Shown: positions 1 through 64,000 of the stretch, one piece after another
Position numbering within the stretch: position 1 is the stretch's first letter
Layout of the letters: each line of letters begins with the position of its first letter
Source: a phage
Sequence record: PX915676.1
Reading direction: 5' to 3' (one strand)
DNA: 64,000 nt
Made by a program: the position numbers and the translations under genes
The notes under the pieces: model-generated
Told to the model about the DNA's origin: nothing
The model's input: the letters and a program-made list of their open reading frames with translations, nothing else
Database searches by the model: none

Positions 1-740
1 TCATCTCCTTCACCTTTCATAAATTTATCTACCAGTTCAGTTAAACCGTTCTCTGGTGTAGCTGTAATTGTAACTAGACCTTTAGTTGTGAGTGTACGTG
101 TGACGCACTGTGCGAATATAGCCATAGACTCGTATGGATCTTCTTCGTCTAACCAAATATAGTCAACTGTTGCACCCATCAATGTGTGTTCACCCTGTTG
201 GGTTGAACGGAATTCTAATGTACTTAAACCGTCAAACTCTCCTCTTTCATTTTGATGTTTGATTTGTACGATTTGAAGTTTGTTACCATCTCGTTCTATC
301 GTGTCAATGACGATAGCATCACGAGGAATGACACCTGTCCCCAATAAGTTTGTATCCTTTCCGATAGGTGTACCAAACAATTCCTTTTGCAATACTTTCC
401 TTGTGGAATCCCCTGTAATACCAACTGCCCATGCTAAGATAGGTCTTTTAAATTTATATCCTGTCCACCAAGTTGGGTAGCGACCTGTGACATGACAAGC
501 AAACTCGTATGCCTCGCTGTAAGATTTACCAACACGGTTCGCTGCACACAAGAATCTAAAGCGATGCTTCAATCCTGCTGCATAAAATTTCTTTTGGAAG
601 TCATACGCCTTGAAAGACAAAATCCTATTATACTTCCTCCATTGGTCACGCTCTTTCAACATATTCAATAGTGCTTTCTTTTCGTCTACACTAAGGTTGT
701 TACCAGTTAGAGCTTCATAAATTTGTTTATCTAATGACAT
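1..740 (-). CDS. terminase large subunit, N-terminal ATPase part (3' end of gene lies beyond window start)
   Basis: Reverse-strand ORF with ATG at 740-738 and GGAGGAAG SD; translation MSLDKQIYEALTGNN... has Walker A-like CAANRVGKS and Walker B-like VDYIWLDEED as in phage TerL; absent from ORF track because truncated by window edge. Confidence 0.7.
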   Translation of the reverse strand, partial: MSLDKQIYEALTGNNLSVDEKKALLNMLKERDQWRKYNRILSFKAYDFQKKFYAAGLKHRFRFLCAANRVGKSYSEAYEFACHVTGRYPTWWTGYKFKRPILAWAVGITGDSTRKVLQKELFGTPIGKDTNLLGTGVIPRDAIVIDTIERDGNKLQIVQIKHQNERGEFDGLSTLEFRSTQQGEHTLMGATVDYIWLDEEDPYESMAIFAQCVTRTLTTKGLVTITATPENGLTELVDKFMKGEGD

Positions 741-901
741 ACTTCCTCCAGTTTAAAAATAGAAAAGGGAAAGTCCCTTCGTCAAAGAACCTCCCCTCTC
801 CACTACAAGGGTACACTGCAAAAGAACATCGTGGCAATGAAACTATAACAATCCTTAGATTATTAATCAGATGATCTTCGACAGCTCCCTGTTTCCTTTA
901 C

Positions 902-1375
902 TTAACTCTCGTCCGCTTCCTCCCCCTTTTCAGCGTCCTCAGAGTTGTCTTCTTCTGGAGGCATAACGTCGATACCAAGTGCTCCAGTCAAGAAGTCCTT
1001 GATTTGTGCATTCAATGATTCTTCGTTGATTACATTCTCTTCCTCAATCTTAACTTCAACAGAGGCCGCCTTAGGATATACCAGATCTGCAACTTTTGAT
1101 GCAGCCTTGAATCTAAGATCAGGTGGAATATTAGGATCTTCGTAAATTTGAATTAACACTTCATCAGGAGACAAATGACTTGCAGCAACACGGTCCAACA
1201 TTAATTGTGTCAGTTTACCTCTACTACCTTTGGGTCGTCCGAATTTATTTCCCTTTTGAAACTTCCCATTGCTTGGGTTCATACCACGGCCTTCAAGTTC
1301 TTCCGTTACTCCGGGTAATCTTCCTGTAATCTCAGCTACCTGTGCAGGCGTGAGTTCTCCGTTTTCTCCAAACAT
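902..1375 (-). CDS. hypothetical protein; position directly upstream of TerL suggests terminase small subunit
   Basis: Track ORF 157 aa; AAGGAG SD before ATG; basic GRPKGSRGK segment plus acidic C-terminus; function is positional inference only. Confidence 0.5.
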   Translation of the reverse strand: MFGENGELTPAQVAEITGRLPGVTEELEGRGMNPSNGKFQKGNKFGRPKGSRGKLTQLMLDRVAASHLSPDEVLIQIYEDPNIPPDLRFKAASKVADLVYPKAASVEVKIEEENVINEESLNAQIKDFLTGALGIDVMPPEEDNSEDAEKGEEADES

Positions 1376-1403
1376 TTTATACTCCTTCTACATTATCAAC
1401 AAC

Positions 1404-1426
1404 ACAAAAAGCCTCCCAATGGAGGC
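1404..1426 (-). terminator. intrinsic terminator (minus-strand transcript)
   Basis: GCCTCC-CAAT-GGAGGC hairpin with A-run on plus strand (U-run on minus) between two minus-strand genes. Confidence 0.6.
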
Positions 1427-1431
1427 AAATA

Positions 1432-2064
1432 TTACTTACAATCACCAACGGACAGGTTAAACATCTTACCTAGAGCAATCGTCTCACCTTCCCACGGAAG
1501 TTCTGCACCCTTTTCTTCCTCTAAAAGAATAGAGCCGTCGACCAAAAATTTTTCGTAGTCTCGCAGTGCGTCGTCTACTAACTCACTCTTGTGAATCCAC
1601 GTAATTGTTTCTGTACCATCCTCTTCGATTCTAACATCACGATGCCATTCATCTTTGGAGGTAATATAATCATGGAGCATTTCGTATTCAGCTTCTTCAA
1701 TCATCTCAATCATTGCACGAGCATAGTCAGGGAGGTGATCATGTTTAGTAGATTCGTATTCAACTACTTCCAGAGTAGAAGGCTTAGCCCGTGCAACTTC
1801 TTCAAGTACTTTTGAGCGATCTTTGTAGTAGTTCTCATATTTATCACCAATAGTACCGACTTGAAGTCCACGGTATTGTTCTACTAAACTCATCATATCT
1901 TTCTTCTCCGTAATAGTTGGTTTAAGAATACTTCCACTATATAAATCTTGTACAGCCAATCCTGAAACATTTCCCATAGTTTCTAAATGCTGTAAGCTAC
2001 AACCAGAGCGACATAGCTGTGAATTGTAATCGTTAAGGTCCATCGCTTGGATTAAATTATTCAT
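1432..2064 (-). CDS. hypothetical protein
   Basis: Track ORF trimmed to ATG at 2064-2062 (MNNLIQAMDL...) with AGGGAGA SD; late-operon orientation. Confidence 0.55.
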   Translation of the reverse strand: MNNLIQAMDLNDYNSQLCRSGCSLQHLETMGNVSGLAVQDLYSGSILKPTITEKKDMMSLVEQYRGLQVGTIGDKYENYYKDRSKVLEEVARAKPSTLEVVEYESTKHDHLPDYARAMIEMIEEAEYEMLHDYITSKDEWHRDVRIEEDGTETITWIHKSELVDDALRDYEKFLVDGSILLEEEKGAELPWEGETIALGKMFNLSVGDCK

Positions 2065-2311
2065 TTGTATCTCCCTTGCTGTAATCTTTGTATGTTTCTT
2101 TTCTGTAAGTGCGGAATGCTCTGAAGAAGAGCCAACCAAAACTACTTACATCAATTGTAATATCGAAATCTGTTTCATCATCTAAATCAACAAGACGGCC
2201 TAAGCATGTAGCTTCCATCCCTTCTTCAGAGTCACTGTTGATTACGAAAGCGTATGTCTCAGTTCTGAACCGAGGCACCATCTCTGATAAAAAGTCTAAT
2301 ACTAAATTCAT
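2057..2311 (-). CDS. hypothetical protein
   Basis: Track ORF 84 aa, first gene of the minus-strand block, overlaps next gene start by 8 nt. Confidence 0.45.
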   Translation of the reverse strand: MNLVLDFLSEMVPRFRTETYAFVINSDSEEGMEATCLGRLVDLDDETDFDITIDVSSFGWLFFRAFRTYRKETYKDYSKGDTNE

Positions 2312-2362
2312 AATTCTTCTCCTCTGAATAAGAGTATAAAGGGCACATCATAAGACCTACCC

Positions 2363-2619
2363 GTAAAGGCCACGTCATCTCTGATGACTACCTCACATTA
2401 ACACCCGTGAGAATACCTGTATTCATTTTCGTAGTCTTCTTCAGAGAAGCTACCGTATTCATCTTCTGTCATACATCCCTCTGATAAAGTTAAGACATAA
2501 AGGGGACTTCACGTTAAGGCACCCCCATAAAGGCCATGTCACGTTAAGGTCTGTCCATCCATGTGCTGTGTTTAAGCTTACCACATTTACTACATCTCCA
2601 AGTGGACTTATAAAGGGTG
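2363..2619. repeat. iterated short direct repeats (ATAAAGG boxes; 23-nt unit ATAAAGGnnnnnTCACGTTAAGG at 2497-2519 and 2527-2549)
   Basis: Read directly in the divergent non-coding region between late (minus) and early (plus) blocks. Confidence 0.5.
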
Positions 2620-2861
2620 TGAACTCTTTCATCCCCGTAAGCTTTGCGTATCCGATAGTACTCATGATCACATTTGAATTGCTTAATGATTAACTTAATT
2701 TTCCACATAAGTTCTCTTTCAACCTTATATATAAGAGTTTAAAATTCTGATTTGACCGAATGGGGCTAGCCGCTCGCCGCGCGTTTCCTAAAAGGGGGGA
2801 GTCCTCATTTAAAAAAGGGTTATTGGCAATGCCTTTACCTTCCCTTTCGACGTTCCACCTT

Positions 2862-3279
2862 TCCCCGTGCCTACTCCCCGTTATTCTTTCCCCGTGTATA
2901 CCATCCTATTCATTAGCTACCCGTTTATTTAGTTCCCCTTTAAAGAGTGAGAGAAAGGCTATACTCTGATAATGATTAGATTAAGGCACTATGAATAGGC
3001 TAATAATACCCATAAGCAATAGCCCACATCCCCCATAGTTTGATTGTAAATAGTTTCAATAGTAATGATTATGAGTGCAATAATGATGTATGTATTAATT
3101 AAGTGGAAAGATTATGTTTGATGTTTATTGTTTCTTTTATTACTTTCTTTTTTCAGCGTACATGAGCGTAGCGAATGGTCTTTGATGTTTGAGTTAACTA
3201 ATTATTTAAGTGGTATATTATTACCGCACTATCTTGCTATGTTTCCCCGTGGTCTGTTCTGCGGTTGTGTGTTCCCCGT
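2862..3279. repeat. five copies of TCCCCGT (2862, 2875, 2889, 3244, 3273)
   Basis: Direct inspection; three copies spaced 13-14 nt apart, two more 350 nt downstream. Confidence 0.45.
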
Positions 3280-3445
3280 TTGCCCTGGTCTGTTGGTCTG
3301 CTACCCGTAGCGTCAGCGTAACACCTGTAGGATTAGTGTTATAAAGTAACAATATCCAGTAAGCTGATGCTCTGAGTATGGAAAGTTTAGTAAATTAAAT
3401 TTCTTTAGTTTTCAGTAGGATGCAAGAAAGTTAGAAAATAAATGG

Positions 3446-3474
3446 TTGACAGCCTTTTCCTTTATTATATAGTT
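3446..3474 (+). promoter_or_regulatory. sigma70-type early promoter (TTGACA-N16-TATAGT)
   Basis: Consensus -35 TTGACA at 3446-3451 and TATAGT at 3468-3473, about 45 nt upstream of first plus-strand gene. Confidence 0.55.
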
Positions 3475-3518
3475 GTCAGCGTAGTTTGCAGTTTTCATCA
3501 ACCAAAAGGATTAACAAA

Positions 3519-4391
3519 ATGTCAAAAGTAGCGATTAACCACTTGAACAAAGCAAACGAAAGTCTTTCCTCTTTAGGCTTAACTGTTGGTAGTCCTGATG
3601 CGTGGATGGAAAACGAAAGTGCACGTAAAGGATTCAAAAACTCTGTAATGCTGGCTTGCTTAATCATTAACTCTACTGCGAACGCCTTACAGTGTGAAGA
3701 TGAAAGCACGTTCAAAGAAAACGGTTTTACCGATATGCAGGACGCTATTAATTGCTACATTCAAGCAAATTTAGATAGCTGGAATCAGAAGGATTGGCCT
3801 GAGTCATGCCGTGATGTTAAGGCTGAATTATCCCGCTTGTCTGTCATGGTTGAAGCATGGAACAAGAAAAACAAGAAACAGCCAATCAAGCCTACTGTTG
3901 CAAGTAAGATAATGAAGTCTGTCAATCTGGCAAGTTATGCACTGGTTGCAGCTATTGGTGTTAGTGCACTGGTCACATCTCTTTCTGATAAGGCTATCGC
4001 TAGTCCTACTCCTGCAACTGATGCCGCTAGTGTCTTCTCTAGTTCCATCAATAAGGGTTGGATGATTTGCAACGGTGCAGATAGTGACGGTGCTACCATC
4101 GTGCTAAAGATGAAATTTAGCAACGCTACTAATGATGGCGTTCTCTTTCAATCTAAAACGTTAGATAATCAGCCTAACAGTGATCTAGTTCTCAAGCGTA
4201 CTGATAACGATGCGGATATGGTGACATTTGGCACTGTACAACGTTATGAAGACGTTAAAGCTGTAACCAACCTAGTGAGCTATGGCCCGATCAATGAGTC
4301 GATGATTGCTACAACTGTTTATAATAACGCTAATAACGCTGTTTATACCGTTCACGTTAGTTTAGCCAACTGTATTAAGGCTAGTAAGTAA
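3519..4391 (+). CDS. hypothetical early protein
   Basis: Track ORF trimmed to ATG 3519 (MSKVAINHLNK...) with AAAGGA SD; first gene after promoter. Confidence 0.6.
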   Translation: MSKVAINHLNKANESLSSLGLTVGSPDAWMENESARKGFKNSVMLACLIINSTANALQCEDESTFKENGFTDMQDAINCYIQANLDSWNQKDWPESCRDVKAELSRLSVMVEAWNKKNKKQPIKPTVASKIMKSVNLASYALVAAIGVSALVTSLSDKAIASPTPATDAASVFSSSINKGWMICNGADSDGATIVLKMKFSNATNDGVLFQSKTLDNQPNSDLVLKRTDNDADMVTFGTVQRYEDVKAVTNLVSYGPINESMIATTVYNNANNAVYTVHVSLANCIKASK

Positions 4392-4417
4392 ATAACCTAT
4401 TTTCAGGAGTGTAAAAA

Positions 4418-4669
4418 ATGGCTATCAAAGAAGTTAAGTTATCAAACGGCTTTTCTTGTTTTGTTGGTGGGCAATCTATCGAGTTTAATACACTTGATGG
4501 TCAGATAATCTTGCCTGTTATCACTTTTTGCAGGATGGAATATCAGCCTCTTAAAGATTGGCTAGCCTTTGCTGATTTCGAAATTACCCGCGATGATTTC
4601 AAGTCGATCTATATTGACGGTGATTTGTCACTGGCTAACCTGTTAAGTGAGGGATTGATACATGGTTAA
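4418..4669 (+). CDS. hypothetical protein
   Basis: Track ORF 83 aa; CAGGAG SD. Confidence 0.6.
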   Translation: MAIKEVKLSNGFSCFVGGQSIEFNTLDGQIILPVITFCRMEYQPLKDWLAFADFEITRDDFKSIYIDGDLSLANLLSEGLIHG

Positions 4670-4916
4670 AGAGCATAGCTTTACTATTCCGACTCATAAT
4701 TACGGTGAGATTGATTTCTCGTATACGGATGACTCTGACAAGTGTTTAATCTTGTTTATTGTCGGCGATAATATTAAAACGGTGAGTTTTCCCGCTGTTG
4801 CTTTAATCATGGATACCCTCCTAGCTGGTCAGTATTTGGCGCAACGTCGGATTCTTCTTTCACTGGAAGAGATCGAACTGCTTAGAGTAGCACTTTTTAA
4901 AGGTAAAGGCAACTAA
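4662..4916 (+). CDS. hypothetical protein
   Basis: Track ORF 84 aa; start overlaps upstream stop (ATGGTTAA), translational coupling. Confidence 0.55.
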   Translation: MVKEHSFTIPTHNYGEIDFSYTDDSDKCLILFIVGDNIKTVSFPAVALIMDTLLAGQYLAQRRILLSLEEIELLRVALFKGKGN

Positions 4917-5018
4917 TGATTCATGATTATTTTTGGCGTTGCTTGTTCGTTGCTGCGGTGGCGTTATTCGTCGCTGATATGCTGTATTCTTACATTCTCT
5001 AACTAAAGGTTGATTGTC

Positions 5019-5384
5019 ATGGGTATTATTAAATTCGTAGTGAAAGTATTTGTAGGCTTCTTCCTTGTCGTTCTCCTGTTAGGTGTCCTGCTGTCGGCTA
5101 TGGGTAGCGTTAAGGCTGCAACGTTCTCCCCTGCTACGGTTGACGGTTTACAGTGCACCTATTTGATCGAAAACTATGAAACTGGTAAAAAGTCACCTAA
5201 AGTTATTATTTTGCATGTAAATGATTTCGATCATGTGCAATCATATGATAAAACTATTCAACTGGTAAATGAAACCACTGGTAAGCAAATTACGGTCGAT
5301 CACTTGATGCGCTCATCGTTGACACTCTTTGATGAGTCCATGAATGAAATGGCATCCGGTAACGGTCAATGTGTAAATCCATAG
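5019..5384 (+). CDS. hypothetical membrane/secreted protein
   Basis: Track ORF trimmed to ATG 5019; N-terminal hydrophobic stretch FVVKVFVGFFLVVLLLGVLLSAMG; AAAGG SD. Confidence 0.55.
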   Translation: MGIIKFVVKVFVGFFLVVLLLGVLLSAMGSVKAATFSPATVDGLQCTYLIENYETGKKSPKVIILHVNDFDHVQSYDKTIQLVNETTGKQITVDHLMRSSLTLFDESMNEMASGNGQCVNP

Positions 5385-5460
5385 GCTTAATCTTTCTCCT
5401 GTATTGTGCCGTAGTCATGCCTATGGTCATAATTTATCTGATGCTTTAAATCCTTCCTAT

Positions 5461-5489
5461 AAGCCTCGCTATGAGGCTTTTTTCTTTTA
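5461..5489 (+). terminator. intrinsic terminator
   Basis: AAGCCTC-GCTAT-GAGGCTT hairpin followed by TTTTTTCTTTT. Confidence 0.8.
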
Positions 5490-5767
5490 TAAGGTGATTG
5501 TATACCTTACTCCCTTTTAGCTCGTTGTGATGCGTTACAGGACGTTAAATACTGCTTTACAAGCCGTTTCCTATGATGTATCACTCGCGCCCGTTCTTTT
5601 ATCTATCCCACTATAAAAAGTTTAAAATAATTTGCTTTACCCTATTGCAACCTCATCTGATTAGCGTATACTTCATTTCATCGGGTACGATGTAAAACAT
5701 ACAAGGCAAGAAATTGCCCCGCTCTTTAAAAATCAGGCTAGAAAGTGAAAATATTCTTAAAAAGAGT

Positions 5768-5796
5768 ATTGACACCGAAAACAGCCTGATATATAG
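5768..5796 (+). promoter_or_regulatory. sigma70-type promoter (TTGACA-N17-TATAGT)
   Basis: Perfect -35 at 5768-5773, 17-nt spacer, TATAGT at 5791-5796; A/T-rich upstream. Confidence 0.65.
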
Positions 5797-5900
5797 TGAG
5801 CATAGTCAGCGATGACTTAAAAAATCCCGCTCTTTAAAAACTTATCATCTTGCCCTTTCGCATAGATTCACGCGAGATAAGGGAAAGGAATTAAAAGAAG

Positions 5901-6035
5901 ATGATAAAAAGAGTTGCAAACGTGGTTAAAGTAGTCCATACTAACCACAAGTTAGCAGATACACCGCTAACAAGTTCCCAAATCAACGTATCGCGGGAAA
6001 GGTGGCACATAGTGCAGCGAGTAGTTCAGGGTTAG
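5901..6035 (+). CDS. small ORF (44 aa) in promoter-proximal leader
   Basis: ATG with AAGGA SD 11 nt upstream; MIKRVANVVKVVHTNHKLADTPLTSSQINVSRERWHIVQRVVQG; below track size cut-off; weak support. Confidence 0.25.
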   Translation: MIKRVANVVKVVHTNHKLADTPLTSSQINVSRERWHIVQRVVQG

Positions 6036-6217
6036 GCGTCCTGTTAATGAATCAGTAAGCCTTCAATGTGACAGTGATTAGCAGACACTTTAAAAGGCTA
6101 AACGCTCTTTAACAATATGAATCATTAGTTAAGCCTCACCGCTTAATCTTCAATCAAATAAAGCTGATTGATATATCCTCCCAATAGCGGGAACGACGAA
6201 AAAAGATTAAAAAGCGG

Positions 6218-6246
6218 TTGACAGCGAAAACAACATGATTCATAAT
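6218..6246 (+). promoter_or_regulatory. sigma70-type promoter (TTGACA-N17-CATAAT)
   Basis: -35 TTGACA 6218-6223, 17-nt spacer, CATAAT 6241-6246; shares TTGACAsCGAAAACA with promoter at 5768. Confidence 0.65.
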
Positions 6247-7169
6247 GAGAACTCACTAAGCAAATCATCGCTTCAGTGAAAAGCGTAACAACGGCTAACA
6301 GTTGCATAGTGTGAGAAAGCACACTGATAGATTTACCGCTCTTTAATAATTTAAACATTCTCCTATATCGGTTGAATATGTTAGATGATAATAACCATCG
6401 GATAACATACCAGATAAAACGGCGTAAAACTCCCTAAATTATCAGGGTAAACAGTTTTACACTCCCTTACTGGAAACGTCACCACTGATAAACGGATTCA
6501 TCGAGTACACGCAAAGACTTAAGCTAATCGCCCACGGTTAAGGGTAGCGGCGGTCATCGCTAACATGGTGCTACGGTGAAAGAAGTTAATCAGGGTAGGC
6601 AATCCCGACGAATTAACGCTCAATTGAGAGCGGCGGGGAGTGGTTAAAAAGTGGCAAATTGCTATTTAACAATAAGGTTTAGTGTGAACGTTTACGATGT
6701 GAACGGCTTGAGATTCATCTTATGATGAAAGTACATAGTCGGTTTATGTAGTAAACTTGCCGAAAGATATAAAACGTCGGAACATTAGACGGTCAATGAC
6801 TCTTTCGCAATAGTATCCCGTAGTGGGCGATGACTAGCGATTGAGAGTTGATATAAAAGGATAGGCGAGAGCGAAAGCAAAGTAAACGATATTGCCGACG
6901 GTTACAATAACGTAACTAATTAGAGTCGGACGCACTGCCTTATTGTGATGATTGATCATCGCTATCAGGTCGGCTTCGTTTATAGCGACTAATTAAAGAT
7001 ACCAGATGAAACATCACGGATAAGGAGGCGGCAAGGTTAAGTCCTGATAAGACCGCCTCACTTACCTATAACTACTTAATAGTGAGTGGTTAGAGTTAAG
7101 TTAATAGTGACTTAAACAAGCTCATAGAGAGCGGGGCAATAGCGCCCTTACAATTGAAAGGTGAATATC

Positions 7170-8069
7170 ATGGCTAAAATCTTTACTCTGGTTAACGAAT
7201 CCGGTTTTAATGCTCTGGCTAACAACATTCGTAGTAATAACGCGGCGATCAAACAAGATGTTTCTAACTTCCTGTTAGGGCACTTACAGCACTTCCGCAG
7301 CAATGGTAAGAAGTTAGATGTATTGCAGGCGGCGGTTGACTTCCTGTTAACCGAACGTTTCCGCGATATGGATGTTATTGCCACCGCGATTACTTTCTTA
7401 ACTCCTATCAAGTTTAACACCGACGCGGCTAATGGTCGTAAAAAGTGGATTAATCTGGAAGGTGAAGCGAAAGCTAAAGAAGATGCGAAAGAAGCGCAAA
7501 TTAAAACCAAAATGGAGCAAAACCGTGCCCGCTGGTCAAACGCTTTCGAAAACTTCGCGTTAGGCCGTGAAATTGAAGTCGATAACCCTAACTTTTACAA
7601 GGGTTGTAATGACAACGTGGCGGCACACCTGCAAATACCGGCGAAAAACAAGGAAGATTTTAATCAGGATATTTACGCTTTAGTTGAACGCTTGAATGCA
7701 ATCCGTATTGAAGCCAAATTACTGGCTGATGAGCGCAACGGCGCTACTAGTGATAACACTATCGCCCTGAGTGAAGAAGTAGGGAAGGTTAAAAAATCCT
7801 TTGATTCACTCATCAAGAAAGTCACGGCCTCAACGGTAGCGATCTCAGATGATTATCTGATGAACGCATCAAGCAAAGAACTGGAATCTCTGGACTCTTA
7901 CGCTGATGAAATGGAAAAGACTATTGCATCTATGCAGGAGAAGTTAGAAAGTCTGCGTGGTCGTATCTCTTCAACGGTTGCTACCCGTACCGAACAAGCG
8001 GCGAAAGCAGAAGAGGAAGAAGTATTGCGTAAAGCGGCTGAAATTATGGCGGCACGTCAGGCGGCATAA
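7170..8069 (+). CDS. hypothetical protein (299 aa)
   Basis: Track ORF trimmed to ATG 7170 (MAKIFTLVNESG...) with AAAGGTG SD; followed by strong terminator. Confidence 0.65.
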   Translation: MAKIFTLVNESGFNALANNIRSNNAAIKQDVSNFLLGHLQHFRSNGKKLDVLQAAVDFLLTERFRDMDVIATAITFLTPIKFNTDAANGRKKWINLEGEAKAKEDAKEAQIKTKMEQNRARWSNAFENFALGREIEVDNPNFYKGCNDNVAAHLQIPAKNKEDFNQDIYALVERLNAIRIEAKLLADERNGATSDNTIALSEEVGKVKKSFDSLIKKVTASTVAISDDYLMNASSKELESLDSYADEMEKTIASMQEKLESLRGRISSTVATRTEQAAKAEEEEVLRKAAEIMAARQAA

Positions 8070-8092
8070 GTAAGACAATTTGAATAAACATA

Positions 8093-8126
8093 AGGCGCTA
8101 CCTTAACGGGTAGTGCCTTTTCTTTT
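8093..8126 (+). terminator. intrinsic terminator
   Basis: GGCGCTACC-TTAAC-GGGTAGTGCC hairpin (one G-U pair) plus TTTTCTTTT. Confidence 0.8.
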
Positions 8127-8180
8127 ATCAGTGCATTGATTCAGTGCATTAATCAAAGAATCTAATCAAAGGTGACGATC

Positions 8181-8399
8181 ATGTTAATTACACATACCAC
8201 GATTTATCGGAATCTTGTCAACGGTCAACATTACCGACTATCTAAAAAGTATGGCGTTGAATGTAAATGTGTGCTTACCGGTGAATGGTATCCGTCGCCA
8301 ATGAAGATTGAAACGTTGGAACGTGAAGCGATCAGCTATATCATAACGCAAGAAACAACATTAGGTCGTGTCTTAAGAAAGATGGGATTGAGAAAGTGA
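8181..8399 (+). CDS. hypothetical protein
   Basis: Track ORF trimmed to ATG 8181 with AAAGGTG SD. Confidence 0.5.
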   Translation: MLITHTTIYRNLVNGQHYRLSKKYGVECKCVLTGEWYPSPMKIETLEREAISYIITQETTLGRVLRKMGLRK

Positions 8400-8614
8400 T
8401 ATTCAGTAATAATTTTGGTAAGTGTCCTATTTGTGAGAAACATCGCAGTACGGGAAACCATCGCAAATGTAGTAAGATATTACAGCTCCAACGCGATAAC
8501 AATCATTGGGATACTGTACACACCAATCAACGTAAAGAAGAAGTTAGAAAAATGGCTGTTGAGTCTTCTTATCATCATTCACGTCGAATCAATCACGTTA
8601 AGGTATACGGATAA
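8396..8614 (+). CDS. hypothetical small Cys/His-containing protein
   Basis: Track ORF; GTG start overlapping upstream stop; CPICEKH...C motif. Confidence 0.45.
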   Translation: MIFSNNFGKCPICEKHRSTGNHRKCSKILQLQRDNNHWDTVHTNQRKEEVRKMAVESSYHHSRRINHVKVYG

Positions 8615-8823
8615 TGATCACTAATATCTCAGAGTTTAAGAAAGCTCCCTCTCGTCTGTTAGGCCGTCGTGTTGTATATCTTTATAGCAATAAAGGTAAA
8701 AGTACAACCGGACGAATTACAACGGTGAGTAGTTGCAACAAAAAACTATTGCAATTAAGTGTAGTTATGGATGATGGTACAATCCTGCTACGCAGTTGGA
8801 AGTCATTTAGTTTACTTGATTAA
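8614..8823 (+). CDS. hypothetical protein
   Basis: Track ORF 69 aa; ATG overlaps upstream stop (TAATG). Confidence 0.5.
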   Translation: MITNISEFKKAPSRLLGRRVVYLYSNKGKSTTGRITTVSSCNKKLLQLSVVMDDGTILLRSWKSFSLLD

Positions 8824-8892
8824 GTTATTTGTTCAAGCCTATCGACTTGATGGGCTTGCCCGATATAACTTATCACTGAAAGGAATAAGATT

Positions 8893-9336
8893 GTGGCTAA
8901 ATCAAAAATCAGCATGAAGGGCGGGCGTTGTTTTTCTATCTCTGAACTGGAGAAAGAGAAACCGAAGGCAACTAATCACGTTAGTAAGCGTAGTTTAAAA
9001 CGTCGTGCTGCAAAGGCTGAGGCTGAATCCCACGTTCCTTCCAGTGTGGCAAAACGTGTAGGCCATCGTGTCCATCGTGCTGATGCGTTGTTGTTAGCTG
9101 ATCATAGACGTTCTTTGTTAAAGAGCGGGGGAGCTAAAACCGAAGAAGAGAAGAAGCTAGAAATCTTCTGTAATGGTCGCACTCGTGGTAAACAGAAGTT
9201 TAAGGGTAGCACGAAAGACCCGCAGGCATTCCCTAAGACAAGCCAGTGTGCACCTGATGTTTTCTACGCAGATAGTAAACACAAGTGGGGCGTTGAAAAA
9301 TACATCGACCCCATCAAAGAGGCAAGGGTTAAGTAG
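8893..9336 (+). CDS. hypothetical basic protein
   Basis: Track ORF 147 aa, Lys/Arg-rich; GTG start with AAAGGAA SD. Confidence 0.5.
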   Translation: MAKSKISMKGGRCFSISELEKEKPKATNHVSKRSLKRRAAKAEAESHVPSSVAKRVGHRVHRADALLLADHRRSLLKSGGAKTEEEKKLEIFCNGRTRGKQKFKGSTKDPQAFPKTSQCAPDVFYADSKHKWGVEKYIDPIKEARVK

Positions 9337-9416
9337 TAGGAATATAGCCCCCTCTTTTAGTACTGTGACGCTCTTTCTGTAGCGTCGTGCCCTCTCCCCA
9401 TTTGAAGCTTCCGCAT

Positions 9417-9439
9417 AGCCGCCTTTGAGCGGCTTTTTG
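9417..9439 (+). terminator. intrinsic terminator
   Basis: AGCCGC-CTTTGA-GCGGCT hairpin + TTTTT. Confidence 0.7.
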
Positions 9440-9501
9440 CGTTGCTGTAAGTGCATTTGCGAGTGTATTTATAGCAACGGTTATGTGTTGCTTTCAGGTT
9501 T

Positions 9502-9527
9502 GCCCCGGCTACGGCTGGGGCTTTTTT
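9502..9527 (+). terminator. intrinsic terminator
   Basis: GCCCCGGC-TACG-GCTGGGGC hairpin + TTTTTT. Confidence 0.85.
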
Positions 9528-9577
9528 ATGCCCGTAAAAACAGGAGGTATCAAGTTCTGATAACAACGGCCCAGCTA

Positions 9578-9967
9578 ATGTTGACATTGACTATTTATTA
9601 TGAGGCAGGGAATCAGCCAACCGCATGTAAGGCTTTAGTTGCGGATACCGTAATAAATAGAATGGCACAACGAAAACTGACCGCTGAACAGGTGATAAGA
9701 CAAAAGAACCAGTTTGAGTGGATTCCGGTACTATTAAAACAGGAGAAACCTTATAAACGTTATGTAAAGCTGATTCGTGATAAAAATCCGATGACTAAGC
9801 AAGCCATTGGAGAAAGCGAGCGGCTAGCTAAACGTGCCCTTAAGAAGAATTATGTTCCGCTGTACAGTGGGACTTACTTTCAGAGTAAGAGCGAAGGGGT
9901 GCCAAAATGGTATGCCAATCCTATGTATTGTGGTGATTTAGTGTTCGATAACAGCTCTAGGGAGTAA
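9578..9967 (+). CDS. SleB-like cell wall hydrolase domain protein (putative)
   Basis: Track ORF 9425-9967 trimmed because its 5' part spans two terminators; from ATG 9578: ...TACKALVADTVINRMAQRKL...QKNQFEW...YSGTYFQ...VPKWYANP resembles the SleB/Hydrolase_2 pattern; start codon uncertain (AGGAGG at 9542 has no canonical start at ideal spacing). Confidence 0.45.
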   Translation: MLTLTIYYEAGNQPTACKALVADTVINRMAQRKLTAEQVIRQKNQFEWIPVLLKQEKPYKRYVKLIRDKNPMTKQAIGESERLAKRALKKNYVPLYSGTYFQSKSEGVPKWYANPMYCGDLVFDNSSRE

Positions 9968-10166
9968 TCACTAGTGCCAGATTTGACAAACTAAATTCCT
10001 TTATAAACCAACCACTTAGTAAATTTATTGAAAAAGATGGTAGTATTCTGGGACTATAGGTAATGCTCTGTATATAGACCCTTTGAAAATTTCTTAGAAA
10101 ATAAGTTTACTAAATATAACTTACTTAAATAATATTACTTTTAATCTCTGATAAAGGGTAAATAAT

Positions 10167-10463
10167 ATGACTTTAGAAGTATATAAATTCCTTTTTGTAA
10201 GCTGTTTAACTATCAGCGTTCTAGGATTTATTGTTCTCAGAAACAAAGCAGCAAGCTGGGAGAGAATGTATAAATCCCTAGTCCGAGTGGATGAGATGTA
10301 TAATGAGAAAGTTAAAGTAACACTCAACGATCTTATTATGCAAGTTGAAGACAGAAACAAACGTCTTCAGAACCTCAATCATGAAGTGTTGCGCCTTGCT
10401 CGTGCTAATGAAGACTTGCGAGTGGCTATTGCTAAACAGCAGGAGATTAACAATGAAGCATGA
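10167..10463 (+). CDS. membrane-anchored coiled-coil protein
   Basis: Track ORF 98 aa; N-terminal TM (FLFVSCLTISVLGFIVL) then charged helical region. Confidence 0.55.
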   Translation: MTLEVYKFLFVSCLTISVLGFIVLRNKAASWERMYKSLVRVDEMYNEKVKVTLNDLIMQVEDRNKRLQNLNHEVLRLARANEDLRVAIAKQQEINNEA

Positions 10464-10710
10464 TATTAATACAGCCCCTGTAGTCAAGCAACTGAAAGAC
10501 CTGAAGGTGGGGAGTGTTTTTGAAACTGTTCCACCTAAAAATAAAATATATCTTACAGTAAAGCTAGATTCCTCAACCGTTTATTCAGCTAGTTGGAAGC
10601 CTGACGAAAGAGTAGTAGTAGATCTCACTTCGGATAGAATAACAATGTTGAGAAAAGATACTGTTGTTCAGGTAGTTGATAATGCTCGACTTACCAATAA
10701 GGTGGATTAA
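10453..10710 (+). CDS. small paralog family protein (G[DSE]VF motif family), member 1
   Basis: ATG 10453 with AGGAG SD; LKVGSVF...KIYLTV motif shared with 9 other small ORFs. Confidence 0.6.
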   Translation: MKHDINTAPVVKQLKDLKVGSVFETVPPKNKIYLTVKLDSSTVYSASWKPDERVVVDLTSDRITMLRKDTVVQVVDNARLTNKVD

Positions 10711-10712
10711 AG

Positions 10713-10949
10713 ATGAAAGTTAATATTAAATCCGATCGTACAATGCTTCGCTTAAATAACATGAAGCCGGGGGTTCTGTTTGAGCGTAAAGAATCCCTTT
10801 ACATTAGAACTGACACATTATACGCAGATAACTATGTCAACTGTGTTGATGTGGTAACTGGAAAGCTCATGCCTTTTAAACGGGATGAAGTTTGCCAAGT
10901 TCGCAGTGATCTCCACATAACCAATATAGAGACTAAAGATGAAGATTAA
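10713..10949 (+). CDS. small paralog family protein, member 2
   Basis: Track ORF; MKPGVLF...LYIRTD motif. Confidence 0.6.
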   Translation: MKVNIKSDRTMLRLNNMKPGVLFERKESLYIRTDTLYADNYVNCVDVVTGKLMPFKRDEVCQVRSDLHITNIETKDED

Positions 10950-11196
10950 TCTTGAAGTAAATGAACCGTCTTTGTGTGTTGGTGATCTCAAACTTGGAGA
11001 TGTATTCCAAATCAGGGAAACACGAGCAGATTTCTACATGGTTGTTCAGCTATTTACCCCACAGATTGAAGAGACCAAGCCTTCTGATGGTGGTTGTGTC
11101 GTCCTTAGTCTAACAAATAAGCAAGTCCTTAAGCTTAGCTCGAAAAGCAAGGTTGTTCTTCTTCATGATGTTGTTATTACCAACAAGGGTAAGTGA
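10939..11196 (+). CDS. small paralog family protein, member 3
   Basis: Track ORF; LKLGDVF...FYMVVQ motif. Confidence 0.6.
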   Translation: MKINLEVNEPSLCVGDLKLGDVFQIRETRADFYMVVQLFTPQIEETKPSDGGCVVLSLTNKQVLKLSSKSKVVLLHDVVITNKGK

Positions 11197-11415
11197 ATGG
11201 AAATTAAAGTAGTTGATTATCCTAAATATGCAAATGCAGAAGACGTTAAAAGTGGTGATGTTTTCTCTTACGATAGACGTTTCTGGCTGATGTTGGAAGA
11301 TAAAACTCCTGATGGTTTGTGTAAGGCCGCCGATCTGAACAGTGGTTCTGTTGAAGTCTTCGGTTTATCAACCACTGTTATGCCACGTCCTGATCTGTGT
11401 TTATCCCAAAAGTAA
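11197..11415 (+). CDS. small paralog family protein, member 4
   Basis: Track ORF; VKSGDVF...FWLMLE motif. Confidence 0.6.
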   Translation: MEIKVVDYPKYANAEDVKSGDVFSYDRRFWLMLEDKTPDGLCKAADLNSGSVEVFGLSTTVMPRPDLCLSQK

Positions 11416-11424
11416 CATCGACTT

Positions 11425-11529
11425 ATAGCCCTTGTGTTTATCAGAGGGCTATGTGAGGGTGTTCCTCATTAACTTATTAATTCAGGCATATGCCACACCG
11501 CTAGGGAGAGCTTGCTCGAACATCCGGTG
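11425..11529 (+). promoter_or_regulatory. conserved intergenic element, copy A (hairpin ATAGCCC/GGGCTAT + core CTAGGGAGAG-hairpin-CTCGAACATCCG)
   Basis: Near-identical core and compensatory stem changes relative to copy B at 16791-16904. Confidence 0.5.
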
Positions 11530-11773
11530 CTAGACTAAAACCTGTTAATTTTCGAAAGACTTTCTGATATGTAGGGGTACGTATTAGTTTGGGATTCAGG
11601 AGACTTCCTAGGGGTAGGGAGTCTTCACCAGTTGGAATAAGAGATAGCTCTAGAACCTGAACTCTTAGGCAGAGAAGGTCGGCAATGAGTACGCGGTCAG
11701 GATTAGTCTACTGACTAGGGCTATCCCTTATATCAACTGGCAATAATGCTTCCACTAACAAAGAGAGATAGGT

Positions 11774-11914
11774 ATGAAAGTATCAACCAAACGTATGAAC
11801 CGCCCTGAACGTATGGATGCAGTAGCTAATGGTGCTCTGAAACTGGAAGGCTTTTGGATTCATGCAATGTCAGCCATCCGTAACAAGCAAGGTGGTTGGA
11901 CGTATAACAGTTAA
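11774..11914 (+). CDS. small ORF (46 aa)
   Basis: ATG with GAGAGATAGG SD-like sequence; MKVSTKRMNRPERMDAVANGALKLEGFWIHAMSAIRNKQGGWTYNS; followed by terminator. Confidence 0.35.
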   Translation: MKVSTKRMNRPERMDAVANGALKLEGFWIHAMSAIRNKQGGWTYNS

Positions 11915-11924
11915 TAAATAAAAA

Positions 11925-11953
11925 GGCTGCCTTCGGGTGGCCTTTGTTGTTTT
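11925..11953 (+). terminator. intrinsic terminator
   Basis: GGCTGCC-TTCG-GGTGGCC hairpin + TTTGTTGTTTT. Confidence 0.7.
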
Positions 11954-11996
11954 AATTAAGGGACAACTCTTACTTAAACTAACAAGAGGTGCTTAT

Positions 11997-12350
11997 ATGA
12001 GGCGCATGGTTAAAGATTGGGTAACTAAATCAGGTCTTCGTGCTGTGATTATGCACATGAACGACTCCCATTTTTGTGGATATGTAGAGCTACCAGACAG
12101 CTTAAAACATAAAAACTTCACCGGATATAACGGAAAGGAAGAGGTTTGTTATGTAAATGTTCATGGTGGTGTCACATGGCAAGACACCCTTGAAGAGATG
12201 AGTGGTTTAAATACAATCGGATTTGATTGTGCCCATGCAGGTGATAAGACACGGTTCAACCCTAACGGGGTTACAAGAACAGAAGCGTTCTGCATCAACG
12301 AATGCGAACAAATGGCTGAACAACTGAGAGATCTCGAATCAAATGTCTAA
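11997..12350 (+). CDS. hypothetical protein
   Basis: Track ORF trimmed to ATG 11997 (MRRMVKDW...) with AGAGGTG SD. Confidence 0.6.
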   Translation: MRRMVKDWVTKSGLRAVIMHMNDSHFCGYVELPDSLKHKNFTGYNGKEEVCYVNVHGGVTWQDTLEEMSGLNTIGFDCAHAGDKTRFNPNGVTRTEAFCINECEQMAEQLRDLESNV

Positions 12351-12519
12351 GCAAACAATCAAGAATACACAAGCTGGTTACTCTTATGTTAACTCTCCTT
12401 GCTGCGGTGCTCGTATTAATCTGGTTAAGGAAGAGGTTCGTATCGTTCAGCGTGGCGCTACTGTTGTTCGTTCATGCTGTGTCTGTGGTAATGATATTTT
12501 CATTAAAGGTAAAGTATGA
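12343..12519 (+). CDS. small Cys-rich protein (58 aa)
   Basis: ATG overlapping upstream gene end; SPCCGAR...SCCVCGND pattern; below track cut-off. Confidence 0.4.
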   Translation: MSKQTIKNTQAGYSYVNSPCCGARINLVKEEVRIVQRGATVVRSCCVCGNDIFIKGKV

Positions 12520-12740
12520 TTATCGTTCGCTCTGAGCCTAAAGATAACACTTTTGGTAGTCTCCGTAATGGTGATGTGTTCTCCCTAGAGATAGATGGGG
12601 ATACAAAACCTCCTTTATATATGAAGGTTATGCACAGACATGCTATCTGTATAAACAACCCTGAAACAAGATTTACGTTTGACAGGGGTTGTCCTGTCAA
12701 ATTTTATCAAGCTACCCTAAACGTCAGGAGAGTAGGATGA
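12516..12740 (+). CDS. small paralog family protein, member 5
   Basis: Track ORF; LRNGDVF...LYMKVM motif; ATGA overlap with upstream stop. Confidence 0.6.
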   Translation: MIIVRSEPKDNTFGSLRNGDVFSLEIDGDTKPPLYMKVMHRHAICINNPETRFTFDRGCPVKFYQATLNVRRVG

Positions 12741-12988
12741 AAAACTTCCAAGCTGCACCGATAACTAAAGTGATCGAAGTTGACGATGTAATGATGACTG
12801 TTCCTCTGAACACTCGTTACATTGCAATTGACAAGATGGGTTATGTATGGGCTTGGAAGATTAAGCCTAGCTATAACGCACTGTTTGATGAGTTTGTTTG
12901 TACTGGTACGTATAGTCCTACATTCTTAGGCTTATTTGGAGAGTTTGAAGGTCAGTATAAAATCATAACTCTCCCTGCTTGTGCTTGA
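12737..12988 (+). CDS. hypothetical protein
   Basis: Track ORF trimmed to ATG 12737 with AGGAG SD. Confidence 0.55.
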   Translation: MKNFQAAPITKVIEVDDVMMTVPLNTRYIAIDKMGYVWAWKIKPSYNALFDEFVCTGTYSPTFLGLFGEFEGQYKIITLPACA

Positions 12989-12995
12989 GGTTATT

Positions 12996-13160
12996 ATGTT
13001 CAAGTGGTTTAAATATCTCTTCCATCTCCATGAATGGGAAACTGTAAAAGAGATTCGTTTAAATGTGTATGATGAGTTCGGTAAACTAGAAGACACAGGG
13101 ACTCGTTATATACTTCGATGTAAAACATGTGGTCATATCACCAAACGAGATATGATCTAA
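12996..13160 (+). CDS. small zinc-ribbon-like protein (54 aa)
   Basis: ATG with GAGG SD; ...RCKTCGH... ; below track cut-off. Confidence 0.4.
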   Translation: MFKWFKYLFHLHEWETVKEIRLNVYDEFGKLEDTGTRYILRCKTCGHITKRDMI

Positions 13161-13168
13161 ATAATTCT

Positions 13169-13244
13169 GCGCTCTTAGCTCAATGGATAGAGCAGTAGCC
13201 TTCTAAGCTATTGGTTACAGGTTCGAGTCCTGTAGGGCGCACCA
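13169..13244 (+). tRNA. tRNA-Arg (anticodon TCT)
   Basis: Hand-folded cloverleaf: acceptor GCGCTCT/AGGGCGC, D-stem GCTC/GAGC, anticodon stem GTAGC/GCTAT with loop CTTCTAA, T-arm ACAGG-TTCGAGT-CCTGT, discriminator A and encoded CCA. Confidence 0.85.
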
Positions 13245-13249
13245 CATTT

Positions 13250-13365
13250 AGGGCTAGTATGGGTGCGGCACCAGAGTTAGTGTATCCCTGTTGAGGCAAG
13301 TGCTTTTATAACAGTGGGAATTGCTTTCTTAGTGAGCTTCTGGTTCGATTCCAGATAGTCCACCA
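13250..13365 (+). other. tRNA-like remnant or atypical tRNA (canonical T-arm and acceptor-like helix, body does not fold)
   Basis: TCTGG-TTCGATT-CCAGA T-arm at 13339-13355; 6-bp helix GGGCTA (13251-56)/TAGTCC (13356-61) then CCA; about 80 nt between cannot be folded into D and anticodon arms by eye. Confidence 0.25.
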
Positions 13366-13384
13366 AATCAAATAGGAGGTAGTT

Positions 13385-13666
13385 ATGAGTTGGGGTGGTG
13401 TAATATCCTTAATCTGTATCTTCCTTGTCTGCATAGCCCTTACAGGCTGCGTACAGAGCCGTCCTGATGGATGGTGTGCAGTAGCAGTGGAAGGTGTTTG
13501 TGTTTCTCGCTGGCATAAAGGTGAGAAGGTTCCTTCTGGTGAAATTGATATGCGTTACAGTGGTATCTCATGTCTGAATGGTGCAGCAGTAGATGAGGAG
13601 ACTAAAACCTTATCCGATGCGCAGTGGTGTGGTGGCTCTACAGTTACCACTGGTAAGGAGTGGTAA
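13385..13666 (+). CDS. lipoprotein (signal peptide with lipobox LTGC)
   Basis: Track ORF; AGGAGG SD; MSWGGVISLICIFLVCIALTGC... Confidence 0.65.
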   Translation: MSWGGVISLICIFLVCIALTGCVQSRPDGWCAVAVEGVCVSRWHKGEKVPSGEIDMRYSGISCLNGAAVDEETKTLSDAQWCGGSTVTTGKEW

Positions 13667-13667
13667 T

Positions 13668-13829
13668 GTGACTATTGAAGAACTCATTAGAACTCTTGAA
13701 AACTTATCTGTTACTTGTGGTCCAGATGCTATCGTCTACATCGAAGAACCTTCAGGGAATGAATACCCTGTGAAAGAGGTTCTTGAGTACTCAGTAGGAG
13801 ATCTTTCATCAGTAACCCTAAGACATTGA
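13668..13829 (+). CDS. hypothetical protein
   Basis: Track ORF trimmed to GTG 13668 with AAGGAG SD 8 nt upstream. Confidence 0.45.
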   Translation: MTIEELIRTLENLSVTCGPDAIVYIEEPSGNEYPVKEVLEYSVGDLSSVTLRH

Positions 13830-13836
13830 GGTGTAT

Positions 13837-14085
13837 ATGACAGCTCATTATTGGAATACAAAGAAGCTTCTTGAAGAGATGGCTGGGGGTAGTAGGTTCC
13901 AGTTAAACTCCATGCTTCGAATGGATGCCCGCTCTTTACGTTTCCAAGTAAAGATTGGTAACTTCAGTGATGGCCTTTATTATACCTTGAAAGAAAGGAT
14001 TAAGAAGACTCACTTCATCATATATGGACTCAAACCGAGAACATATGTTAACTACATGTATTGGGATACATGCTACGATAATTGA
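13837..14085 (+). CDS. hypothetical protein
   Basis: Track ORF trimmed to ATG 13837 with GAGGTG SD. Confidence 0.55.
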   Translation: MTAHYWNTKKLLEEMAGGSRFQLNSMLRMDARSLRFQVKIGNFSDGLYYTLKERIKKTHFIIYGLKPRTYVNYMYWDTCYDN

Positions 14086-14092
14086 GGTTATT

Positions 14093-14314
14093 ATGTTATT
14101 TGAAGCTAAGCAAACATTACCAGTAGTTCCTTTGTCTACACTTCTTAGTGGGAGTGCTTTTAGACATGATAATGGTTTTTGGATTAAGGGCGACCAAGAG
14201 GTTGGAGGGTATATTACCTGCATCAACATCTGCAACGGCGTTGTTGACGGATTTCGTCCAGCCGCTGAAGTCACCCCTCAATCCAACGCAAAGGTTGTAG
14301 GTTTAGTTTACTAA
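14093..14314 (+). CDS. small paralog family protein (divergent member, LSGSAF...FWIKGD)
   Basis: Track ORF trimmed to ATG 14093; initiation region TTGAGGTTATTATGTT identical to that of ORF 12996. Confidence 0.5.
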   Translation: MLFEAKQTLPVVPLSTLLSGSAFRHDNGFWIKGDQEVGGYITCINICNGVVDGFRPAAEVTPQSNAKVVGLVY

Positions 14315-14365
14315 GGAGCCTGTATTAGTTGTTTTGGTGGCGGTGAAGTAGATGACGATGATGAC

Positions 14366-14497
14366 ATGGAATCCAACGGTACATGTCCTGATTGTGGATG
14401 TGAGACATGGGATGGGGTGTCTGTATACCCTGCCTGTAGTTACTCACCAGTGATCTGTAAAACATGTGGAGATCAACCTTGTGATCAGTCCTGTTAG
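14366..14497 (+). CDS. small Cys-rich protein (43 aa from ATG; 57 aa if initiated at in-frame ATT 14324)
   Basis: CPDCGCETW...CSYSPVICKTCGDQPCDQSC; AAGGAG at 14313-14318 sits 5 nt before in-frame ATT rather than before the ATG. Confidence 0.3.
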   Translation: MESNGTCPDCGCETWDGVSVYPACSYSPVICKTCGDQPCDQSC

Positions 14498-14714
14498 TAT
14501 CTTGATTGTCTACTTGACAGGTATGGTGATAGTTTCAGCTCTGATAAAATTCCTTGACGTAAAAGGTAGTGTGGAGTTCAGAGGGTGGAACAACGAACCA
14601 AACCTATCAAAGATAGCAATTATAGTTTTTCTATGGCCTATCGTTGCTGTGGTTTTTATATCCCTTGTCTTGTGGGCTGCCCTGTGGGATTTTATACTCC
14701 CTAACAAGAACTAA
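14466..14714 (+). CDS. hypothetical membrane protein (two predicted TM segments)
   Basis: Track ORF; start uncertain (GTG 14466 or ATG 14523). Confidence 0.45.
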   Translation: MEINLVISPVSILIVYLTGMVIVSALIKFLDVKGSVEFRGWNNEPNLSKIAIIVFLWPIVAVVFISLVLWAALWDFILPNKN

Positions 14715-15009
14715 GAACTTATCGTGAAGGATTCTTACGAGAGTCCTTTGAGATAGGACTTCAGATCTCCTATCAAACTAACATTCACGTAACTAGCCCA
14801 TAAGGGCGTTACCCTTTAATAACCCAGCCCACTAAGGGGGCGGGAGTTTAGTGCTGGATTGGCTTTACGCTTATTCCTACAAAGGCAACCGATTGTTAGA
14901 TCTTACATGCAATATTAATTAATAGGATAAGGGAGGATTCGTCCCCTCCCCCTATTTTATTGAATCTTTATCTAAGCAAGTCTTATATAAACGTTTAATT
15001 GGAGGATGT

Positions 15010-15321
15010 ATGAAAGCACGAAGAACTATATGGACTCCGATGCAGATTGAAAATCTTCGGAGACTAATCAAAGAGTACTCAGTTCAAGAAGTTGCTCAGA
15101 TTATGAATGTAACGGAGAATGCTGTTAACACAGCTTGCACTAAATTCGGAATATCAAGAGCTTCAATCCGAGTTAAATGGTCTGAAGAAGAAGACCAGTT
15201 CCTTATCCGTAACGCTGGGTTCATGTCTATTCAGAGAATGGCTGACATGCTCGGTAGAAGTTATGCTGCTGTACAGAACAGGGCATGTATGCACCTTAAT
15301 ATTAGCCTCAAACTTAAATAG
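15010..15321 (+). CDS. putative DNA-binding regulator with two tandem HTH-like repeats (GcrA/Myb-like pattern)
   Basis: Track ORF; GGAGG SD; WTPMQIENLRRL...VQEVAQIMNVTENAV and WSEEEDQFL...MSIQRMADMLGRSYAAVQNR repeats. Confidence 0.55.
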   Translation: MKARRTIWTPMQIENLRRLIKEYSVQEVAQIMNVTENAVNTACTKFGISRASIRVKWSEEEDQFLIRNAGFMSIQRMADMLGRSYAAVQNRACMHLNISLKLK

Positions 15322-15329
15322 GAATCAAT

Positions 15330-15578
15330 ATGAAAATCACATATAAGAAAGAGGAAGTAGAAGCAGTAGAGCTAAGCTCTCTAGCTAATGGTTCTGTGTT
15401 TAAATTCCCACACAATAAAGATCTTTATGTGAAAGGGGTTGTTACCTTAAGTCCTAACATCAAAATCCCAGATAACCGGATACCTACTCTCCGGCTAGGT
15501 GATGGGGTTGTTTCAGCCCCTCTTGGTCGTTGTCAGGTTATCCCTGTGTCAGCTGAACTTTTAGTGAGTGGTTGCTAA
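15330..15578 (+). CDS. small paralog family protein, member 6
   Basis: Track ORF; LANGSVF...LYVKGV motif. Confidence 0.6.
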   Translation: MKITYKKEEVEAVELSSLANGSVFKFPHNKDLYVKGVVTLSPNIKIPDNRIPTLRLGDGVVSAPLGRCQVIPVSAELLVSGC

Positions 15579-15823
15579 TGAAAATCATCCCAAAGAAAAA
15601 GGATAATACGGTACGATTGGAAACAATCATTCCCGGAAACCCCTTCGTGGTTCAGCACGGAAGTGCCTCTCCTCAGTATTATATGAGGGTTGAAAATGCT
15701 TCTTGTAACATCCGTATAGCCAGTGGCTGGGTTCCTGTAGTGAATCTATCCACAGGTGTACTATCTGTTAAAGGTCTTGATGATCAGGTAGAAATGATTC
15801 GTATGTCTGTGGTTCAGGAGTGA
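15578..15823 (+). CDS. small paralog family protein, member 7
   Basis: Track ORF trimmed to ATG 15578; IIPGNPF...YYMRVE motif. Confidence 0.55.
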   Translation: MKIIPKKKDNTVRLETIIPGNPFVVQHGSASPQYYMRVENASCNIRIASGWVPVVNLSTGVLSVKGLDDQVEMIRMSVVQE

Positions 15824-15825
15824 GA

Positions 15826-16071
15826 ATGAGCACGATACATATTAAGGTTCACAACAAAAAAGAAAAGAAACTCTTTGTTAAAGATCTGTCAACCGCTGAC
15901 ATCTTTACTTTAAAAGATGATGACAGTCAGGTCATTTATTTGATGATGCCTCTATCTGGTGGATATCGCAGAGCAGTTAATTTAGGTACAGGCGAACCTC
16001 GTCCTGTTTCTGACACTCTTGAAGTTGGCGAGAAGTTTGCCAAAGCAGAGATCATCTTAACTCCGATGTAA
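15826..16071 (+). CDS. small paralog family protein, member 8
   Basis: Track ORF trimmed to ATG 15826 with AGGAG SD; LSTADIF...IYLMMP motif. Confidence 0.55.
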   Translation: MSTIHIKVHNKKEKKLFVKDLSTADIFTLKDDDSQVIYLMMPLSGGYRRAVNLGTGEPRPVSDTLEVGEKFAKAEIILTPM

Positions 16072-16304
16072 GGGTAAGTAAGTGAAAACAAAAGCATATT
16101 CTTATGATGATATGATTAACCAGAAAGGCTTCGGTCAACGACAGCCTGACGGTTCGATTATCTGGTTTGTAAACGGACAGAAAAAGGTAGCTAAATAAGC
16201 CCTCTTCTCTCCTCCTTTTAGTACTATGACGCCTCTCTGTGGGCGGCCCAATTTGCGTAGGGAATTCCCTCTACGCAGCCATGACTTTTTAAGGAATTTC
16301 CCCT

Positions 16305-16538
16305 ATGTCTAAAGTAAGCGCAATCGATGCAATCCGTCAACCGTTCCAGTTCCAATCCAAATCAACCCAAACCTTCAGCGAACCTAAGCAAATTCGCTTG
16401 GGTGGCACGGAGAAAACTGTGTTTGATCTGGCTAAAAACAAGAGCGTTACCGTAGTTGATGGCGGTACTCTGGTTAACGTTTCACACCGCATTCGCACTG
16501 GCAAAACTGCCAAAGATCGTGCTAAGAAAGGTGAGTAA
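16305..16538 (+). CDS. hypothetical protein
   Basis: Track ORF 77 aa. Confidence 0.55.
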   Translation: MSKVSAIDAIRQPFQFQSKSTQTFSEPKQIRLGGTEKTVFDLAKNKSVTVVDGGTLVNVSHRIRTGKTAKDRAKKGE

Positions 16539-16780
16539 TGAAAATAGGGCAACCAGCTAAGGATGTTCTAGCGAAGATTAGTGATATCTCTATTGGGGAA
16601 GTTTTCTCAGCAGAGCACTTTTCAAGTTACTACATGAAAATCCCTGACACTAAAGTAGAGGGTTGCATCATCCCTGCCAACGCAGTTAACCTGAACACAG
16701 GACATCTATCTGCATTCAAACCTGATTCACAGGTTACTGAGATCAAGGATGCTTATCTCGCATTTGGTGGGAATAAATAG
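16538..16780 (+). CDS. small paralog family protein, member 9
   Basis: Track ORF; ISIGEVF...YYMKIP motif. Confidence 0.6.
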   Translation: MKIGQPAKDVLAKISDISIGEVFSAEHFSSYYMKIPDTKVEGCIIPANAVNLNTGHLSAFKPDSQVTEIKDAYLAFGGNK

Positions 16781-16790
16781 AGTAACATCT

Positions 16791-16904
16791 ATAGCCTTCT
16801 TCGGAGGGCTATATGAGTTATTCTGACTCAACTAACCTAATCTTAATATATTTCCCGTATGGGGCCGATGCTAGGGAGAGGAACATTCCTCGAACATCCG
16901 TCGG
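16791..16904 (+). promoter_or_regulatory. conserved intergenic element, copy B
   Basis: Hairpin ATAGCC/GGCTAT, core CTAGGGAGAG...CTCGAACATCCG, closing stem CCGA/TCGG; matches copy A with compensatory stem changes. Confidence 0.5.
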
Positions 16905-17012
16905 ATAGATATTTTAAGAGCAGGTTATCCACAGATATTGGGTAATATCTTTTTTGGATTTAAAGCTTGGCTCTTTTCGGAGAGTCCTTTTTTAAATTCA
17001 ACGAGAGGAAAT

Positions 17013-17165
17013 ATGTCTAAATTAGATTTAAAACTGCTAGCAGCAGCGGTAGTGATTTGTGCACTAGCACTGGTAACGCAGAGAACATCTGGATTTATTC
17101 AGTGTTTCTTTTCTGGACAATCCACTTATCAGTGGGTTATTGACGAGTGTAAACAACAGGAGTAA
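17013..17165 (+). CDS. small hydrophobic protein (50 aa)
   Basis: Track ORF trimmed to ATG 17013 with GAGAGGAA SD; LLAAAVVICALALV segment. Confidence 0.4.
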   Translation: MSKLDLKLLAAAVVICALALVTQRTSGFIQCFFSGQSTYQWVIDECKQQE

Positions 17166-17167
17166 GT

Positions 17168-17530
17168 ATGAATACACGTCCCATCAAGGGCAACGTTAAT
17201 ATTGAAACTCTGAACAAGGTTGCATCAAACCTCGGTGGAATGTCCAACGATGAGCTTGAGCAAGAACTTGCTTGGATTGCAAATGGTATCAAAGTTGCTA
17301 AAGGTAAGATTGCTCGTGAGCAAAGTAATATGAAAGCTCACAAGTATATCATCCGTCGTGCAAATATGTTACCGGAGCGGGTTGTACATCTTGCCCGTAA
17401 GAACTACGAAAGTGCTAAAGAAGCCCTGCTTGAAGCAGAATTTCAGAAGCATCAATTTATGAACAACTATCGAAACTTCCGAGATATTCTCTATATCCGT
17501 AAATCGATTGAGTTGATTAAAAACCAATAG
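17168..17530 (+). CDS. hypothetical protein
   Basis: Track ORF 120 aa. Confidence 0.6.
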   Translation: MNTRPIKGNVNIETLNKVASNLGGMSNDELEQELAWIANGIKVAKGKIAREQSNMKAHKYIIRRANMLPERVVHLARKNYESAKEALLEAEFQKHQFMNNYRNFRDILYIRKSIELIKNQ

Positions 17531-17541
17531 AGGTTGGTATA

Positions 17542-27115: not shown

Positions 27116-27141
27116 GCTCAAGGATTCCAAGGAGGAAGAGC

Positions 27142-28932
27142 ATGTCAAAGATCATTTTGGGAGACACAGGTTGTAAGGAATGTATCTCTCATGGTCGTGA
27201 TAAAACCCACAACCACATGATTCTCTTCCGTAACGAAGAGACTGGTGAGGAGTGGGGGAGTTGTAACCGTTGTGGGAATTACGAAGTGTTCGAAAAGGGC
27301 ACTACACCTACTCCAAACGAGAAGAAAGAGTTATCCCCTGAAGAGTTGAGAGAAGTCTTAGATGATTGCTTAGAGCTTCCTCAGGGTGAACTTACTCGCC
27401 GTTTAATCCCTAAAGCTGTATCAGAGCGGTTTGAGTGTCGTATTGGCCTCAGTCAAACTGATGGTCAGACACCAGACAGTTACTTCTTTCCTCGTGAACG
27501 TGATGGAAACATTGTCGGATACGAGGTTAAGCTGCTAGATAGTAAGAAGTTCTATTACGTCGGCAGTGTGAAAGAAGCAGATTTGTTCGGTATGGCACAA
27601 GCTCAACGTGGAGATGTGTACAACAAGAAGCTGTTCATTTTTGAAGACCCGCTATCCTGTATGTCAGGTTTCCATGTCCTTACAGCTTTTACAAATGCAA
27701 CAAATATTAAACCAGCATGTGTTTCTTTACCGTTCGGTGCAGGTTCAATCTCTTCTGTGTTGTCTCGTAACCGAGACTTCGTAAATGGTTTTGAGGAGGT
27801 TGTGCTCTGCATGGACAACGATGATGCAGGTGAGATAGCTTTAACAAAAGGTCGTTCTTTATTCCCTCATGTTAAATTTGCTCGTATTCCTAAAGGAACT
27901 TTCCCATACAACGGTGTGGAGAAAGAGATTAAGGATGCGAATGACATGCTTCTGTCTGGTCGTGGTCAAGAGTTATTCAACATTCTCAAGTATTCAGCAA
28001 AGCGGGAATCTCCTGCTGGTGCTGTAACAATCTTTGATTGTCTTGATGATGCTCTGAAGAAAGCGGAGTGGGGTATCCCGTATCCGTGGAAGACTCTGAA
28101 TGAGATGACCTTCGGTATTCGATGGGGAGAGGTGGTAGCAATTGGTGGTGGAGTAGGGAGTGGTAAAACGCTCATTGCTCACGAGCTGGTTGCTCATCTG
28201 TGCTTAGAGCATGGTTTTAATGGAGGTGGCTTCTTCTTGGAAGAGAAGGTAGGCATGTCTGTTAAGAACATTGCTGGTAAGTCAGCATCAATTCCTTTCC
28301 ACCGACCTGATGTTGAATATGACGAGGAAGATTTGCGTAATGAAGCACTTCGTTATGCAGACAAATTCTTCTTGTATGACAACTTCGGACAGAATGAATG
28401 GGAAGACATTAAACAGTGTATCCGTTTCTGGGTAGTTGAAAACCAGTGTAAGTTCATCATCCTTGATAATATTACCGCTCTGGTATCTCATTTAACACCT
28501 TCAGAGATTAACACTGAAATCAGTAAGATTGCTTCCGAGCTTGCTGGTATGTGTAAAGAATTAGACTTTACCGCTTTCGTGCTATCTCACCTTAATGCTC
28601 CGGCAGGTGGTGCTCCTCATGAAGAAGGTGGGCAGGTACGTGAAGTACAGTTCACTGGCTCTCGTTCTCTTATGCGTTGGTGTCAGTGTATCATTGGCTT
28701 TGAGCGTGATAAGCAAGCTGACGGCTTAGCTAAGAACCTCTCAGTCATTCGATTACTGAAAGAACGTAACTACGGTCAGACAGGTGTCTGTTATACTAAG
28801 TATATCAGCGAAACCGGTAGACTTGTAGAAAGGGAAGACTTTGAAGTTGATGAAGATAATCCATTCGTTTTAACTAACGGAGAGGATGCAGCTTCTCTCG
28901 TCAACCAAGCAGATGGAGCTTCACCGTGGTAA
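27142..28932 (+). CDS. DNA primase/helicase (T7 gp4-like)
   Basis: N-terminal zinc-binding CKEC...CNRCG, TOPRIM-like middle, Walker [10 protein letters not shown] and DnaB-like helicase C-terminus. Confidence 0.9.
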
Positions 28933-29483
28933 AGAAAAAGAAGAAAGTGTTTGCATTCGATATCGAGAGTAATGCACTGTACGATGACATAACTAAAGTA
29001 TGGTGTATTTATATCTTTGATGTTGAAACTGGTGAAAGGTGGGGCTATCGGCCTCACCAAATTGAAGATGGGATTCGTAAACTTACAGAAGCAGATGTAC
29101 TAGTGGGTCATAATATTATTGACTTCGACTTACCTGCTCTGAAAAAGATGTATCCCTCTTTGATTAAATATAATTTTAACGTCTTTGACACTTTATGTCT
29201 TAGTCGATATCTTAAACCTGACCGTATTGGTGACAGTCCTGAGTATCCGAAAGGCGACCCTAGACGTGGCCCAAGAGGTCATGGTTTGAAGCAATGGGGT
29301 GAGTTCTTAGAGGAACTTAAAGGTGACTACGGTGAGCAAGAGGAAGCATGGGATGCTTTCACTGAAGATATGTTTACTTATTGTGAACAGGACGTTAACT
29401 TAACTGTTAAGGTTTATCTTTTCTTGTGTGAACTCACGGGATTTGACCCTTACGACCCACCTTCATTATATTGGAAAATGTAA
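28926..29483 (+). CDS. DNA polymerase I family 3'-5' exonuclease subunit (T7 DNAP N-terminal homolog)
   Basis: Exo I FDIESNAL, Exo [15 protein letters not shown], Exo [11 protein letters not shown] collinear with T7 gene 5 residues 1-185; GTG start with GGAG SD overlapping primase stop. Confidence 0.85.
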
Positions 29484-29484
29484 A

Positions 29485-30798
29485 ATGATTGTTATCCCGA
29501 TTAACCAAATTGAAGATAAGGTTGCTCAACAACCTGATATCACTGTTGGTCGTCACTTCATTGAACAGTTGATTAACAACAACTTGATTCCAGATGGTAT
29601 CTGTCCCATCATTACTGGTGGGGCTGTTCGTGATGCTGTCCTTAATAACATAGCTCCACATGACATTGATATCTTTATTGTCAGAGGACAAACACCAAGA
29701 ACTCAAAACACTTTCATCCCAACTGATCGTTGGCAAGAGCTTGGACGGGAGATTGAAAGTAATGTGAAGGAATGGCTAGAGTCACAAGATATTGAATATG
29801 CATCACTTCTTGCTGAAGCTACAAACGAATCCTATGCTGGGGGTTCTCAATTAACATTCACTGATATTATTGAGTTTCAGTGGAATGGGGTTCGTATCCA
29901 ATTCATGTTTAATTATCCTACTTCTATTGAAGAGGTATTGGATAATTTTCCTATGATGTGCCGTGGTGCGATGACTCTTGACAACTTATTCATGACTTCT
30001 CACGGATATTTGGCTATGACTTCCCCTTGTCCAGTGGTTGTCTCTAGTCGTGAAATCAGGTATGTTCACAAGAAGTGGCCTAACTCACAAGTGTTGAGAT
30101 TTTCCTCTCCAGCAGTTGCGCATCAATACATGGCCCAAACTCGATATCTTCCCACACCTCAGCCAGTTAGTCATCTAGTCAATGGATTAGGTCAGGTTTC
30201 TCTTATTGAAGATACAACAAGTGCTCTATATTGTGTTAACCGAGACATGAGTCGATTCTTTGGAATCCCTTATGAAGAGATTCAGATTATGTCTAGTCTT
30301 CACGGTTCTGGTCAGATTCATGCGTATTGGTCTGAGGGGTTGACAAATTTAACGACTAACACGGGTGGTGATCTGCTTGGTCGAGAAGAGGAACCTAACC
30401 GACACAATGCAATTGAAGGGGTGTTTGTAGCCCCTGCAATGCGTCGAGCACAAGAGTCACGAAGAGAAAGCCCTACTCGTAGAACATCTTTTGAAGAAGC
30501 TCTTGGTATTACAAGTGATTCTATGGAGCGATGGATGGCTAGACCCTCTCGTGGTCGACCAAACGGCTTAACTGTTAGCGCACGTCAGTTCTCTGGTCAG
30601 GGTTTCGCTGTTGGTGATATCAACGCCCCTTCTCGTGTTATCTGGACTGATGAAGGTATGGAACAAGATTTGGGAGATAGTCTCGCTGATCGCTTTATTG
30701 CTAACAACCCTGAAGTATTAGAACCTCAAACCCGTACAGTTCGGTTTGCCGATGAAGCGGGTCGTGGAATCTCTTTTGACATGGAAACAAATAACTAA
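29485..30798 (+). CDS. polymerase beta-superfamily nucleotidyltransferase (CCA-adding/poly(A) polymerase-like head domain)
   Basis: ITGGAVRDAVL...HDIDIF matches GGxVRD and DxD motifs of class II tRNA nucleotidyltransferases; remaining 350 aa unrecognised. Confidence 0.55.
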   Translation: MIVIPINQIEDKVAQQPDITVGRHFIEQLINNNLIPDGICPIITGGAVRDAVLNNIAPHDIDIFIVRGQTPRTQNTFIPTDRWQELGREIESNVKEWLESQDIEYASLLAEATNESYAGGSQLTFTDIIEFQWNGVRIQFMFNYPTSIEEVLDNFPMMCRGAMTLDNLFMTSHGYLAMTSPCPVVVSSREIRYVHKKWPNSQVLRFSSPAVAHQYMAQTRYLPTPQPVSHLVNGLGQVSLIEDTTSALYCVNRDMSRFFGIPYEEIQIMSSLHGSGQIHAYWSEGLTNLTTNTGGDLLGREEEPNRHNAIEGVFVAPAMRRAQESRRESPTRRTSFEEALGITSDSMERWMARPSRGRPNGLTVSARQFSGQGFAVGDINAPSRVIWTDEGMEQDLGDSLADRFIANNPEVLEPQTRTVRFADEAGRGISFDMETNN

Positions 30799-30807
30799 GG
30801 AATAAGA

Positions 30808-31341
30808 ATGAGTTTACTAGGAAGTATTGAACTGCATGATGTAATTGACAATGGCTATCTGGATGCGGAGCATAAGTATGTTAACGCTGCTAGTGTGGAT
30901 ATCCGTATTGGTGATACTATCCTTGTTGAAGAACAGGCTGATGGCATCGTTGATATTGATGCGAAAGAGAATCTTCAGTGGAAGGAAGTAAAGATTCCTG
31001 AAGAGGGTTTGGTTATCACTCCGGGTCAGTTCTTCTTGGCTCACTCTATGGAGGAGTTTAACCTTCCAGATAACATCTCAAGTCTGTTTGTTCTGCGTTC
31101 GTCTATGGCTCGTTGTGGTTTGAACCACCTTCACGCCGGTTGGGCAGATGCAGGATTTAATAGCAGTAAGCTGACATTTGAATTCCATAACGTAACCAAG
31201 CACCACAGCTTACGAGTTCGTGCTGGTATGCGTGTTGGTCAGATGGTTATGTTTGAGCACTCTCATGCAGGGGAACACTCCTATGCAGTGAAGGGTCGTT
31301 ATAATAACTCTGAAGGTGTGGTTGCATCTAAAGGTGTGTAA
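30808..31341 (+). CDS. dCTP deaminase family protein
   Basis: ASVDIRIGD and AGWADAGFNSSKLTFEFHN resemble dCTP deaminase/dUTPase motifs. Confidence 0.75.
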   Translation: MSLLGSIELHDVIDNGYLDAEHKYVNAASVDIRIGDTILVEEQADGIVDIDAKENLQWKEVKIPEEGLVITPGQFFLAHSMEEFNLPDNISSLFVLRSSMARCGLNHLHAGWADAGFNSSKLTFEFHNVTKHHSLRVRAGMRVGQMVMFEHSHAGEHSYAVKGRYNNSEGVVASKGV

Positions 31342-31539
31342 ATGAAAAAGTGGATTGTTCGTGTACATGATAACACGACTGGAGAGTTAGTAGCTGTAGA
31401 TTTTGTTAAGACTCGAGAACACGCACGTAGGGTCAAAAATCAATACAAGTCTACTTTTAGACTTAACAAGGTTACAATTGGAAAAGCTATTGTGAATAGC
31501 GAAGGTGCTTTTATTGCCAACAGTAAGGTTTATTATTAA
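31342..31539 (+). CDS. small protein, tandem paralog 1 of 3 (C-terminal KVYY)
   Basis: Track ORF; shares W-rich N-terminus, TRE(H/E)AR motif and SKV.YY end with next two ORFs. Confidence 0.55.
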   Translation: MKKWIVRVHDNTTGELVAVDFVKTREHARRVKNQYKSTFRLNKVTIGKAIVNSEGAFIANSKVYY

Positions 31540-31748
31540 TGAGACCGATCACTATGAGACAATTTTGGTTAGCAAAGATTAAGTGGGTATCAGGTGGCAT
31601 GACTATGACTGCACTACCCACTCGCCAACAAGCTCGAGATTTTAAAAAGACTATGCTTACTGGTGACGTGGTCAATAGTATCAGTATCCATAAGGCCAAG
31701 GAATATTCCTCTGGTCGTGTTTATATCAGCGGAAAGGTACACTACTAA
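31539..31748 (+). CDS. small protein, tandem paralog 2 of 3
   Basis: Track ORF; same pattern (ends KVHY). Confidence 0.55.
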   Translation: MRPITMRQFWLAKIKWVSGGMTMTALPTRQQARDFKKTMLTGDVVNSISIHKAKEYSSGRVYISGKVHY

Positions 31749-31957
31749 TGAAAAAGATGTGGGCTATTAGAATTGTTTGGGAACGTGAGCAACACCTAGG
31801 CAAAGATAATATCAAACTGTTTGAAACTCGTGAAGAGGCTCGTATTGCTAAGAAGGAGTTGAAGACTCTGATCGGAACTATTAAAAGTGTTGACATTCAT
31901 CGCTGGTACGAAGACCCTAGCTCGGGTTCTTTTATGTCTAAAGTAATTTATTACTGA
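31748..31957 (+). CDS. small protein, tandem paralog 3 of 3
   Basis: Track ORF; same pattern (ends KVIYY). Confidence 0.55.
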   Translation: MKKMWAIRIVWEREQHLGKDNIKLFETREEARIAKKELKTLIGTIKSVDIHRWYEDPSSGSFMSKVIYY

Positions 31958-32029
31958 TTGGTAGTAGATATGGTAACTCTCAAATGTATATAGAGTACAA
32001 TAAGAATTTGTATTTTACAGGAGAGAGTT

Positions 32030-32359
32030 ATGTTAGATTTGAGTAAAGTGGCCCCGCCCACTGAAGAGATTACAAAATCCAAGGTGATGCAACAGTTTTA
32101 TCATCGTGATATGCTTGGTCGCTTTATCAAGAATCGTGATGTTGTTGCTTGGTCTATTGGTAATCAGGGATATCTGTTGAAGGTTCTTCAGGTTACAGGT
32201 TCAACTGCTAAGCGAGTTAAGGTGTATGACCCTGAAATGGGGCGTTCTAAGTCAGTAGACCCACAGAACTGCATCGTAATTACCCAGCAGGTAATGGATA
32301 ATATTGCACGTAATGTTGCTAACTCAGTTGAACTTGATGGAGAAAACCCAAATGCATAA
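32030..32359 (+). CDS. hypothetical protein
   Basis: Track ORF 109 aa. Confidence 0.55.
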   Translation: MLDLSKVAPPTEEITKSKVMQQFYHRDMLGRFIKNRDVVAWSIGNQGYLLKVLQVTGSTAKRVKVYDPEMGRSKSVDPQNCIVITQQVMDNIARNVANSVELDGENPNA

Positions 32360-32915
32360 GAATGTCTTTGATTTACCTGAGATTGGTCGTGACAGTTATA
32401 GTATGTTAGACCGGTCCGACCTATCAATCTCTCGCCTTGAAACGATGCAAGGTATGATTAGTGGAAACAGCCTAGAACACATCCTGAGCTGCTTACAAGC
32501 TAACATGGAACTCTTGCATATCAAAGCTAAAAACTACCACTGGAACGTCTCTGGTGCAGGATTTCAGGGTGTTCATGGTATGTTTGATGAGCTGGAAGAT
32601 TACGCACGACAGGTAGGAGATCGTATTGCTGAACGTATGCGTTACCACTGTGTTAAAGTGGATGCTACAGCAGCTAACTACCTCTCTCATTCTTGGTTCT
32701 CAGAGGGTAATGCTGATCTAGACATGGACGGTATGCTCTCTGATATGTGCATGACCTTGATGTGTATTATTGAGAAGATGGATGAGTTTGATGGTGATTT
32801 AGCCACCTACCCTGTCGATCAGAGTATGCTTCAAGAAATTAATGAAGGTCTTGGCAAGTATTGCTACTTCGTCAAGAGCAACATGTCCCATTCAAGTGGT
32901 GACGTGTCTTACTAA
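32352..32915 (+). CDS. Dps-like ferritin-fold protein
   Basis: Track ORF trimmed to ATG 32352 with GGAG SD; LHIKAKNYHWNVSGAGFQGVHGMFDELEDYARQVGDRIAER matches the Dps ferroxidase-site helix pattern. Confidence 0.65.
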   Translation: MHKNVFDLPEIGRDSYSMLDRSDLSISRLETMQGMISGNSLEHILSCLQANMELLHIKAKNYHWNVSGAGFQGVHGMFDELEDYARQVGDRIAERMRYHCVKVDATAANYLSHSWFSEGNADLDMDGMLSDMCMTLMCIIEKMDEFDGDLATYPVDQSMLQEINEGLGKYCYFVKSNMSHSSGDVSY

Positions 32916-32976
32916 AAACCTCCGCCCTGTCTCCTAACCCGAGGTGGGGCGAACTTATTTATAAGGATATAGATAT

Positions 32977-33156
32977 ATGTTATCAGCAATCGTATGGGGT
33001 ATTTGGGCTATCTTTATTGGTGGTGGTATTTATTGGGCTTCTGGTAAGCTTATTGAAGAAACTCCTGATAAGAAAGGTGAGATTCAAACAGCATCAACCA
33101 TCATGGTTATCGTAGCTGTTGTTATCCCATTCCTGCTTCACCTCCTGACTGCATAA
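32977..33156 (+). CDS. small membrane protein (59 aa, two hydrophobic segments)
   Basis: ATG with AAGGA SD; below track cut-off. Confidence 0.4.
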   Translation: MLSAIVWGIWAIFIGGGIYWASGKLIEETPDKKGEIQTASTIMVIVAVVIPFLLHLLTA

Positions 33157-33164
33157 GGATTTAC

Positions 33165-33440
33165 ATGTCTAAAGTAATTAAGTTTTATAGTGATCAGTGT
33201 GCTCCATGTAAAGCAATGGCTCCTACCTTTGAGAAGGTTGTTAAGGAGTTTGATGTAGAAGTGGAAGAGATTAACATCCTTGAAGGTGATGGTCGTGAAC
33301 AAGCTGTTAAGTATGGTATACGAAGCATCCCTGCTTTTGTTGTGCCTGACCGTAACAGTGGTGCACACTACAGCCTCTCCGGTATGCAGACTGAAGCAAA
33401 CCTGAAAGCATTTTTGGACACAGCCCTGAGAAATAAGTAA
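33165..33440 (+). CDS. thioredoxin/glutaredoxin-fold protein (CxxC)
   Basis: Track ORF; active-site-like CAPC near N-terminus, about 90 aa. Confidence 0.7.
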   Translation: MSKVIKFYSDQCAPCKAMAPTFEKVVKEFDVEVEEINILEGDGREQAVKYGIRSIPAFVVPDRNSGAHYSLSGMQTEANLKAFLDTALRNK

Positions 33441-33455
33441 TAAGGATATTCACGG

Positions 33456-34112
33456 ATGAATGAACAACTACAAGCAACATTAATCGAAGCTATGGGAAGT
33501 GATCGTAGCGTAGTAAACGCAGCTCGAGTTTCCTTTGGCGTAACCCGTGAAGGTGATTTAAATGAACGTGATGAACGTCTCATCAACTTCCTCGCACGGG
33601 AAAAACACTGTACCCCATTCCGACACCCGCAAGTCAGCTTCCGATGCAAAGCACCTATTGCAATTGCGAGACAGCTGGGCAAGCATCAGGTTGGATTCTC
33701 GTGGAACGAAATGTCCCGGCGGTATAAAGATGGAGCAGTTGAAGTCTTCATCCCTAAAGAGATTTTTGCGAGACCTTCGGACCTCCATGCAGGTTCAGGG
33801 ATTCAACTCATCGACGGAGAGCGAGCTGAAGCATTAATGCTGATTAACGATGCATATGAAGCTTCTCTAGCAGCATATGACAAGTTGATTGAATTTATTG
33901 CACCAGAGCAAGCTCGATTTGTTCTTCCTCAGGGGATGATCACTGAGTGGGTGTGGACCGGTTCTTTGTATGGCTGGTTTGAGTTGTGTCGTCAGCGACT
34001 CTCCTCTCACGCTCAATATGAAGTTCGAGTGTTTGCTAAATCTGTAGACGAAGAGATGGCTAAGATCTACCCAATCTCGTGGGCAGCCCTGAAGAAAACT
34101 TTGGAGAGTTAA
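33456..34112 (+). CDS. thyX: flavin-dependent thymidylate synthase ThyX (variant motif)
   Basis: AARVSF, TPFRHPQVSFRCKAPIAIARQ, SWNEMSRRY and SHAQYEV match ThyX blocks; canonical RHR triad reads KHQ here. Confidence 0.8.
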   Translation: MNEQLQATLIEAMGSDRSVVNAARVSFGVTREGDLNERDERLINFLAREKHCTPFRHPQVSFRCKAPIAIARQLGKHQVGFSWNEMSRRYKDGAVEVFIPKEIFARPSDLHAGSGIQLIDGERAEALMLINDAYEASLAAYDKLIEFIAPEQARFVLPQGMITEWVWTGSLYGWFELCRQRLSSHAQYEVRVFAKSVDEEMAKIYPISWAALKKTLES

Positions 34113-34261
34113 TATTGGAAGAAGATGATGATGATGTGTTCTGCACCAAGTGCGGAATGACAGTGGATGATGCATATGACCCAAGTGTAGAAATTTGTCC
34201 ATGTTGCGGGGTATGTGAGTATTGCTGTTCTCATAATCCAGAGGATTAGCAGGAATTTCTG

Positions 34262-34495
34262 ATGAAAATCAAACATATTACAGATATTCAGGAGGCATTT
34301 AGGATGCTTCCTCGAAGAGAGAAGGATAAGATTAAAAAGCTTATTCAAGTTTATGGTCATACATCTAAAGATGATGTAGACTATATGCCTTCTACTTTCG
34401 TAGAGTGTGGGATTGCTCGCGGTTTCACATTCGACCATAAAGTGTTTCAGCAATTCGTTGACCACTGGAGAAAAGATGGAAAAGAAAGTCTGTAG
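34262..34495 (+). CDS. hypothetical protein
   Basis: Track ORF 77 aa; ends with TAG. Confidence 0.5.
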   Translation: MKIKHITDIQEAFRMLPRREKDKIKKLIQVYGHTSKDDVDYMPSTFVECGIARGFTFDHKVFQQFVDHWRKDGKESL

Positions 34496-34661
34496 CTTCT
34501 GTAAGAAAGAGAAACCTATCGCCAACTTCAAACCTAACCCTGTAACTGGTCTGACCCATGTCATGTGCCACTCTTGCAGGATATATCTTGAAACAAAGCA
34601 CACTATCAATAGGTTGCACTATTATCACCCAACAACATTCAAATTTAAGGTTGTGAAATGA
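34476..34661 (+). CDS. small zinc-ribbon protein
   Basis: Track ORF trimmed to ATG 34476; CSFC...CHSC. Confidence 0.45.
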   Translation: MEKKVCSFCKKEKPIANFKPNPVTGLTHVMCHSCRIYLETKHTINRLHYYHPTTFKFKVVK

Positions 34662-34981
34662 TTGACAGTAATACATTTAGGACTTCAAATGGAAGTGAAA
34701 TAAGTCCCGCTGAAGTAATCAATCGGCATAGAAGGCAATTGATCATCCATTCCTACTTGTATTACTGGTTGGATGACCCTATCTGGTCTGATGATAAATG
34801 GCAACAAGTTGCTAATGATCTAGCGGAGCTGCAAGCTCTGTATCCAGAACCTACTGGAGTCTTTGACAACGAGTTTAAAGATTGGGATGGTTCTACAGGT
34901 ATGCATCTCCCACATAACGAAGCTGTTGCTTGTATGGCGACAGCTGTTTACAGACTTCATAAAGAGGTTAACGTCGCATGA
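34658..34981 (+). CDS. hypothetical protein
   Basis: Track ORF 107 aa. Confidence 0.55.
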   Translation: MIDSNTFRTSNGSEISPAEVINRHRRQLIIHSYLYYWLDDPIWSDDKWQQVANDLAELQALYPEPTGVFDNEFKDWDGSTGMHLPHNEAVACMATAVYRLHKEVNVA

Positions 34982-35178
34982 GCGTAGTTTATGTTCTAGA
35001 AAGATACGCTGAAGATCACAGCAGTATTGTTGCCATATTTAAATATGCCCCGGATGTTGAGGATATTTTGAATGTGACTCACTTAACTGATGTTGATAAA
35101 ATCAAAGACCTCATCAGGAATGACAATGCCCACATAGGTGACTCTCTGTGGTCTCTTACTGAATGGACATTGTGGTGA
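34978..35178 (+). CDS. hypothetical protein
   Basis: Track ORF 66 aa. Confidence 0.5.
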   Translation: MSVVYVLERYAEDHSSIVAIFKYAPDVEDILNVTHLTDVDKIKDLIRNDNAHIGDSLWSLTEWTLW

Positions 35179-35360
35179 AGTGCTCTAAATGTGAAGGAAC
35201 AAACCTTCATTTAAGTAACAAGGTTATCAGAGAGCTTGCTAAAGGCTCTCCAACCAAAGGGAAGAACAAACGATTTACTAACGTCAGGGTTTATACAGCA
35301 ATCTGTAAAGACTGCTTAACTACTGAGTGTCATTACGAAGAAATTGGAGAGCGTAAATGA
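35163..35360 (+). CDS. small zinc-ribbon protein
   Basis: Track ORF; CSKC...CKDC. Confidence 0.5.
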   Translation: MDIVVKCSKCEGTNLHLSNKVIRELAKGSPTKGKNKRFTNVRVYTAICKDCLTTECHYEEIGERK

Positions 35361-36094
35361 GTCGTCGTCAATCACGGAAAGAATCACGGAAAGACCTTCG
35401 TCGGGAAGCACTTGTTACTCGTAAAGGTAAGCGAGAGTATGAAGAGGTTATTTTAGCAAAGCCTGTAGTCCCTCAGAACCAGTTTCAGTCTGAGCTACTC
35501 AATGCTATTAAGACTAAACAAGTTGTGTTCACAGACGCTCCTGCGGGCTGTGGTAAGACCTTTGTAATCACTTCCACGGTTATCGATGCACTGAAGAGTG
35601 GTAAGATTCAGAAGATCATTCTGAGTCGCCCTTCGGTTGGCATGGGAAACTCTCTTGGGTTACTTCCGGGAGGAATGCGTGAGAAGTTTGAACCTTACCT
35701 GATGCCTATCATTGATGTTATTACTCAGCGATATGGTAAGGGATTCTATGAATGCCAAATCGGAAATGGTAACATTGAATTTGTACCTCTGGAATATCTC
35801 CGTGGTCGTTCTTTCAATGATGCTATTGTTATTGTTGATGAGTTCCAGAACACCACTAAAGATGAAGCCTTCTCGATCATGACTCGATTGGGAGAAACCT
35901 CTCAGCTGTTCTGCATGGGCGATACTAACCAGCATGATATGCGTGGTCGTGAGAGTGGTCTTACTTGGGCTACTAACTTTATTGATGAACATGATCTGTA
36001 TGAGTTTGCTGAGATTGTAGATGGTGAATCAGATGATATTGTTCGTTCTGGTTTCTGTAAGGCGATTGTTAAAGCAATGGAAAAGAAAGCTTAA
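35357..36094 (+). CDS. phoH: PhoH-like ATPase
   Basis: Walker A DAPAGCGKTF and Walker B VIVDEFQN as in PhoH family. Confidence 0.85.
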   Translation: MSRRQSRKESRKDLRREALVTRKGKREYEEVILAKPVVPQNQFQSELLNAIKTKQVVFTDAPAGCGKTFVITSTVIDALKSGKIQKIILSRPSVGMGNSLGLLPGGMREKFEPYLMPIIDVITQRYGKGFYECQIGNGNIEFVPLEYLRGRSFNDAIVIVDEFQNTTKDEAFSIMTRLGETSQLFCMGDTNQHDMRGRESGLTWATNFIDEHDLYEFAEIVDGESDDIVRSGFCKAIVKAMEKKA

Positions 36095-36105
36095 ACAGTA
36101 ACTTA

Positions 36106-36114
36106 TAATGTATA
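36106..36114 (+). promoter_or_regulatory. TAATGTATA motif (candidate phage sigma-dependent promoter element)
   Basis: Exact 9-mer about 37 nt upstream of ATG 36151; same 9-mer at 43133 (+) and 52851-52859 (-), each upstream of a gene start. Confidence 0.45.
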
Positions 36115-36150
36115 CTCCTTAGTGTACACTGATATATTAAGGAGTTTTAA

Positions 36151-36465
36151 ATGGCAGATCATGTAGGAAAGAGAGATTATGCACAAGAAAGACGTACCGC
36201 AATTGCCCGTGGTGAGACAGGCGTTGGGAGCAAGAGCGGAGATGCTCAGCGCCACCGTGCACGTCGCATCGTTGAAAAGCGCGATGGAAAAGCTGCTGTC
36301 AGAGGTAAAGATGTTGGACACAAACGAGCTGTCAAGTCTGGAGGCTCTAATGCGTCAAGCAACTTACGTGTTGAATCAGTCAGCTCAAACCGTTCAAACG
36401 GCGGCAAAAGTGGTGATCGAGCTGGAAAAGCAGCTGGAGCACGCAAAGGAGCTTTAAGCTCATAA
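36151..36465 (+). CDS. highly basic Gly/Ser/Lys/Arg-rich protein
   Basis: Track ORF; AAGGAG SD; G-first/T-third codon periodicity favours this frame over overlapping ORF 36179-36457. Confidence 0.5.
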   Translation: MADHVGKRDYAQERRTAIARGETGVGSKSGDAQRHRARRIVEKRDGKAAVRGKDVGHKRAVKSGGSNASSNLRVESVSSNRSNGGKSGDRAGKAAGARKGALSS

Positions 36466-36475
36466 AGAGGTTATA

Positions 36476-36769
36476 GTGTCAGCAGAAACAAAAAGATGTA
36501 CAATTCACACTTATTGTAAATTCTGTAAAGCAGAGGGTGTAAAAAGAGTTGCAACTTTAATGACCAAGTATTCTCCAAGTAGAGGATATAGGGACCACTA
36601 TAAGCACTACTCTTGTAGTGATCACTCCCATCTATTAGAAGATACAGACCCGAATAGAACAAGGAGAGAGCATAACATCGACCTGAGAGCCACTCTCAAG
36701 GAAATGAAAAACAACTCTCGAAACAATCATTACACTGAAGCTGACTATCAAACTTGGCTTCGTCTATAG
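36476..36769 (+). CDS. hypothetical Cys/His-rich protein
   Basis: Track ORF; GTG start with AGAGG SD. Confidence 0.5.
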   Translation: MSAETKRCTIHTYCKFCKAEGVKRVATLMTKYSPSRGYRDHYKHYSCSDHSHLLEDTDPNRTRREHNIDLRATLKEMKNNSRNNHYTEADYQTWLRL

Positions 36770-36775
36770 AACAAA

Positions 36776-36804
36776 GGCTGCCTAATCGGGTGGCCTTTTC
36801 TTTT
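36776..36804 (+). terminator. intrinsic terminator
   Basis: GGCTGCC-TAATCG-GGTGGCC hairpin + TTTTCTTTT. Confidence 0.7.
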
Positions 36805-36839
36805 ATATAAACCAAATTAAAACTTCTTAGGTAATAAAT

Positions 36840-37094
36840 ATGTCTATTGTAAAAATCGTAAATATTTTTGATGTAACCAGAGATGGCAAGATTGTTAAGT
36901 GGACTTTCACTAACCACCACAACAAATCAAACAAGATCATCGAACGGATGATTGAGATTAACCCAAAAACAGCTCGCACTAATGTAATCCTTCGTGGTGC
37001 TGATGGTAAATTCATTTCTTATAAAAACAAAGACGTAGAAAAATCTTTCCGTGTTGCAGTAGAAAATCTCATCCCATTCCCTAAAGGAGTTTAA
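36840..37094 (+). CDS. hypothetical protein, paralog pair member 1
   Basis: Track ORF; C-terminal KTARTNVILRGADGKFISY...PFPKG shared with next ORF. Confidence 0.55.
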   Translation: MSIVKIVNIFDVTRDGKIVKWTFTNHHNKSNKIIERMIEINPKTARTNVILRGADGKFISYKNKDVEKSFRVAVENLIPFPKGV

Positions 37095-37095
37095 T

Positions 37096-37380
37096 ATGAA
37101 TAAGTTAGCTATGGTTCAAATTCGGGACACATACCCTAACCGCCCGGAGCAGAAACCGCGTACTTGGTCTTATCTGTTGGCTGAAAGTAAGACTATTGAC
37201 AAATACGCTGTAGGGGTTGATGCTATTCCAACTAGTATCACATTGCTCCCTCACAAAACAGCCAGAACCCATGTGATGTTACGTGATAGCAAAGGTAAGT
37301 TTATCTCTTATCGTGATTCACGAATCAATAATGAGATTAAATCTGCTATGGAATTTTTGATGCCATTCCCAAAAGGTTGA
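37096..37380 (+). CDS. hypothetical protein, paralog pair member 2
   Basis: Track ORF; KTARTHVMLRDSKGKFISY...PFPKG. Confidence 0.55.
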   Translation: MNKLAMVQIRDTYPNRPEQKPRTWSYLLAESKTIDKYAVGVDAIPTSITLLPHKTARTHVMLRDSKGKFISYRDSRINNEIKSAMEFLMPFPKG

Positions 37381-37383
37381 GTA

Positions 37384-37542
37384 ATGAAAGAATATATTTA
37401 CGTAGGACAGCGCTGGTTCGGTGATGAATGGGAAGGTGGTTACAGCGTTGTGAAAGCTTTTAAGTCTGAAGAAGATGCCAAGTCATGGGTCTTAAAAGAT
37501 GACGTCGGTGAGAGAACTTACATTGAAGTAGAGGTGGAGTAG
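37384..37542 (+). CDS. small ORF (52 aa)
   Basis: ATG with AAAGG SD; below track cut-off. Confidence 0.4.
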   Translation: MKEYIYVGQRWFGDEWEGGYSVVKAFKSEEDAKSWVLKDDVGERTYIEVEVE

Positions 37543-37543
37543 G

Positions 37544-37966
37544 ATGCCATTACCAGCTAGACACCAAAACCGTTTCTTAGTTCTCAAGTGGGATGATATC
37601 GAAATGAATCTCACTGAACATGAACTAGATTTGTTCCATGAATTATTATCAGAGATTCGCTCTGGTATTCCTGAACGTCAGTATGTGGTTATCAGTGATA
37701 AACACCCTCAAGAGTTTGAAGAAGCTTGGGGTATGAAGCTGGCCTACATTCAGAGAGCTATTAGAGAAAGAGAAGAAGTTGCTAATCAGAGGGTTGTGGC
37801 TCATCTGGTACGAGAACAGCCTCGTGAAGCCAGAGCTACACATACACCACCTCCGCCCCCTCCTTGGACAGTTGTCAACGGGACAGTTAGGGCTTATAGT
37901 GATGAAGCAACCATGCTGAATGTAGTAGAAGATAACCAAGCATTTACAGATTTACTTTACCAATAA
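37544..37966 (+). CDS. hypothetical protein (contains PPPPPPW)
   Basis: Track ORF; GAGGTGGAG SD. Confidence 0.6.
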   Translation: MPLPARHQNRFLVLKWDDIEMNLTEHELDLFHELLSEIRSGIPERQYVVISDKHPQEFEEAWGMKLAYIQRAIREREEVANQRVVAHLVREQPREARATHTPPPPPPWTVVNGTVRAYSDEATMLNVVEDNQAFTDLLYQ

Positions 37967-37982
37967 TTTAAAGGAGTATAAA

Positions 37983-39827
37983 GTGAGCAACCCGGACGCT
38001 CTTCCATTTTTGACAGAGATGACTGTCGCTGATATAATCTCTAAGCAAGCAAAGCACGGAGTGAGTTTCAACCGAAGAAATGCTCGGTGGTATGTTCACC
38101 TCCTTAAAGAGATTATTGTTAATATTGACAGAGAGTTGATTCCTCTCTTACCTAAGATGAGATTAGACGGCTCTACTTATATGAAGCCGTTTAAGAAGTC
38201 TGGAGCTTTGCAGAAATGGCCTCAAGCTTATTGTGATAGGGTTGGGCTGAAGAGAGAAGACATTGGCGGAGCTTTCACCTGTGTCGAATACGTAGACTTT
38301 GACCCATCGAAAGATGCACGAGTTAAAGAAGCTCTTATGGATGAGGGCTTTCTTCCTCCAGAGTTTAACGTATCTAAGAAGCCTTGGAATACTTTCGAAA
38401 TTAAGAAAGATATGAGAAAGTATGGAACATACCAAGCATGGTATACTGCTTGGATGCGAGGCAATGCTAAGCAAAAGCAGACAGCCGAGATGGTTGACGC
38501 TGATATTAAGAAGTTCTTAGAAAAGCATTTCAGGTTTAAGACTAAGAATTACATGAAGGCTTACGTATTTGGTTTGGGGTTGAACCCTAATCGCCGTAAT
38601 CCTGTAACGTTTGATGAGATTAAGAAAGCGCTAGCCACATCAAACAAGTGGCCTACAGCTCCTACAAATCTCGAGGAGACTCTCGAAGAAGGGTTAGGAG
38701 GTGAGCTAGGGAGTGTCGGAAGTTTGCTTAAGAGACGCGTTGTAGCAGCTCACAGGCTAGGTCTTATCAATGGACTCATAGCAAAGGAACGCGAAGATGG
38801 TAAACTTTCGGCAGAAGCTAACAGCTGCGCTACGCCGACTTTTCGATTCAAACATCGTATCGTGGTTAATATTCCCTCCCGTGGTTTGTTTGGTCACGAG
38901 TGTCGCAGTTTGTTTGAGTCTGACTATAACTCAGACAGTGATCATTCTCGTCCTTTCATTATTACTAACGTTGTTCCTGATGGTTGTTATATACGAAAAG
39001 GTACTAACGTAATTTACGAGAAGGGTAAGCCGGGGAAGAAAGACAAACCTGTAGGTGCTTACAAATATTACATACCCGCTGGTAAAGAAGTATTCTTAGG
39101 GTATGATGGTTCTGGGCTTGAACTTCGCATGCTCGCTCACTACCTCATTAAAGAGTGTAGGGACATGCTTGCTGAAGCAATAGAAGAGAATAATCCAGCT
39201 AAGAAAGCTCTGGCAGAACGTGGTTTAGCTTCTGCTATTATGTATCGTGACATCCTCCTTGAAGGGGATATCCACTCCCACAACCAGAAACTTGCTGGTC
39301 TTCCTACTCGTGACAACGCTAAGACCTTTATCTACGCATTCAACTATGGTGCTGGTGATGCTAAGCTCGGTTCAATTGTAGGTGGTGGGGCTGACGAAGG
39401 TTCAGTGATGCGAGCACGTTTCTTAGCAGAGAACCCATGTATTGCAATCCTCATTGATCGTATGACAGAGAAAGCTGCTCAAGGATACTTGATTGGTGTC
39501 GATGGTCGTAAGATTACAATGAGACGGGATGCCACTGGTAAGGTTATGGTTCATAAAGCCCTTAACACACTCCTGCAATGTGCTGGTGCTGTTGTTATGA
39601 AATATGCTATGATGTTCCTTAACAAGTGGATTGAGAAAGATAAGGTTCGTTGTGCTAAGGTAATTGATATGCACGATGAAGGTCAATTCTCAGTAAACCG
39701 TAATGATGTACAGAAACTCAAAGAGCACACTGAGCTTTGTGTTAAGAAAGCTGGCGAGTATCTGAACATGGAATGTCCTCTGGCATCTGATTGTCAGATT
39801 GGACTTAACTGGATGCATACACACTAA
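37983..39827 (+). CDS. DNA polymerase I family polymerase subunit (T7 DNAP C-terminal homolog)
   Basis: GYDGSGLELRMLAHY, PTRDNAKTFIYAFNYGAGDAKLG (motif B), MHDEGQF (motif C), collinear with T7 gene 5 from about residue 190; GTG start with AAAGGAG SD. Confidence 0.9.
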   Translation: MSNPDALPFLTEMTVADIISKQAKHGVSFNRRNARWYVHLLKEIIVNIDRELIPLLPKMRLDGSTYMKPFKKSGALQKWPQAYCDRVGLKREDIGGAFTCVEYVDFDPSKDARVKEALMDEGFLPPEFNVSKKPWNTFEIKKDMRKYGTYQAWYTAWMRGNAKQKQTAEMVDADIKKFLEKHFRFKTKNYMKAYVFGLGLNPNRRNPVTFDEIKKALATSNKWPTAPTNLEETLEEGLGGELGSVGSLLKRRVVAAHRLGLINGLIAKEREDGKLSAEANSCATPTFRFKHRIVVNIPSRGLFGHECRSLFESDYNSDSDHSRPFIITNVVPDGCYIRKGTNVIYEKGKPGKKDKPVGAYKYYIPAGKEVFLGYDGSGLELRMLAHYLIKECRDMLAEAIEENNPAKKALAERGLASAIMYRDILLEGDIHSHNQKLAGLPTRDNAKTFIYAFNYGAGDAKLGSIVGGGADEGSVMRARFLAENPCIAILIDRMTEKAAQGYLIGVDGRKITMRRDATGKVMVHKALNTLLQCAGAVVMKYAMMFLNKWIEKDKVRCAKVIDMHDEGQFSVNRNDVQKLKEHTELCVKKAGEYLNMECPLASDCQIGLNWMHTH

Positions 39828-39835
39828 GGTGAGTG

Positions 39836-40201
39836 ATGAAAGAAACCAATATCATCTACAGAACATTGAGATGTTTAGCTAAAGAGAGGGGGATGGAGGA
39901 TTTCCTCCTCCAATATTATGAAATAGCTAAGACTGGAATTTATCCAAAATGGTTTAGTGAAGATCACGGATTATGCTTCAACTTTCGCTGTTATAAGAGG
40001 TATTACTATTTCACAAAGCATTTAGATATTGACGACATGAAGGATATGTTTAATCAAGAAAAGTTTTTGGACCCAACATACCCATTCGGATGTGATCAAT
40101 ATTTTAGAGATAGGGAAAACGGGGCACATCATAAGAATCCAAAACGACGGGCTTGGATTAAAGATACACTGAAAACTCTATATAGTATTGAGGTTGAGTG
40201 A
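39836..40201 (+). CDS. hypothetical protein
   Basis: Track ORF trimmed to ATG 39836 with AAGGTGAG SD. Confidence 0.6.
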   Translation: MKETNIIYRTLRCLAKERGMEDFLLQYYEIAKTGIYPKWFSEDHGLCFNFRCYKRYYYFTKHLDIDDMKDMFNQEKFLDPTYPFGCDQYFRDRENGAHHKNPKRRAWIKDTLKTLYSIEVE

Positions 40202-40392
40202 TGAGTGTTCGTGGTTATTATGAATCTTGGGCCGTCTTTAGTGGTGGCTCCACTCTCGTAGCATTAAATGGTCAACTGTGTATCTTTGAGACAGAGAACT
40301 TAGCAATAACCAAAGCAGCAGAGCTAGTTCGAAAGTTTCCAAACAAGACATTCACAGTTAAAAGGATAGAAGTACCTGCATTGGTAGAGTGA
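40201..40392 (+). CDS. hypothetical protein
   Basis: Track ORF trimmed to ATG 40201. Confidence 0.5.
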   Translation: MSVRGYYESWAVFSGGSTLVALNGQLCIFETENLAITKAAELVRKFPNKTFTVKRIEVPALVE

Positions 40393-40447
40393 ATAAATAA
40401 GACGAATGAACTATTCTTATTGATTGGTTCGTAACAAGGAGATTGAA

Positions 40448-40576
40448 GTGGAAGAGATGCCATCGGATTGGTGTTATCGTCAGAGCGCCATCTGTAATGA
40501 ACAAGGTCGTCCTGATGAGGCTGAGTTCTATCTAGAGCTAGCCGAACTGTGGAAAGAACGAGAGGAGAAAGAGTGA
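40448..40576 (+). CDS. small ORF (42 aa)
   Basis: GTG with AAGGAG SD; stop overlaps next ATG. Confidence 0.3.
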   Translation: MEEMPSDWCYRQSAICNEQGRPDEAEFYLELAELWKEREEKE

Positions 40577-40743
40577 TGGAAGGTATTTACCGTAAACCGC
40601 CTCCAAAATATAACATCCTTTATACTGATGCAACAGGCGAGTTTAGGAGTGTGTTAGTTTACACGGATGAAGAACGAAACCAAATGGTTGCTGCTATTGA
40701 AGCCAATGGTGGTACAATCATGCGAATTTATAACATAACATAA
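40576..40743 (+). CDS. small ORF (55 aa)
   Basis: Track ORF trimmed to ATG 40576 with GAGAGGAG SD. Confidence 0.4.
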   Translation: MEGIYRKPPPKYNILYTDATGEFRSVLVYTDEERNQMVAAIEANGGTIMRIYNIT

Positions 40744-40752
40744 GGAATATCA

Positions 40753-40929
40753 ATGACTGCTTCTGAATTAAAAGAAACCCTATCCACTGAAGAAGGTAAA
40801 GCTTTCTTCTTATCTCAAGTACACTCTATGGGTAAAGATGCCCTTCGCCAAGCAGTCGTTGAGCTTACTGGTGTAGTGATTGACTTGAGTATTGAAAACG
40901 AAACACTTGAAGCTAAAGTGAACAGTTAA
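40753..40929 (+). CDS. small ORF (58 aa)
   Basis: ATG with AAGGAA SD; followed by terminator. Confidence 0.4.
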   Translation: MTASELKETLSTEEGKAFFLSQVHSMGKDALRQAVVELTGVVIDLSIENETLEAKVNS

Positions 40930-40934
40930 ATAAG

Positions 40935-40958
40935 AAGCTGCCTTCGGGCGGCTTTTCT
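40935..40958 (+). terminator. intrinsic terminator
   Basis: AAGCTGCC-TTCG-GGCGGCTT hairpin + TTTTCTT. Confidence 0.7.
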
Positions 40959-40975
40959 TGTCTAAAGGATTTGAC

Positions 40976-41368
40976 ATGAATATTGGTTTAGATTATGATG
41001 ACACTTACACAGCAGACAGACGACTGTGGAGAGATGTGATAGGCTTGATGAAAGAATACGGACATGATGTAAGATTCGTGACTTTCCGTTTCTCAGAGCC
41101 TAACGGTTATGATAACGTGGATATCCTCTACGATGCAGAGACCTTGCAGATTCCTATCATCTTTTGTAATGGTGTCCAGAAGGATGAGGTGTGTCGACAG
41201 TTAGGTTTCTTCGTAGATATCTGGATTGATGACTTCCCTGTTGGAATCCCCAAAAAGGACCACCTAGACGGTATGCTGAAGGGCGTAAGACTTAATGACC
41301 TTAGGGCAGCACCTCCTGTAGAAATAGCCGCTCCTGTGTACTCTGAAGAGCCTTTGGTGATTCGATGA
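40976..41368 (+). CDS. HAD-superfamily phosphatase-like protein (putative nucleotidase)
   Basis: Track ORF trimmed to ATG 40976; N-terminal LDYDDT (DxDxT-like) and later WIDDFP (DD motif). Confidence 0.4.
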   Translation: MNIGLDYDDTYTADRRLWRDVIGLMKEYGHDVRFVTFRFSEPNGYDNVDILYDAETLQIPIIFCNGVQKDEVCRQLGFFVDIWIDDFPVGIPKKDHLDGMLKGVRLNDLRAAPPVEIAAPVYSEEPLVIR

Positions 41369-41541
41369 AAAAGATAATTCTTTGGGCTTTAGGTATAGCT
41401 CTATTCCTATATCTTATCGATATCGGAGGGGATGCCAGTAGAGAAGACTGTGAAGTGAGGTTGTCTCAAGAGTTTAAGTCAGAGACAAAGTGGGTTAATG
41501 GTCGATGCTATGTAAAAGATTGGGGAAGAACTTCTCGATGA
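41365..41541 (+). CDS. small secreted/membrane protein (58 aa)
   Basis: ATGA overlap with upstream stop; N-terminal KKIILWALGIALFLYLI. Confidence 0.4.
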   Translation: MKKIILWALGIALFLYLIDIGGDASREDCEVRLSQEFKSETKWVNGRCYVKDWGRTSR

Positions 41542-41699
41542 AAAAGTATAGTGTATGGTTTAACGAGGTAGAAGAGGGTTTTGATGAAGTCGGAGGATGG
41601 GTAAATATCCTAAACACTGACGATATAGAAGAGGCCGAGAAGTGCGCCCTAAACTACAACTCTGGGTATTATGAAAGAAATTGGGAATATGAGGAATAA
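41538..41699 (+). CDS. small ORF (53 aa)
   Basis: Track ORF trimmed to ATG 41538 overlapping upstream stop. Confidence 0.45.
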   Translation: MKKYSVWFNEVEEGFDEVGGWVNILNTDDIEEAEKCALNYNSGYYERNWEYEE

Positions 41700-41701
41700 G
41701 A

Positions 41702-41923
41702 ATGATTTGGGTTCACACTTATAGAATTGGGAAGAAAGGGCTTACTACTATTCACACATCTGAAGATAGTGCTAAAGCATCTCAGGCTGTACTGAAAGGA
41801 AAGATCACACCTTATGTAGTTGCTGAAGAAAAGAAGAGTCCTCCAGTTCTGGAATACTTAGGAACAGGTAAAGCTTATACAGCACTGGATGTTATTAACA
41901 ACAAACAAGGAGATATGGCATAA
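41702..41923 (+). CDS. hypothetical protein
   Basis: Track ORF 73 aa. Confidence 0.5.
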   Translation: MIWVHTYRIGKKGLTTIHTSEDSAKASQAVLKGKITPYVVAEEKKSPPVLEYLGTGKAYTALDVINNKQGDMA

Positions 41924-41925
41924 AA

Positions 41926-42141
41926 ATGGAATACATTGATAAATACTCAAGTGAAGATTCAACAGACGCTGAAGTTTTATTTATACTAAAAACAGACTGT
42001 CTTGAACATGGTCAACTTATCAATTTCATTGAGTTGGCAAAACTTAAAGAAGAGATTGATCAACTATATAGTGATGAGCAATCCAGATTACTTTCTCTAT
42101 CCCTTCTAGGTGATTTAACTTGCGATGGGTGCACTATCTAA
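41926..42141 (+). CDS. hypothetical protein
   Basis: Track ORF 71 aa. Confidence 0.5.
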   Translation: MEYIDKYSSEDSTDAEVLFILKTDCLEHGQLINFIELAKLKEEIDQLYSDEQSRLLSLSLLGDLTCDGCTI

Positions 42142-42150
42142 GAGGTCTTT

Positions 42151-42654
42151 ATGGCTGAAGTTTATTTTGCAGGGGATGGTCACTTAGGTCATCGCAACAT
42201 CTGTAGTTTTCGTAAGCAATTTAAAACCATCGAAGAACATGACAAAGCAATTCTAGCTGCATTTGATCATGTAACTAAGCGAGATAAGATCTTCTTTACT
42301 GGTGATTGGGTGTTTGAAAAATATGCCCTTGATATCATCGCTGAAGTAAAAGGAGAGAAACATCTGGTCTTGGGGAATCATGACAAATTAGAACTTCTCC
42401 CTGATATGATGAAAGTCTTCCGTAGAATCTCTGGTGATTATAAATATAAAGAGTTTTGGGTAACTCATATTCCTATTCACGCTGATGAAATGAGAGGGAA
42501 GTTTAATATTTATGCTCATACCCATAATCATGTAATTGATGATTGGAGATATTTCTGTACATCAATGGAGCAAATTAACTATAAAGCTGTTTCTCTGCAA
42601 GAGATTAGGAAGGTCTTTGATGAAAGAAGAAAAGAACAAGATCTCATTATTTAA
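42151..42654 (+). CDS. calcineurin-like metallophosphoesterase
   Basis: AGDGHLGH, TGDWVF, LGNHD and HTH motifs in canonical order. Confidence 0.7.
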   Translation: MAEVYFAGDGHLGHRNICSFRKQFKTIEEHDKAILAAFDHVTKRDKIFFTGDWVFEKYALDIIAEVKGEKHLVLGNHDKLELLPDMMKVFRRISGDYKYKEFWVTHIPIHADEMRGKFNIYAHTHNHVIDDWRYFCTSMEQINYKAVSLQEIRKVFDERRKEQDLII

Positions 42655-43132
42655 AGAACCTGTAGTTTATAAAGACTCTATCAGAGATCAATATAATGAG
42701 ATGTTAAAGAAACAAGCTGATTCTAATCTTCGTTATCAGAGGATAGTAGAAAAATCTAATTTTAAAGGTTTACTTGAATGGTAACTTATATTCTTTACTT
42801 TTTAGCTTTCTTAGGAATAATCTTTTTATCTATTATTCTTGAATTTGGTTTAAGTAAGTTAGTTAATTATTTAGGTAATAAGTAATTAATATTCTTTTAA
42901 ATAGAGAATCAAAGTCCCTAGGAGTCCCTACAACCTAAATCAAGGATTCCTTAATTCTCTATTTTTATCTCGCAGGTGGCTCCTGCCCTTCGGTACTTGC
43001 AAGGGATTCTGTGAATTGCCCAATATACAAGCCTGCAATAACTTTATCAGCTATACAATATATACATTACTAGTGTGTTATATCTACTACCAAAGATACT
43101 TATATTATATAGTACTCTTATCGGTATAAGCG

Positions 43133-43141
43133 TAATGTATA
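43133..43141 (+). promoter_or_regulatory. TAATGTATA motif (candidate phage sigma-dependent promoter element)
   Basis: Exact 9-mer in AT-rich region about 60 nt upstream of ATG 43201. Confidence 0.45.
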
Positions 43142-43200
43142 CTATACATAACCGCTCAAAGAGAGCAACAATCTTTCAAATTAAATAAGGAAATTAAAAT

Positions 43201-43947
43201 ATGTCTATGATTCCAACTATCGCAACTGCTTCTCGTAAATCCAACTACGATGTAATCCCTGATGGTGAATACGAAGCACGTATCGTTCGTGTAGTAGGTT
43301 TAGGTGTTCACAATCGTGACCCTTGGATTGACCCGAAGACCAAAGCAGTAACCCCTAAGAATCCGGCTTTCCGTATGGATTTAGCTTTCGAGCTGATTGG
43401 TGTTGATGCTACTGGTAAAGATTCCGATGGTAAGGCATTAGAACCACGTCCGGCTTGCCAGTTCAAGAGCTATGATGTAAACCCACGAGCTAAGAACTCT
43501 GGTATTCTTGATCTTTGCAAGATGATTGACCCAAGTATTCAAGCACTGAAAGGTGATCTGTCTTGGTTCAAGGATGTTCTGTTAGGTCAGCCTGTTAACA
43601 TTCTAGTTAACTCTTACACTAACAAAGCTGGTGAAATTAAAAACTCCATCAAGACCATTTCTCCAATCCCAACCAAATATCGTGCAGCAGTTGGTGAAGC
43701 TCGTAGTCCTCTGGTATTCTTCGAACCGTATGCTGAAACCGATGAGAACGTAGCATCCTATCAACTGATGTTTCCGTTCCAGCGCAACCTGCTTACTCAA
43801 GCTAATGACGCTAAGAACATGCCTCTGGCTGGTCGTGAAATTACTCGTGCTTCTGAAACAGAGCAGAAAGAAGCTACTCCTTCAATCCCTACGATTGATA
43901 AAGAGCCTGCTTCTACTTACGAAGACGACAACGATAGCCCATTCTAA
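43201..43947 (+). CDS. putative single-stranded DNA-binding protein (acidic C-terminal tail ending DDNDSPF)
   Basis: Track ORF; C-terminus resembles the SSB acidic tip (E. coli SSB ends DDDIPF); strong terminator follows; fold not verified. Confidence 0.5.
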   Translation: MSMIPTIATASRKSNYDVIPDGEYEARIVRVVGLGVHNRDPWIDPKTKAVTPKNPAFRMDLAFELIGVDATGKDSDGKALEPRPACQFKSYDVNPRAKNSGILDLCKMIDPSIQALKGDLSWFKDVLLGQPVNILVNSYTNKAGEIKNSIKTISPIPTKYRAAVGEARSPLVFFEPYAETDENVASYQLMFPFQRNLLTQANDAKNMPLAGREITRASETEQKEATPSIPTIDKEPASTYEDDNDSPF

Positions 43948-43968
43948 TAACTCTCCTTGTTATAGCTT

Positions 43969-43992
43969 AGCCACCTCCGGGTGGCTTTTTTC
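43969..43992 (+). terminator. intrinsic terminator
   Basis: AGCCACC-TCCG-GGTGGCT hairpin + TTTTTT. Confidence 0.85.
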
Positions 43993-44239
43993 GTTGGAGA
44001 CAACATGCAAAACACATTAAGTGATAACTTAGGGTTTATCGTTTTCTCAGCTCTTGTATTCTTTGGTGGTATGAAGTTTAACGAGTACCAAACAGACAGT
44101 AGTAATCTGGATAAAGAGAAACATCAACAAGAGTTAGAGATTGAAAGAAATAGAGCAGCTGATGAAGTTGCTCAGAGGGTTCTTGCCGGTTTATCTAACT
44201 GGAAGAAGAACACGGAAACCGTTTATAAAGAGATGCATT

Positions 44240-45529
<1,290 letters not shown>

Positions 45530-45533
<4 letters not shown>

Positions 45534-46423
45534 GTGAAGAGGTAAAAGCTTTAAAGAAAGCTCTTGCAATTAAAATCAAACATTTAAATTTCGTCAGAGA
45601 TGAGTTGGAGGAGCTATCCAACTTATCAGGGTATGAATTACAGAATGAACTTGTAGAGTTTCAAATCAATGTTGATGGCGGTAGATACGTAGAAACAACT
45701 AGAGCGATTTTACCTAAAGTTACTGGTAACAAAACTTCTCCAGTAGATTACTCACATGACCACACGGAGCAATTAGAAATGGAATCTCAAGGCAATCCAG
45801 CACTGACCAATATGGTGGGAGATTCCCACTATAAGCCTTTAGTAGTAATTCTTAATGGGCCTCCGGGTTGTGGTAAAGATACGATAGCCAATGCTTGGGT
45901 CAATGCCCATTCATACCACCACGGATATTCAACCAAATCCTTCAAGGAGCCAATGTACAGAGTAGCTGCTGCTGCACTAGGAATACCTCTAGAAAATTTT
46001 CTAGCACGCTATGAAGATCGTGAATGGAAAGAAAAACCTAGACCAGAATGGGGAGGGAAGTCTGTAAGAGATTTGATGATTTCTACAAGTGAAGACTTCT
46101 TAAAACCTATGTTTGGCAACAATCATATGGGGAATCTTGCTGTAAAAAGTATCAAACAAGAAGGGCTAGGTCAGGATGATATTGTCGTGTTTACTGACGG
46201 AGGTTTTGATGCAGAGGTACGAGAACTAGAAAAGAATTTCCATGTCCAAGTTGTCCAAGTTCTTAGAGATGGTTGCTCTTTTGATGGAGACTCTCGTTCA
46301 TATATTGAAGGCGAACAGAGAAAAACATATCTACTGTTTAATGACTCAACCATCGAATCAGCAGTCTCAGATCTAGATTGGATTATTGCTCAAGCTCAGG
46401 ATGATATTTATGGAAGAAGTTAA
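45530..46423 (+). CDS. P-loop kinase, deoxynucleoside monophosphate kinase-like
   Basis: Track ORF trimmed to ATG 45530; P-loop LNGPPGCGKDT as in T4 gp1-type dNMP kinases, with N-terminal extension. Confidence 0.5.
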
Positions 46424-47228
46424 GCTCCCTGAAGTTGCTATAGTGGATGCTGACGTTCTTCGATATGAAGTGGGTGCTCTTACTCAGGAGCATCCCTTTC
46501 TTGACACAGGACGTGTTCCAGTTGATTACAATTTCATGATTGAACGACTTCAGTACAAGATTGATACTATCATTGCTCGCTCAGGTTGTAATAAGGTTGT
46601 ATTCTACTTCAGCGAAGGTGGTAACTTCCGTTTCGATGTTGCCAAGCAACAAGGTTACAAAGCAAACAGACCTCCAGGAGAAAGACCTTTTCACTGGCAA
46701 AACGTTGGCGATTACATTAAAGGTAAGTACGAATATATTGATGTATTTGGAAGAGAGGCTGATGACGCTCTAGCTGAGAGACAGCGTAGAGATAAGAACA
46801 CTATCATCTGTACCAGAGACAAAGATTTATTAATAACCCCCGGATGGCACTATCGTTGGGCCTGTGGAGAGAAACAAAGAGAAGTACCTCCTCATTATGT
46901 ATCTGACTTGGTATCATGGCAAAACTTCTTCTATCAAATGTTGATTGGGGATGGGACAGATAACATTCCCGGATGCGGTGAACGTAAAGAAGTTATGTGG
47001 GGCGGTAAGCTCCAGCTACGACGTCAAGGTGTCGGGAAGAAAGCAGCAGCTAGTCTGTTGGCTGGTGTTACAGATAAGTGGACCATGTATCATATAGTAC
47101 GAATGGAGTATTATAAGAAGTTCGATACTGAAGATGAAGAGAAGATGCTCGAGAATGCTCGGCTTCTTTTTGTTGGTCAGACTCCGGAAGACCTGTTCGA
47201 CTGGACATGGTTAGATAAATCTTGGTAA
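46410..47228 (+). CDS. 5'-3' exonuclease / flap endonuclease (FEN family)
   Basis: Acidic clusters DADVLRY, EADD, TRDKDLL and H3TH motif IGDGTDNIPG; start could also be ATG 46401. Confidence 0.8.
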   Translation: MEEVKLPEVAIVDADVLRYEVGALTQEHPFLDTGRVPVDYNFMIERLQYKIDTIIARSGCNKVVFYFSEGGNFRFDVAKQQGYKANRPPGERPFHWQNVGDYIKGKYEYIDVFGREADDALAERQRRDKNTIICTRDKDLLITPGWHYRWACGEKQREVPPHYVSDLVSWQNFFYQMLIGDGTDNIPGCGERKEVMWGGKLQLRRQGVGKKAAASLLAGVTDKWTMYHIVRMEYYKKFDTEDEEKMLENARLLFVGQTPEDLFDWTWLDKSW

Positions 47229-47241
47229 TAAGGATATTATA

Positions 47242-47421
47242 ATGGGTAAATTTGATTATCGTTCATATGATGAAAACTCCTCCAACCGTGAATCTCGTAA
47301 AGACCAAAAGATTAAACATCAGCTGTTTGATCAGAGAACTGGTCGTATTCCTCGTGAGGGTAAGGTGAGTCATCGTGTAAACAAACGAGTTTGGGAAGAA
47401 GCTGATTATGGCGAAGTCTGA
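47242..47421 (+). CDS. small ORF (59 aa)
   Basis: ATG with AAGGA SD; below track cut-off. Confidence 0.4.
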   Translation: MGKFDYRSYDENSSNRESRKDQKIKHQLFDQRTGRIPREGKVSHRVNKRVWEEADYGEV

Positions 47422-47809
47422 GAAGACTCGCTGTAGTGGAATGTGGACTGAAGCTCGTTACAACTCTTTCATCAAGTCAGGGATTCGTTCTCTGACTAGA
47501 AAGTGGAAGCCCATGTTCGATGCACTAGCAGACGCCAAGACAGAGAAGAAGATTAATCCAAAGACAGGAAGACTGGCAATGCACTTTAAGTGTGCCATGT
47601 GTGGTTCTGACCACCCTGTAAAAGATATGGCTATTGACCACATAGAGCCTATAGTTCCCTTAGATCATGAAGCAACTTGGGATGAAATCATCTCTCGTGC
47701 TCTGTGTGAGAAAGAAGGTTTTCAGGTTCTATGTAAAGACCCTTGTCATAAGATTAAAACAAAAGAAGAGAATGATGCAAGAAAACAATTCAAAAAAGGA
47801 AATGAGTGA
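47408..47809 (+). CDS. HNH endonuclease
   Basis: CAMCGSDH...AIDHIEP...LCEKEG...CHKIK matches the HNH zinc-finger nuclease pattern. Confidence 0.75.
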   Translation: MAKSEKTRCSGMWTEARYNSFIKSGIRSLTRKWKPMFDALADAKTEKKINPKTGRLAMHFKCAMCGSDHPVKDMAIDHIEPIVPLDHEATWDEIISRALCEKEGFQVLCKDPCHKIKTKEENDARKQFKKGNE

Positions 47810-48029
47810 TGATCAAAAATCTACGCAACAAGTGCTTCGCTTTCGCTATCGCAATTGGAGAGGCGAGGTTGCTGACCGGTCCGTTATTCCACTCCGAACC
47901 TCCGTTGCTAGCTCCCGTTTTCATAACGGTGGCAAACCTTGTTGGATTATGACAGCGATAGATGTAGAGAAAGATGAGATTCGAGAGTTCAAACTCTCTG
48001 ACATTATTCAGTATTACGATTTAATCTAG
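47802..48029 (+). CDS. hypothetical protein
   Basis: Track ORF trimmed to ATG 47802 overlapping HNH stop. Confidence 0.45.
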   Translation: MSDDQKSTQQVLRFRYRNWRGEVADRSVIPLRTSVASSRFHNGGKPCWIMTAIDVEKDEIREFKLSDIIQYYDLI

Positions 48030-48037
48030 GAACTGAC

Positions 48038-48199
48038 ATGATCACACAAGCAGATAAAAATAAACTCTTCGACTTAATCCACGACCTATTAGAAGCTCAG
48101 AGCTTTATTGACAATGCCCATACTTGGGAGATGGAAGCAGCTGGAAAAGCTTTTGATGAAAGCGAAGAGAAGCTTATTAATTTTATAAACACAATCTAA
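48038..48199 (+). CDS. small ORF (53 aa)
   Basis: ATG with AGGAA SD; below track cut-off. Confidence 0.4.
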   Translation: MITQADKNKLFDLIHDLLEAQSFIDNAHTWEMEAAGKAFDESEEKLINFINTI

Positions 48200-48355
48200 G
48201 GGGGTTATATGAGTGAAGAAGTTGTAATTCTTGGTAGTAAAGCAGATTGGTTCACTGGTGGTATCTCAGGGTGCTTTGAAGATGAACGCCCAGACCCCTG
48301 AAGAAAATTGGGATGTATGACGAATTTGATGGTTTTTAAAACTTAGAAATAATAA

Positions 48356-48389
48356 AGCCCCCTTCCTTTCGGTTGGGGGCTTTTCTTTT
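48356..48389. terminator. bidirectional intrinsic terminator between convergent plus and minus gene blocks
   Basis: AGCCCCC...GGGGGCT hairpin flanked by A-run upstream and T-run downstream. Confidence 0.7.
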
Positions 48390-48390
48390 A

Positions 48391-51300
48391 TCACTCCTTA
48401 GGTCGAACTCTTACACGGAGTCTCGATTGACGCTTACTGCGTTCAAGCTTCTCTGACAATGAGCCACGTTTAATCTTCGGCTTCCCTTCGTCATTAAACT
48501 TCTCCAAGAACTGCAAGTACTCAGTACGATTCGTTGTCTTGTAAGAAGGAATCTTGATATCAGGGTTCTCTTCAATCACACGTCTCATCTTCGCTACATC
48601 ATCCCTACCAAGCAACTTACTCTTAGCCTGTTCAGCTGTAGAACCAAAGATCTTCTCCAGTGCTCTAGATTTGTTACCGCCTGCGGAAGAAGCACCAAGT
48701 TTAGCAATAGCAGAGTAATCATCAGCACTAAACCAAGCTACTGGATTATCACCATACTTCTTCTTGTTTTCAGCAGCGGTCTGCAATGCACGCACAAAGC
48801 GACGGTTGTTACCAGCCTTATCTGCACCATGAACCCTGTCTAAAACTTCAGCCACACTAGCCAACTCATCCAAGCTCTTCCCACTCAAGAAAGCTTTCTC
48901 TACTTTATCAGCAAAGACCTCTTCCTGTTGTTTAATGCTTTCCAAGATATCAGAATTTGCTTGAGATCTTTCATCATCAGGCAGAGCAGAACGAATCTTC
49001 TCCATCTCCAACTCTTCCTCTTGCAGTTTCTTAATATCAGAGTCAACCTTCTGAGCCTCCTCAATAGCCTTCCTAGTATCCGCATCCAAGTTATCAAGCT
49101 TACCTTCAGTATCTCCAGTAACCTTAACAATCTCTTTCTCGATAGGAGTCATTGATTCGTACTTCTTAGCAAACTTCTCAACATCAGCTTCGATACGAGA
49201 ACGAGCATTCTGATGTTCAGTAGGAGTCATAGGTTTCTCAAGAAGTGCATAACGGTTGTCCATATAGGAACCAGCAAACGCTTCAGCATCCTCTCTAGAT
49301 ATGCCCTTATCTTCCATAGTACGCATCAGGCGGCGATGAATGTCATCACGTTGACGTTGTACTGCCATAAGGTCATTCTCACGCTCTTGGGCCGCTTTAA
49401 GTTCTTCACTGCGCTTAACTCTCTTGTCCACATCAAACTTACGGTTCATCTCTTCCGCTTGCTCATACATCTTGTTCCACTTGGCCTGACGAGCATCTTC
49501 CTCTGCATCAGTTAAACGACGCTGACGATCAAGGTAATCTGACTCGGCGTTATGGATACGTTCGATATAACTACGGAACTTCTCTGGAGGAACTGGAGAG
49601 TTCTTGTCATGGTGAGCAGCCAACTGTTTCAATGTACGAGATTCCTGAGCCTCACGAACGGGTTTAGGTAAACCTTCCATCATCTTCTCAATCTCGCTCT
49701 TCTGAGCTGCAATAGCCTCTAGAGTTTTACGTTCATTCTCAACAACAGCCTTAGCATCCGAACGAGCCTGAGCCTTTTTCCTGAGTGTAGCAAGACGTTC
49801 TTCACGAGCCTGTAAATGCTTAGCAGCAGCTTCGTACTGAGAGTTCTTGTTAGCTTTGTTGAAGGCATTCACTTCTCTGTTATAGGTGTTAATAAACCCA
49901 TCCCAAATATCCTTCATCTGACCAACTTCCAAAGCCTCTTCCCTACCAGCCTTCTCTGAAGATTTAAACTTCCCATCTACAAAGTCATTCATCAGCTTAC
50001 GCATAGCATCTTTCTGAGCAGGACGTAAAGGTTCTGAATCAATCAAAGCATCAATCTCAGACTGAAGCTCTTTCTTCTGGTCAACCAGCTTAGGAGCATT
50101 CTTGTTATCGAAAGCTTTATTCTCTTCTAGAGCTTGTTGGTACAGTCTATCAAACTCATCTTCACGCTGCTTCTGATACAACCTTTCAGCACGACGTTTC
50201 AGACTATCCAAGTTAGTTACGTTCCCACCTAAACCTTTCTCTTCAGCACGTAATGCCTTAGTAGCAATGTCTTCTGGCAGACCACGTTCCTTAACCCATT
50301 CAGCAAAATTAGTTCGTACAGTGTTGTTCTTAGCAGTAGCAATACCTTGCTGAGAAGCCAGCTGGTTACGAGCCATTTCTTCATGACGTTCAGTGTTGAT
50401 AGCATTGTCTTCCTGACGAATACGACGCATCAATTCCTTAGGATCACCTTTATAAGCCAAGAAGTTTTCAGCAGTAGCTTTAGCCTTAGCAGCCTTAGAG
50501 TACAGAGAACGAGCAAAACGTTCTGCACGATCTTTAGTAGCCTGACGAGCAGCACTTGACATAGCAGCTAAACGCTCTACACCACTTGCCGGTTTAACGT
50601 CCTGTACAGCTTCCTTAGGAGCTTTAGGAGCACGAGCAGGTAATGGCTCAGCTTTGACTGTTGGTTCCTCTACGGTTGGTTCTGGAGCCTGTGCGGCCTC
50701 TTCTTGAGCACGTTGCTGTTCCATTGCACGACGCTCCTCTAGAGGGTTACGAGCAGGGAGAGGTTCAGCCTGTGGAGCTTGTTCGACTGGAGCTTCTTGA
50801 GCAGCAGCTGCCTCTTCTTCAGCGCGACGCTGTTCAGCCTGACGGATAGCACGTCTTTGCGCAACTAAATCACGAGCTGTAAGAGGGGTTTCTTGAGGAG
50901 CAGAAGAAGGAAGATTTTCTTCCGTCATAGTACTAGAAGAAGGCTCCCGAACCGGTTCGGTTTCCACGTCATTTTGCGTCTTAAATTTAATGTCATCAAC
51001 AACTGGTTCTTCTTCCATTTTAGCACGAGCTTCATCAGCAGTAGATTTAGCACGAGCAACTTCCAAATCACCACGAGCCAGAGAGCGGATAGCTTCACTG
51101 TTAGATTCTTGTTGCTTAACACGTTGAGAACGGGCACGCTGAGAAGAGAAGCGATTCAGAGCATATTTAGCAGCACCGAGAGTGTTCATTACCAGACTGG
51201 GTGAAGAAGCCTCACGGAATCCATCATCAGTCAGGGAAGTCCAACCACGATCTTGGTTGCTCATGAATTTAGCTGTATTGTTCAGAGTATAAGCATCTTG

Positions 51301-52812
51301 AATAGGATTAAAACCTTCAGGCATACCTTTCAGTTTCTTCAACCCACCAATAGCTTTCTTCATCTCTGGAGAAACATTATCAGCCATCTTCTGTAGTTCA
51401 GCAGCTTTCTCTACAAAGTTATTAAAGTCTTCACCATCACGAGCTTTGAATCGATTTGCTTCATTGTAGAAAGTCTTGTAAGCATCAATGAAATCACGGT
51501 CAGCTTGTGTACGGTTCTTAATATCAATCGGACTACCAGTAAAATCACCAGAAGCTCGGAGAGAGGTTAATTCACGGTCTAGATTATCTAGAACATCTGT
51601 AAGAGCTTTCGTGTTGTCTTTGGTGTAGTCAGCCATTGCGTCCTTCATAGCAACAGCCTGCTTCTGGTTGTGCTCGTTATCAGCGAATGCTTTACCACGA
51701 GTCTTAGCAGGAGAAGCTAAAGGGTTGAGGCCCGGAATGTTGGAATGTTCTTTCTGAACGGAAGCAGCTTTCTCAGCACGAGCTTGGTCAGTATTAAGAA
51801 TACGCTGAGCGGCAGGAGAATCTACAGCAACAGCATCTGTAATACGGAATCCATTCTCATCCAGAAGGTTCAGAGCAGAAGCAGCGTTAGCAGTTTCAGC
51901 TTTAGAGTAAGCTTCTTTCAATTCATCAACATTCTTAGCACTACGAATCAGTTCATCATCAGCAGCAATATCGGTCTTCGCATACTCTGGAGTATTCTTG
52001 AAGACAGCAGAATCCGGACGGCTAATCAAACCATGAACCCCACCAACTGCACCACCGAATGCAGCACCCATAGCACCTTCTTCGATAGCACCTTCTAATA
52101 CATTAGCAAAGGTTGTATCATCTCCATGCTTGTTCTGAGCTTCAGCAGCACCTACAAGAGCACCACCTTTAGCACCAGCCACTGCGTTAGTAGCAACGTT
52201 CTGACCAATACGTCCAAGTGTGGATTCAGCTGTACCGACAGCACCCGGAAGGATTCTCTGAGCCGCATAGTTAGCACCACCAACTAAGGCTGCATCTAGA
52301 ATAGACTTATCTTCTCCCTCTTCAGGGGTTTGGTCTGCATATGCACGACCTGTCTCACGACCTGCGATGATAGCAGCAGCAGCCAATGGGTTAGCAACTG
52401 TCAAACCGATATCACCAGCAACACCAGCATACTGACCGACAGTTTTACCAATCCCATCCTCAATCTTATCCATACGTTCTTTCAGAAGGTTCTGAGAGTT
52501 CTCTTGGATACGCTTACCATAACTAGTTTGTGCTCCAGCTAGATTCTCACCAATCTCAACTAAACCACCAATACCTTTAGCAGCACTAGCTGCAATATTT
52601 GCACCACCAGATTGAAGAGCATTTGACACACCTTGAGCAAACTCACCTATAGCACCACGTTCTTCTTGTTGTGGTTGTGCTATTGGTTGTTCCTCAGGAA
52701 TAGAGCCACCTGCTGCCTTATATTGTTCTCTCATTTGAGCTTGTTGCTCCGGAGAGGCATTCAGATACGCAGGAGCTTTGGAAGCTTCTTCCCACGGTTT
52801 AATGTTAGCCAT
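48391..52812 (-). CDS. large virion protein (1473 aa; internal/ejection or tape-measure-like, coiled-coil rich)
   Basis: Track ORF trimmed to ATG at 52812-52810 (MANIKPWEEASK...) with AAAGGAGA SD; Ala/Glu/Lys/Arg/Gln-rich, low-complexity repeats. Confidence 0.7.
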   Translation of the reverse strand: MANIKPWEEASKAPAYLNASPEQQAQMREQYKAAGGSIPEEQPIAQPQQEERGAIGEFAQGVSNALQSGGANIAASAAKGIGGLVEIGENLAGAQTSYGKRIQENSQNLLKERMDKIEDGIGKTVGQYAGVAGDIGLTVANPLAAAAIIAGRETGRAYADQTPEEGEDKSILDAALVGGANYAAQRILPGAVGTAESTLGRIGQNVATNAVAGAKGGALVGAAEAQNKHGDDTTFANVLEGAIEEGAMGAAFGGAVGGVHGLISRPDSAVFKNTPEYAKTDIAADDELIRSAKNVDELKEAYSKAETANAASALNLLDENGFRITDAVAVDSPAAQRILNTDQARAEKAASVQKEHSNIPGLNPLASPAKTRGKAFADNEHNQKQAVAMKDAMADYTKDNTKALTDVLDNLDRELTSLRASGDFTGSPIDIKNRTQADRDFIDAYKTFYNEANRFKARDGEDFNNFVEKAAELQKMADNVSPEMKKAIGGLKKLKGMPEGFNPIQDAYTLNNTAKFMSNQDRGWTSLTDDGFREASSPSLVMNTLGAAKYALNRFSSQRARSQRVKQQESNSEAIRSLARGDLEVARAKSTADEARAKMEEEPVVDDIKFKTQNDVETEPVREPSSSTMTEENLPSSAPQETPLTARDLVAQRRAIRQAEQRRAEEEAAAAQEAPVEQAPQAEPLPARNPLEERRAMEQQRAQEEAAQAPEPTVEEPTVKAEPLPARAPKAPKEAVQDVKPASGVERLAAMSSAARQATKDRAERFARSLYSKAAKAKATAENFLAYKGDPKELMRRIRQEDNAINTERHEEMARNQLASQQGIATAKNNTVRTNFAEWVKERGLPEDIATKALRAEEKGLGGNVTNLDSLKRRAERLYQKQREDEFDRLYQQALEENKAFDNKNAPKLVDQKKELQSEIDALIDSEPLRPAQKDAMRKLMNDFVDGKFKSSEKAGREEALEVGQMKDIWDGFINTYNREVNAFNKANKNSQYEAAAKHLQAREERLATLRKKAQARSDAKAVVENERKTLEAIAAQKSEIEKMMEGLPKPVREAQESRTLKQLAAHHDKNSPVPPEKFRSYIERIHNAESDYLDRQRRLTDAEEDARQAKWNKMYEQAEEMNRKFDVDKRVKRSEELKAAQERENDLMAVQRQRDDIHRRLMRTMEDKGISREDAEAFAGSYMDNRYALLEKPMTPTEHQNARSRIEADVEKFAKKYESMTPIEKEIVKVTGDTEGKLDNLDADTRKAIEEAQKVDSDIKKLQEEELEMEKIRSALPDDERSQANSDILESIKQQEEVFADKVEKAFLSGKSLDELASVAEVLDRVHGADKAGNNRRFVRALQTAAENKKKYGDNPVAWFSADDYSAIAKLGASSAGGNKSRALEKIFGSTAEQAKSKLLGRDDVAKMRRVIEENPDIKIPSYKTTNRTEYLQFLEKFNDEGKPKIKRGSLSEKLERSKRQSRLRVRVRPKE

Positions 52813-52850
52813 AACGTCTCCTTTTATAAATAAAAATGTCCTACCCCCTA

Positions 52851-52859
52851 TATACATTA
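52851..52859 (-). promoter_or_regulatory. TAATGTATA motif (minus strand)
   Basis: Reverse complement of TATACATTA, about 40 nt upstream of the 1473 aa gene start. Confidence 0.45.
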
Positions 52860-52879
52860 TAGAAGGCAGGACTTAGGTC

Positions 52880-54535
52880 TTATTGAGTAAACCAGCTAGT
52901 GTCTTCGACAGCTGATAAAGCACCATTAAGCTTAGGATTGGTTGCTGCACCACCAACTGCTTCTTCTGCTTGTTCAGAGAAAACACCTAGAGGGTCATAG
53001 AAACCACCAGAAGGGATTGCACGGTTAACCAATGCAGTAGCTCTCTTCTTATCCATACCAGAACCGATGTAAGCTTCAATCGTAGCTCTCTTAGCATCAG
53101 CAACACCTTTCATTGCAGAGGTGTGACCAACATTAGCTTGCTTACGAGCATAAGCAAGAGCAGAATCAGTAGGACGCCATCCAGATTTCAGCGCAAACTT
53201 GTTGCCAACACGAACGAAGATTGATGGGTCTTCTGCAAAGTGCCCCAAGTCTTCTTCGGTAAGAGAACGAGTAGCACCGATTTCAGCCCTTGCGGAGTTC
53301 ATGATAGCCTGCATGTAAGCAGAACGAGCTGTCTGATAGTCTTTATCCTTAACAGCCTTATCAGCCAAATCCAAGTCTTTGTTAGACTGGTTAAACAGGC
53401 CACCTTTCTCTGCCCACTGCTTAGCAACCGTACCTTCAGCTGTATTCTGAGCAAGACGAACTTCTTTCGGGTTAAAGTTAAAACTCTGAGCAGCTTGTTC
53501 AGCACGTTCAGCCTTAACTTTATCACGATAACCAATCAACTCTTTCTGACGTTCAAAGTTCATGTTAGCCCTTTCTTCAGCGGCACGACGAGTTTCATCA
53601 GCACGCTCACGCATAGTTTGCTCTTGAATCTGTTGACGTCTATCCCATTCAGCATTTTGTCGTTCTTCACGAGCAGCATACAACGCTTCTTTCTGAGCAG
53701 GGTCTACAGCTCTCATCTTCAGTAGAGACGGGTCTCCGTTAGCAATAGCAGCTGCGATCGAGTCTTGAGAGAAGCCTTGTTCAATCAGAGCATCACGGTT
53801 AGCTTCCAGTTGCTTCTTAGTCTCATCTTGATTAGCCATTCCCTGACCAATCTGGAAAGCTTCGATAGGAGACTTACCTGACATGATTGAAAGACCTACA
53901 CCCATCAAACCTGTGTAGAAACTAGAGTTCTGATAGAATGGTTCTTTCTGTAATTTGTTCCAAGCTTCTGAAGGGTCTTTAGCTTTCGCAACTTGCAAGA
54001 TATCGTTGTTAACACGTTCCTGATCTTTAGCACGAGTAGCAGCAGCCATTCCATCACCAGTGTCTTGTCCTTGAGCAAGAGTGTTAATCACACCCTGTGC
54101 CTGTTCCACCTGAGAAGGAGTAAACTCCATAGGACCAGCTTCTAGTGGTTTAGGAGGAGGTGTTACCGGAAGAGGGTCACTAGGCATAAGCCCAGCATCC
54201 TGTAAACCTTGATCAGTGGATAGGTTAGGATTAGCTGCTACAGGGGCCGGTGCTCCAATATCAATACCCTGAAGACTAGTAGGAGTTCCTTGATTCTGCT
54301 GTTCCATAAGACGTTGCTGGAATCCCGGATTAACCATAGCATTCTGATCTTCTTCTGCCTGAGAGACAAGACCTGCAAGAGATGAAGGTACAGCAGGACG
54401 TTGATACATAGAAATATCTGCTGTCTGAGTAGGTCTAGCCATATAAGGAGAGGCCGAAGCCGCTCCCGGATTAACACCATAGAAAGTATTTCTCGGGTCA
54501 CGACTTCTGACCTGAGCGTAAGTTGTCTGTTGCAT
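52880..54535 (-). CDS. virion structural protein (551 aa)
   Basis: Track ORF in late operon. Confidence 0.65.
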   Translation of the reverse strand: MQQTTYAQVRSRDPRNTFYGVNPGAASASPYMARPTQTADISMYQRPAVPSSLAGLVSQAEEDQNAMVNPGFQQRLMEQQNQGTPTSLQGIDIGAPAPVAANPNLSTDQGLQDAGLMPSDPLPVTPPPKPLEAGPMEFTPSQVEQAQGVINTLAQGQDTGDGMAAATRAKDQERVNNDILQVAKAKDPSEAWNKLQKEPFYQNSSFYTGLMGVGLSIMSGKSPIEAFQIGQGMANQDETKKQLEANRDALIEQGFSQDSIAAAIANGDPSLLKMRAVDPAQKEALYAAREERQNAEWDRRQQIQEQTMRERADETRRAAEERANMNFERQKELIGYRDKVKAERAEQAAQSFNFNPKEVRLAQNTAEGTVAKQWAEKGGLFNQSNKDLDLADKAVKDKDYQTARSAYMQAIMNSARAEIGATRSLTEEDLGHFAEDPSIFVRVGNKFALKSGWRPTDSALAYARKQANVGHTSAMKGVADAKRATIEAYIGSGMDKKRATALVNRAIPSGGFYDPLGVFSEQAEEAVGGAATNPKLNGALSAVEDTSWFTQ

Positions 54536-54548
54536 ATTTATCTCCTAA

Positions 54549-55517
54549 TTAAGTACTAGCCAACCCACCGATTACACCCCCAGCTAATGCACCCCAAGGT
54601 CCAAAGGAAGAGCCAGCTGCTGCACCACTCATAGCTCCACCAAGGAAACCACCTTTGCCACCAGATGTTTTAGTAGTTGTAGTTTGTCCGAGAGCACCAT
54701 TAAGTACACCTGCTGCACCGAGTTGGTTATTGATATCTTGCCATCCCCAATTAGCTGCGTTCTGAGCATTCTGGTAGGCATTATCATATTCATTCTGTTG
54801 TTGCTGTTGTTGCTGCAACCCTGCATTCCATTGATTCATTATTTGCTGTTGAGACAAATTAGCACCCTGCTGACCTAGGTTAGAAAGGTTAGAACCAATA
54901 TTAGAAAGACCAGAGAGAGCAGCTGCCTGATTCTGTCTATTACCAGAGAGGATGCTTTCAGCTTGGCTGATAGCCGAGTTATAGGCACTGTTGGTAATAT
55001 CTGTTGCTTGACCTTGCATCTGATTCAGAGCATCACCTTGGGCAAAAGATTTAGCCATACGAGCACCTGAACCTTGCTGACCCGCATATTGTTGAGCTAA
55101 CTGAGGAAGAGCATTACGTGCTAGATTCTGTTGAACCTGTTCATTGTTAGCTGTAATGGCTGCTTGCACAGCGTCATCATCATACAGTTGACCAGCGAGA
55201 GCACCAATCTGTTCTCCAGTAATCCCACCTTGTCCAGAAAGGCTCTGATAGCCTTTATAGGCATTATCCAGATACCCTAACCCTTGACCTGCTGCATCCA
55301 TGTATTGCTGTGAGAGAGTGCCCAAAGCGCCAGATTGTGCTAGGTTATTAAGTGCCTCTGTCTGATTATTATTAAACCCTACATTGTCACGATAGACATA
55401 ATCCCCTGAACTAGTATTACCAATCTGTTGGTTAAGCTGGTCAATATACTGTTGAATGTATTCAGGGCGAATCATTTGGGAAGTAGTTTTACTACCCCCG
55501 CCTCCGAAAAGTCCCAT
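54549..55517 (-). CDS. Q/N/G-rich virion protein, paralog A
   Basis: Track ORF; MGLFGGGGSKTT..., shares N-terminal and internal motifs with next ORF. Confidence 0.65.
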   Translation of the reverse strand: MGLFGGGGSKTTSQMIRPEYIQQYIDQLNQQIGNTSSGDYVYRDNVGFNNNQTEALNNLAQSGALGTLSQQYMDAAGQGLGYLDNAYKGYQSLSGQGGITGEQIGALAGQLYDDDAVQAAITANNEQVQQNLARNALPQLAQQYAGQQGSGARMAKSFAQGDALNQMQGQATDITNSAYNSAISQAESILSGNRQNQAAALSGLSNIGSNLSNLGQQGANLSQQQIMNQWNAGLQQQQQQQNEYDNAYQNAQNAANWGWQDINNQLGAAGVLNGALGQTTTTKTSGGKGGFLGGAMSGAAAGSSFGPWGALAGGVIGGLAST

Positions 55518-55529
55518 ATCAAATCTCCT

Positions 55530-56582
55530 TTAGTTTGCTCCAAATGCCCCTAAGACACCACCTAAGATATTACTACCTGCTGTGGATAACCAGTTAGACT
55601 GACCTTTCTGTTGAGAAAGATTAGAACCTCCAATCATAGGACCAGCCATTCCAGATTGCCCACCTGAGTTGTTATAGGAACTCCAAGCATTCTGAGTCTG
55701 TTGGTTAGGAGAGAAAGCACCCATACGACCTGCAATACCTAAACCAGTGATACCAGCACCTAGGAGCTGTTGTCCAGTATTAACCCCCGGAGCAGCATTC
55801 TTAATTGTATACCCAGCCATTGGGCTTACACTATTTAATACATTAAGTTGGTTGTTAAGCTGATTCCACCCATACTGCTGAGAGCCAATAGCGTTCTGCC
55901 AATTAATATCAGCTTGAGCTTGAGCTTGTTGCTGTTGCAGATTACCAGCCATCAGCTGATTCTGAATAGCTTGTTGAGTTGCCTGAACGCCTTGAGCACC
56001 AAGATTGAGGTTCTGTCCAGCTAAACCAGACTGAGCACCAAGCAACCCTCTCTGGAAGTTCTGATCTTGTTGCAGAGCACTTACACCCATATTCTTACCA
56101 CTGATAGTACGAGACAGGTTAGTGTTAGCGTCATTCAAAGCAGCCCCTTGAGCCGCAGCCCTACGGAGAGAGCCAGAGTCAGAGCCATTGCCAAGAGAGA
56201 CATTAGAAGCTGCTTTGCTAGTAGCTTGTGCAAGGGCTGAGTTATTCAAACCTTTACTAAAGTTATTAACCCCTTCAGCTGTTACTCCACCACCATTAAC
56301 AATATTCTGATACTGCTGGGCAAGAGCGTTTAATTGGTCCAACCCTTGCTGTGTACGTGGTGTATACATATCAGCTAGTTTCTTCTGAGTAGTAGAAGCT
56401 GCTAAGTTGTTCAGAGCACCTTGTTGGTTGCCATTAAACCCAGCCAGCTGTTGGGAGATGAATCCCGGATCGTTGTTCTGCATATTCTGAGCATTAGCAA
56501 CAATCTGCTTCAGCAGGGCATCAACCTGAGAGGAAGGGGCCACTGTGGTTTTGCTAGAAGCTGATTTTCCAAATAAAGACAT
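55530..56582 (-). CDS. Q/N/G-rich virion protein, paralog B
   Basis: Track ORF; MSLFGKSASSKTT..., G.NGNQQGALNNLA shared. Confidence 0.65.
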   Translation of the reverse strand: MSLFGKSASSKTTVAPSSQVDALLKQIVANAQNMQNNDPGFISQQLAGFNGNQQGALNNLAASTTQKKLADMYTPRTQQGLDQLNALAQQYQNIVNGGGVTAEGVNNFSKGLNNSALAQATSKAASNVSLGNGSDSGSLRRAAAQGAALNDANTNLSRTISGKNMGVSALQQDQNFQRGLLGAQSGLAGQNLNLGAQGVQATQQAIQNQLMAGNLQQQQAQAQADINWQNAIGSQQYGWNQLNNQLNVLNSVSPMAGYTIKNAAPGVNTGQQLLGAGITGLGIAGRMGAFSPNQQTQNAWSSYNNSGGQSGMAGPMIGGSNLSQQKGQSNWLSTAGSNILGGVLGAFGAN

Positions 56583-56601
56583 AAGTCCTCCTTAAAGATT
56601 A

Positions 56602-57384
56602 TTACTTTACACCAATGCTAGCCAAACGTCTGAGCACTGCTTGTGTTTGTGGACTGTACTGAGAACCTGCTGCATGTGGTGCACTTGCCCTCTGAACTGT
56701 TTGAGAAGTCGGAGGTTTACCAGCAAGCATAGCAGCTACACCTAATACTGCATTACCAAAGTTCTGTTGAGGCTTCTGATCTTCCCCTTCTTGTGCTTCA
56801 TCAGAGTAAAACTCTACTGGATTTCCGCCTAAAGCACCTGTCTTAGAAGCAGTAATGTCTGCCTGAGTTGGAGCTTGTGCGGCCTTCTCTCTATCTAACA
56901 AGTCAGGACTAAACTGATTGACTGGTTGAACAGCTTGTAAAGCTCCAACAGGGTTAGCAATCTGAGAAGCTGCATCACCATAGAAAGGAAGAAAGTGTTT
57001 GTTGTTCATTGAGTCAAGGGCTTGAGGTGTAAATCCCTTTTTACCAGCGAACATTTGCTTAGCACCACCAATGCCTTCTGAGTAACCAACCATCGCCTTC
57101 TTAACATCACCATTAAAAGCTTTTAAATTATCTCTAATATAACGAGCACCCATATCAATGTTCTTTGCTGGGTCAAGTCTGTCTTCTAGTTTGTAACCGT
57201 AGTCTTTAGCCAATCCTTTACTGATCTGCATTAAACCTACAGGACCAGTTCCAGAAGCCACTGTAGGACGACCACTAGACTCCCTTTGGATTACAGCATG
57301 AATCAAAGCAGCAGGAATCCCATACTTCTTTGAAGCCTGTTGAACCATTGGGTCTAGTTCTTCAATACCCATTTTAATTGCCAT
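56602..57384 (-). CDS. lytic transglycosylase (SLT domain), virion-associated
   Basis: AVIQRESSGRP...GPVGLMQI matches the SLT catalytic motif. Confidence 0.85.
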   Translation of the reverse strand: MAIKMGIEELDPMVQQASKKYGIPAALIHAVIQRESSGRPTVASGTGPVGLMQISKGLAKDYGYKLEDRLDPAKNIDMGARYIRDNLKAFNGDVKKAMVGYSEGIGGAKQMFAGKKGFTPQALDSMNNKHFLPFYGDAASQIANPVGALQAVQPVNQFSPDLLDREKAAQAPTQADITASKTGALGGNPVEFYSDEAQEGEDQKPQQNFGNAVLGVAAMLAGKPPTSQTVQRASAPHAAGSQYSPQTQAVLRRLASIGVK

Positions 57385-57396
57385 AATATCTCCTTG

Positions 57397-58428
57397 TTAT
57401 AGTCCAGCAAAAACCTTAGCTGCATTTATTACAGGAACTGACAAATTAACTACAGTATCAGCCCCTAGGTCGTAATTTTGATCCCACTGAAATAGATACC
57501 TTCCATAGCCAGTTCCTATGCTAGAGCCACTCATTGTGTGAGATCTCATTTGCTGATATCTCCATCCACTGCCTTGGCCTTTTATCGCACCTATTCCAGA
57601 GGTAAGAGGTATCATAGGGTATGCCATTCCTGTGTTACCACCTCCTGAGCCTATAAAAGTATCAACAGTGAAAGGTGTTCTGTTAGTAGAGAAGACACAT
57701 TGCGTGGTACCCGGAGAATAAATATTCAAACCTCCATTATGTTCCGGAACTCCTGCTCCATTGCAGAATACTGCAACTCTAGCAAACACAGAACCACCCT
57801 CATTAGTGTTGCCGTTTATGTAAGGTCTGTTCTGATAAACACGAATAACCCTGTCATCAGAGGTATAAGATAGTCCTATCCCTCCATCAGACCAATTAGC
57901 AAACACAACAGCATTGGTCATATTGAACCCACCGATATTTGGTATCTGGAGTGCATTGTTTATGGTCCCCTGCCAAGCCCAAATACATTGACCGACGACC
58001 CCACTATCAGATATCGAGAAGTAGTCTGCTGTATTAGAAAAGGTAATTCCGTAATTCCTATCCGCTCTAGGCCATATTTGATATACGTTGAACCCACAGT
58101 CAAATAAGGGGTTACTGCCGGGGTTCTGATTCAGAGTAACTCTAAAAGAGGAACTGTTTTCTACGTAGATGTTATTCACACAATAAACATCAGGAACTAG
58201 GTTAGGAGGGACTTCCCATTGCCAGCATAAAGAACCGGTAGGAACAATAACTATCTGACCGCTGCCATCCCATCCACTAATAGGGAAAGATCTCCCAGCC
58301 CCATTAAAGTTAAAACTCCCTCTTATACTATTCTTGAACTGAGGGAAAGTGCTTCCGCTATCAATAAATAAGGGAGCGGGGGTTGCTGGCCCCGGCCCTA
58401 CTGGTTGTGTCCATATTCCATATGCCAT
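57397..58428 (-). CDS. tail protein (343 aa)
   Basis: Track ORF, Gly/Asn/Ser-rich, between transglycosylase and tail fibre genes. Confidence 0.6.
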   Translation of the reverse strand: MAYGIWTQPVGPGPATPAPLFIDSGSTFPQFKNSIRGSFNFNGAGRSFPISGWDGSGQIVIVPTGSLCWQWEVPPNLVPDVYCVNNIYVENSSSFRVTLNQNPGSNPLFDCGFNVYQIWPRADRNYGITFSNTADYFSISDSGVVGQCIWAWQGTINNALQIPNIGGFNMTNAVVFANWSDGGIGLSYTSDDRVIRVYQNRPYINGNTNEGGSVFARVAVFCNGAGVPEHNGGLNIYSPGTTQCVFSTNRTPFTVDTFIGSGGGNTGMAYPMIPLTSGIGAIKGQGSGWRYQQMRSHTMSGSSIGTGYGRYLFQWDQNYDLGADTVVNLSVPVINAAKVFAGL

Positions 58429-58429
58429 A

Positions 58430-59398
58430 TTACCAACTCCCTATCCTGATTCTCAGAGCACCGCTTCCATCGTAGAAGTCTATTCTGTTACCATTCATCC
58501 ACAATTGTGCCCCACCTGTGCCACCCATAACAAAGTCCCCACCAACAGTAAGTCTCCAGTTAGAACCCCACATAGAGCCAGCAGTAATCTTATCCGCTGA
58601 CAAGTTCTGAATCTGAGCATTGGAGATAGATACGTTATCAATCTGTGCCCATTGGATCCTAGCGTTGGCAATCTGAGCTGTTGTGATGTTGACGTTCTTT
58701 ATGTCAGCGAACTCCATCCTAGCCCTACCACCCTCAAACACAAAAGGTGTGTTACCAGAGCTGCCATCACCAACAATAAACTTGTTAGCTGTTACTTGGA
58801 ATTGACTGTTTGTTCCGTTGTTAGTTAACTTGACCCCAGCATATCTTCCGTTTACTGTAGAGTTAATACCCCACGTAGCTTCATATTCAGAGAGCTTCAT
58901 ATACTGAGATAGGCTTCCATTAATATTTTGAATCTCTGTCTGAACCAAAGCAATCTCTTGACCTTGGTCGTTGACGATACCTTCTACAGTTTGAATCTTG
59001 GTTGTGTTACCTTCAATACTTGTTTTAAAGCCAGATACAGTGCTTTCTAATTTTACAGGAGGTTGAACAGAATTATCCCAAATATCTTCAGTGGAGAGGT
59101 TCCCCATCTGTGTTTGGATATCGGCAATAGCTGTCTCTATCTCTGTAGTAATTCTATTCTCAAGCTCATCGAATTGTAGATTCATTGCATTAAGAGCTTT
59201 AATACGAACATCAATCTCTTCGTGAATTTCATCTATAGCTTGGAACATTTGGTTAGTAGCTGTGCTAACTTTTTGTAATTCATCATACACGGCTACGTTA
59301 TATGTTTCTGTGTCCTGTACATTATTGAGAAACCCAACGTTGTACGGGAGTGTGGTGTTATTGCGACCAGTGTTCTTACGAAAACCACCTGCACCCAT
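58430..59398 (-). CDS. tail fibre protein
   Basis: Track ORF trimmed to ATG at 59398-59396 (MGAGGFRKN...) with GGAGGAA SD downstream of a minus-strand terminator hairpin; N-terminal coiled coil, C-terminal beta-rich repeats. Confidence 0.6.
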   Translation of the reverse strand: MGAGGFRKNTGRNNTTLPYNVGFLNNVQDTETYNVAVYDELQKVSTATNQMFQAIDEIHEEIDVRIKALNAMNLQFDELENRITTEIETAIADIQTQMGNLSTEDIWDNSVQPPVKLESTVSGFKTSIEGNTTKIQTVEGIVNDQGQEIALVQTEIQNINGSLSQYMKLSEYEATWGINSTVNGRYAGVKLTNNGTNSQFQVTANKFIVGDGSSGNTPFVFEGGRARMEFADIKNVNITTAQIANARIQWAQIDNVSISNAQIQNLSADKITAGSMWGSNWRLTVGGDFVMGGTGGAQLWMNGNRIDFYDGSGALRIRIGSW

Positions 59399-59410
59399 AA
59401 GTTCCTCCAA

Positions 59411-59435
59411 AACAATAAAAGGGGCACGAAGCCCC
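59411..59435 (-). terminator. intrinsic terminator (minus-strand transcript)
   Basis: GGGGC-TTCGT-GCCCC hairpin followed by U-run on the minus strand. Confidence 0.7.
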
Positions 59436-59441
59436 TTGTTG

Positions 59442-62400
59442 TTATCTCCGCCCGCCAACAGCAAACTCTATCGTTAAACCATTGATAGCAGCATTACTGT
59501 TAACATCATTATCTATAACATTATAGAAAAGGTATGGATGGTTCAGTCTCACAGAGACATGCCTGTCAACACCGATCGTGTATGTCTTAGATGTGTGTGG
59601 GTGTCCATATTCATTTGAGAATTGACTACCACCAGCTTCAAATATGTAAGTACCTGAACCAGTTGTCTGAGGTCGGAACCTGTTAATATGCTTCTGATTC
59701 CACTCATTTGTCACATTATCAAAATCTATACCAGTCCTCTCTAACCTCATTTCCAGAGGCTTCTCTATAATAACATCGTTTAGCCTGTCATAGAAATAGT
59801 CAAGAGCACCTACATCCACCTGATAGAATCCCCTCAAGAACGAACCTACTATAGTAACCCTCTGTCTGAAGTTTGTTGCATCCTTTCTCCAAACAAGTTC
59901 TTTAATAGATGGGTCATCCCAAGTGATTTCTTGGAAGTCAGACCAGATTGGACCTCTTTCTAAAACAGGAGGATCAACAAGACCAATACACTGAGCATAT
60001 GGTATAGTACGGAAAGACCAAGTATCAAACTCGTAGTTCCATACAGCAGCTTTAGTACAAGCGAAGCTTTCTTTTGGTTCTCCCGGACCTACGTACAGAA
60101 CCCAAACTTCTTTCTTATCCTGATGCAAGTGTACTCGAGTTGCTAGAGGGTTAACCAGACACACCTCGTTAATCAACATGTTCTTGACACGGTTAGATGC
60201 AATTGACTTCTTGGTTGCACCATTGTGTAAGATTACATCGTTCTGAGTAACTACGAAGTGACTACCTTCTACTTCAACCACACACTCAGGAGCAAGGATA
60301 CCAGAGTCATTAAAGAGCTTCTTGAACATTAGAGGTTGGTACGTGTTATTAGTCGGAGAACCAATATACGTTTCAAACTCTGTGTAAACGAACAAGTAAT
60401 CTTTAAGAGGTAGGATATCAATCAAGCTACCATTAGAGTCAGCTAAATCAATGTAACCAGCATATCCATTCTCTAGAGCCTGAGTCTGCCCTACAATGTT
60501 AGAAGCTAAGTCCGAAGACACAACTCGATCATAGGCAAAGTCATCCCACAGCGTAGGAGCCTTGTTCTCATTGGCAAAGTTAGACCAACGAAGACGAAGC
60601 GGATAGTTAGTGGTAACACCAGAAGCATTAGCTTCTCTCATATTCAGAGCAAAAAGACGGTTGTTAAAAGATCTTACTCTTTCACATTTCCAGTTAAACT
60701 TCTTGACTGAAGGGTTTCCATCGTTATCAACAACTGTTTGCTCACCCCACCCCGGAAGGTCTACAAAGTATTCTGATTCGAATTCTTTTACCTGAGGAGT
60801 TTCATAGTGAGTTGTAGCAACTGCACAGTTAGAGATAACAGCGTGATACCAAGGATAGTCATCAAAAGCATCGTAGTCCTTCTGAGTCATCTGACTGACA
60901 GTACATGTTACGTTAATCTCTCCTTTACGAAGAGCAACCAGTTTGATAGATTTACCAGTAACTGAGGTTGTAGAAACATAACCAGTTTTATCAACAGACC
61001 ACTGATAAGAGTACTCACCTTCTGGAGAAGCTGTGGCTGTAATGACAATCTCTTCACCAACATCAAGAGAAGCACTGACAATATCTAAGGTTACAGACGA
61101 CAAAGGGGTTGCCAGTAAAGAAGCTCTTGCAAAACCTTCAATATCATTCACGTTAGAGTAGTCGTAGAAGTTGTTACCTTCATACATCCCTGACGTATCA
61201 ATACCGGATGTAGGCTCAGCAAAATAAATTGTCTCTTCACTTTCAGGAGGAGTTACTACTTCTTCCTCTTGAGTTTCTACTGACGCTGACACAGGAGCGG
61301 CAAATGCCATAGCACTTGTCATCATTGTCCTTCCAGCTAAATCCACACGTACAGTACAGACAGCAACTCTGTTACCTTCTTCAGTGGTAGCTGTAATCTC
61401 AGTAAAACCAGCAAGTAGAGCGTTGATCGTCCCTTGTGTGCTAGTCCCTGATACTGTTGCAATATTTGGATTAGAAGAGGTCCAAGTAATATTTTGATTA
61501 GGGGCGTTAGCAGGAGAAAGGGTAGCAGTTAAGATATACTGAGAACCTCTACTCACAGTAACATCTGACTGGCTTAAAGAGATACTATCAATCTGAGGGA
61601 TAGAAACAATCTCACAAGAAGCAGTCTTAGTCCCGTTATCAGCAGTGATTGTTACATTACCTTCTCCATTCGCTGTAATGACAGCAGTTAAAGAGTTGGC
61701 GTTAGGGGTTACGGATACAATAGAAGCATTATTGCTTGACCAAGTTACAGGGGTCTTGCCAGTAACAGCCGTGAGAGTAGTAGTCCCCCCTTTACGAATT
61801 GTAACAGTGTCTTGACTCAAGAAGATGCCTGAATCACCGTCGATAATATTAACAGCAATCTGAGCCACCACGGATTCATTGGCAGTAGAGATAGTTACTA
61901 CAAGATTACCCTCTTTCTCAAAAGATGTTAGAGTAGCAAGTTTAGAGTCACTAGGGTCTACCGTAATACTTCCATAGGATGAGTTACTAACCTCCCAAAT
62001 AAGATCAGTATTGTTAGCATCAGCAGGGAGAAGAGAAACCTCTAGATTCTTGGTCTGATTGAAGTTCATTGAGATAGTTGATTCTTTAGGAACGATCTGA
62101 GAAACAACTGGATAAATCTTAATTGAGGCAGAAGCCTTCTTAGTGACTGTAGCAACCTTACGGCTAATATCAGTCAAGCTTTCATCTGTCAGTTTGTATA
62201 ACTTCTTATCCGTACCTACAACAAGAAAGCTATTACCTGCGCTATAATAATCGAAAGGCATAGAAACGAAAGACAGAGGGGTTAAATCCTTATCTTCATC
62301 TACATAAGAAAGAGGGGCATTGCCCCCCGTCTTAAATACTCTCTGCTCAACAAATCGAGCATTTATAGCATTAGTGAAAGCATTAGGAGCTAAGTCTGTC

Positions 62401-62459
62401 GGAGCCTGATCAGCGATAACGCCTACAGCACCTAATGACTTTATTGGATACAGCGCCAT
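59442..62459 (-). CDS. large tail protein with bacterial Ig-like (BIG2-type) repeats
   Basis: Track ORF 1005 aa; repeated TVTIRKGGTTTLTAV / NVTITADNGTKTA-type segments typical of Ig-like domains. Confidence 0.65.
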   Translation of the reverse strand: MALYPIKSLGAVGVIADQAPTDLAPNAFTNAINARFVEQRVFKTGGNAPLSYVDEDKDLTPLSFVSMPFDYYSAGNSFLVVGTDKKLYKLTDESLTDISRKVATVTKKASASIKIYPVVSQIVPKESTISMNFNQTKNLEVSLLPADANNTDLIWEVSNSSYGSITVDPSDSKLATLTSFEKEGNLVVTISTANESVVAQIAVNIIDGDSGIFLSQDTVTIRKGGTTTLTAVTGKTPVTWSSNNASIVSVTPNANSLTAVITANGEGNVTITADNGTKTASCEIVSIPQIDSISLSQSDVTVSRGSQYILTATLSPANAPNQNITWTSSNPNIATVSGTSTQGTINALLAGFTEITATTEEGNRVAVCTVRVDLAGRTMMTSAMAFAAPVSASVETQEEEVVTPPESEETIYFAEPTSGIDTSGMYEGNNFYDYSNVNDIEGFARASLLATPLSSVTLDIVSASLDVGEEIVITATASPEGEYSYQWSVDKTGYVSTTSVTGKSIKLVALRKGEINVTCTVSQMTQKDYDAFDDYPWYHAVISNCAVATTHYETPQVKEFESEYFVDLPGWGEQTVVDNDGNPSVKKFNWKCERVRSFNNRLFALNMREANASGVTTNYPLRLRWSNFANENKAPTLWDDFAYDRVVSSDLASNIVGQTQALENGYAGYIDLADSNGSLIDILPLKDYLFVYTEFETYIGSPTNNTYQPLMFKKLFNDSGILAPECVVEVEGSHFVVTQNDVILHNGATKKSIASNRVKNMLINEVCLVNPLATRVHLHQDKKEVWVLYVGPGEPKESFACTKAAVWNYEFDTWSFRTIPYAQCIGLVDPPVLERGPIWSDFQEITWDDPSIKELVWRKDATNFRQRVTIVGSFLRGFYQVDVGALDYFYDRLNDVIIEKPLEMRLERTGIDFDNVTNEWNQKHINRFRPQTTGSGTYIFEAGGSQFSNEYGHPHTSKTYTIGVDRHVSVRLNHPYLFYNVIDNDVNSNAAINGLTIEFAVGGRR

Positions 62460-62468
62460 AATTCCTCC

Positions 62469-63272
62469 TTAGCTAATACGTCTCCAAATGTGAGCTGCTC
62501 TGAATGGTGGCAAAGTGTTAATAGGTTGACGAGAAATATCATCACGACCAAGACTTACACTACCAGAGATTGTATGAGTATGTGTGTCATTATCAGTTCT
62601 CTGGCTGTAACCACCACCCGGACTATACCAGTTTGGCGAGCTGTTATGACCACTAGCATCTCCACGACCAAATACCATGTTGTGACTGTGAGTATTACTG
62701 GATAGAGAGAAGCTGGAGCCATTAACTGTCATCAAAGGTACGTTCTCAGTTCGAATAGTATTGAAGACACGACCACCAGTACCACCTGCTTGGAACTCAA
62801 CTCTTTGAGCGTTAGGAACAGAACCATCAGGGTTTACTACACCAGTACCCATGATAACACCAGTCACTTTAGCCCAAGAGCCAAACCCTAAGGAGATTGA
62901 ATCACCGGGGTTAATATCTTCTTCAGTGATGTAGTAAGAACCAATTCGATAGAGCTTATTCTCCATCCAGTTCTTCATGAACGCTTCCATCTGACCTTTA
63001 GTAACAACATCCTTGTCACCAGTTCCCGGAGTAACGTTCTTGATCATAAGACCACCAACATCCATTGCATCACCAGTAAACTTGAGCTTCTCTGACATAA
63101 TCTTAAAGGTGTCAGAATCTATATCAACTGGCTCTGTAACATTGGGGAATGTGTTCTGTAACGTTTGTTTAATGAGGCGGATTTGAGCCGCCCCTTCGTA
63201 GATATAATCCCTGTCTCTAGGATAGAGTGGGTTTAAGTCGGTAATAACTACCGCATTAGTTTCGATAGCCAA
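62469..63272 (-). CDS. tail fibre-like protein with HxH motifs
   Basis: Track ORF; NTHSHN and THTHTISG His-X-His motifs as in metal-binding tail fibre tips. Confidence 0.5.
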   Translation of the reverse strand: MAIETNAVVITDLNPLYPRDRDYIYEGAAQIRLIKQTLQNTFPNVTEPVDIDSDTFKIMSEKLKFTGDAMDVGGLMIKNVTPGTGDKDVVTKGQMEAFMKNWMENKLYRIGSYYITEEDINPGDSISLGFGSWAKVTGVIMGTGVVNPDGSVPNAQRVEFQAGGTGGRVFNTIRTENVPLMTVNGSSFSLSSNTHSHNMVFGRGDASGHNSSPNWYSPGGGYSQRTDNDTHTHTISGSVSLGRDDISRQPINTLPPFRAAHIWRRIS

Positions 63273-63284
63273 AAGGCACCTCCA

Positions 63285-63776
63285 TTAATATTTACCTTCG
63301 GTGTAAAGATCAGCTTCTGCAACCCTTCTGTTATGAAGACCCTGACTTCTCTGCTTCTCTCCCCTTACCGTTATTTTATCCCAACGAAGAAATTCGGAAT
63401 AAACATCCCCTTTAACCTCTCCATTGATAACCTTCCTTAACTTAGATGTGCTCAAAGCCCCACTGCCAACATTGAAGTTGAAAGAAGTGAGTGCATCAAA
63501 CTCATGAACTAGTAAAGGAACCTTTATATTCTTCTGAGTAGCACGAACAGAGTCTTGTGTGTCTCTATCTAGCAGAGCTAGACAATCCTCTATAGAATAC
63601 GTTAATCCTTGTCTAACCGGATAACCATTCATATCGCGCGTAGCCCCTACACATATCGTCCAGATACCTGCGGAATCTTTATAAGCCTTTGTTCTCATAC
63701 CCTCATGCTTCATGATGAATTCCATTCCAGCTGGGCTTAAGTTTAGTTGTACAGGTGGCAATGCGACGTTATCCAT
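63285..63776 (-). CDS. endolysin, lysozyme (GH24, T4 lysozyme-like)
   Basis: HEGMRTKAYKDSAGIWTICVGAT matches the GH24 catalytic-region signature; AAAGGAGG SD. Confidence 0.85.
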   Translation of the reverse strand: MDNVALPPVQLNLSPAGMEFIMKHEGMRTKAYKDSAGIWTICVGATRDMNGYPVRQGLTYSIEDCLALLDRDTQDSVRATQKNIKVPLLVHEFDALTSFNFNVGSGALSTSKLRKVINGEVKGDVYSEFLRWDKITVRGEKQRSQGLHNRRVAEADLYTEGKY

Positions 63777-63806
63777 TTCTAACCTCCTTTTGTAGTCCCT
63801 TTAAAT

Positions 63807-64000
63807 TAAGGTAGTATCTTTCTCAGAGCGTTAGATTCAGCATCAGGACAAATAACAACTAGGTTATTTTGAATTGTTCTCTGCTTACATTGAGAGCTAA
63901 GTTTCTCTACTGGAGCAGGGACAGTTACTAATGGATGAACTGCGCTTACAGGAACTGCGGTTGATACCACAACGCCCGCACCTAAACAGATTAAACCATA
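63807..64000 (-). CDS. hypothetical membrane protein (C-terminal part; start beyond window end), holin candidate by position
   Basis: Reverse-strand frame open to window edge; YGLICLGAGVVVSTAV hydrophobic segment; immediately upstream of endolysin. Confidence 0.3.

What the first reader, a model, noticed from the sequence alone, without database searches (positions are those of the whole stretch)
29485..30798. GGxVRD nucleotidyltransferase inserted right after the polymerase exonuclease gene
The head domain (ITGGAVRDAVL...DIDIF) is the signature of class II CCA-adding enzymes/poly(A) polymerases, but the remaining ~350 aa do not resemble the usual tRNA-binding body. Possible roles: maturation or repair of phage tRNA 3' ends, RNA tailing, or another nucleotidyl transfer.
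Basis: partly seen in the sequence, partly recalled or inferred. Interest (0 to 1): 0.5.

Follow-up and report, generated by a model that had tools for sequence, protein, structure and literature searches.

The report
Gad2-like phage nucleotidyltransferase, not CCA-adding
This conserved gene of phiEco32-like coliphages encodes a nucleotide-transferring enzyme whose core looks like the head of tRNA CCA-adding enzymes, but whose closest family is Gad2, a phage protein that disarms the bacterial Gabija defence, so it is more likely a counter-defence enzyme than a tRNA repair enzyme.

Summary
Window 29485-30798 (+) is a real 437-aa gene, phiEco32 gene 73, already annotated "nucleotidyltransferase" in this Kuravirus. 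It has GGAVRD (45-50) and DID (60-62).

- no RRD motif
- no EDxxR motif
- no body or tail domain
- Pfam head score below cutoff

Residues 283-437 are predicted disordered but are under purifying selection.

By sequence profile the domain is nearer to Gad2, the anti-Gabija protein of Bacillus phage SPbetaL7. hhalign gives 91-98% probability over 135-156 columns, against 28-61% over 25-58 columns for E. coli Cca. A 93%-identical homolog carries a weak precomputed Pfam PF26128 (Gad2) hit.

Small relatives sit in family-A-polymerase replication modules of unrelated phages.

The best reading is an active Gad2-family transferase with a counter-defence role. Its substrate is unknown, and Gad2's own mechanism is unsolved. 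tRNA repair, RNA tailing and DNA-directed roles remain possible.

It is a new member of a known kind, of moderate interest.

The parts
29485..30798 (+). Complete CDS (437 aa plus TAA), orthologous to phiEco32 phi32_73 and Bas90_0070 'nucleotidyltransferase'
   Evidence: phrog_12715 E 2e-245
29485..30219 (+). Folded nucleotidyltransferase domain (residues 1-245): class II Pol-beta-type head plus a short helical extension. It is homologous to the Gad2 N-terminal domain.
29617..29670 (+). Motif A: GGAVRD (residues 45-50) and catalytic DID (residues 60-62)
   Evidence: G45, G46, R49, D50, D60 and D62 are invariant in 51 diverse family members; regex check
29872..29901 (+). Beta-hairpin carrying E130 (acidic in 35 of 51 members) and Q139 (Q in 47 of 51; also Q in 7 of 8 Gad2-family sequences). 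These are the two candidates for the third metal ligand.
   Evidence: which of the two is the ligand is unresolved
29947..29964 (+). FPMMCR (residues 155-160). It sits where Gad2 has FDFTVC; by eye it also corresponds to RRDLTIN of Cca. This is a degenerate motif B in which both arginines and the aspartate are lost.
   Evidence: hhalign alignments; column counts; Gad2-family invariants
30049..30081 (+). REIRYVHKKWP helix (residues 189-199). K197 and P199 are near-invariant. It aligns with the R..KY..K(G)Y helix of Gad2.
30220..30339 (+). Residues 246-285: short helices of low-to-moderate model confidence. F259 is invariant, and D254, S256, I266 and W282 are near-invariant, across genera.
30340..30795 (+). 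Residues 286-437: tail predicted to be intrinsically disordered. It has an Arg-rich stretch (300-375, pI 11.3) and an acidic end (376-437, pI 4.05). It diverges fast between genera but is under purifying selection within Kuravirus.
   Evidence: pLDDT below 50 for residues 283-401 and 408-437; composition; identity profile; dN/dS 0.18-0.51
28926..29483 (+). Upstream neighbour: separate 3'-5' exonuclease subunit of the family A DNA polymerase. Its stop lies 2 nt before the NTase start.
30808..31341 (+). Downstream neighbour: dCTP deaminase
   Evidence: Pfam DCD E 3.6e-34

Best explanation
The gene encodes a phage-specific nucleotidyltransferase of the Gad2 family (Pfam PF26128).

What is shown:
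- Its 245-residue N-terminal domain has the class II Pol-beta-type head fold.
- The nucleotide- and metal-binding signature is intact: G45, G46, R49, D50, D60 and D62 are invariant across the family.
- It lacks the protein-template residues that make CCA-adding enzymes specific.

What is inferred:
- It is made with the middle (replication) genes.
- It most likely acts as a counter-defence or host-takeover enzyme. It would catalyse untemplated NMP or dNMP transfer to a nucleic-acid 3' end, or synthesis of a small nucleotide product. This would blunt a host nuclease-type defence, as its relative Gad2 does for Gabija.
- The 150-residue disordered Arg-rich/acidic tail would recruit the substrate or a partner.

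Unknown: the acceptor substrate and the defence system targeted.
For: Family and fold:
- hhalign against a Gad2-family alignment gives 96.6% (E 6e-10, 135 columns), 97.9% (E 6e-13, 156 columns) and, for a Gordonclarkvirinae-only profile, 91.0% (140 columns).
- The same profiles match E. coli Cca at only 28-61% over 25-58 columns.
- Homolog P0001, 93% identical, carries 'PF26128:Gad2 (weak)'. Most Kuravirus homologs list PF26128.2. So do authentic Gad2 and all 120 listed Gad2 homologs.
- Gad2 also hits phrog_1614 and phrog_4400, which members of this family hit too.

Gad2 precedent:
- Gad2 is experimentally required for SPbetaL7 to resist Gabija, is predicted to be an NTase, and is toxic when expressed (preprint 10.1101/2023.05.01.538930).

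Signs of an active enzyme:
- The catalytic residues are invariant in 51 diverse members.
- The domain is under strong purifying selection.

Biological context:
- Gordonclarkvirinae are unusually resistant to the tested defence systems, with no known mechanism (PMC11990801).
- The SU10 ortholog was detected by mass spectrometry, from a single peptide (PMC4281155).
Against: - The homology to Gad2 is remote (about 15-18% identity), and the Pfam hit is only 'weak'.
- A narrow profile against the single Gad2 sequence aligns motif A only (60.6%).
- The aspartate of FDFT, invariant in the 8-sequence Gad2 alignment, is proline in all Gordonclarkvirinae-type sequences.
- Gad2's folded C-terminal half has no counterpart here.
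- Gad2's biochemical mechanism is itself unknown (PMC12904381), so the analogy supplies a role but not a reaction.
- No experiment links any Kuravirus to Gabija; no held paper mentions both.
- The gene sits among replication and nucleotide-metabolism genes rather than in an obvious anti-defence island.
Confidence: 0.4

Rival explanations
1. tRNA 3'-end repair or CCA-adding enzyme. It would restore CCA ends of host or phage tRNAs damaged by host nucleases or toxins.
For: The closest solved folds are class II CCA-adding, A-adding and poly(A) enzymes. The GGAVRD...DID motif A is present. [quoted passage not shown]
Against: There is no RRD or EDxxR motif in the protein (RRD in 0 of 51 relatives, an EDxxR-type pattern in 2), while the Cca control has both. 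There is no body or tail domain. The Pfam head score is below cutoff, and there is no NCBIfam hit. The only phage tRNA encodes its own CCA. Many relatives occur in phage groups that, as far as I know, usually carry no tRNA genes (tRNA content not checked here).
Confidence: 0.12
2. Template-independent RNA tailing (poly(A)-polymerase-like). It would mark host or phage transcripts for decay or stabilisation, with the Arg-rich disordered tail binding RNA.
Against: Sequence similarity to PAP/CCA enzymes is limited to about 45 residues. The ribose-sensing RRD motif is absent. The tail as a whole is acidic (pI 4.9). There is no experimental hint.
Confidence: 0.15
3. DNA-directed role within the replication module. 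This could be untemplated 3' tailing or capping of DNA ends or primers, or a step in a covalent DNA modification, as the BASEL authors speculated.
For: Homologs lie inside family-A-polymerase replication modules in unrelated phages: phi92 (directly after PolA), PaP3-like Bruynoghevirus and a Zobellviridae vibriophage. Synteny with primase/helicase, exo and dCTP deaminase is conserved. Loss of the RRD ribose sensor would permit dNTP use (inference from established class II enzymology). Gordonclarkvirinae are strongly resistant to restriction-modification systems, and PMC11990801 proposes a modification involving this gene.
Against: Co-location may only reflect shared middle-gene timing. ThyX, dCTP deaminase and thioredoxin together look like an ordinary dTTP supply route, which argues against a dU genome. 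No modification has been reported. No DNA-binding domain is detected.
Confidence: 0.15
4. Catalytically dead scaffold that uses the tail to bind replisome or host proteins.
For: The third carboxylate is not clearly conserved: E130 is acidic in only 35 of 51 members, and position 139 is Gln. The protein has a long disordered tail with conserved anchor residues.
Against: G45, G46, R49, D50, D60 and D62 are invariant across 51 members that are 16-38% identical. This is hard to explain without catalysis.
Confidence: 0.03

Closest known systems
Gad2 (Pfam PF26128), the anti-Gabija protein of Bacillus phage SPbetaL7 (Yirmiya et al., preprint 10.1101/2023.05.01.538930)
   Same: The N-terminal NTase domains are homologous over about 140-156 columns. 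Shared features are IIAGG, D-x-D-(I/V)-(F/Y)-F, the conserved Gln strand, the F(D/P)xxC motif and the R..(K/R)Y..K helix. Both have Pfam family hits to PF26128. Both are phage-borne, about 400-440 aa, with a non-NTase C-terminal half.
   Different: Identity is only about 15-18%. Gad2 has GGAITS where this protein keeps GGAVRD. The invariant Asp of Gad2's FDFT is Pro here. Gad2's C-terminal half is a different sequence, while here the tail is predicted disordered. The genomic settings differ: an SPbeta anti-defence locus versus a replication module. Anti-Gabija activity is untested here.
Class II CCA-adding, A-adding and poly(A) polymerases (E. coli Cca and PcnB, Bst CCA 1MIV, Aquifex 1VFG/4WBY)
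   Different: It lacks motifs B (RRD) and D (EDxxR). It lacks the neck, body and tail that bind tRNA. The Pfam head score is below cutoff. Sequence similarity is confined to about 45 residues.
Small (about 170-230 aa) phage 'poly A polymerase head domain' proteins (phrog_1614, phrog_10174), e.g. phi92 gp158, LKD16 and LIMEzero nucleotidyltransferases; also the head-only bacterial protein 2LA3
   Different: These are the domain alone, whereas the Gordonclarkvirinae proteins add a 100-260 aa variable tail. None is functionally characterised in the literature I could search.
MNT-like phage NTases that make competitor cyclic dinucleotides (Ho et al., 10.1101/2022.06.09.495361)
   Same: They are phage-encoded Pol-beta-superfamily NTases with an anti-defence role.
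   Different: They form a different clade with a different signature (GS-x-AYGT-x4-SDxD). This signature is not present here.

Membership tests
Class II CCA-adding enzyme / poly(A) polymerase | Motif A: GGxVRD followed by the catalytic DxD | tested here: met
   GGAVRD at residues 45-50 and DID at 60-62; invariant in the family
Class II CCA-adding enzyme / poly(A) polymerase | Pfam PF01743 (PolyA_pol head) at or above the gathering score | tested here: not met
   18.8 bits against a cutoff of 23; 20.3 bits for the domain alone
Class II CCA-adding enzyme / poly(A) polymerase | Head-domain fold | tested here: met
Class II CCA-adding enzyme / poly(A) polymerase | Motif B, RRD (ribose recognition) | tested here: not met
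   No RRD in the protein or in any of 51 relatives. E. coli Cca, the positive control, has RRD at residue 90.
Class II CCA-adding enzyme / poly(A) polymerase | Motif D, EDxxR (amino-acid template for C and A) | tested here: not met
   No [ED]D..R in the protein. Cca has EDPLR at residue 130.
Class II CCA-adding enzyme / poly(A) polymerase | Helical body and tail domains that bind tRNA/RNA | tested here: not met
   No Pfam domain beyond the head. In the full-length AF2 model, residues 283-401 and 408-437 have pLDDT below 50.
Class II CCA-adding enzyme / poly(A) polymerase | CCA or poly(A) addition activity | not testable with these tools
   Needs in vitro assays
Gad2 (PF26128) | Hit by the Pfam Gad2 model | tested here: inconclusive
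   The 93%-identical homolog P0001 carries 'PF26128:Gad2 (weak)'. PF26128.2 is listed for most Kuravirus homologs but not for P0059 or P0060. The model is absent from the local Pfam copy.
Gad2 (PF26128) | Profile-profile homology across the NTase domain | tested here: met
   96.6% over 135 columns, 97.9% over 156 columns and 91.0% over 140 columns
Gad2 (PF26128) | Invariant residues of the Gad2 N-domain (GG, DxD, F, FD-T, R, Y) | tested here: inconclusive
   GG, DxD-IF, the Gln strand, F155, C159, R189 and Y193 correspond. The invariant Asp of FDFT is Pro156 here.
Gad2 (PF26128) | Gad2 C-terminal half | tested here: not met
   The full-length Gad2 comparison aligned only its N-terminal domain; the profile-profile tests used N-domains only. 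The window tail is predicted disordered.
Gad2 (PF26128) | Inhibition of Gabija defence | not testable with these tools
   Needs phage genetics. No literature links Kuravirus and Gabija.
MNT-like phage CDN-synthesising NTases | GS-x-AYGT-x4-SDxD catalytic signature | tested here: not met
   Signature as described. The sequence has GGAVRD...DID instead.
Known defence-system proteins (PADLOC) | Match to any PADLOC model | tested here: not met
   0 families at E up to 10

The most novel reading that the evidence does not exclude
The whole clade (Gad2, the small phrog_1614 'head-only' proteins and the Gordonclarkvirinae enzymes) may be DNA-end- or nucleotide-directed transferases that travel with T7-type replication modules. 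Having lost the ribose-sensing RRD motif and the base template, they would add untemplated (d)NMPs to exposed phage DNA 3' ends or replication intermediates. This would hide those ends from end-sensing nuclease-helicase defences such as Gabija, and perhaps RecBCD or OLD-type systems. It would explain both Gad2's activity and the unexplained broad defence resistance of Gordonclarkvirinae.
Probability: 0.12. Interest if true: 0.8.

Novelty: new member of a known kind. Interest (0 to 1): 0.45.

Why it matters
Gad2 is a validated anti-Gabija protein whose mechanism is still unknown. Gordonclarkvirinae are abundant, therapeutically used coliphages that resist most tested defence systems for no known reason.

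Placing phiEco32 gene 73 in the Gad2 family gives both problems a tractable E. coli model in the BASEL phages Bas86-94. It also replaces a misleading 'CCA-adding enzyme' annotation, and it offers an alternative to the published guess that the gene modifies DNA.

If the link is only evolutionary, the gene remains an ordinary conserved phage nucleotidyltransferase of unknown substrate.

Tried and rejected
- Sequence search of the PDB with the single protein gave only a spurious hit to the tail.
- NCBIfam and PADLOC gave nothing.
- The first word-indexed homolog search returned only close Kuravirus relatives. Distant relatives needed an alignment query and the exhaustive profile search.
- The MNT-type phage NTases that make cyclic dinucleotides were considered and rejected on motif grounds.
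- I tested whether an acidic residue at position 130 and Asp156 compensate for each other as the third carboxylate. They do not: 10 of 51 members have neither.
- A narrow 7-sequence profile against the single Gad2 sequence, or against Cca, could not discriminate (about 60% each, mainly motif A). Discrimination needed a Gad2-family alignment built from the preprint's supplement.
- The local Pfam copy lacks PF26128, so the Gad2 model could not be rerun on the window protein itself.
- A 2026 preprint mentioning NTase and Gad2 (phage Emajogi) could not be opened.
- Literature searches for any biochemical work on these phage 'tRNA nucleotidyltransferases' found only genome annotations.
- Residue-level structural superposition was not possible, because model coordinates are not exposed.

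Full report
**What the window is**

The 64-kb window is a phiEco32-like podophage (genus Kuravirus, subfamily Gordonclarkvirinae). The 2.5 kb around the finding is 99.8% identical to Escherichia phage SkaterBoy_Bas90, and 99 phage records match it.

The ORF at 29485-30798 (+) corresponds to Bas90_0070 and phiEco32 phi32_73. [quoted passage not shown] The SU10 genome paper already used the last name and detected one peptide by mass spectrometry (PMC4281155).

**Checking the observation**

- The ATG at 29485 lies 2 nt after the TAA of the 3'-5' exonuclease subunit gene (28926-29483). The stop codon is at 30796-30798.
- The N-terminus MIVIPIN is conserved in all relatives. The longer GTG-initiated ORF in the mechanical list is therefore not the gene.
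- GGAVRD (residues 45-50) and DID (residues 60-62) are present.
- The protein matches phrog_12715 at E 2e-245.
- 'Inserted' is not apt. The block gamma-glutamyl cyclotransferase, primase/helicase, exo, NTase, dCTP deaminase, ferritin-like, thioredoxin, ThyX is conserved in Nieuwekanaalvirus and Suseptimavirus. It is also conserved in metagenomic relatives whose NTase is only 30-36% identical.
- The polymerase proper (DNA_pol_A) is a separate gene at 37983-39827.

**Anatomy**

- Only the first 215-245 residues are conserved between genera (33-40% identity). The C-terminal half diverges almost completely and varies in length, giving total lengths of 321-486 aa.
- An AlphaFold2 model of residues 1-224 is confident (pLDDT 85.6, pTM 0.84).
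- In the full-length model, residues 1-245 are folded. Residues 255-285 form a few low-confidence helices. Residues 283-401 and 408-437 have pLDDT below 50.
- The tail has an Arg-rich stretch (300-375, pI 11.3) and an acidic end (376-437, pI 4.05).
- The tail is not junk. Within Kuravirus it is about as conserved as the N-domain at the protein level. Its dN/dS is 0.18-0.51, against 0.10-0.18 for the N-domain. A few aromatic and Arg positions are conserved across genera.

**Fold**

- Foldseek against the PDB returns class II CCA- and A-adding enzymes first (E about 1e-5, TM about 0.5).

**Membership in the CCA/PAP family fails beyond motif A**

- Pfam PolyA_pol scores 18.8 bits, below the 23-bit cutoff.
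- A 51-sequence family profile aligns to PDB CCA enzymes over only about 45 residues.
- RRD (motif B) is absent from the protein and from all 51 relatives. An EDxxR-type pattern (motif D) is absent from the protein and found in only 2 of the 51, which I take as chance. E. coli Cca, run as a positive control, has both motifs.
- No body or tail domain exists.
- The phage's one tRNA (Arg-TCT, 13169-13244) ends in a genome-encoded CCA.

**The wider family**

- An exhaustive profile search found 508 cluster representatives at E of 1e-3 or better. Eighteen score below 1e-30 and are 283-482 aa long. Many weaker matches are about 170-230 aa.
- Of 51 sampled members, 47 hit phrog_1614 ('nucleotidyltransferase'). 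Only 25 reach even E 0.01 on PolyA_pol.
- G45, G46, R49, D50, D60 and D62 are invariant. Q139, K197, P199, Y117, F155, I63 and F64 are at least 80% conserved, and C159 is conserved in 39 of 51.
- The usual third carboxylate is ambiguous. E130 is acidic in 35 of 51 members. The more conserved residue on the neighbouring strand is Gln139.
- BFVD structural matches are small 'poly A polymerase head' proteins of many Autographiviridae and other phages.
- Relatives lie inside family-A-polymerase replication modules in three unrelated groups: directly after PolA in phi92, between exonuclease and endonuclease in a PaP3-like Bruynoghevirus, and in the replication block of a Zobellviridae vibriophage.

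**The Gad2 link**

The sequence of Gad2, the anti-Gabija protein of Bacillus phage SPbetaL7, came from Supplementary Table 7 of preprint 10.1101/2023.05.01.538930. It shows the same motif series:
- IIAGGA...DVDIYF
- a Leu-Gln-Met strand
- FDFTVC
- LLRVQKY..K.Y

Evidence for the relationship:
- hhalign of the 51-member profile against Gad2 gives 95.2% (E 2.5e-8, 105 columns). Against E. coli Cca it gives 56.6% over 29 columns.
- I built an 8-sequence Gad2-family alignment from the preprint's Table 10.
- Against that alignment, a 7-sequence profile (six Gordonclarkvirinae-type sequences plus one more distant homolog, P0062) gives 96.6% (E 6.4e-10, 135 columns).
- The broad profile gives 97.9% (E 6.4e-13, 156 columns).
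- A 41-sequence Gordonclarkvirinae-only profile gives 91.0% (140 columns), against 28% over 25 columns for Cca.
- Independently, the precomputed Pfam annotation PF26128.2 appears on most Kuravirus homologs and on every one of the 120 best Gad2 homologs, including exact Gad2.
- The contig look-ups name this family 'Gad2'. They mark the hit as unqualified on Gad2 itself and '(weak)' on the 93%-identical Kuravirus protein P0001.
- Gad2 also matches phrog_4400 and phrog_1614, which family members match too.

Caveats:
- A narrow profile against the single Gad2 sequence aligns motif A only.
- The invariant Asp of Gad2's FDFT is Pro156 in all Gordonclarkvirinae-type proteins.
- The C-terminal halves are unrelated.
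- The local Pfam copy lacks PF26128, so I could not rerun the model on the window protein.

**What is known about function**

- Gad2 is necessary for SPbetaL7 to resist Gabija. A homolog is sufficient to block Gabija. Gad2 is predicted to be an NTase and is toxic on expression.
- A February 2026 review still lists its mechanism as unknown (PMC12904381).
- The Gad2 homolog tables, in the part held, list no Kuravirus. No held paper mentions both Gabija and Kuravirus, Gordonclarkvirinae or phiEco32.
- The BASEL paper reports that Gordonclarkvirinae are remarkably resistant to restriction-modification and other tested systems. It speculates that the dCTP deaminase and this NTase produce a DNA modification such as dU (PMC11990801).
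- The neighbouring ThyX, thioredoxin and dCTP deaminase instead look like an ordinary dTTP supply route. This weakens the dU idea.
- By position, between gene 36 (sigma factor) and gene 79, the gene lies in the experimentally defined middle-gene cluster of phiEco32. That placement is an inference.

**Conclusion**

Shown:
- The gene is real, conserved and under selection.
- It has a class II-type NTase head with an intact GG...DxD centre.
- It lacks CCA-enzyme motifs B and D and the body and tail domains.
- It has a predicted-disordered, constrained tail.
- Its domain is a remote but significant homolog of the Gad2 family.

Inferred:
- It is catalytically active.
- It serves counter-defence or takeover, by analogy with Gad2.

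Unknown:
- The acceptor substrate.
- The nucleotide specificity.
- The target defence system.

I put the Gad2-like counter-defence reading at about 0.4. RNA tailing and a DNA-directed role are at about 0.15 each, tRNA CCA repair at about 0.12, and a dead scaffold at about 0.03. These categories partly overlap, because a counter-defence role could be executed through RNA or DNA tailing.

Noticed in passing
window 31342-31957 (+): Three tandem small ORFs (65, 69 and 69 aa) directly after the dCTP deaminase are paralogs of one another. They are about 26% identical, share W4, T-R-x-x-A-R and K, and end in Y. None has a Pfam hit.
   Followed up: partly
window 28926-29483 and 37983-39827 (+): The family A DNA polymerase is split. 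The 3'-5' exonuclease subunit (185 aa) and the polymerase (614 aa, DNA_pol_A) are separate genes 8.5 kb apart, with about 20 genes between them. PaP3-like phages show the same split.
   Followed up: partly
window 13169-13244 (+): The single phage tRNA, Arg (anticodon TCT, which reads AGA). Its 3' CCA is encoded in the genome.
   Followed up: yes
window about 17542-26922 (+): A cluster of COOH-NH2 ligase (PF14395, 'phiEco32-like'), amidoligase_2, a glutamine amidotransferase-like protein, a gene annotated in Bas90 as ribosomal protein S6 glutaminyl transferase (no Pfam hit here) and gamma-glutamyl cyclotransferase. This looks like a peptide or amino-acid ligation system of unknown target, just upstream of the replication genes.
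   Followed up: partly
window 29485-30795, N-domain versus tail: Synonymous divergence differs sharply between the two halves of the gene in some pairs. Against phiEco32, dS is 0.55 in the N-domain and 0.14 in the tail. Against EcM-vB1 it is 0.50 and 0.05. This suggests recombination breakpoints inside the gene.
   Followed up: no
window 29899-29901 (Gln139): A Gln is conserved in 47 of 51 family members and in 7 of 8 Gad2-family sequences. By hairpin analogy with CCA enzymes it sits on the strand where the third catalytic carboxylate would be expected. Meanwhile 10 of 51 members have neither an acid at position 130 nor Asp at 156. The third metal ligand is unresolved.
   Followed up: partly
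window 30808-34112 (+): dCTP deaminase, a ferritin/Dps-like protein (annotated 'DNA binding protein'), thioredoxin and ThyX lie together. This is consistent with a dCTP to dUMP to dTMP supply route for a 42% GC phage, and it argues against the published suggestion of a dU-containing genome.
   Followed up: partly
L008 4932-5525 (phi92), L009 5905-6885 (PaP3-like), L010 5929-6615 (Zobellviridae vibriophage): Distant homologs of the NTase domain lie within family-A-polymerase replication modules of three unrelated phage groups. In phi92 the homolog lies immediately downstream of the T7-like DNA polymerase.
   Followed up: partly
window about 48000: GC skew changes sign near 48 kb, where the long ORFs switch from the + strand to the - strand. 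This fits divergent early/middle versus late transcription, as described for phiEco32.
   Followed up: no

What the first reader, a model, noticed from the sequence alone, without database searches (positions are those of the whole stretch)
32352..32915. Phage-encoded Dps-like ferritin beside thioredoxin and dNTP-metabolism genes
A Dps/ferritin-fold protein is an unusual phage cargo. Together with the CxxC thioredoxin-fold protein, ThyX and dCTP deaminase it suggests management of iron/redox state during nucleotide synthesis.
Basis: partly seen in the sequence, partly recalled or inferred. Interest (0 to 1): 0.4.

Follow-up and report, generated by a model that had tools for sequence, protein, structure and literature searches.

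The report
Dps mini-ferritin gene of a Kuravirus phage
The gene is a real Dps-type iron-caging protein that is conserved in this group of E. coli phages and was already noted in the literature, though what it does during infection has never been tested.

Summary
The window is a phiEco32-like (Kuravirus, Gordonclarkvirinae) E. coli podophage. ORF 32352-32915 (+, 187 aa) is a real gene under strong purifying selection (dN/dS 0.03-0.06). It belongs to the Dps (dodecameric mini-ferritin) family. Pfam Ferritin scores above its threshold, all 36 sequence matches in PDB are Dps proteins, and the 50 best structural matches listed for the AlphaFold model are all Dps-family proteins. The ferroxidase ligands H63/H75/D79/D90/E94 (plus W64) are invariant and map exactly onto E. 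coli Dps H51/H63/D67/D78/E82.

The protein is acidic and has no Lys-rich tail, so the database labels "DNA binding protein" and "integrase" are unsupported. It is not a recent copy of host dps.

The Dps domain was reported for SU10 (2014) and Privateer (2021), so the identification is already known; the function is untested.

New detail from this work: the gene is second in a two-gene unit. A phiEco32-type middle-promoter motif (31983-31992) precedes a conserved 109-aa partner of unknown function (32030-32359), which overlaps the Dps start. A conserved hairpin (32923-32951) follows the Dps stop.

The proposed link to nucleotide synthesis is only contextual. ThyX and dCTP deaminase are not iron enzymes, although related phages place NrdD or ATP-cone genes next to Dps.

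The parts
31983..31992 (+). phiEco32-type middle-promoter motif AATGTATATA, 38 nt upstream of the partner ORF
   Evidence: The motif tAATGTATAtA is described for phiEco32 and SU10 middle and late promoters, and a sigma-70 promoter is reported upstream of SU10 CDS68. The window has 4 matches against 0.53 expected by chance. The surrounding 45 nt are nearly invariant in relatives whose coding regions have dS above 2.
32030..32359 (+). Conserved partner ORF 'X' (109 aa, phrog_10984, function unknown). Its end overlaps the Dps start by 8 nt.
   Evidence: PHROG match at 1.9e-64 with no Pfam hit. Homologues at 31-37% identity (E 1e-14 to 1e-17) lie immediately upstream of Dps in Privateer, GAP52 and LAh_8, and follow the thioredoxin gene in SE131. 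The SU10 paper lists CDS68 among the CDSs present in all five C3 phages; that this ORF is its equivalent is inferred from its position and the matching 12.2 kDa mass. No PDB or PADLOC match. The AlphaFold model is unreliable, pLDDT 46.7.
32352..32915 (+). Dps-family mini-ferritin gene (187 aa, 21.2 kDa, pI 4.7)
   Evidence: Pfam Ferritin 31.1 bits; PHROG 3636 at 2.7e-55; 36 PDB sequence matches, all Dps; AlphaFold pLDDT 80.8; the 50 best Foldseek PDB matches listed are all Dps-family proteins.
32352..32483 (+). N-terminal extension (aa 1-44), specific to the Kuravirus-like clade. It is acidic (net charge -3, one Lys) and has a predicted helix at aa 19-37 with invariant R28.
   Evidence: Alignments A1 and A2, composition, low-confidence helix in the model. 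It evolves faster than the core: dN 0.34 against 0.08.
32538..32633 (+). Codons for the ferroxidase-centre residues H63, W64, H75, D79, D90 and E94
   Evidence: These residues are invariant in 15 close and 16 distant homologues. BLASTP aligns them to E. coli Dps H51, W52, H63, D67, D78 and E82.
32923..32951 (+). Terminator-like or attenuator hairpin directly after the Dps stop codon (11-bp stem, 7 G-C pairs)
   Evidence: Consensus scan and RNA fold, -20.5 kcal/mol, z = -2.0. The stem is conserved in relatives; L008 has a different stem sequence that is still self-complementary and has a better T-run.
32977..33156 (+). 59-aa hydrophobic (probably membrane) protein between Dps and thioredoxin, phrog_9296
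   Evidence: It has no counterpart among the ORFs compared from Privateer, GAP52, SE131, LAh_8 and Gilson.
33165..33440 (+). Thioredoxin (CAPC motif)
   Evidence: Pfam PF00085 at 2.7e-13. Reported as conserved in all C3 phages.
33456..34112 (+). Flavin-dependent thymidylate synthase ThyX
   Evidence: Pfam PF02511 at 1.2e-43.
30808..31341 (+). dCTP deaminase, upstream of the middle promoter at the end of the early block
   Evidence: Pfam PF22769 at 3.6e-34. Gene classes as given in the SU10 paper.

Best explanation
ORF 32352-32915 encodes a genuine Dps-family protein. The conserved ligands point to the usual Dps chemistry. By analogy with solved Dps proteins, it should form a 12-subunit hollow cage with di-iron ferroxidase centres at the subunit dimer interfaces. 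H63, H75 and D79 of one subunit would pair with D90 and E94 of its partner. Such centres bind Fe(II), oxidise it (preferentially with H2O2) and store it as a ferric core, which removes both reactants of Fenton chemistry.

The gene is second in a promoter-proximal two-gene unit: middle promoter, partner ORF X, Dps, then a hairpin. It should therefore be switched on with the DNA polymerase, thioredoxin and ThyX genes of the middle block.

The most likely role is to lower free iron and peroxide in the infected cell. That would protect replicating phage DNA and oxidation-sensitive enzymes; in the ancestor these probably included an anaerobic ribonucleotide reductase.

Shown here: family membership, fold, intact metal ligands, purifying selection and operon anatomy. 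Shown by others: the protein is made. Inferred: the dodecamer, ferroxidase activity, preference for H2O2 and the physiological role. Direct DNA binding of the E. coli Dps type is unlikely.
For: Family and fold:
- Pfam PF00210 above its threshold; PHROG 3636 at 2.7e-55.
- All 36 PDB sequence matches are Dps proteins.
- The AlphaFold model (pLDDT 80.8) has four long helices plus a short helix in the BC loop (aa 107-112) and no fifth C-terminal helix.
- The 50 best Foldseek PDB matches listed are all Dps-family proteins, with target TM-scores 0.72-0.92.

Active site:
- K60, H63, W64, H75, D79, D90 and E94 are invariant from Kuravirus-like phages through Grimontviridae, Lahexavirus and a Streptomyces phage to E. 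coli Dps.
- Their spacing is identical to that of the E. coli ligands.

Selection and expression:
- dN/dS 0.025-0.06.
- A full-length copy in 98 related phage records.
- Six peptides and 35.8% coverage in SU10; also detected in Privateer.

Timing:
- Middle-promoter motif at 31983-31992.
- 8-nt overlap with ORF X.
- Conserved hairpin after the stop codon.

Context:
- The gene lies among replication and nucleotide-metabolism genes in this window and in relatives, beside NrdD, NrdG or ATP-cone genes in some.
- Other authors proposed the same antioxidant role for Dps genes in Lactobacillus and gut phages.
Against: - No biochemical or genetic data exist for any phage Dps in the literature I could search.
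- Oligomeric state could not be predicted with the tools available.
- NCBIfam Dps equivalog models score far below their cut-offs (34.5 against 114 bits), so this is a divergent subfamily, not an orthologue of host Dps.
- The protein is unusually rich in Met (8%) and Cys (5 residues; E. coli Dps has none). The clade-specific N-terminal extension and the coupled partner X are unexplained, so the protein may do something beyond classical Dps chemistry.
- The host already has its own dps, so the benefit of a phage copy is not obvious.
Confidence: 0.6

Rival explanations
1. It is mainly a DNA-binding or nucleoid-compacting protein, as most database records call it. On this view it coats phage or host DNA, and iron chemistry is secondary.
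For: The family name and PHROG 3636 label are "DNA binding protein". By established knowledge, E. coli Dps condenses DNA. The gene lies among replication genes.
Against: The protein has pI 4.7 and its core has net charge -11. The N-terminal 44 residues have net charge -3 with one Lys, whereas the E. coli Dps tail has net +3 and is Lys-rich. The C-terminus is short and not basic. By established knowledge, several Dps proteins without basic tails do not bind DNA. The ferroxidase ligands are under absolute conservation, which a purely architectural role would not require.
Confidence: 0.15
2. It is a dedicated accessory of nucleotide synthesis. It would protect or supply iron to an oxygen- or peroxide-sensitive deoxynucleotide-producing enzyme, working with the phage thioredoxin.
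For: - The order Trx, X, Dps, NrdD occurs in GAP52.
- Privateer has Trx, X, Dps and then a stand-alone ATP-cone ORF; SE131 also has an ATP-cone ORF directly after Dps.
- LAh_8 has NrdD and NrdG upstream and an ATP-cone ORF downstream of X-Dps.
- Streptomyces phages of the Gilson type have an RNR and ThyX within 2-3 kb of Dps.

- Lactobacillus phage Dps also lies near DNA-metabolism genes.
Against: I found no RNR or ATP-cone gene in this window, yet Dps is retained under strong selection. By established biochemistry, ThyX (FAD/NADPH) and dCTP deaminase are not iron enzymes. The C3-phage contexts share ancestry (their DNA polymerases and primase-helicases are highly similar), so their gene order is not independent evidence. 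Most other viral Dps loci showed no such neighbours, although the search used was of limited sensitivity.
Confidence: 0.15
3. It is a virion-associated protein, packed in or bound to the prolate head, rather than a purely intracellular enzyme. That would resemble ferritin-like cargo in encapsulin shells.
For: Dps was detected by mass spectrometry of CsCl-purified Privateer virions. BFVD holds phage proteins named "Prohead protease" that contain a Dps-fold domain. In IMG/VR loci L031, L050 and L051 the Dps gene lies in the head module just downstream of the portal gene.
Against: Here the gene is the second gene of the middle (replication) transcription unit, not a late gene. The SU10 proteomics sample was only PEG-precipitated and also contained DNA polymerase, PhoH and the sigma factor. 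The SU10 cryo-EM and mass-spectrometry study names gp20-24 as the head-internal proteins and does not mention Dps. A stable, dense 12-mer cage could simply co-purify with virions (inference).
Confidence: 0.08
4. It is an integrase, as many GenBank records of related phages label it.
For: The label "integrase" or "putative integrase" appears in ES17, IME267, KBNP1711, DE5 and other records.
Against: The only Pfam hit at E up to 0.1 is Ferritin; no recombinase family matched. The fold is a four-helix bundle identical to Dps. The label is a propagated annotation error.
Confidence: 0.01

Closest known systems
Bacterial Dps / mini-ferritins (E. coli Dps 1DPS, M. smegmatis Dps2 2Z90, B. anthracis Dlp-2 1JIG, B. 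subtilis MrgA 2CHP)
   Same: Same four-helix bundle with a short helix in the BC loop; rmsd 1.1-2.6 A to these structures. Same ferroxidase ligand set and spacing: H-x12-H-x3-D-x10-D-x3-E, with the conserved Trp next to the first His. Acidic residues are present in the loop between helices C and D, where Dps pores are lined by Asp (read from the sequence; not tested).
   Different: Only 19-27% identical to these proteins. BLASTP against host E. coli Dps aligns only the 41-residue ferroxidase region. It falls below the NCBIfam Dps equivalog cut-offs. It has a 44-residue acidic N-terminal extension instead of a Lys-rich tail, 5 Cys and 8% Met. It is translationally coupled to a phage-specific partner ORF.
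Dps-domain proteins of C3-morphotype podophages (SU10 CDS67, phiEco32 and NJ01 orthologues, Privateer QIN94861, SE131 gp090, GAP52_062; PHROG 3636)
   Same: Orthologues: 96-100% identical in Kuravirus phages, 38-45% in Grimontviridae, 30% in Lahexavirus. They lie in the same replication and nucleotide-metabolism block, with the same upstream partner X. These are what the literature already describes.
   Different: The Grimontviridae and Lahexavirus versions lack the N-terminal extension. They are followed by an ATP-cone ORF or by NrdD, where this window has a 59-aa membrane protein followed by thioredoxin.
Dps-like genes of other phages (Lactobacillus myophages such as Semele and LP65, Streptomyces Gilson-type phages, the gut 'Gratiaviridae')
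   Same: Stand-alone Dps-fold proteins carried by lytic phages, often near DNA-metabolism genes. Their authors proposed roles in iron and peroxide detoxification.
   Different: They appear to be separate lineages: 13-29% identity where aligned, and the two tblastn queries retrieve mostly different genera. They lack partner X.
24-subunit ferritins and bacterioferritins
   Same: Same ferritin-like superfamily four-helix bundle; the Pfam family PF00210 covers both.
   Different: The model has no fifth (E) helix. The conserved ligands follow the Dps inter-subunit pattern. None of the 50 best structural matches listed is a 24-mer ferritin.

Membership tests
Dps (DNA protection during starvation) / dodecameric mini-ferritin | Significant sequence similarity to the family | tested here: met
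   Pfam PF00210 31.1 bits against a cut-off of 24.5, matching aa 55-108 only. All 36 PDB phmmer matches are Dps proteins, best 2.4e-9. A profile search of 1.84 billion representatives found 3,392 hits at E up to 1e-3; the ten listed hits scanned with Pfam, apart from one artefact, all have a Ferritin domain.
Dps (DNA protection during starvation) / dodecameric mini-ferritin | Four-helix bundle with a short helix in the long BC loop and no C-terminal E helix | tested here: met
   AlphaFold model pLDDT 80.8, with helices at 41-65, 72-98, 107-112 (short), 125-150 and 154-177. The 50 best Foldseek PDB matches listed are all Dps-family proteins, probability 1.00.
Dps (DNA protection during starvation) / dodecameric mini-ferritin | Inter-subunit ferroxidase centre ligands (two His and an Asp from one subunit, Asp and Glu from the other) with the adjacent Trp | tested here: met
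   H63, W64, H75, D79, D90 and E94 are invariant and align to E. coli Dps H51, W52, H63, D67, D78 and E82. That they meet across a dimer interface is inferred, not modelled.
Dps (DNA protection during starvation) / dodecameric mini-ferritin | Assembly into a 12-subunit hollow cage with 23 symmetry | not testable with these tools
   Only monomer prediction was available. This needs a multimer prediction, SEC-MALS or cryo-EM.
Dps (DNA protection during starvation) / dodecameric mini-ferritin | Fe(II) oxidation by H2O2 or O2 and formation of an iron core | not testable with these tools
   Biochemical assay required.
E. coli-type Dps (NCBIfam NF006975 equivalog) | Score above the equivalog cut-off, i.e. 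orthology to host Dps | tested here: not met
   34.5 bits against a cut-off of 114. tblastn with E. coli Dps retrieves no Escherichia phage record.
E. coli-type Dps (NCBIfam NF006975 equivalog) | Lys-rich flexible N-terminal tail that mediates DNA binding | tested here: not met
   Residues 1-44 have net charge -3 with one Lys; the whole protein has pI 4.7.
24-mer ferritin / bacterioferritin | Fifth (E) helix, and structural similarity closest to 24-mer ferritins | tested here: not met
   No helix after aa 177 in the model. The conserved ligands follow the Dps pattern. None of the 50 best structural matches listed is a 24-mer ferritin. The intra-subunit di-iron motif was not examined directly.
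Tyrosine/serine integrase (label in many GenBank records) | Recombinase catalytic domain | tested here: not met
   No recombinase family among Pfam hits at E up to 0.1. The fold is a ferritin-like bundle.

The most novel reading that the evidence does not exclude
X and Dps may form a dedicated two-protein device rather than a simple antioxidant. On this reading the phage-specific partner X and the clade-specific N-terminal extension direct the Dps cage to phage DNA or to the prolate head. The cage would then be a virion-associated, ferritin-like cargo, comparable to ferritin-like proteins inside HK97-fold encapsulin shells. Three observations leave this open: Dps was detected in CsCl-purified Privateer virions, Dps-fold domains occur in proteins named prohead protease, and Dps genes lie in the head modules of other uncultured phages.
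Probability: 0.08. Interest if true: 0.65.

Novelty: already known. Interest (0 to 1): 0.25.

Why it matters
As an identification it adds little. The Dps domain of this gene was published for SU10 in 2014 and Privateer in 2021, and it has its own PHROG family. The analysis does correct two widespread labels ("integrase", "DNA binding protein").

It also sets out a testable system. A lytic coliphage keeps a divergent Dps with an intact ferroxidase site under strong purifying selection. The gene is at the head of the middle operon and is coupled to an unknown conserved partner. Closely related BASEL phages (Bas86-94, for example SkaterBoy Bas90) now plate on E. coli K-12, so a deletion and stress experiment is feasible.

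Such an experiment would show whether phages manage iron and peroxide in the infected cell. That question has been raised repeatedly from genome annotation but has never been tested.

Tried and rejected
- **Host origin:** rejected. BLASTP to E. coli Dps aligns only 41 residues, and tblastn with E. coli Dps finds no Escherichia phage.
- **Integrase annotation:** rejected.
- **Identity of partner X:** no Pfam, PDB-profile or PADLOC match. The homologue search returned only relatives at 73% identity or more, and the AlphaFold model had pLDDT 46.7. I did not use it for a fold search because the result would be meaningless.
- **RNR or ATP-cone genes in the window:** none found.
- **Nucleotide-metabolism neighbours of Dps in 51 IMG/VR loci:** tblastn gave hits only in the C3 supergroup, the Gilson-type Streptomyces phages and one gut-phage group. 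The negatives are weak because the queries were distant.
- **SU10 proteomics as evidence for virion association:** rejected. The sample was only PEG-precipitated.
- **The phiEco32 genome paper (PMC2587145):** could not be read.
- **Literature on a tested phage Dps:** nothing found.
- **P0032 (1,156 aa, 20 matched stretches):** appears to be a repetitive-sequence artefact, judged from its many short matches to unrelated Pfam families.

Full report
**1. What the window is.** A 6-kb stretch around the finding is 93-97% identical to about 100 Escherichia and Shigella phage records. These include FS2B, phiEc_1, SkaterBoy_Bas90, MN03, NJ01 and SU10. They are the prolate-headed (C3 morphotype) phiEco32-like podophages, genus Kuravirus and relatives in the subfamily Gordonclarkvirinae.

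**2. Checking the observation.**
- An ORF ends at 32915.
- ATG 32352 is preceded by GGAG at a 9-nt spacing; the alternative starts have no such site.
- The predicted mass of 21.2 kDa equals the value listed for SU10 CDS67.
- Some annotation pipelines use a longer start: Bas90 has a 603-nt CDS.
- 98 phage records hold a full-length copy at 80% identity or more.
- dN/dS against five relatives is 0.025-0.06, including two where synonymous sites are saturated (dS about 2).
- SU10 proteomics found six peptides covering 35.8% of the protein.

The feature is real and lies at the stated coordinates.

**3. What it is.**
- Pfam Ferritin (PF00210) scores 31.1 bits against a cut-off of 24.5, but only over aa 55-108.
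- PHROG 3636, labelled "DNA binding protein", matches at 2.7e-55.
- All 36 sequence matches in PDB are Dps-family proteins. The best is M. smegmatis Dps2 at 2.4e-9, aligned over aa 51-176.
- An AlphaFold model built on 15 homologues has mean pLDDT 80.8, with most 10-residue blocks of the core above 90. It shows helices at 41-65, 72-98, a short one at 107-112, 125-150 and 154-177. This is the Dps layout: four long helices plus a short helix in the BC loop, with no fifth helix.
- The 50 best Foldseek matches in PDB are all Dps-family proteins, with target TM-scores 0.72-0.92.
- NCBIfam Dps equivalog models score far below their cut-offs.
- An exhaustive profile search found only 7 clusters at E below 1e-30, then 3,392 hits at E up to 1e-3.

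The protein therefore belongs to a small, divergent, phage-borne branch of the Dps family.

**4. Active site.**
- I checked my recalled E. coli Dps sequence against PDB; it is identical to 1F30.
- BLASTP aligns phage residues 55-95 to E. coli residues 43-83. This places H63, W64, H75, D79, D90 and E94 on E. coli H51, W52, H63, D67, D78 and E82. By established knowledge of the family, these are the ferroxidase-centre ligands and the neighbouring Trp.
- The residues are invariant in 15 homologues down to 48% identity.
- They are also invariant in a wider set that includes Privateer, SE131, GAP52, Aeromonas phage LAh_8, Streptomyces phage Gilson and E. coli Dps.

The iron-oxidising site is therefore almost certainly functional. 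That it forms across a dimer interface inside a 12-mer is inferred by analogy.

**5. What it probably is not.**
- The protein has pI 4.7. Residues 1-44 have net charge -3 with one Lys, whereas the E. coli Dps tail is Lys-rich with net +3. The usual DNA-binding element is therefore missing, and the label "DNA binding protein" comes from the family name rather than from evidence.
- Many GenBank records call the orthologue "integrase". That is wrong.
- It is not a recent copy of host dps. Only 41 residues align by BLASTP, and tblastn with E. coli Dps retrieves no Escherichia phage.
- Some features remain unexplained. The N-terminal extension is specific to the Kuravirus-like clade, has an invariant R28 and a low-confidence helix at aa 19-37, and evolves faster than the core. 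The protein also has 8% Met and five Cys.

**6. Anatomy of the locus.**
- The 72-nt gap upstream of ORF 32030-32359 contains AATGTATATA at 31983-31992. This matches the motif tAATGTATAtA reported for phiEco32 and SU10 middle and late promoters. The SU10 paper also places a sigma-70 promoter upstream of CDS68, the first middle gene.
- The motif occurs four times in the window against 0.53 expected by chance.
- The surrounding sequence is nearly invariant in relatives whose coding regions are saturated at synonymous sites.
- ORF 32030-32359 ("X", 109 aa, phrog_10984) overlaps the Dps start codon by 8 nt.
- Directly after the Dps stop codon is an 11-bp hairpin at 32923-32951. Relatives conserve the stem, and one (L008) has a different but still complementary stem with a stronger T-run.

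The unit is therefore promoter, X, Dps, hairpin. It sits at the head of the middle (replication) genes and is followed by a 59-aa membrane protein, thioredoxin and ThyX. dCTP deaminase lies upstream of the promoter, at the end of the early block.

**7. The partner and the wider context.**
- Homologues of X (31-37% identity, E 1e-14 to 1e-17) lie immediately upstream of Dps, with 1-4 nt overlaps, in Privateer, GAP52 and LAh_8. In SE131 the X homologue follows thioredoxin.
- X has no Pfam, PDB or PADLOC match, and its AlphaFold model is unreliable.
- Downstream of Dps, GAP52 has a full-length anaerobic ribonucleotide reductase gene, NrdD. Privateer, SE131 and LAh_8 have a stand-alone ATP-cone ORF there, and the Privateer and SE131 ORFs match the N-terminus of GAP52 NrdD. 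LAh_8 also has NrdD and NrdG just upstream.
- I found no RNR or ATP-cone gene in this window.
- These phages share highly similar polymerases and primase-helicases, so their gene order reflects common descent.
- Independent lineages give weak support. Gilson-type Streptomyces phages have an RNR and ThyX within 2-3 kb of Dps. Lactobacillus phage Dps lies near DNA-metabolism genes.

**8. Mechanism.** The best-supported account is classical Dps chemistry deployed by the phage at the onset of replication. A cage takes up Fe(II), oxidises it at the conserved centres (preferentially with H2O2, by analogy with bacterial Dps) and stores it. This suppresses hydroxyl-radical damage to replicating DNA and to sensitive enzymes.
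- I rate the family and active-site part at about 0.95.
- I rate the physiological role at about 0.5.

It does not explain why the gene is retained in a phage without an RNR. It is also not supported by ThyX or dCTP deaminase, which are not iron enzymes (established biochemistry).

**9. Virion association.**
- The SU10 sample was only PEG-precipitated and contained many non-structural proteins, so it shows expression only.
- Privateer used CsCl-purified particles and still detected Dps.
- The SU10 cryo-EM study lists gp20-24 as the head-internal proteins and does not mention Dps.
- BFVD contains phage proteins named "Prohead protease" that have a Dps-fold domain.
- Three IMG/VR contigs carry Dps in the head module, after the portal gene.

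This makes a capsid-associated Dps conceivable in some phages. For this one, its position in the middle operon argues against it.

**10. Novelty.**
- The Dps domain of this gene was reported for SU10 in 2014, together with thioredoxin and CDS68 as genes shared by all C3 phages. It was reported again for Privateer in 2021, which noted that the function was unverified.
- Phage Dps genes are also described for Lactobacillus and gut phages.
- I found no experimental study of a phage Dps.

Verdict: the finding is correct but already known. The residue-level check, the operon anatomy and the conserved partner are useful refinements.

Noticed in passing
window 32352-32915 and GenBank records of relatives (ES17, IME267, KBNP1711, DE5, EK5, and others): The orthologue is labelled "integrase" or "putative integrase" in many deposited genomes. 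The protein has only a ferritin-like domain, so this is a propagated annotation error.
   Followed up: yes
L002:5398-5694, L003:5411-5710, L004:4429-4701 (Privateer, SE131, LAh_8): Stand-alone ATP-cone ORFs of 90-99 aa (Pfam PF03477) lie directly downstream of Dps. The Privateer and SE131 ORFs match the N-terminus of GAP52 NrdD, and GAP52 has the full NrdD gene at that position. They could be remnants of NrdD or free nucleotide-sensing regulators.
   Followed up: partly
L031:7917-8411, L050:7890-8405, L051:7566-8486 (IMG/VR contigs); BFVD entries A0A6J7XDU5, A0A6J7WPK9, A0A6J7WIS1: In some uncultured phages the Dps gene lies in the head module: portal, an 830-930 aa protein, a small ORF, Dps, a small ORF, a roughly 470 aa protein. 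Some predicted viral proteins named "Prohead protease" contain a Dps-fold domain. The L051 Dps has a 145-aa N-terminal extension.
   Followed up: partly
window 31342-31957: Three tandem ORFs of 65-69 aa with no Pfam hit. By eye they look like paralogues, sharing a T-R-E/Q-x-A-R stretch and a C-terminal K-V-x-Y ending.
   Followed up: no
window 36840-37380: Two adjacent ORFs (84 and 94 aa) share a long similar C-terminal stretch (KTART.V.LR...GKFISY...FPKG). This appears to be a tandem duplication of unknown function.
   Followed up: no
window 34658-34981: A 107-aa ORF consists only of the NAD+-binding Ia domain of NAD-dependent DNA ligase (Pfam Nlig-Ia, 3.7e-35). Some records annotate it as "DNA ligase", although no ligase catalytic domain is present in this ORF.
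   Followed up: no
window 10265-10274 (+), 43059-43068 (-), 52849-52858 (-): Three further copies of the phiEco32-type promoter motif AATGTATAWA (4 in the window against 0.53 expected). They are probably the other middle and late promoters.
   Followed up: partly
window 29428-30798 and 30808-31341: A 456-aa nucleotidyltransferase (phrog_12715; weak match to the poly(A) polymerase head domain) lies next to dCTP deaminase. The BASEL paper suggests this pair may underlie a DNA modification that would explain the restriction resistance of these phages.
   Followed up: no
window 32733-32768 (aa 128-139 of Dps): Helix C carries a Met- and Cys-rich stretch, MLSDMCMTLMCI. M128, D131 and M134 are invariant in the Kuravirus-like clade and C133 is nearly so; the more distant phage Dps proteins have DMVxTL here. 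Its significance is unknown.
   Followed up: no

What the first reader, a model, noticed from the sequence alone, without database searches (positions are those of the whole stretch)
33456..34112. ThyX with KHQ in place of the canonical RHR motif
The protein is clearly ThyX-like across several blocks, but the signature RHR triad that contacts the dUMP phosphate reads K-H-Q (KHQVGFSWNEMSRRY). This may be tolerated divergence or may indicate altered substrate or activity.
Basis: partly seen in the sequence, partly recalled or inferred. Interest (0 to 1): 0.35.

Follow-up and report, generated by a model that had tools for sequence, protein, structure and literature searches.

The report
Phage ThyX with variant KHQ motif
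This is the already-annotated flavin-dependent thymidylate synthase (ThyX) of a phiEco32-like E. coli phage, and its K-H-Q in place of the textbook R-H-R is the conserved signature of a large ThyX subfamily that several bacterial lineages also carry on their chromosomes, so it is most likely an ordinary working enzyme.

Summary
ORF 33456..34112 (+, 218 aa) is a ThyX (Pfam Thy1 1.2e-43; TIGR02170 128 bits against a cut-off of 87.9; model TM about 0.8 to T. maritima ThyX). K76-H77-Q78 align to T. maritima R78-H79-R80, with one extra residue (F81) before the conserved Ser. No RHR occurs elsewhere in the protein.

It is not an isolated anomaly. The window is a Kuravirus (phiEco32-like) phage, and the gene is 97-99% identical to deposited genes annotated as thyX. 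The block KHQxGxxx[NS]ExSRRY is present in 119 of the 120 closest protein clusters, down to 54% identity. It also dominates a very large metagenomic subfamily.

The same motif type sits in syntenic housekeeping positions in four bacterial lineages: Nitrospinaceae, Chloroflexota/Dehalococcoidia, Spirochaetia and Poribacteria.

The other residues I mapped from T. maritima as substrate-contacting or catalytic are all kept: H51, R72, Q73, E85, S87, R89, Y90, R154 and R181. The changes cluster at flavin- and phosphate-contacting positions. A subfamily-wide extra Arg (R88, giving SRRY instead of SGRY) is a plausible compensator, but this is inferred.

Best reading: a functional thymidylate synthase that, with the phage dCTP deaminase, feeds dTTP to a 42% GC genome. 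Altered chemistry is not excluded but nothing supports it. No enzyme of this motif type turned up as assayed or solved in my searches. Interest is low.

The parts
33456..34112 (+). thyX coding sequence (218 aa plus stop), orthologue of phiEco32 phi32_64
   Evidence: ORF; Pfam Thy1 1.2e-43; TIGR02170 above cut-off; 97.7% identical to the phiEco32 gene annotated as thymidylate synthase; AF2 model pLDDT 90.7 with Foldseek TM about 0.8 to T. maritima ThyX.
33442..33446 (+). Shine-Dalgarno-like AAGGA, 9 nt upstream of the ATG
   Evidence: Read directly from the sequence.
33681..33689 (+). Codons AAG-CAT-CAG = K76-H77-Q78, at the position of the canonical R-H-R triad
   Evidence: Alignments to T. 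maritima and T. thermophilus ThyX. KHQ is present in 119 of the 120 closest clusters.
33696..33698 (+). F81, the one-residue insertion that lengthens the spacer from X7 to X8
   Evidence: Gap in the T. maritima and T. thermophilus rows. An insertion at this point is seen in most of the more distant representatives.
33714..33725 (+). S87-R88-R89-Y90. S87, R89 and Y90 match T. maritima S88, R90 and Y91. R88 replaces G89 and is the candidate compensating arginine.
   Evidence: S, R and Y are invariant; R at the G89 position occurs in 117/120 close and 120/126 more distant relatives. In PBCV-1 ThyX the residue-89 side chain can occupy the dUMP phosphate pocket (PMC3498832). The compensating role is inferred.
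33621..33623 (+). R56, at the position of T. maritima E58. This charge reversal is specific to the close clade.
   Evidence: R in 118/120 close relatives but only 27/126 more distant ones. Its functional meaning is inferred only.
33165..33440 (+). Thioredoxin gene ending 15 nt upstream of thyX, probably co-transcribed
   Evidence: Pfam Thioredoxin 2.7e-13; orthologue of phi32_65.
30808..31341 (+). dCTP deaminase, the likely upstream step supplying deoxyuridine nucleotides
   Evidence: Pfam DCD 3.6e-34; TIGR02274 107.6 bits against a cut-off of 92.8.

Best explanation
The ORF encodes a functional flavin-dependent thymidylate synthase (ThyX/FDTS) of a phiEco32-like (Kuravirus) phage. It belongs to a large ThyX subfamily, common in phages and also chromosomal in several bacterial lineages. 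In this subfamily the textbook RHRX7S motif is replaced by [K/R]-H-x-x-G-x-x-x-[N/S]-E-x-S-R-R-Y. The expected chemistry is the established ThyX reaction. NADPH reduces the bound flavin, CH2-H4folate passes its methylene to flavin N5, and the flavin passes it to C5 of dUMP and then reduces it, giving dTMP and H4folate. Residues mapped from T. maritima are all present: H51, R72, Q73, E85, S87, R89, Y90, R154 and R181 (their individual roles are from my own knowledge of the T. maritima structures). K76 keeps the positive charge of the first Arg. Q78 can still hydrogen-bond. The lost guanidinium of the third Arg is probably supplied by the subfamily-specific R88 next to the catalytic-loop Ser. 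In the phage, dCTP deaminase together with host dUTPase supplies dUMP, and ThyX raises dTMP supply for a 42% GC genome replicating in a roughly 51% GC host. Shown here: family membership, fold, residue conservation, subfamily-wide conservation of the variant, and chromosomal syntenic occurrence. Inferred: catalytic activity, the compensating role of R88, and the pathway role.
For: Family and fold. Mapped active-site residues kept while changes cluster at FAD/phosphate contacts (R80 to Q, R165 to Y, N163 to S, E58 to R, G89 to R). Purifying selection: KHQ plus spacer plus SRRY in 119/120 closest clusters down to 54% identity, and these hits were chosen by overall similarity, not by motif. Both synonymous codons are used for K, H and Q across 52 loci. 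Subfamily breadth: 66 of the top 150 50%-identity representatives have KHQ and only 1 has RHR; 103/120 relatives of a Spirochaete ThyX are KHQ type. Housekeeping use: KHQ-type thyX lies between acrB and ispH in 4 Nitrospinaceae species. It lies beside the pyruvate dehydrogenase complex in 5 Chloroflexota/Dehalococcoidia species, where the adjacent E2 protein is only 48-73% identical. It lies beside citrate synthase, an SDR and pyrF-pyrE in 2 Spirochaetia, and is syntenic in 3 Poribacteria-type loci. The query matches 61 of 69 columns that are at least 90% conserved in non-Kuravirus KHQ-type proteins. Pathway context: dCTP deaminase 2 kb upstream; GC 0.40-0.45. Residue 89 can reach the dUMP phosphate pocket in PBCV-1 ThyX.
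Against: I found no KHQ-type ThyX that has been assayed or solved. All PDB relatives shown in residue-level alignment (T. thermophilus, T. maritima) are RHR type, and so is mycobacteriophage L5 gp48. PMC3498832 counts T. maritima R80 among direct dUMP contacts, so its loss is not trivially neutral. Eight otherwise conserved subfamily positions differ in this phage, mostly in the flexible loop 95-112. Gordonclarkvirinae are reported as unusually resistant to restriction-modification systems with no known DNA-modification pathway (PMC11990801), which leaves room for unconventional nucleotide chemistry.
Confidence: 0.84

Rival explanations
1. Neofunctionalised ThyX homologue. The enzyme keeps the flavin/folate one-carbon transfer but releases something other than dTMP, for example 5-hydroxymethyl-dUMP by hydration of the exocyclic methylene intermediate, or it acts on another pyrimidine nucleotide. 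The product would feed a DNA modification that explains the restriction resistance of these phages.
For: Gordonclarkvirinae are reported as remarkably resistant to restriction-modification systems without a known modification pathway, and the authors suspect a covalent DNA modification (PMC11990801). The genome carries an uncharacterised 437-aa 'nucleotidyltransferase' with no Pfam or NCBIfam match. The annotation of a close relative lists a dNMP kinase and amidoligase-type genes. The triad changes and eight clade-specific departures lie near the substrate loop. EcoRV, EcoKI and EcoP1I sites are not depleted in the window, so site avoidance cannot explain resistance to those enzymes.
Against: The KHQ motif is not specific to these phages. 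It is the chromosomal thyX type in four bacterial lineages, in housekeeping and syntenic contexts. All uracil- and phosphate-contacting residues outside the triad are unchanged. The protein scores above the curated thyX equivalog cut-off. Strong avoidance of CCWGG (2 observed, 84 expected), CTGCAG (0 vs 16), GGATCC (1 vs 10) and GATC (147 vs 251) suggests the DNA is exposed to restriction at ordinary bases. To my knowledge no ThyX-family hydroxymethylase is known.
Confidence: 0.07
2. Same reaction but altered cofactor handling. Loss of T. maritima R80 and R165 equivalents weakens or changes binding of the ADP part of FAD, for example FMN use, looser flavin binding or a different reductant, possibly linked to the adjacent thioredoxin.
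For: The substitutions fall at positions the literature assigns to FAD phosphate and ribityl contacts: the RHR triad and the residue equivalent to M. tuberculosis R190 / H. pylori R165. A thioredoxin gene sits 15 nt upstream. A glutaredoxin gene sits directly upstream of thyX in Rheinheimera phage Barba6A and Roseobacter phage CRP-118.
Against: T. thermophilus ThyX, a solved enzyme, already has His at the R165 position. Redoxin adjacency is not general: only 3 of 49 genome loci carry a glutaredoxin within 6 kb and none carries a thioredoxin match. Phage thioredoxins have other known roles; the SU10 paper calls its orthologue replication-related.
Confidence: 0.07
3. Catalytically dead remnant or pure nucleotide-binding protein.
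For: Two of the three residues of the signature triad are changed.
Against: There are 42 invariant and 22 nearly invariant columns across 36 relatives down to 42% identity, including every mapped catalytic residue. The ORF is intact in more than 60 phage genomes at 95% identity or above. The same motif type is kept in syntenic chromosomal positions across deep bacterial divergence.
Confidence: 0.02

Closest known systems
Canonical ThyX/FDTS, Thermotoga maritima TM0449 (PDB 1kq4, 1o26 and others)
   Same: Same Pfam and TIGRFAM family, same fold (Foldseek TM about 0.8, 32-34% identity) and same length class. Matching residues: H53/H51, R74/R72, Q75/Q73, E86/E85, S88/S87, R90/R89, Y91/Y90, R147/R154 and R174/R181.
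   Different: R78 to K76, R80 to Q78, a one-residue insertion (F81), G89 to R88, E58 to R56, N163 to S170 and R165 to Y172. No structure or assay exists for the variant type in the material I could search.
Thermus thermophilus Thy1 (PDB 6j61), the best sequence match among solved structures
   Same: E=2.9e-31 over residues 8-215. It shares a longer substrate-loop region than T. maritima.
   Different: It carries RHRTA-SVNEISGRY, the canonical triad and spacing, and an extra C-terminal domain.
phiEco32 gp64 and other Kuravirus/Gordonclarkvirinae thymidylate synthases (e.g. NC_010324 phi32_64, SU10, Bas90_0061)
   Same: 97-99% identical protein with the same neighbours: thioredoxin, a Dps-like protein, dCTP deaminase and PhoH. 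This is the same gene.
   Different: Nothing material. These entries are annotated by similarity only. A full-text search for phiEco32 together with ThyX found no paper.
Chromosomal KHQ-type thyX of Nitrospinaceae, Chloroflexota/Dehalococcoidia, Spirochaetia and Poribacteria genome assemblies
   Same: Identical motif architecture, KHQ-xG-xxx-N-E-x-SRRY, at 40-48% identity to the query.
   Different: They sit among housekeeping genes and are syntenic across species. They keep a W-R-x-R-P-x3-K-Q-G-S loop that in the phage reads I-F-A-R-P-S-D-L-H-A-G-S.
PBCV-1 A674R, the structurally characterised viral ThyX (PDB 2cfa, 4fzb)
   Same: A viral ThyX. Its residue 89 next to Ser-88 reaches the dUMP phosphate pocket (PMC3498832), which is the basis for the R88 compensation idea.
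   Different: It is only distantly related (E about 1e-7) and has Gln, not Arg, at position 89.

Membership tests
ThyX / flavin-dependent thymidylate synthase (PF02511, TIGR02170) | Full-length match to the family profile above the curated cut-off | tested here: met
   PF02511: 149.5 bits against a cut-off of 24.8, profile positions 1-190 of 191. TIGR02170 equivalog: 128.1 bits against 87.9. PHROG thymidylate synthase families.
ThyX / flavin-dependent thymidylate synthase (PF02511, TIGR02170) | ThyX fold | tested here: met
   AF2 model with mean pLDDT 90.7 and pTM 0.85. The top 50 Foldseek PDB hits are all ThyX chains, with TM 0.73-0.83.
ThyX / flavin-dependent thymidylate synthase (PF02511, TIGR02170) | Literal signature motif RHRX7S (attributed to Myllykallio et al. 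2002 in PMC2826268) | tested here: not met
   The protein reads K76-H77-Q78-X8-S87, and no RHR occurs elsewhere. The literal motif also fails in syntenic chromosomal thyX genes of four bacterial lineages and in many isolated phages. I therefore treat it as a description of the first-studied members rather than a requirement. Membership rests on the profile, the fold and the other mapped residues.
ThyX / flavin-dependent thymidylate synthase (PF02511, TIGR02170) | Substrate-contacting and catalytic residues outside the triad (T. maritima H53, R74, Q75, E86, S88, R90, Y91, R147, R174) | tested here: met
   H51, R72, Q73, E85, S87, R89, Y90, R154 and R181 are all present, and all are invariant or nearly invariant in relatives.
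ThyX / flavin-dependent thymidylate synthase (PF02511, TIGR02170) | Homotetramer with bound FAD and active sites built from three subunits | not testable with these tools
   Only a monomer model without ligands could be made.
ThyX / flavin-dependent thymidylate synthase (PF02511, TIGR02170) | dUMP to dTMP activity dependent on NADPH and CH2-H4folate, or complementation of thyA | not testable with these tools
   This needs an experiment. No published assay of a KHQ-type enzyme was found.
ThyX-derived enzymes with another substrate (PolB-type UMP/dUMP C5-methylase of polyoxin biosynthesis; recalled from memory) | Biosynthetic gene-cluster context and changed nucleotide-recognition loops | not tested
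   The context here is a phage replication and nucleotide-metabolism module. I did not obtain a residue-level comparison with that enzyme.

The most novel reading that the evidence does not exclude
The Kuravirus ThyX-like enzyme does not make plain dTMP. It would make a modified deoxyuridylate, for example 5-hydroxymethyl-dUMP, that is built into phage DNA. It would act together with the phage dCTP deaminase and uncharacterised nucleotidyltransferase (both in the window) and the dNMP kinase and amidoligase genes annotated in close relatives, and it would account for the unexplained restriction resistance of Gordonclarkvirinae. To my knowledge this would be the first ThyX-family enzyme feeding a DNA hypermodification pathway.
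Probability: 0.05. Interest if true: 0.75.

Novelty: already known. Interest (0 to 1): 0.15.

Why it matters
For this window it matters little. The gene is a known, annotated phage thymidylate synthase and the motif difference is a subfamily trait. Two modest points are still useful.

First, the literal RHRX7S motif is too narrow. Filters based on it would discard a very large, mostly phage-borne and marine ThyX subfamily; PMC2826268, for example, removed ThyX homologues that deviated from the motif by more than two residues. In this subfamily the third triad position is free to vary (Q, K, T, H, V, M, N, E).

Second, no enzyme of this subfamily turned up as solved or assayed in my searches. 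One complementation test and one structure would show how dUMP and FAD phosphate binding is rebuilt, which bears on ThyX inhibitor design.

A conserved ThyX also argues against the published suggestion that Gordonclarkvirinae DNA carries uracil in place of thymine.

Tried and rejected
1. I looked for an experimentally studied ThyX with the KHQ motif. Mycobacteriophage L5 gp48, which I recalled as characterised, turned out to be canonical (ERHRHLSFSVVSQRY). The solved relatives printed residue by residue, T. thermophilus and T. maritima, are RHR type.

2. Literature. A full-text search for phiEco32 together with ThyX returned no paper. Searches for phage ThyX assays returned only general ThyX papers. 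One search for Arg78/Arg80 returned irrelevant papers. Liu and Yang 2004, Stull 2016, Ulmer 2008 and Savalia 2008 are not held. The Korf 2019 and SU10 papers say nothing on the phage's DNA composition or on ThyX.

3. Naming more distant relatives. The cluster look-up gave almost no organism names. The one useful result was that an RHR-plus-insertion-plus-SRRY form comes from Petrotogaceae. The search seeded with the Spirochaete ThyX returned only unnamed metagenomic proteins.

4. I tested whether thioredoxin or glutaredoxin next to thyX is a general trait of the subfamily. Only 3 of 49 genome loci had a glutaredoxin nearby and none had a thioredoxin match, so I dropped it as a general functional link.

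5. I considered E58 to R56 as the compensating change. It is confined to the close clade, with R in only 27 of 126 more distant relatives, so R88 is the better candidate.

6. Pseudogene or artefact was rejected, because the ORF is intact in dozens of independent phage genomes.

7. I could not check whether thyA is absent from the bacterial genomes with KHQ-type thyX.

Full report
**What is there**

The window is a phiEco32-like podophage (genus Kuravirus, subfamily Gordonclarkvirinae). A 12-kb stretch around the finding is 94-97% identical over its full length to Escherichia phages FS2B, DE5, SkaterBoy_Bas90, SU10 and others.

It is 97.7% identical to phiEco32 gp64, which is annotated as thymidylate synthase. 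It matches Pfam Thy1 at 1.2e-43 across the whole profile and scores 128 bits against the NCBIfam thyX equivalog model, whose cut-off is 87.9. An AlphaFold2 model (mean pLDDT 90.7) superposes on T. maritima ThyX chains with TM about 0.8. Minus-strand ORFs overlapping the gene appear in the mechanical ORF list, but nothing supports them as genes.

**The motif**

Alignment by phmmer to solved structures and by MAFFT with 246 relatives agree. K76-H77-Q78 occupy the positions of T. maritima R78-H79-R80. One residue (F81) is inserted before S82. S87, R89 and Y90 match S88, R90 and Y91.

**What the triad does**

The review PMC6514825 says the RHR residues hydrogen-bond the AMP phosphate, the ribityl and the FMN phosphate of FAD. 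The first Arg also touches the isoalloxazine ring and dUMP. PMC3498832 lists T. maritima R78, R80, S88 and R90 as direct hydrogen-bond partners of dUMP.

**What is kept and what is changed**

These residues mapped from T. maritima are all present: H51, R72, Q73, E85, S87, R89, Y90, R154 and R181, plus Q187 and E189. All are invariant or nearly invariant among relatives. Their individual roles are from my own knowledge of the T. maritima structures; the papers I read confirm only the dUMP contacts of R78, R80, S88 and R90.

The differences from T. maritima and T. thermophilus cluster at flavin- and phosphate-contacting positions:
- R78 to K
- R80 to Q
- R165 to Y
- N163 to S
- E58 to R
- G89 to R

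The residue equivalent to T. maritima R165 is described as an FAD contact in M. tuberculosis and H. pylori. It is already His in the solved T. thermophilus enzyme, so that position is not a strict requirement.

**It is a subfamily signature, not an anomaly**

- **Closest relatives.** Among the 120 closest protein clusters, chosen by overall similarity down to 54% identity, 119 carry KHQ, a six-residue spacer and E-x-S-R-R-Y.
- **Wider sampling.** Among the 150 best representatives at 50% clustering of a 1.84-billion-protein library, 66 have KHQ with the same spacing and only one has RHR. The others have KHK, KHT, RHT, RHQ and so on.
- **Pattern across the subfamily.** The first position is K or R, the middle is H (sometimes S), and the third is free to vary (Q, K, T, H, V, M, N, E). 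Arg at the G89 position is nearly universal, in 120 of 126.
- **Isolated phages.** They show the same spread. Aeromonas LAh_9 and Vibrio BA6 have KHQ. Rheinheimera Barba6A, Roseobacter CRP-118 and the Acinetobacter phage Ab2712 (family Schitoviridae) have KHK. Bacillus Leo2 and Streptomyces Starbow show no recognisable triad in my pattern match. Synechococcus S-ESS1 and mycobacteriophage L5 have canonical RHR.
- **Codon usage.** Both synonymous codons of K, H and Q are used across 52 loci. The genome loci among them were selected by the motif pattern, so this shows long divergence rather than independent evidence of conservation.

**Evidence that the variant works**

A pattern scan of one genome per species found 49 loci encoding relatives of the query around a [FA][VIL]ARQLxKHQ match. 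Several are phage-like or prophage-like (L027, L036 and L043, judged by eye from the ORF map). Others sit in plain housekeeping contexts that are syntenic across species:
- **Nitrospinaceae (4 species):** thyX lies between acrB and ispH.
- **Chloroflexota/Dehalococcoidia (5 species):** thyX lies next to the pyruvate dehydrogenase E1/E2/E3 genes, where the adjacent E2 is only 48-73% identical.
- **Spirochaetia (2 species):** thyX lies next to lipoamide dehydrogenase, citrate synthase, an SDR and a pyrF-pyrE fusion. One of these is a 1.79-Mb chromosome.
- **Poribacteria-type loci (3)**.

Linkage kept across that much divergence means vertical inheritance of a useful gene. The simplest useful function is thymidylate synthesis. 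I could not confirm that these genomes lack thyA.

The phage protein agrees with 61 of 69 columns that are at least 90% conserved in the rest of the KHQ group. The eight departures (V29, A69, I70, V95, I103, F104, H111, A112) lie mostly in the flexible loop 95-112.

**Likely mechanism**

The shown parts are family, fold, residue conservation and context. The rest is inferred. The enzyme probably runs the standard ThyX reaction. K76 keeps the charge of the first Arg, and Q78 can still donate and accept hydrogen bonds. R88, adjacent to S87, may supply the missing guanidinium. In PBCV-1 ThyX the side chain at position 89 can occupy the dUMP phosphate pocket, so the geometry is plausible.

In the phage, a dCTP deaminase lies 2 kb upstream (TIGR02274 above its cut-off). 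The genome is 40-45% GC, against roughly 51% in E. coli (general knowledge). Shifting dC nucleotides toward dT is a sensible role.

**The modified-DNA alternative**

The BASEL paper reports that Gordonclarkvirinae are remarkably resistant to restriction-modification systems. [quoted passage not shown] A conserved ThyX argues against uracil DNA. A ThyX-like enzyme making a modified deoxyuridylate cannot be excluded by sequence.

Against that reading, the KHQ motif is not special to these phages, and all base-contacting residues are unchanged. The window also strongly avoids several restriction and methylation sites:
- CCWGG: 2 observed, 84 expected
- CTGCAG: 0 observed, 16 expected
- GGATCC: 1 observed, 10 expected
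- GATC: 147 observed, 251 expected

Such avoidance is the pattern expected of DNA that restriction enzymes can read. I give the modified-nucleotide reading about 5-7%.

**Comparison with what is known, and novelty**

The gene itself is already known and annotated. It fails the literal RHRX7S signature but passes every other membership test I could run. Because chromosomal thyX genes fail the literal motif in the same way, the motif definition is too narrow rather than the protein being an outsider. One phylogenetic study explicitly removed ThyX homologues that deviated from RHRX7S by more than two residues (PMC2826268). That filter may help explain why this subfamily is little discussed.

**Verdict**

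'Tolerated divergence' is supported, at the level of a whole subfamily. 'Altered activity' is unsupported but not excluded. Interest is low.

Noticed in passing
window 1-64000: Several restriction and methylation sites are strongly avoided: CCWGG 2 observed vs 84 expected, CTGCAG 0 vs 16, GGATCC 1 vs 10, GATC 147 vs 251, GAATTC 8 vs 23. GATATC (31 vs 16), the EcoKI site (7 vs 6) and AGACC (99 vs 113) are not depleted. Expectations come from 100 first-order Markov simulations. This bears on the reported restriction resistance of Gordonclarkvirinae.
   Followed up: partly
window 29485-30798 (+): A 437-aa protein annotated 'nucleotidyltransferase' in relatives lies between the polymerase exonuclease subunit and dCTP deaminase. 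It has no Pfam or NCBIfam match and hits only PHROG 12715. The BASEL authors single it out as a possible DNA-modification enzyme.
   Followed up: partly
window 33165-33440 (+); L054 1-228; L055 71-310: A thioredoxin gene ends 15 nt before thyX in this phage. A glutaredoxin gene sits directly upstream of thyX in Rheinheimera phage Barba6A and Roseobacter phage CRP-118. No ribonucleotide reductase is annotated in the 30-77.5 kb part of the related phage Bas90 that I read. The adjacency is not general across the subfamily.
   Followed up: partly
window 24803-26922 (+) and the annotation of relative Bas90 (L060): There is an early-gene cluster of amidoligase-type enzymes. In the window: a RimK-like 'S6 glutaminyl transferase' (PHROG hit only, no Pfam) and a gamma-glutamyl cyclotransferase. 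In the relative's annotation: a GlmS-like aminotransferase, an 'amidoligase' and a 'COOH-NH2 ligase'. Their substrate is unknown.
   Followed up: no
window 34658-34981 (+): The 107-aa ORF annotated 'DNA ligase' in relatives matches only the N-terminal NAD+-binding subdomain (Pfam Nlig-Ia, 3.7e-35). It cannot be a complete ligase.
   Followed up: no
window 34079-34249 (+): A small Cys-rich ORF (56 aa as listed, with CxxC...CxCC...CxxCC) overlaps the 3' end of thyX. It corresponds to phi32_63 and weakly matches a PHROG labelled 'membrane protein'.
   Followed up: no
window 32304-32915 (+): A Dps/ferritin-like protein lies in the replication module (Pfam Ferritin 2.6e-07). The SU10 paper detected its orthologue and the thioredoxin by mass-spectrometry proteomics.
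   Followed up: no
relatives: hit H67 (Vibrio phage pVa5, NC_049379 46893-48287); P0122, P0136, P0193: Some thyX relatives are interrupted or much longer. The pVa5 match is in two pieces spanning about 1.4 kb with an HNH endonuclease annotated inside. Several representatives are 350-640 aa with two matched stretches. This suggests introns, inteins or fusions in this subfamily.
   Followed up: no
window 13169-13244 (+): A single tRNA-Arg (anticodon TCT) was found. A tRNA-Arg is also annotated in the relative Bas90.
   Followed up: no
L003 (Herbiconiux daphne scaffold796, 526 bp): A 526-bp contig in an actinobacterial genome assembly encodes a fragment 68% identical to this phage ThyX (also P0111). 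It looks like phage contamination of the assembly rather than a bacterial gene.
   Followed up: no

What the first reader, a model, noticed from the sequence alone, without database searches (positions are those of the whole stretch)
36106..36114. TAATGTATA motif upstream of genes on both strands: candidate promoter for the phage sigma factor
Exact TAATGTATA occurs at 36106 (+), 43133 (+) and 52851-52859 (minus), each 35-60 nt upstream of a gene start (basic protein, SSB-like protein, 1473 aa virion protein). Near matches lie upstream of ORF 32030 (AAATGTATA at 31982) and of the putative TerS (TAATGTAGA, minus, 1387-1395). A 9-mer recurring three times in gene-proximal positions is unlikely by chance. 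From memory, phiEco32-type phage sigma factors recognise a similar element, but I cannot verify that here.
Basis: partly seen in the sequence, partly recalled or inferred. Interest (0 to 1): 0.5.

Follow-up and report, generated by a model that had tools for sequence, protein, structure and literature searches.

The report
Known phiEco32-type phage sigma promoters

Summary
The window is a Kuravirus (phiEco32/SU10/MN03-like, about 96% identical), reverse-complemented and circularly permuted relative to phiEco32. ORF 44500-45144 is 214/214 identical to phiEco32 sigma factor gp36. ORF 26003-26251 is 82/82 identical to its co-activator gp79 (PDB 9m7y). The sequence variants match the published ones. 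P13 lies outside the window.

By-product: the fourth exact copy is an inverted site that none of the accessible promoter lists contain. It carries the same -35 box as P68 (TTGGTAGTAGATAT, G at -37, A at -34) at identical spacing, and it is retained in all 22 relatives examined. Downstream lies a structured minus-strand RNA candidate of about 165-190 nt, whose 5' hairpin starts at the predicted +1 and shows compensatory changes. It has no Rfam match, and no transcription data exist.

The parts
36106..36114 (+). Orthologue of phiEco32 middle promoter P58 (SU10 P56). It is the -15..-7 element TAATGTATA, with predicted +1 at 36121 (A), and drives gene 36151-36465.
   Evidence: Exact motif. It aligns to phiEco32 42937-42945 upstream of phi32_58. 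The sequence is identical to the SU10 S2 table entry 'acttataatgtatactccttagtgtacactg'. The motif and downstream region are conserved in TH43, NC-B and phiEco32, while the upstream region varies.
43133..43141 (+). Orthologue of phiEco32 middle promoter P40 (SU10 P37), with predicted +1 at 43148 (A). It drives gene 43201-43947 and the operon leading to the sigma gene.
   Evidence: Exact motif. It is invariant in 12 phages of three genera, while its upstream region varies. It matches the SU10 S2 entry 'aagcgtaatgtatactatacataaccgctc'.
52851..52859 (-). Orthologue of phiEco32 late promoter P26 (SU10 P24), with predicted +1 at 52844 (G). It drives the 1473-aa gene 52812-48391.
   Evidence: Exact motif. 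It aligns to phiEco32 26014 upstream of phi32_26. It matches the SU10 S2 entry 'ttctataatgtatatagggggtaggac'. P26 was shown to be gp36-dependent and gp79-activated in vitro.
31958..31990 (+). Orthologue of phiEco32 middle promoter P68. It comprises the -35 box TTGGTAGTAGATAT (31958-31971), a 10-nt spacer and AAATGTATA (31982-31990), with predicted +1 at 31997 (A). It drives gene 32030-32359.
   Evidence: P68 is the promoter in the cryo-EM open complex, where -37G and -34A are contacted by gp36 R187 and Y186. The window has G at -37 and A at -34.
1387..1395 (-). Orthologue of phiEco32 late promoter P6 (SU10 P4), TAATGTAGA, with predicted +1 at 1380 (A). It lies directly upstream of gene 1375-902 and is preceded by a terminator hairpin.
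   Evidence: The published variant TAATGTAgA is listed for P6. It matches the SU10 S2 entry 'gttgataatgtagaaggagtataaaatg'.
43061..43092 (-). Seventh, inverted site ('anti40'), absent from the accessible promoter lists. It comprises box TGGTAGTAGATA (43092-43081), an 11-nt spacer and TAATGTATA (43069-43061), with predicted +1 at 43054 (A). It points away from gene 40, against the direction of the middle genes.
   Evidence: Exact motif. It shares the 14-mer and its spacing with P68. Box and motif are invariant with a fixed spacer length and about 9 spacer sequences. The architecture occurs exactly twice per complete genome in IMG/VR. It is absent from the six-promoter lists.
42892..43054 (-). 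Candidate non-coding RNA downstream of anti40. It has a 5' hairpin at +1..+17, a variable middle module (type A or B), the hairpin GCAGG..CCUGC, and a 65-nt hairpin (42899-42963) that on the + strand doubles as a T5 terminator.
   Evidence: RNAalifold and pair counts give 99.5% of cells paired, 2 covarying pairs in the 5' hairpin and 0/500 shuffles reaching the covariation score. The minus-strand fold is -45.8 kcal/mol against -35.3 for the plus strand, and 28 G.U cells would be C.A on the plus strand. There is no ORF and no Rfam hit. Transcription has not been shown.
44500..45144 (+). Sigma factor gene, orthologue of phiEco32 gp36, which reads the motif.
   Evidence: 214/214 identical to PDB 9m7y chain F.
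26003..26251 (+). Orthologue of phiEco32 gp79, which inhibits sigma70 holoenzyme and activates gp36 holoenzyme.
   Evidence: 82/82 identical to PDB 9m7y chain G. Its function is described.

Best explanation
TAATGTATA is the -10-like recognition element (positions -15 to -7) of middle and late promoters used by E. coli core RNA polymerase carrying the phage sigma factor gp36. The window is a phiEco32-like Kuravirus. According to the published cryo-EM open complex, the gp36 N-terminal domain reads -14A, -13A and -12T in duplex form, melting starts at -11G, and transcription starts 6-8 nt downstream of the element. The C-terminal domain can contact a -35 region (G at -37, A at -34). The small protein gp79 displaces sigma70 and stabilises gp36 on the polymerase, which switches transcription from early to middle and late genes. 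In this window the sites at 31982(+), 36106(+) and 43133(+) are the middle promoters P68, P58 and P40. The sites at 52851(-) and 1387(-) are the late promoters P26 and P6. Shown here: motif statistics, orthology, identity of gp36 and gp79, and conservation. Inferred from the literature on phiEco32: the actual start sites, sigma dependence and timing.
For: There are 4 exact copies against 0.76 expected, all intergenic. The window is about 96% identical to kuraviruses and collinear with phiEco32. gp36 is 214/214 and gp79 82/82 identical to the proteins in PDB 9m7y. The literature gives the consensus tAATGTAtA, starts 6-8 bp downstream, and six promoters upstream of genes 6, 13, 26, 40, 58 and 68. 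The SU10 S2 table lists promoter sequences letter-for-letter identical to the window's P56, P37, P24 and P4 equivalents; its P68 entry differs at one spacer base. Each site aligns to the corresponding phiEco32 site and is conserved in TH43, NC-B and SU7. Base-specific contacts are described in the cryo-EM paper. The seventh base after the motif is a purine at all six sites, and -34 is A at all six.
Against: No transcription data exist for this particular phage. The primary paper (Pavlova et al. 2012) could not be read, so its content is taken from four papers that cite it. The SU10 authors suggest some middle promoters, notably P68, may also be read by sigma70. One-mismatch variants and the 6-mer core are not enriched, so the motif alone does not predict promoters without positional context.
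Confidence: 0.93

Rival explanations
1. The motifs are host sigma70 promoters (TGTATATA read as an extended -10-like element), not sigma-gp36 promoters, or they are used mainly by sigma70.
For: The SU10 paper annotates P68 with sigma70-style -35 and -10 marks and suggests dual recognition of middle promoters. The simple sigma70 scan finds a weak 9/12 match, TAGATA-18-TATATT, overlapping the inverted site.
Against: The sigma70 scan found no match at the P68-like, P58-like or P40-like sites, the three within the range scanned; P26-like and P6-like lie outside it. P58 and P40 have no conserved -35 region at all. Published in vitro work shows gp36 holoenzyme transcribes P26 and P68, that gp79 shuts off sigma70, and that mutating -14..-11 or the gp36 contact residues abolishes activity.
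Confidence: 0.04
2. The recurrence is a chance or compositional effect of AT-rich intergenic DNA.
For: The window is AT-rich (about 42% GC). Degenerate versions of the motif occur at chance frequency.
Against: None of 100 shuffles reached 4 exact copies. All copies are intergenic. All are invariant at orthologous positions across three genera while flanking bases vary.
Confidence: 0.01
3. The motif marks an RNA processing site or the binding site of another regulator, and mapped 5' ends arise from cleavage rather than initiation.
For: In the related phage 7-11, one primer-extension end upstream of the sigma gene was attributed to processing at a hairpin.
Against: For phiEco32 the promoters were validated by in vitro transcription and by a cryo-EM open complex on P68. 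The window's sigma factor is identical in sequence.
Confidence: 0.02

Closest known systems
phiEco32 gp36-dependent middle/late promoters P6, P13, P26, P40, P58, P68 (Pavlova et al. 2012, as cited in PMC8948821, PMC4331800, PMC4281155 and PMC12276001)
   Same: The 9-mer is the same, including the published variants (TAATGTAgA at P6, aAATGTATA at P68). The genomic positions are the same by synteny. The sigma factor (214/214) and gp79 (82/82) are identical. The -35 box of P68 is the same.
   Different: The strain shows only minor differences. phi32_59 is absent, so the P58-like site follows PhoH directly, as in SU10. P13 falls outside the 64-kb window. The window contains one further exact copy in inverted orientation that is not in the published list; it is also present in phiEco32 itself at 36704(+).
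Annotated promoters of phage vB_EcoP_SU10 (PLoS One 2014, S2 Table)
   Same: The promoter sequences for P56, P37, P24 and P4 are letter-for-letter identical, and P68 is near-identical.
   Different: SU10 lists six AATGTA sites and no inverted site in the CDS37/38 spacer.
Phage 7-11 gp47-dependent late promoters, GTAAtg-(16)-aCTA (PMC8948821)
   Same: Both use a phage-encoded sigma factor on host core polymerase, with promoters at comparable genome positions.
   Different: The 7-11 consensus is bipartite and read by a sigma factor only about 15% identical. 7-11 has no gp79 and no middle class. That pattern is not present in the window above chance (2 one-mismatch hits against 4.7 expected).
T4 late promoters (TATAAATA read by gp55). 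This comparison is from my own knowledge and was not tested here.
   Same: Both are single -10-like elements read by a minimal phage sigma factor helped by a co-activator.
   Different: The proteins are unrelated, the consensus differs, and T4 couples activation to the sliding clamp rather than to a gp79-like clamp binder.

Membership tests
phiEco32-type gp36-dependent promoters | Single consensus element tAATGTAtA | tested here: met
   There are four exact copies plus AAATGTATA and TAATGTAGA at the positions where the published list has those same variants.
phiEco32-type gp36-dependent promoters | The cognate sigma factor gp36 is encoded by the same genome | tested here: met
   Window 44500-45144 is 214/214 identical to PDB 9m7y_F.
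phiEco32-type gp36-dependent promoters | Located upstream of the orthologues of genes 6, 26, 40, 58 and 68 | tested here: met
   Shown by the synteny map and local alignments to phiEco32 and by the match to SU10 S2 sequences.
phiEco32-type gp36-dependent promoters | Transcription starts 6-8 nt downstream of the element | not testable with these tools
   The only available indication is that the seventh base after the motif is A at five sites and G at one.
phiEco32-type gp36-dependent promoters | Transcribed in vitro by E. coli core plus gp36 and stimulated by gp79 | not testable with these tools
   The gp79 orthologue is present and 82/82 identical. The activity itself is known only from phiEco32.
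phiEco32-type gp36-dependent promoters | -35 contacts seen on P68: G at -37 and A at -34 | tested here: met
   This is met at P68-like, P6-like and the inverted site (G and A). The other three sites have A at -34 but A at -37. The literature treats the family as single-element, so this feature is not required of all members.
sigma70-type promoters | TTGACA, 16-18 nt, TATAAT, with at least 9 of 12 matches | tested here: not met
   The scan of 30000-49000 gives no match at the P68-like, P58-like or P40-like sites, and only a weak 9/12 match overlapping the inverted site. P26-like and P6-like lie outside the scanned range and were not tested.
Any Rfam RNA family (for the RNA candidate downstream of the inverted site) | Covariance-model match at or near the gathering score | tested here: not met
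   Only chance-level hits with E above 2 in 42500-43400. The only hit in the whole window at gathering score is tRNA-Arg.

The most novel reading that the evidence does not exclude
The fourth exact copy (43061-43069, minus strand) is a genuine seventh gp36-dependent promoter that the six-promoter model of phiEco32 lacks. It would transcribe, against the direction of the middle genes, a conserved structured non-coding RNA of about 165-190 nt. That RNA starts with a covarying 5' hairpin and ends in or beyond the complement of the terminator that precedes gene 40. Possible roles are a cis-antisense modulator of termination or readthrough into the gene 40-to-sigma operon, or a primer or activator transcript for a replication origin. 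Both roles are speculation.
Probability: 0.4. Interest if true: 0.45.

Novelty: already known. Interest (0 to 1): 0.2.

Why it matters
For the finding as submitted, the value is annotation. It fixes the temporal classes of this phage's genes by homology to a well-studied model: middle from P68, P58 and P40, late from P26 and P6. It also shows that a tool-free reading can recover a real regulatory element. It adds no new biology, because the motif, its sigma factor, its co-activator and the atomic contacts are all published. The by-product could matter modestly. The transcription map of phiEco32, which serves as a model for phage sigma appropriation, may lack a conserved antisense promoter and a small RNA in the spacer that controls entry into the operon encoding the sigma factor itself. 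This is directly testable with one in vitro transcription assay and one Northern blot.

Tried and rejected
- Reading the primary paper (Pavlova 2012; PubMed 22261232, PMC3275717) and Savalia 2008 (PMC2587145): neither is held. Their content was taken from citing papers and supplements.
- Enrichment of degenerate motifs: one-mismatch 9-mers and the core AATGTA occur at chance frequency, so these gave no further candidate sites. TAATGTAGA at 23375(+) lies inside a coding region and was not pursued.
- 7-11-type bipartite promoter in the window: absent.
- Rfam on the spacer and on the whole window: nothing except tRNA-Arg.
- Coding potential downstream of the inverted site: only TTG-start ORFs of 32 aa or fewer, in a stretch replaced by a different sequence module (type B) in some relatives.
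- Trans targets of the RNA candidate in the window: only 11-12-nt matches, about what I would expect by chance for a 165-nt query against 64 kb, though no shuffle control was run.
- Similarity to E. coli genomes: none.
- Minus-strand intrinsic terminator for the RNA candidate: none detected, so the 3' end is undefined.
- Function of the promoter-proximal genes: no Pfam hits and PHROGs of unknown function.
- Metagenome scan for more diverse copies: only 2 loci.
- The idea that the two inverted copies act as one fixed palindrome: rejected, because a roughly 120-nt insertion separates them in ES17-type phages while each keeps its own flank.
- A paper on E. coli NC101 phages: it has no phage transcript mapping.

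Full report
**Observation**

Dinucleotide shuffles give a mean of 0.76, and none of 100 reached four. The gaps to the downstream start codons are 36, 59 and 38 nt. For the large late gene, the mechanical ORF list starts at the ATG inside the motif. The real start, with an AAGGAG ribosome site, is at 52812 and gives 1473 aa, the length of phi32_26.

As classes, one-mismatch 9-mers (19 against 19.9 expected) and the core AATGTA (41 against 44) are not enriched. The signal therefore lies in the full 9-mer and its placement. All exact copies fall in the roughly 11% of the window that is non-coding by a crude estimate.

**What the window is**

An 11-kb stretch is 96-98% identical to Escherichia phages MN03, SU10, FS2B and others of the genus Kuravirus. 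A synteny map shows that the window is the reverse complement of phiEco32 (NC_010324) and is circularly permuted. The 193-bp terminal repeat is collapsed near 2768-2960, and the window ends at phiEco32 position 14873.

**What is known**

Papers citing Pavlova et al. 2012 agree on the following:
- Six promoters, upstream of phiEco32 genes 6, 13, 26, 40, 58 and 68, are recognised by host core polymerase carrying gp36.
- They share a single consensus, tAATGTAtA.
- Transcription starts 6-8 bp downstream.

A supplementary table gives the per-site sequences: TAATGTAgA for P6, TAATGTATA for P13, P26, P40 and P58, and aAATGTATA for P68. It also gives their equivalents in SU10 and four other phages. 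The SU10 supplementary table prints promoter sequences letter-for-letter identical to the window's sites at 36106, 43133, 52851 and 1387; its P68 entry differs from the window at one spacer base.

A 2025 cryo-EM open complex on P68 shows how the element is read:
- The gp36 N-terminal domain reads -14A, -13A and -12T, and unwinding begins at -11G.
- The C-terminal domain contacts -37G and -34A.
- gp79 displaces sigma70 region 4 and stabilises gp36.

Local alignments place each window site on its phiEco32 counterpart:

| Window site | phiEco32 position | Promoter |
|---|---|---|
| 1387 (-) | upstream of gene 6 (about 1680) | P6 |
| 31982 (+) | 46862 | P68 |
| 36106 (+) | 42937 | P58 |
| 43133 (+) | 36632 | P40 |
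| 52851 (-) | 26014 | P26 |

P13 (phiEco32 9101) lies beyond the window's end. The motifs are invariant in TH43, NC-B and SU7, which belongs to a different genus. The sequence upstream of P58 and P40 varies freely, which fits single-element promoters. P68 keeps its -35 box.

If the motif is numbered as -15 to -7, the base at +1 is A at five sites and G at one, and -34 is A at all six. The sigma70 consensus scan, which covered only 30000-49000, found nothing at the P68-like, P58-like or P40-like sites.

**A by-product: the missed fourth copy**

The inverted site at 43061-43069 (-) lies 63 nt from P40 and points the other way. It is also present in phiEco32 at 36704(+), yet it is not among the six published promoters. 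The published computational searches examined only the gene-direction strand of intergenic regions.

Evidence that it is a promoter:
- It carries TTGGTAGTAGATAT at -39..-26. This is the same 14-mer at the same spacing as P68, and it places G at -37 and A at -34.
- Across 22 phages and contigs, the motif and the TGGTAGTA part of the box are invariant and the spacer length is fixed. The spacer sequence has about nine variants.
- In IMG/VR complete genomes, the box-N11-WAATGTATA architecture occurs exactly twice per genome, at P68 and at this site.
- In ES17-type phages a roughly 120-nt insertion separates it from P40, and it stays attached to its own downstream sequence.

Evidence for a structured RNA downstream, on the minus strand:
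- There is no credible ORF and no Rfam match.
- A 6-7-bp hairpin begins exactly at the predicted +1. Two of its pairs change on both sides (UA to GC; CG to UA or AU) and one changes from GC to GU.
- After the hairpin come a middle module that exists in two unrelated versions, an invariant small hairpin, and a 65-nt hairpin (42899-42963).
- The minus-strand fold is -45.8 kcal/mol against -35.3 for the plus strand. Twenty-eight G.U cells would be C.A mismatches on the plus strand.

Caveats:
- Diversity is low, with about five hairpin variants and perhaps three or four independent events.
- The shuffle control ignores phylogeny.
- The large hairpin followed by T5 is a plausible plus-strand terminator in its own right.
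- No minus-strand terminator was found.
- Nothing shows that the RNA is made.
- No trans target or host similarity was found.
- No accessible paper mentions such an RNA.
- Nearly all of the 99 GenBank relatives that carry the element annotate nothing there.

**Verdict**

The feature is a textbook instance of an already characterised system in a phage whose sigma factor and co-activator are identical to the characterised ones, so interest in the finding as given is low. The only part that might be new is the inverted seventh site and its RNA candidate. I rate it at about 0.4 probability of being a functional promoter-RNA unit, and it is of moderate interest to specialists in phage transcription.

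Noticed in passing
window 43061-43092 (-) and 42892-43054 (-): An inverted seventh TAATGTATA site carries the P68-type -35 box at identical spacing and is conserved in all 22 relatives examined. It is followed by a structured minus-strand RNA candidate with a covarying 5' hairpin at the predicted +1. It is not in the published six-promoter lists and not in Rfam.
   Followed up: yes
window 42899-42990 (+): A 65-nt hairpin (AATAGAGAAT...ATTCTCTATTTTT) has loop sequences that are invariant across genera, including AGTCCCTA-GG-AGTCCCTA and the palindrome AAGGATTCCTT. It is followed by the invariant GCAGGTGGCTCCTGCCCTTCGG. This is more conserved than a plain terminator needs to be, and it folds better as minus-strand RNA.
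   Followed up: partly
window 42990-43040; loci L009, L010, L025, L027, L028: The middle of the RNA candidate exists as two unrelated sequence modules: type A in most phages, and type B in ECBP2, MN05, ES17 and two metagenome or IMG/VR contigs. The modules are combined mosaically with different 5' hairpin variants, which suggests recombination within the spacer.
   Followed up: partly
window 38010-38038 (+): A perfect sigma70 consensus (TTGACA-17-TATAAT, flagged by the scan tool as preceded by TG) lies just inside the 5' end of the DNA polymerase ORF (37983-39827). It is conserved in phiEco32 (41322, minus strand) but absent as an exact match in TH43, NC-B and SU7.
   Followed up: partly
window 1375-1395 (-): At the P6-like site, the Shine-Dalgarno AGGAG lies between the motif and the predicted start site (1380). 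Transcripts from P6 would therefore carry only a leader of about 5 nt before the ATG at 1375, making the mRNA nearly leaderless for gene 6. A terminator hairpin sits immediately upstream, and its 3' arm supplies the G at -37 and A at -34.
   Followed up: no
window 52855-52857 (-): The ATG inside the TAATGTATA of the P26-like site is in frame with the 1473-aa gene. Mechanical ORF calling therefore extends the gene to 1488 aa and makes the promoter look coding.
   Followed up: yes
window 2768-2960: The two ends of the phiEco32 genome overlap here by 193 bp, which is the terminal repeat collapsed to a single copy. The source assembly is therefore circularly permuted relative to the physical genome ends.
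   Followed up: partly
window 23375-23383 (+): TAATGTAGA, the P6 variant, also occurs inside the coding region of the ORF 22668-24359, co-directional with the genes. One-mismatch sites are at chance frequency, so this is probably fortuitous. Conservation was not checked.
   Followed up: no
window 43133-43151: The P40-like motif is followed by an inverted near-copy, forming the near-palindrome TAATGTATAcTATACATAA. This is not conserved in ECBP2, SU7 or TH43-type phages.
   Followed up: partly
window 13169-13244 (+): There is a tRNA-Arg (anticodon TCT) in the early region, as annotated in phiEco32.
   Followed up: no
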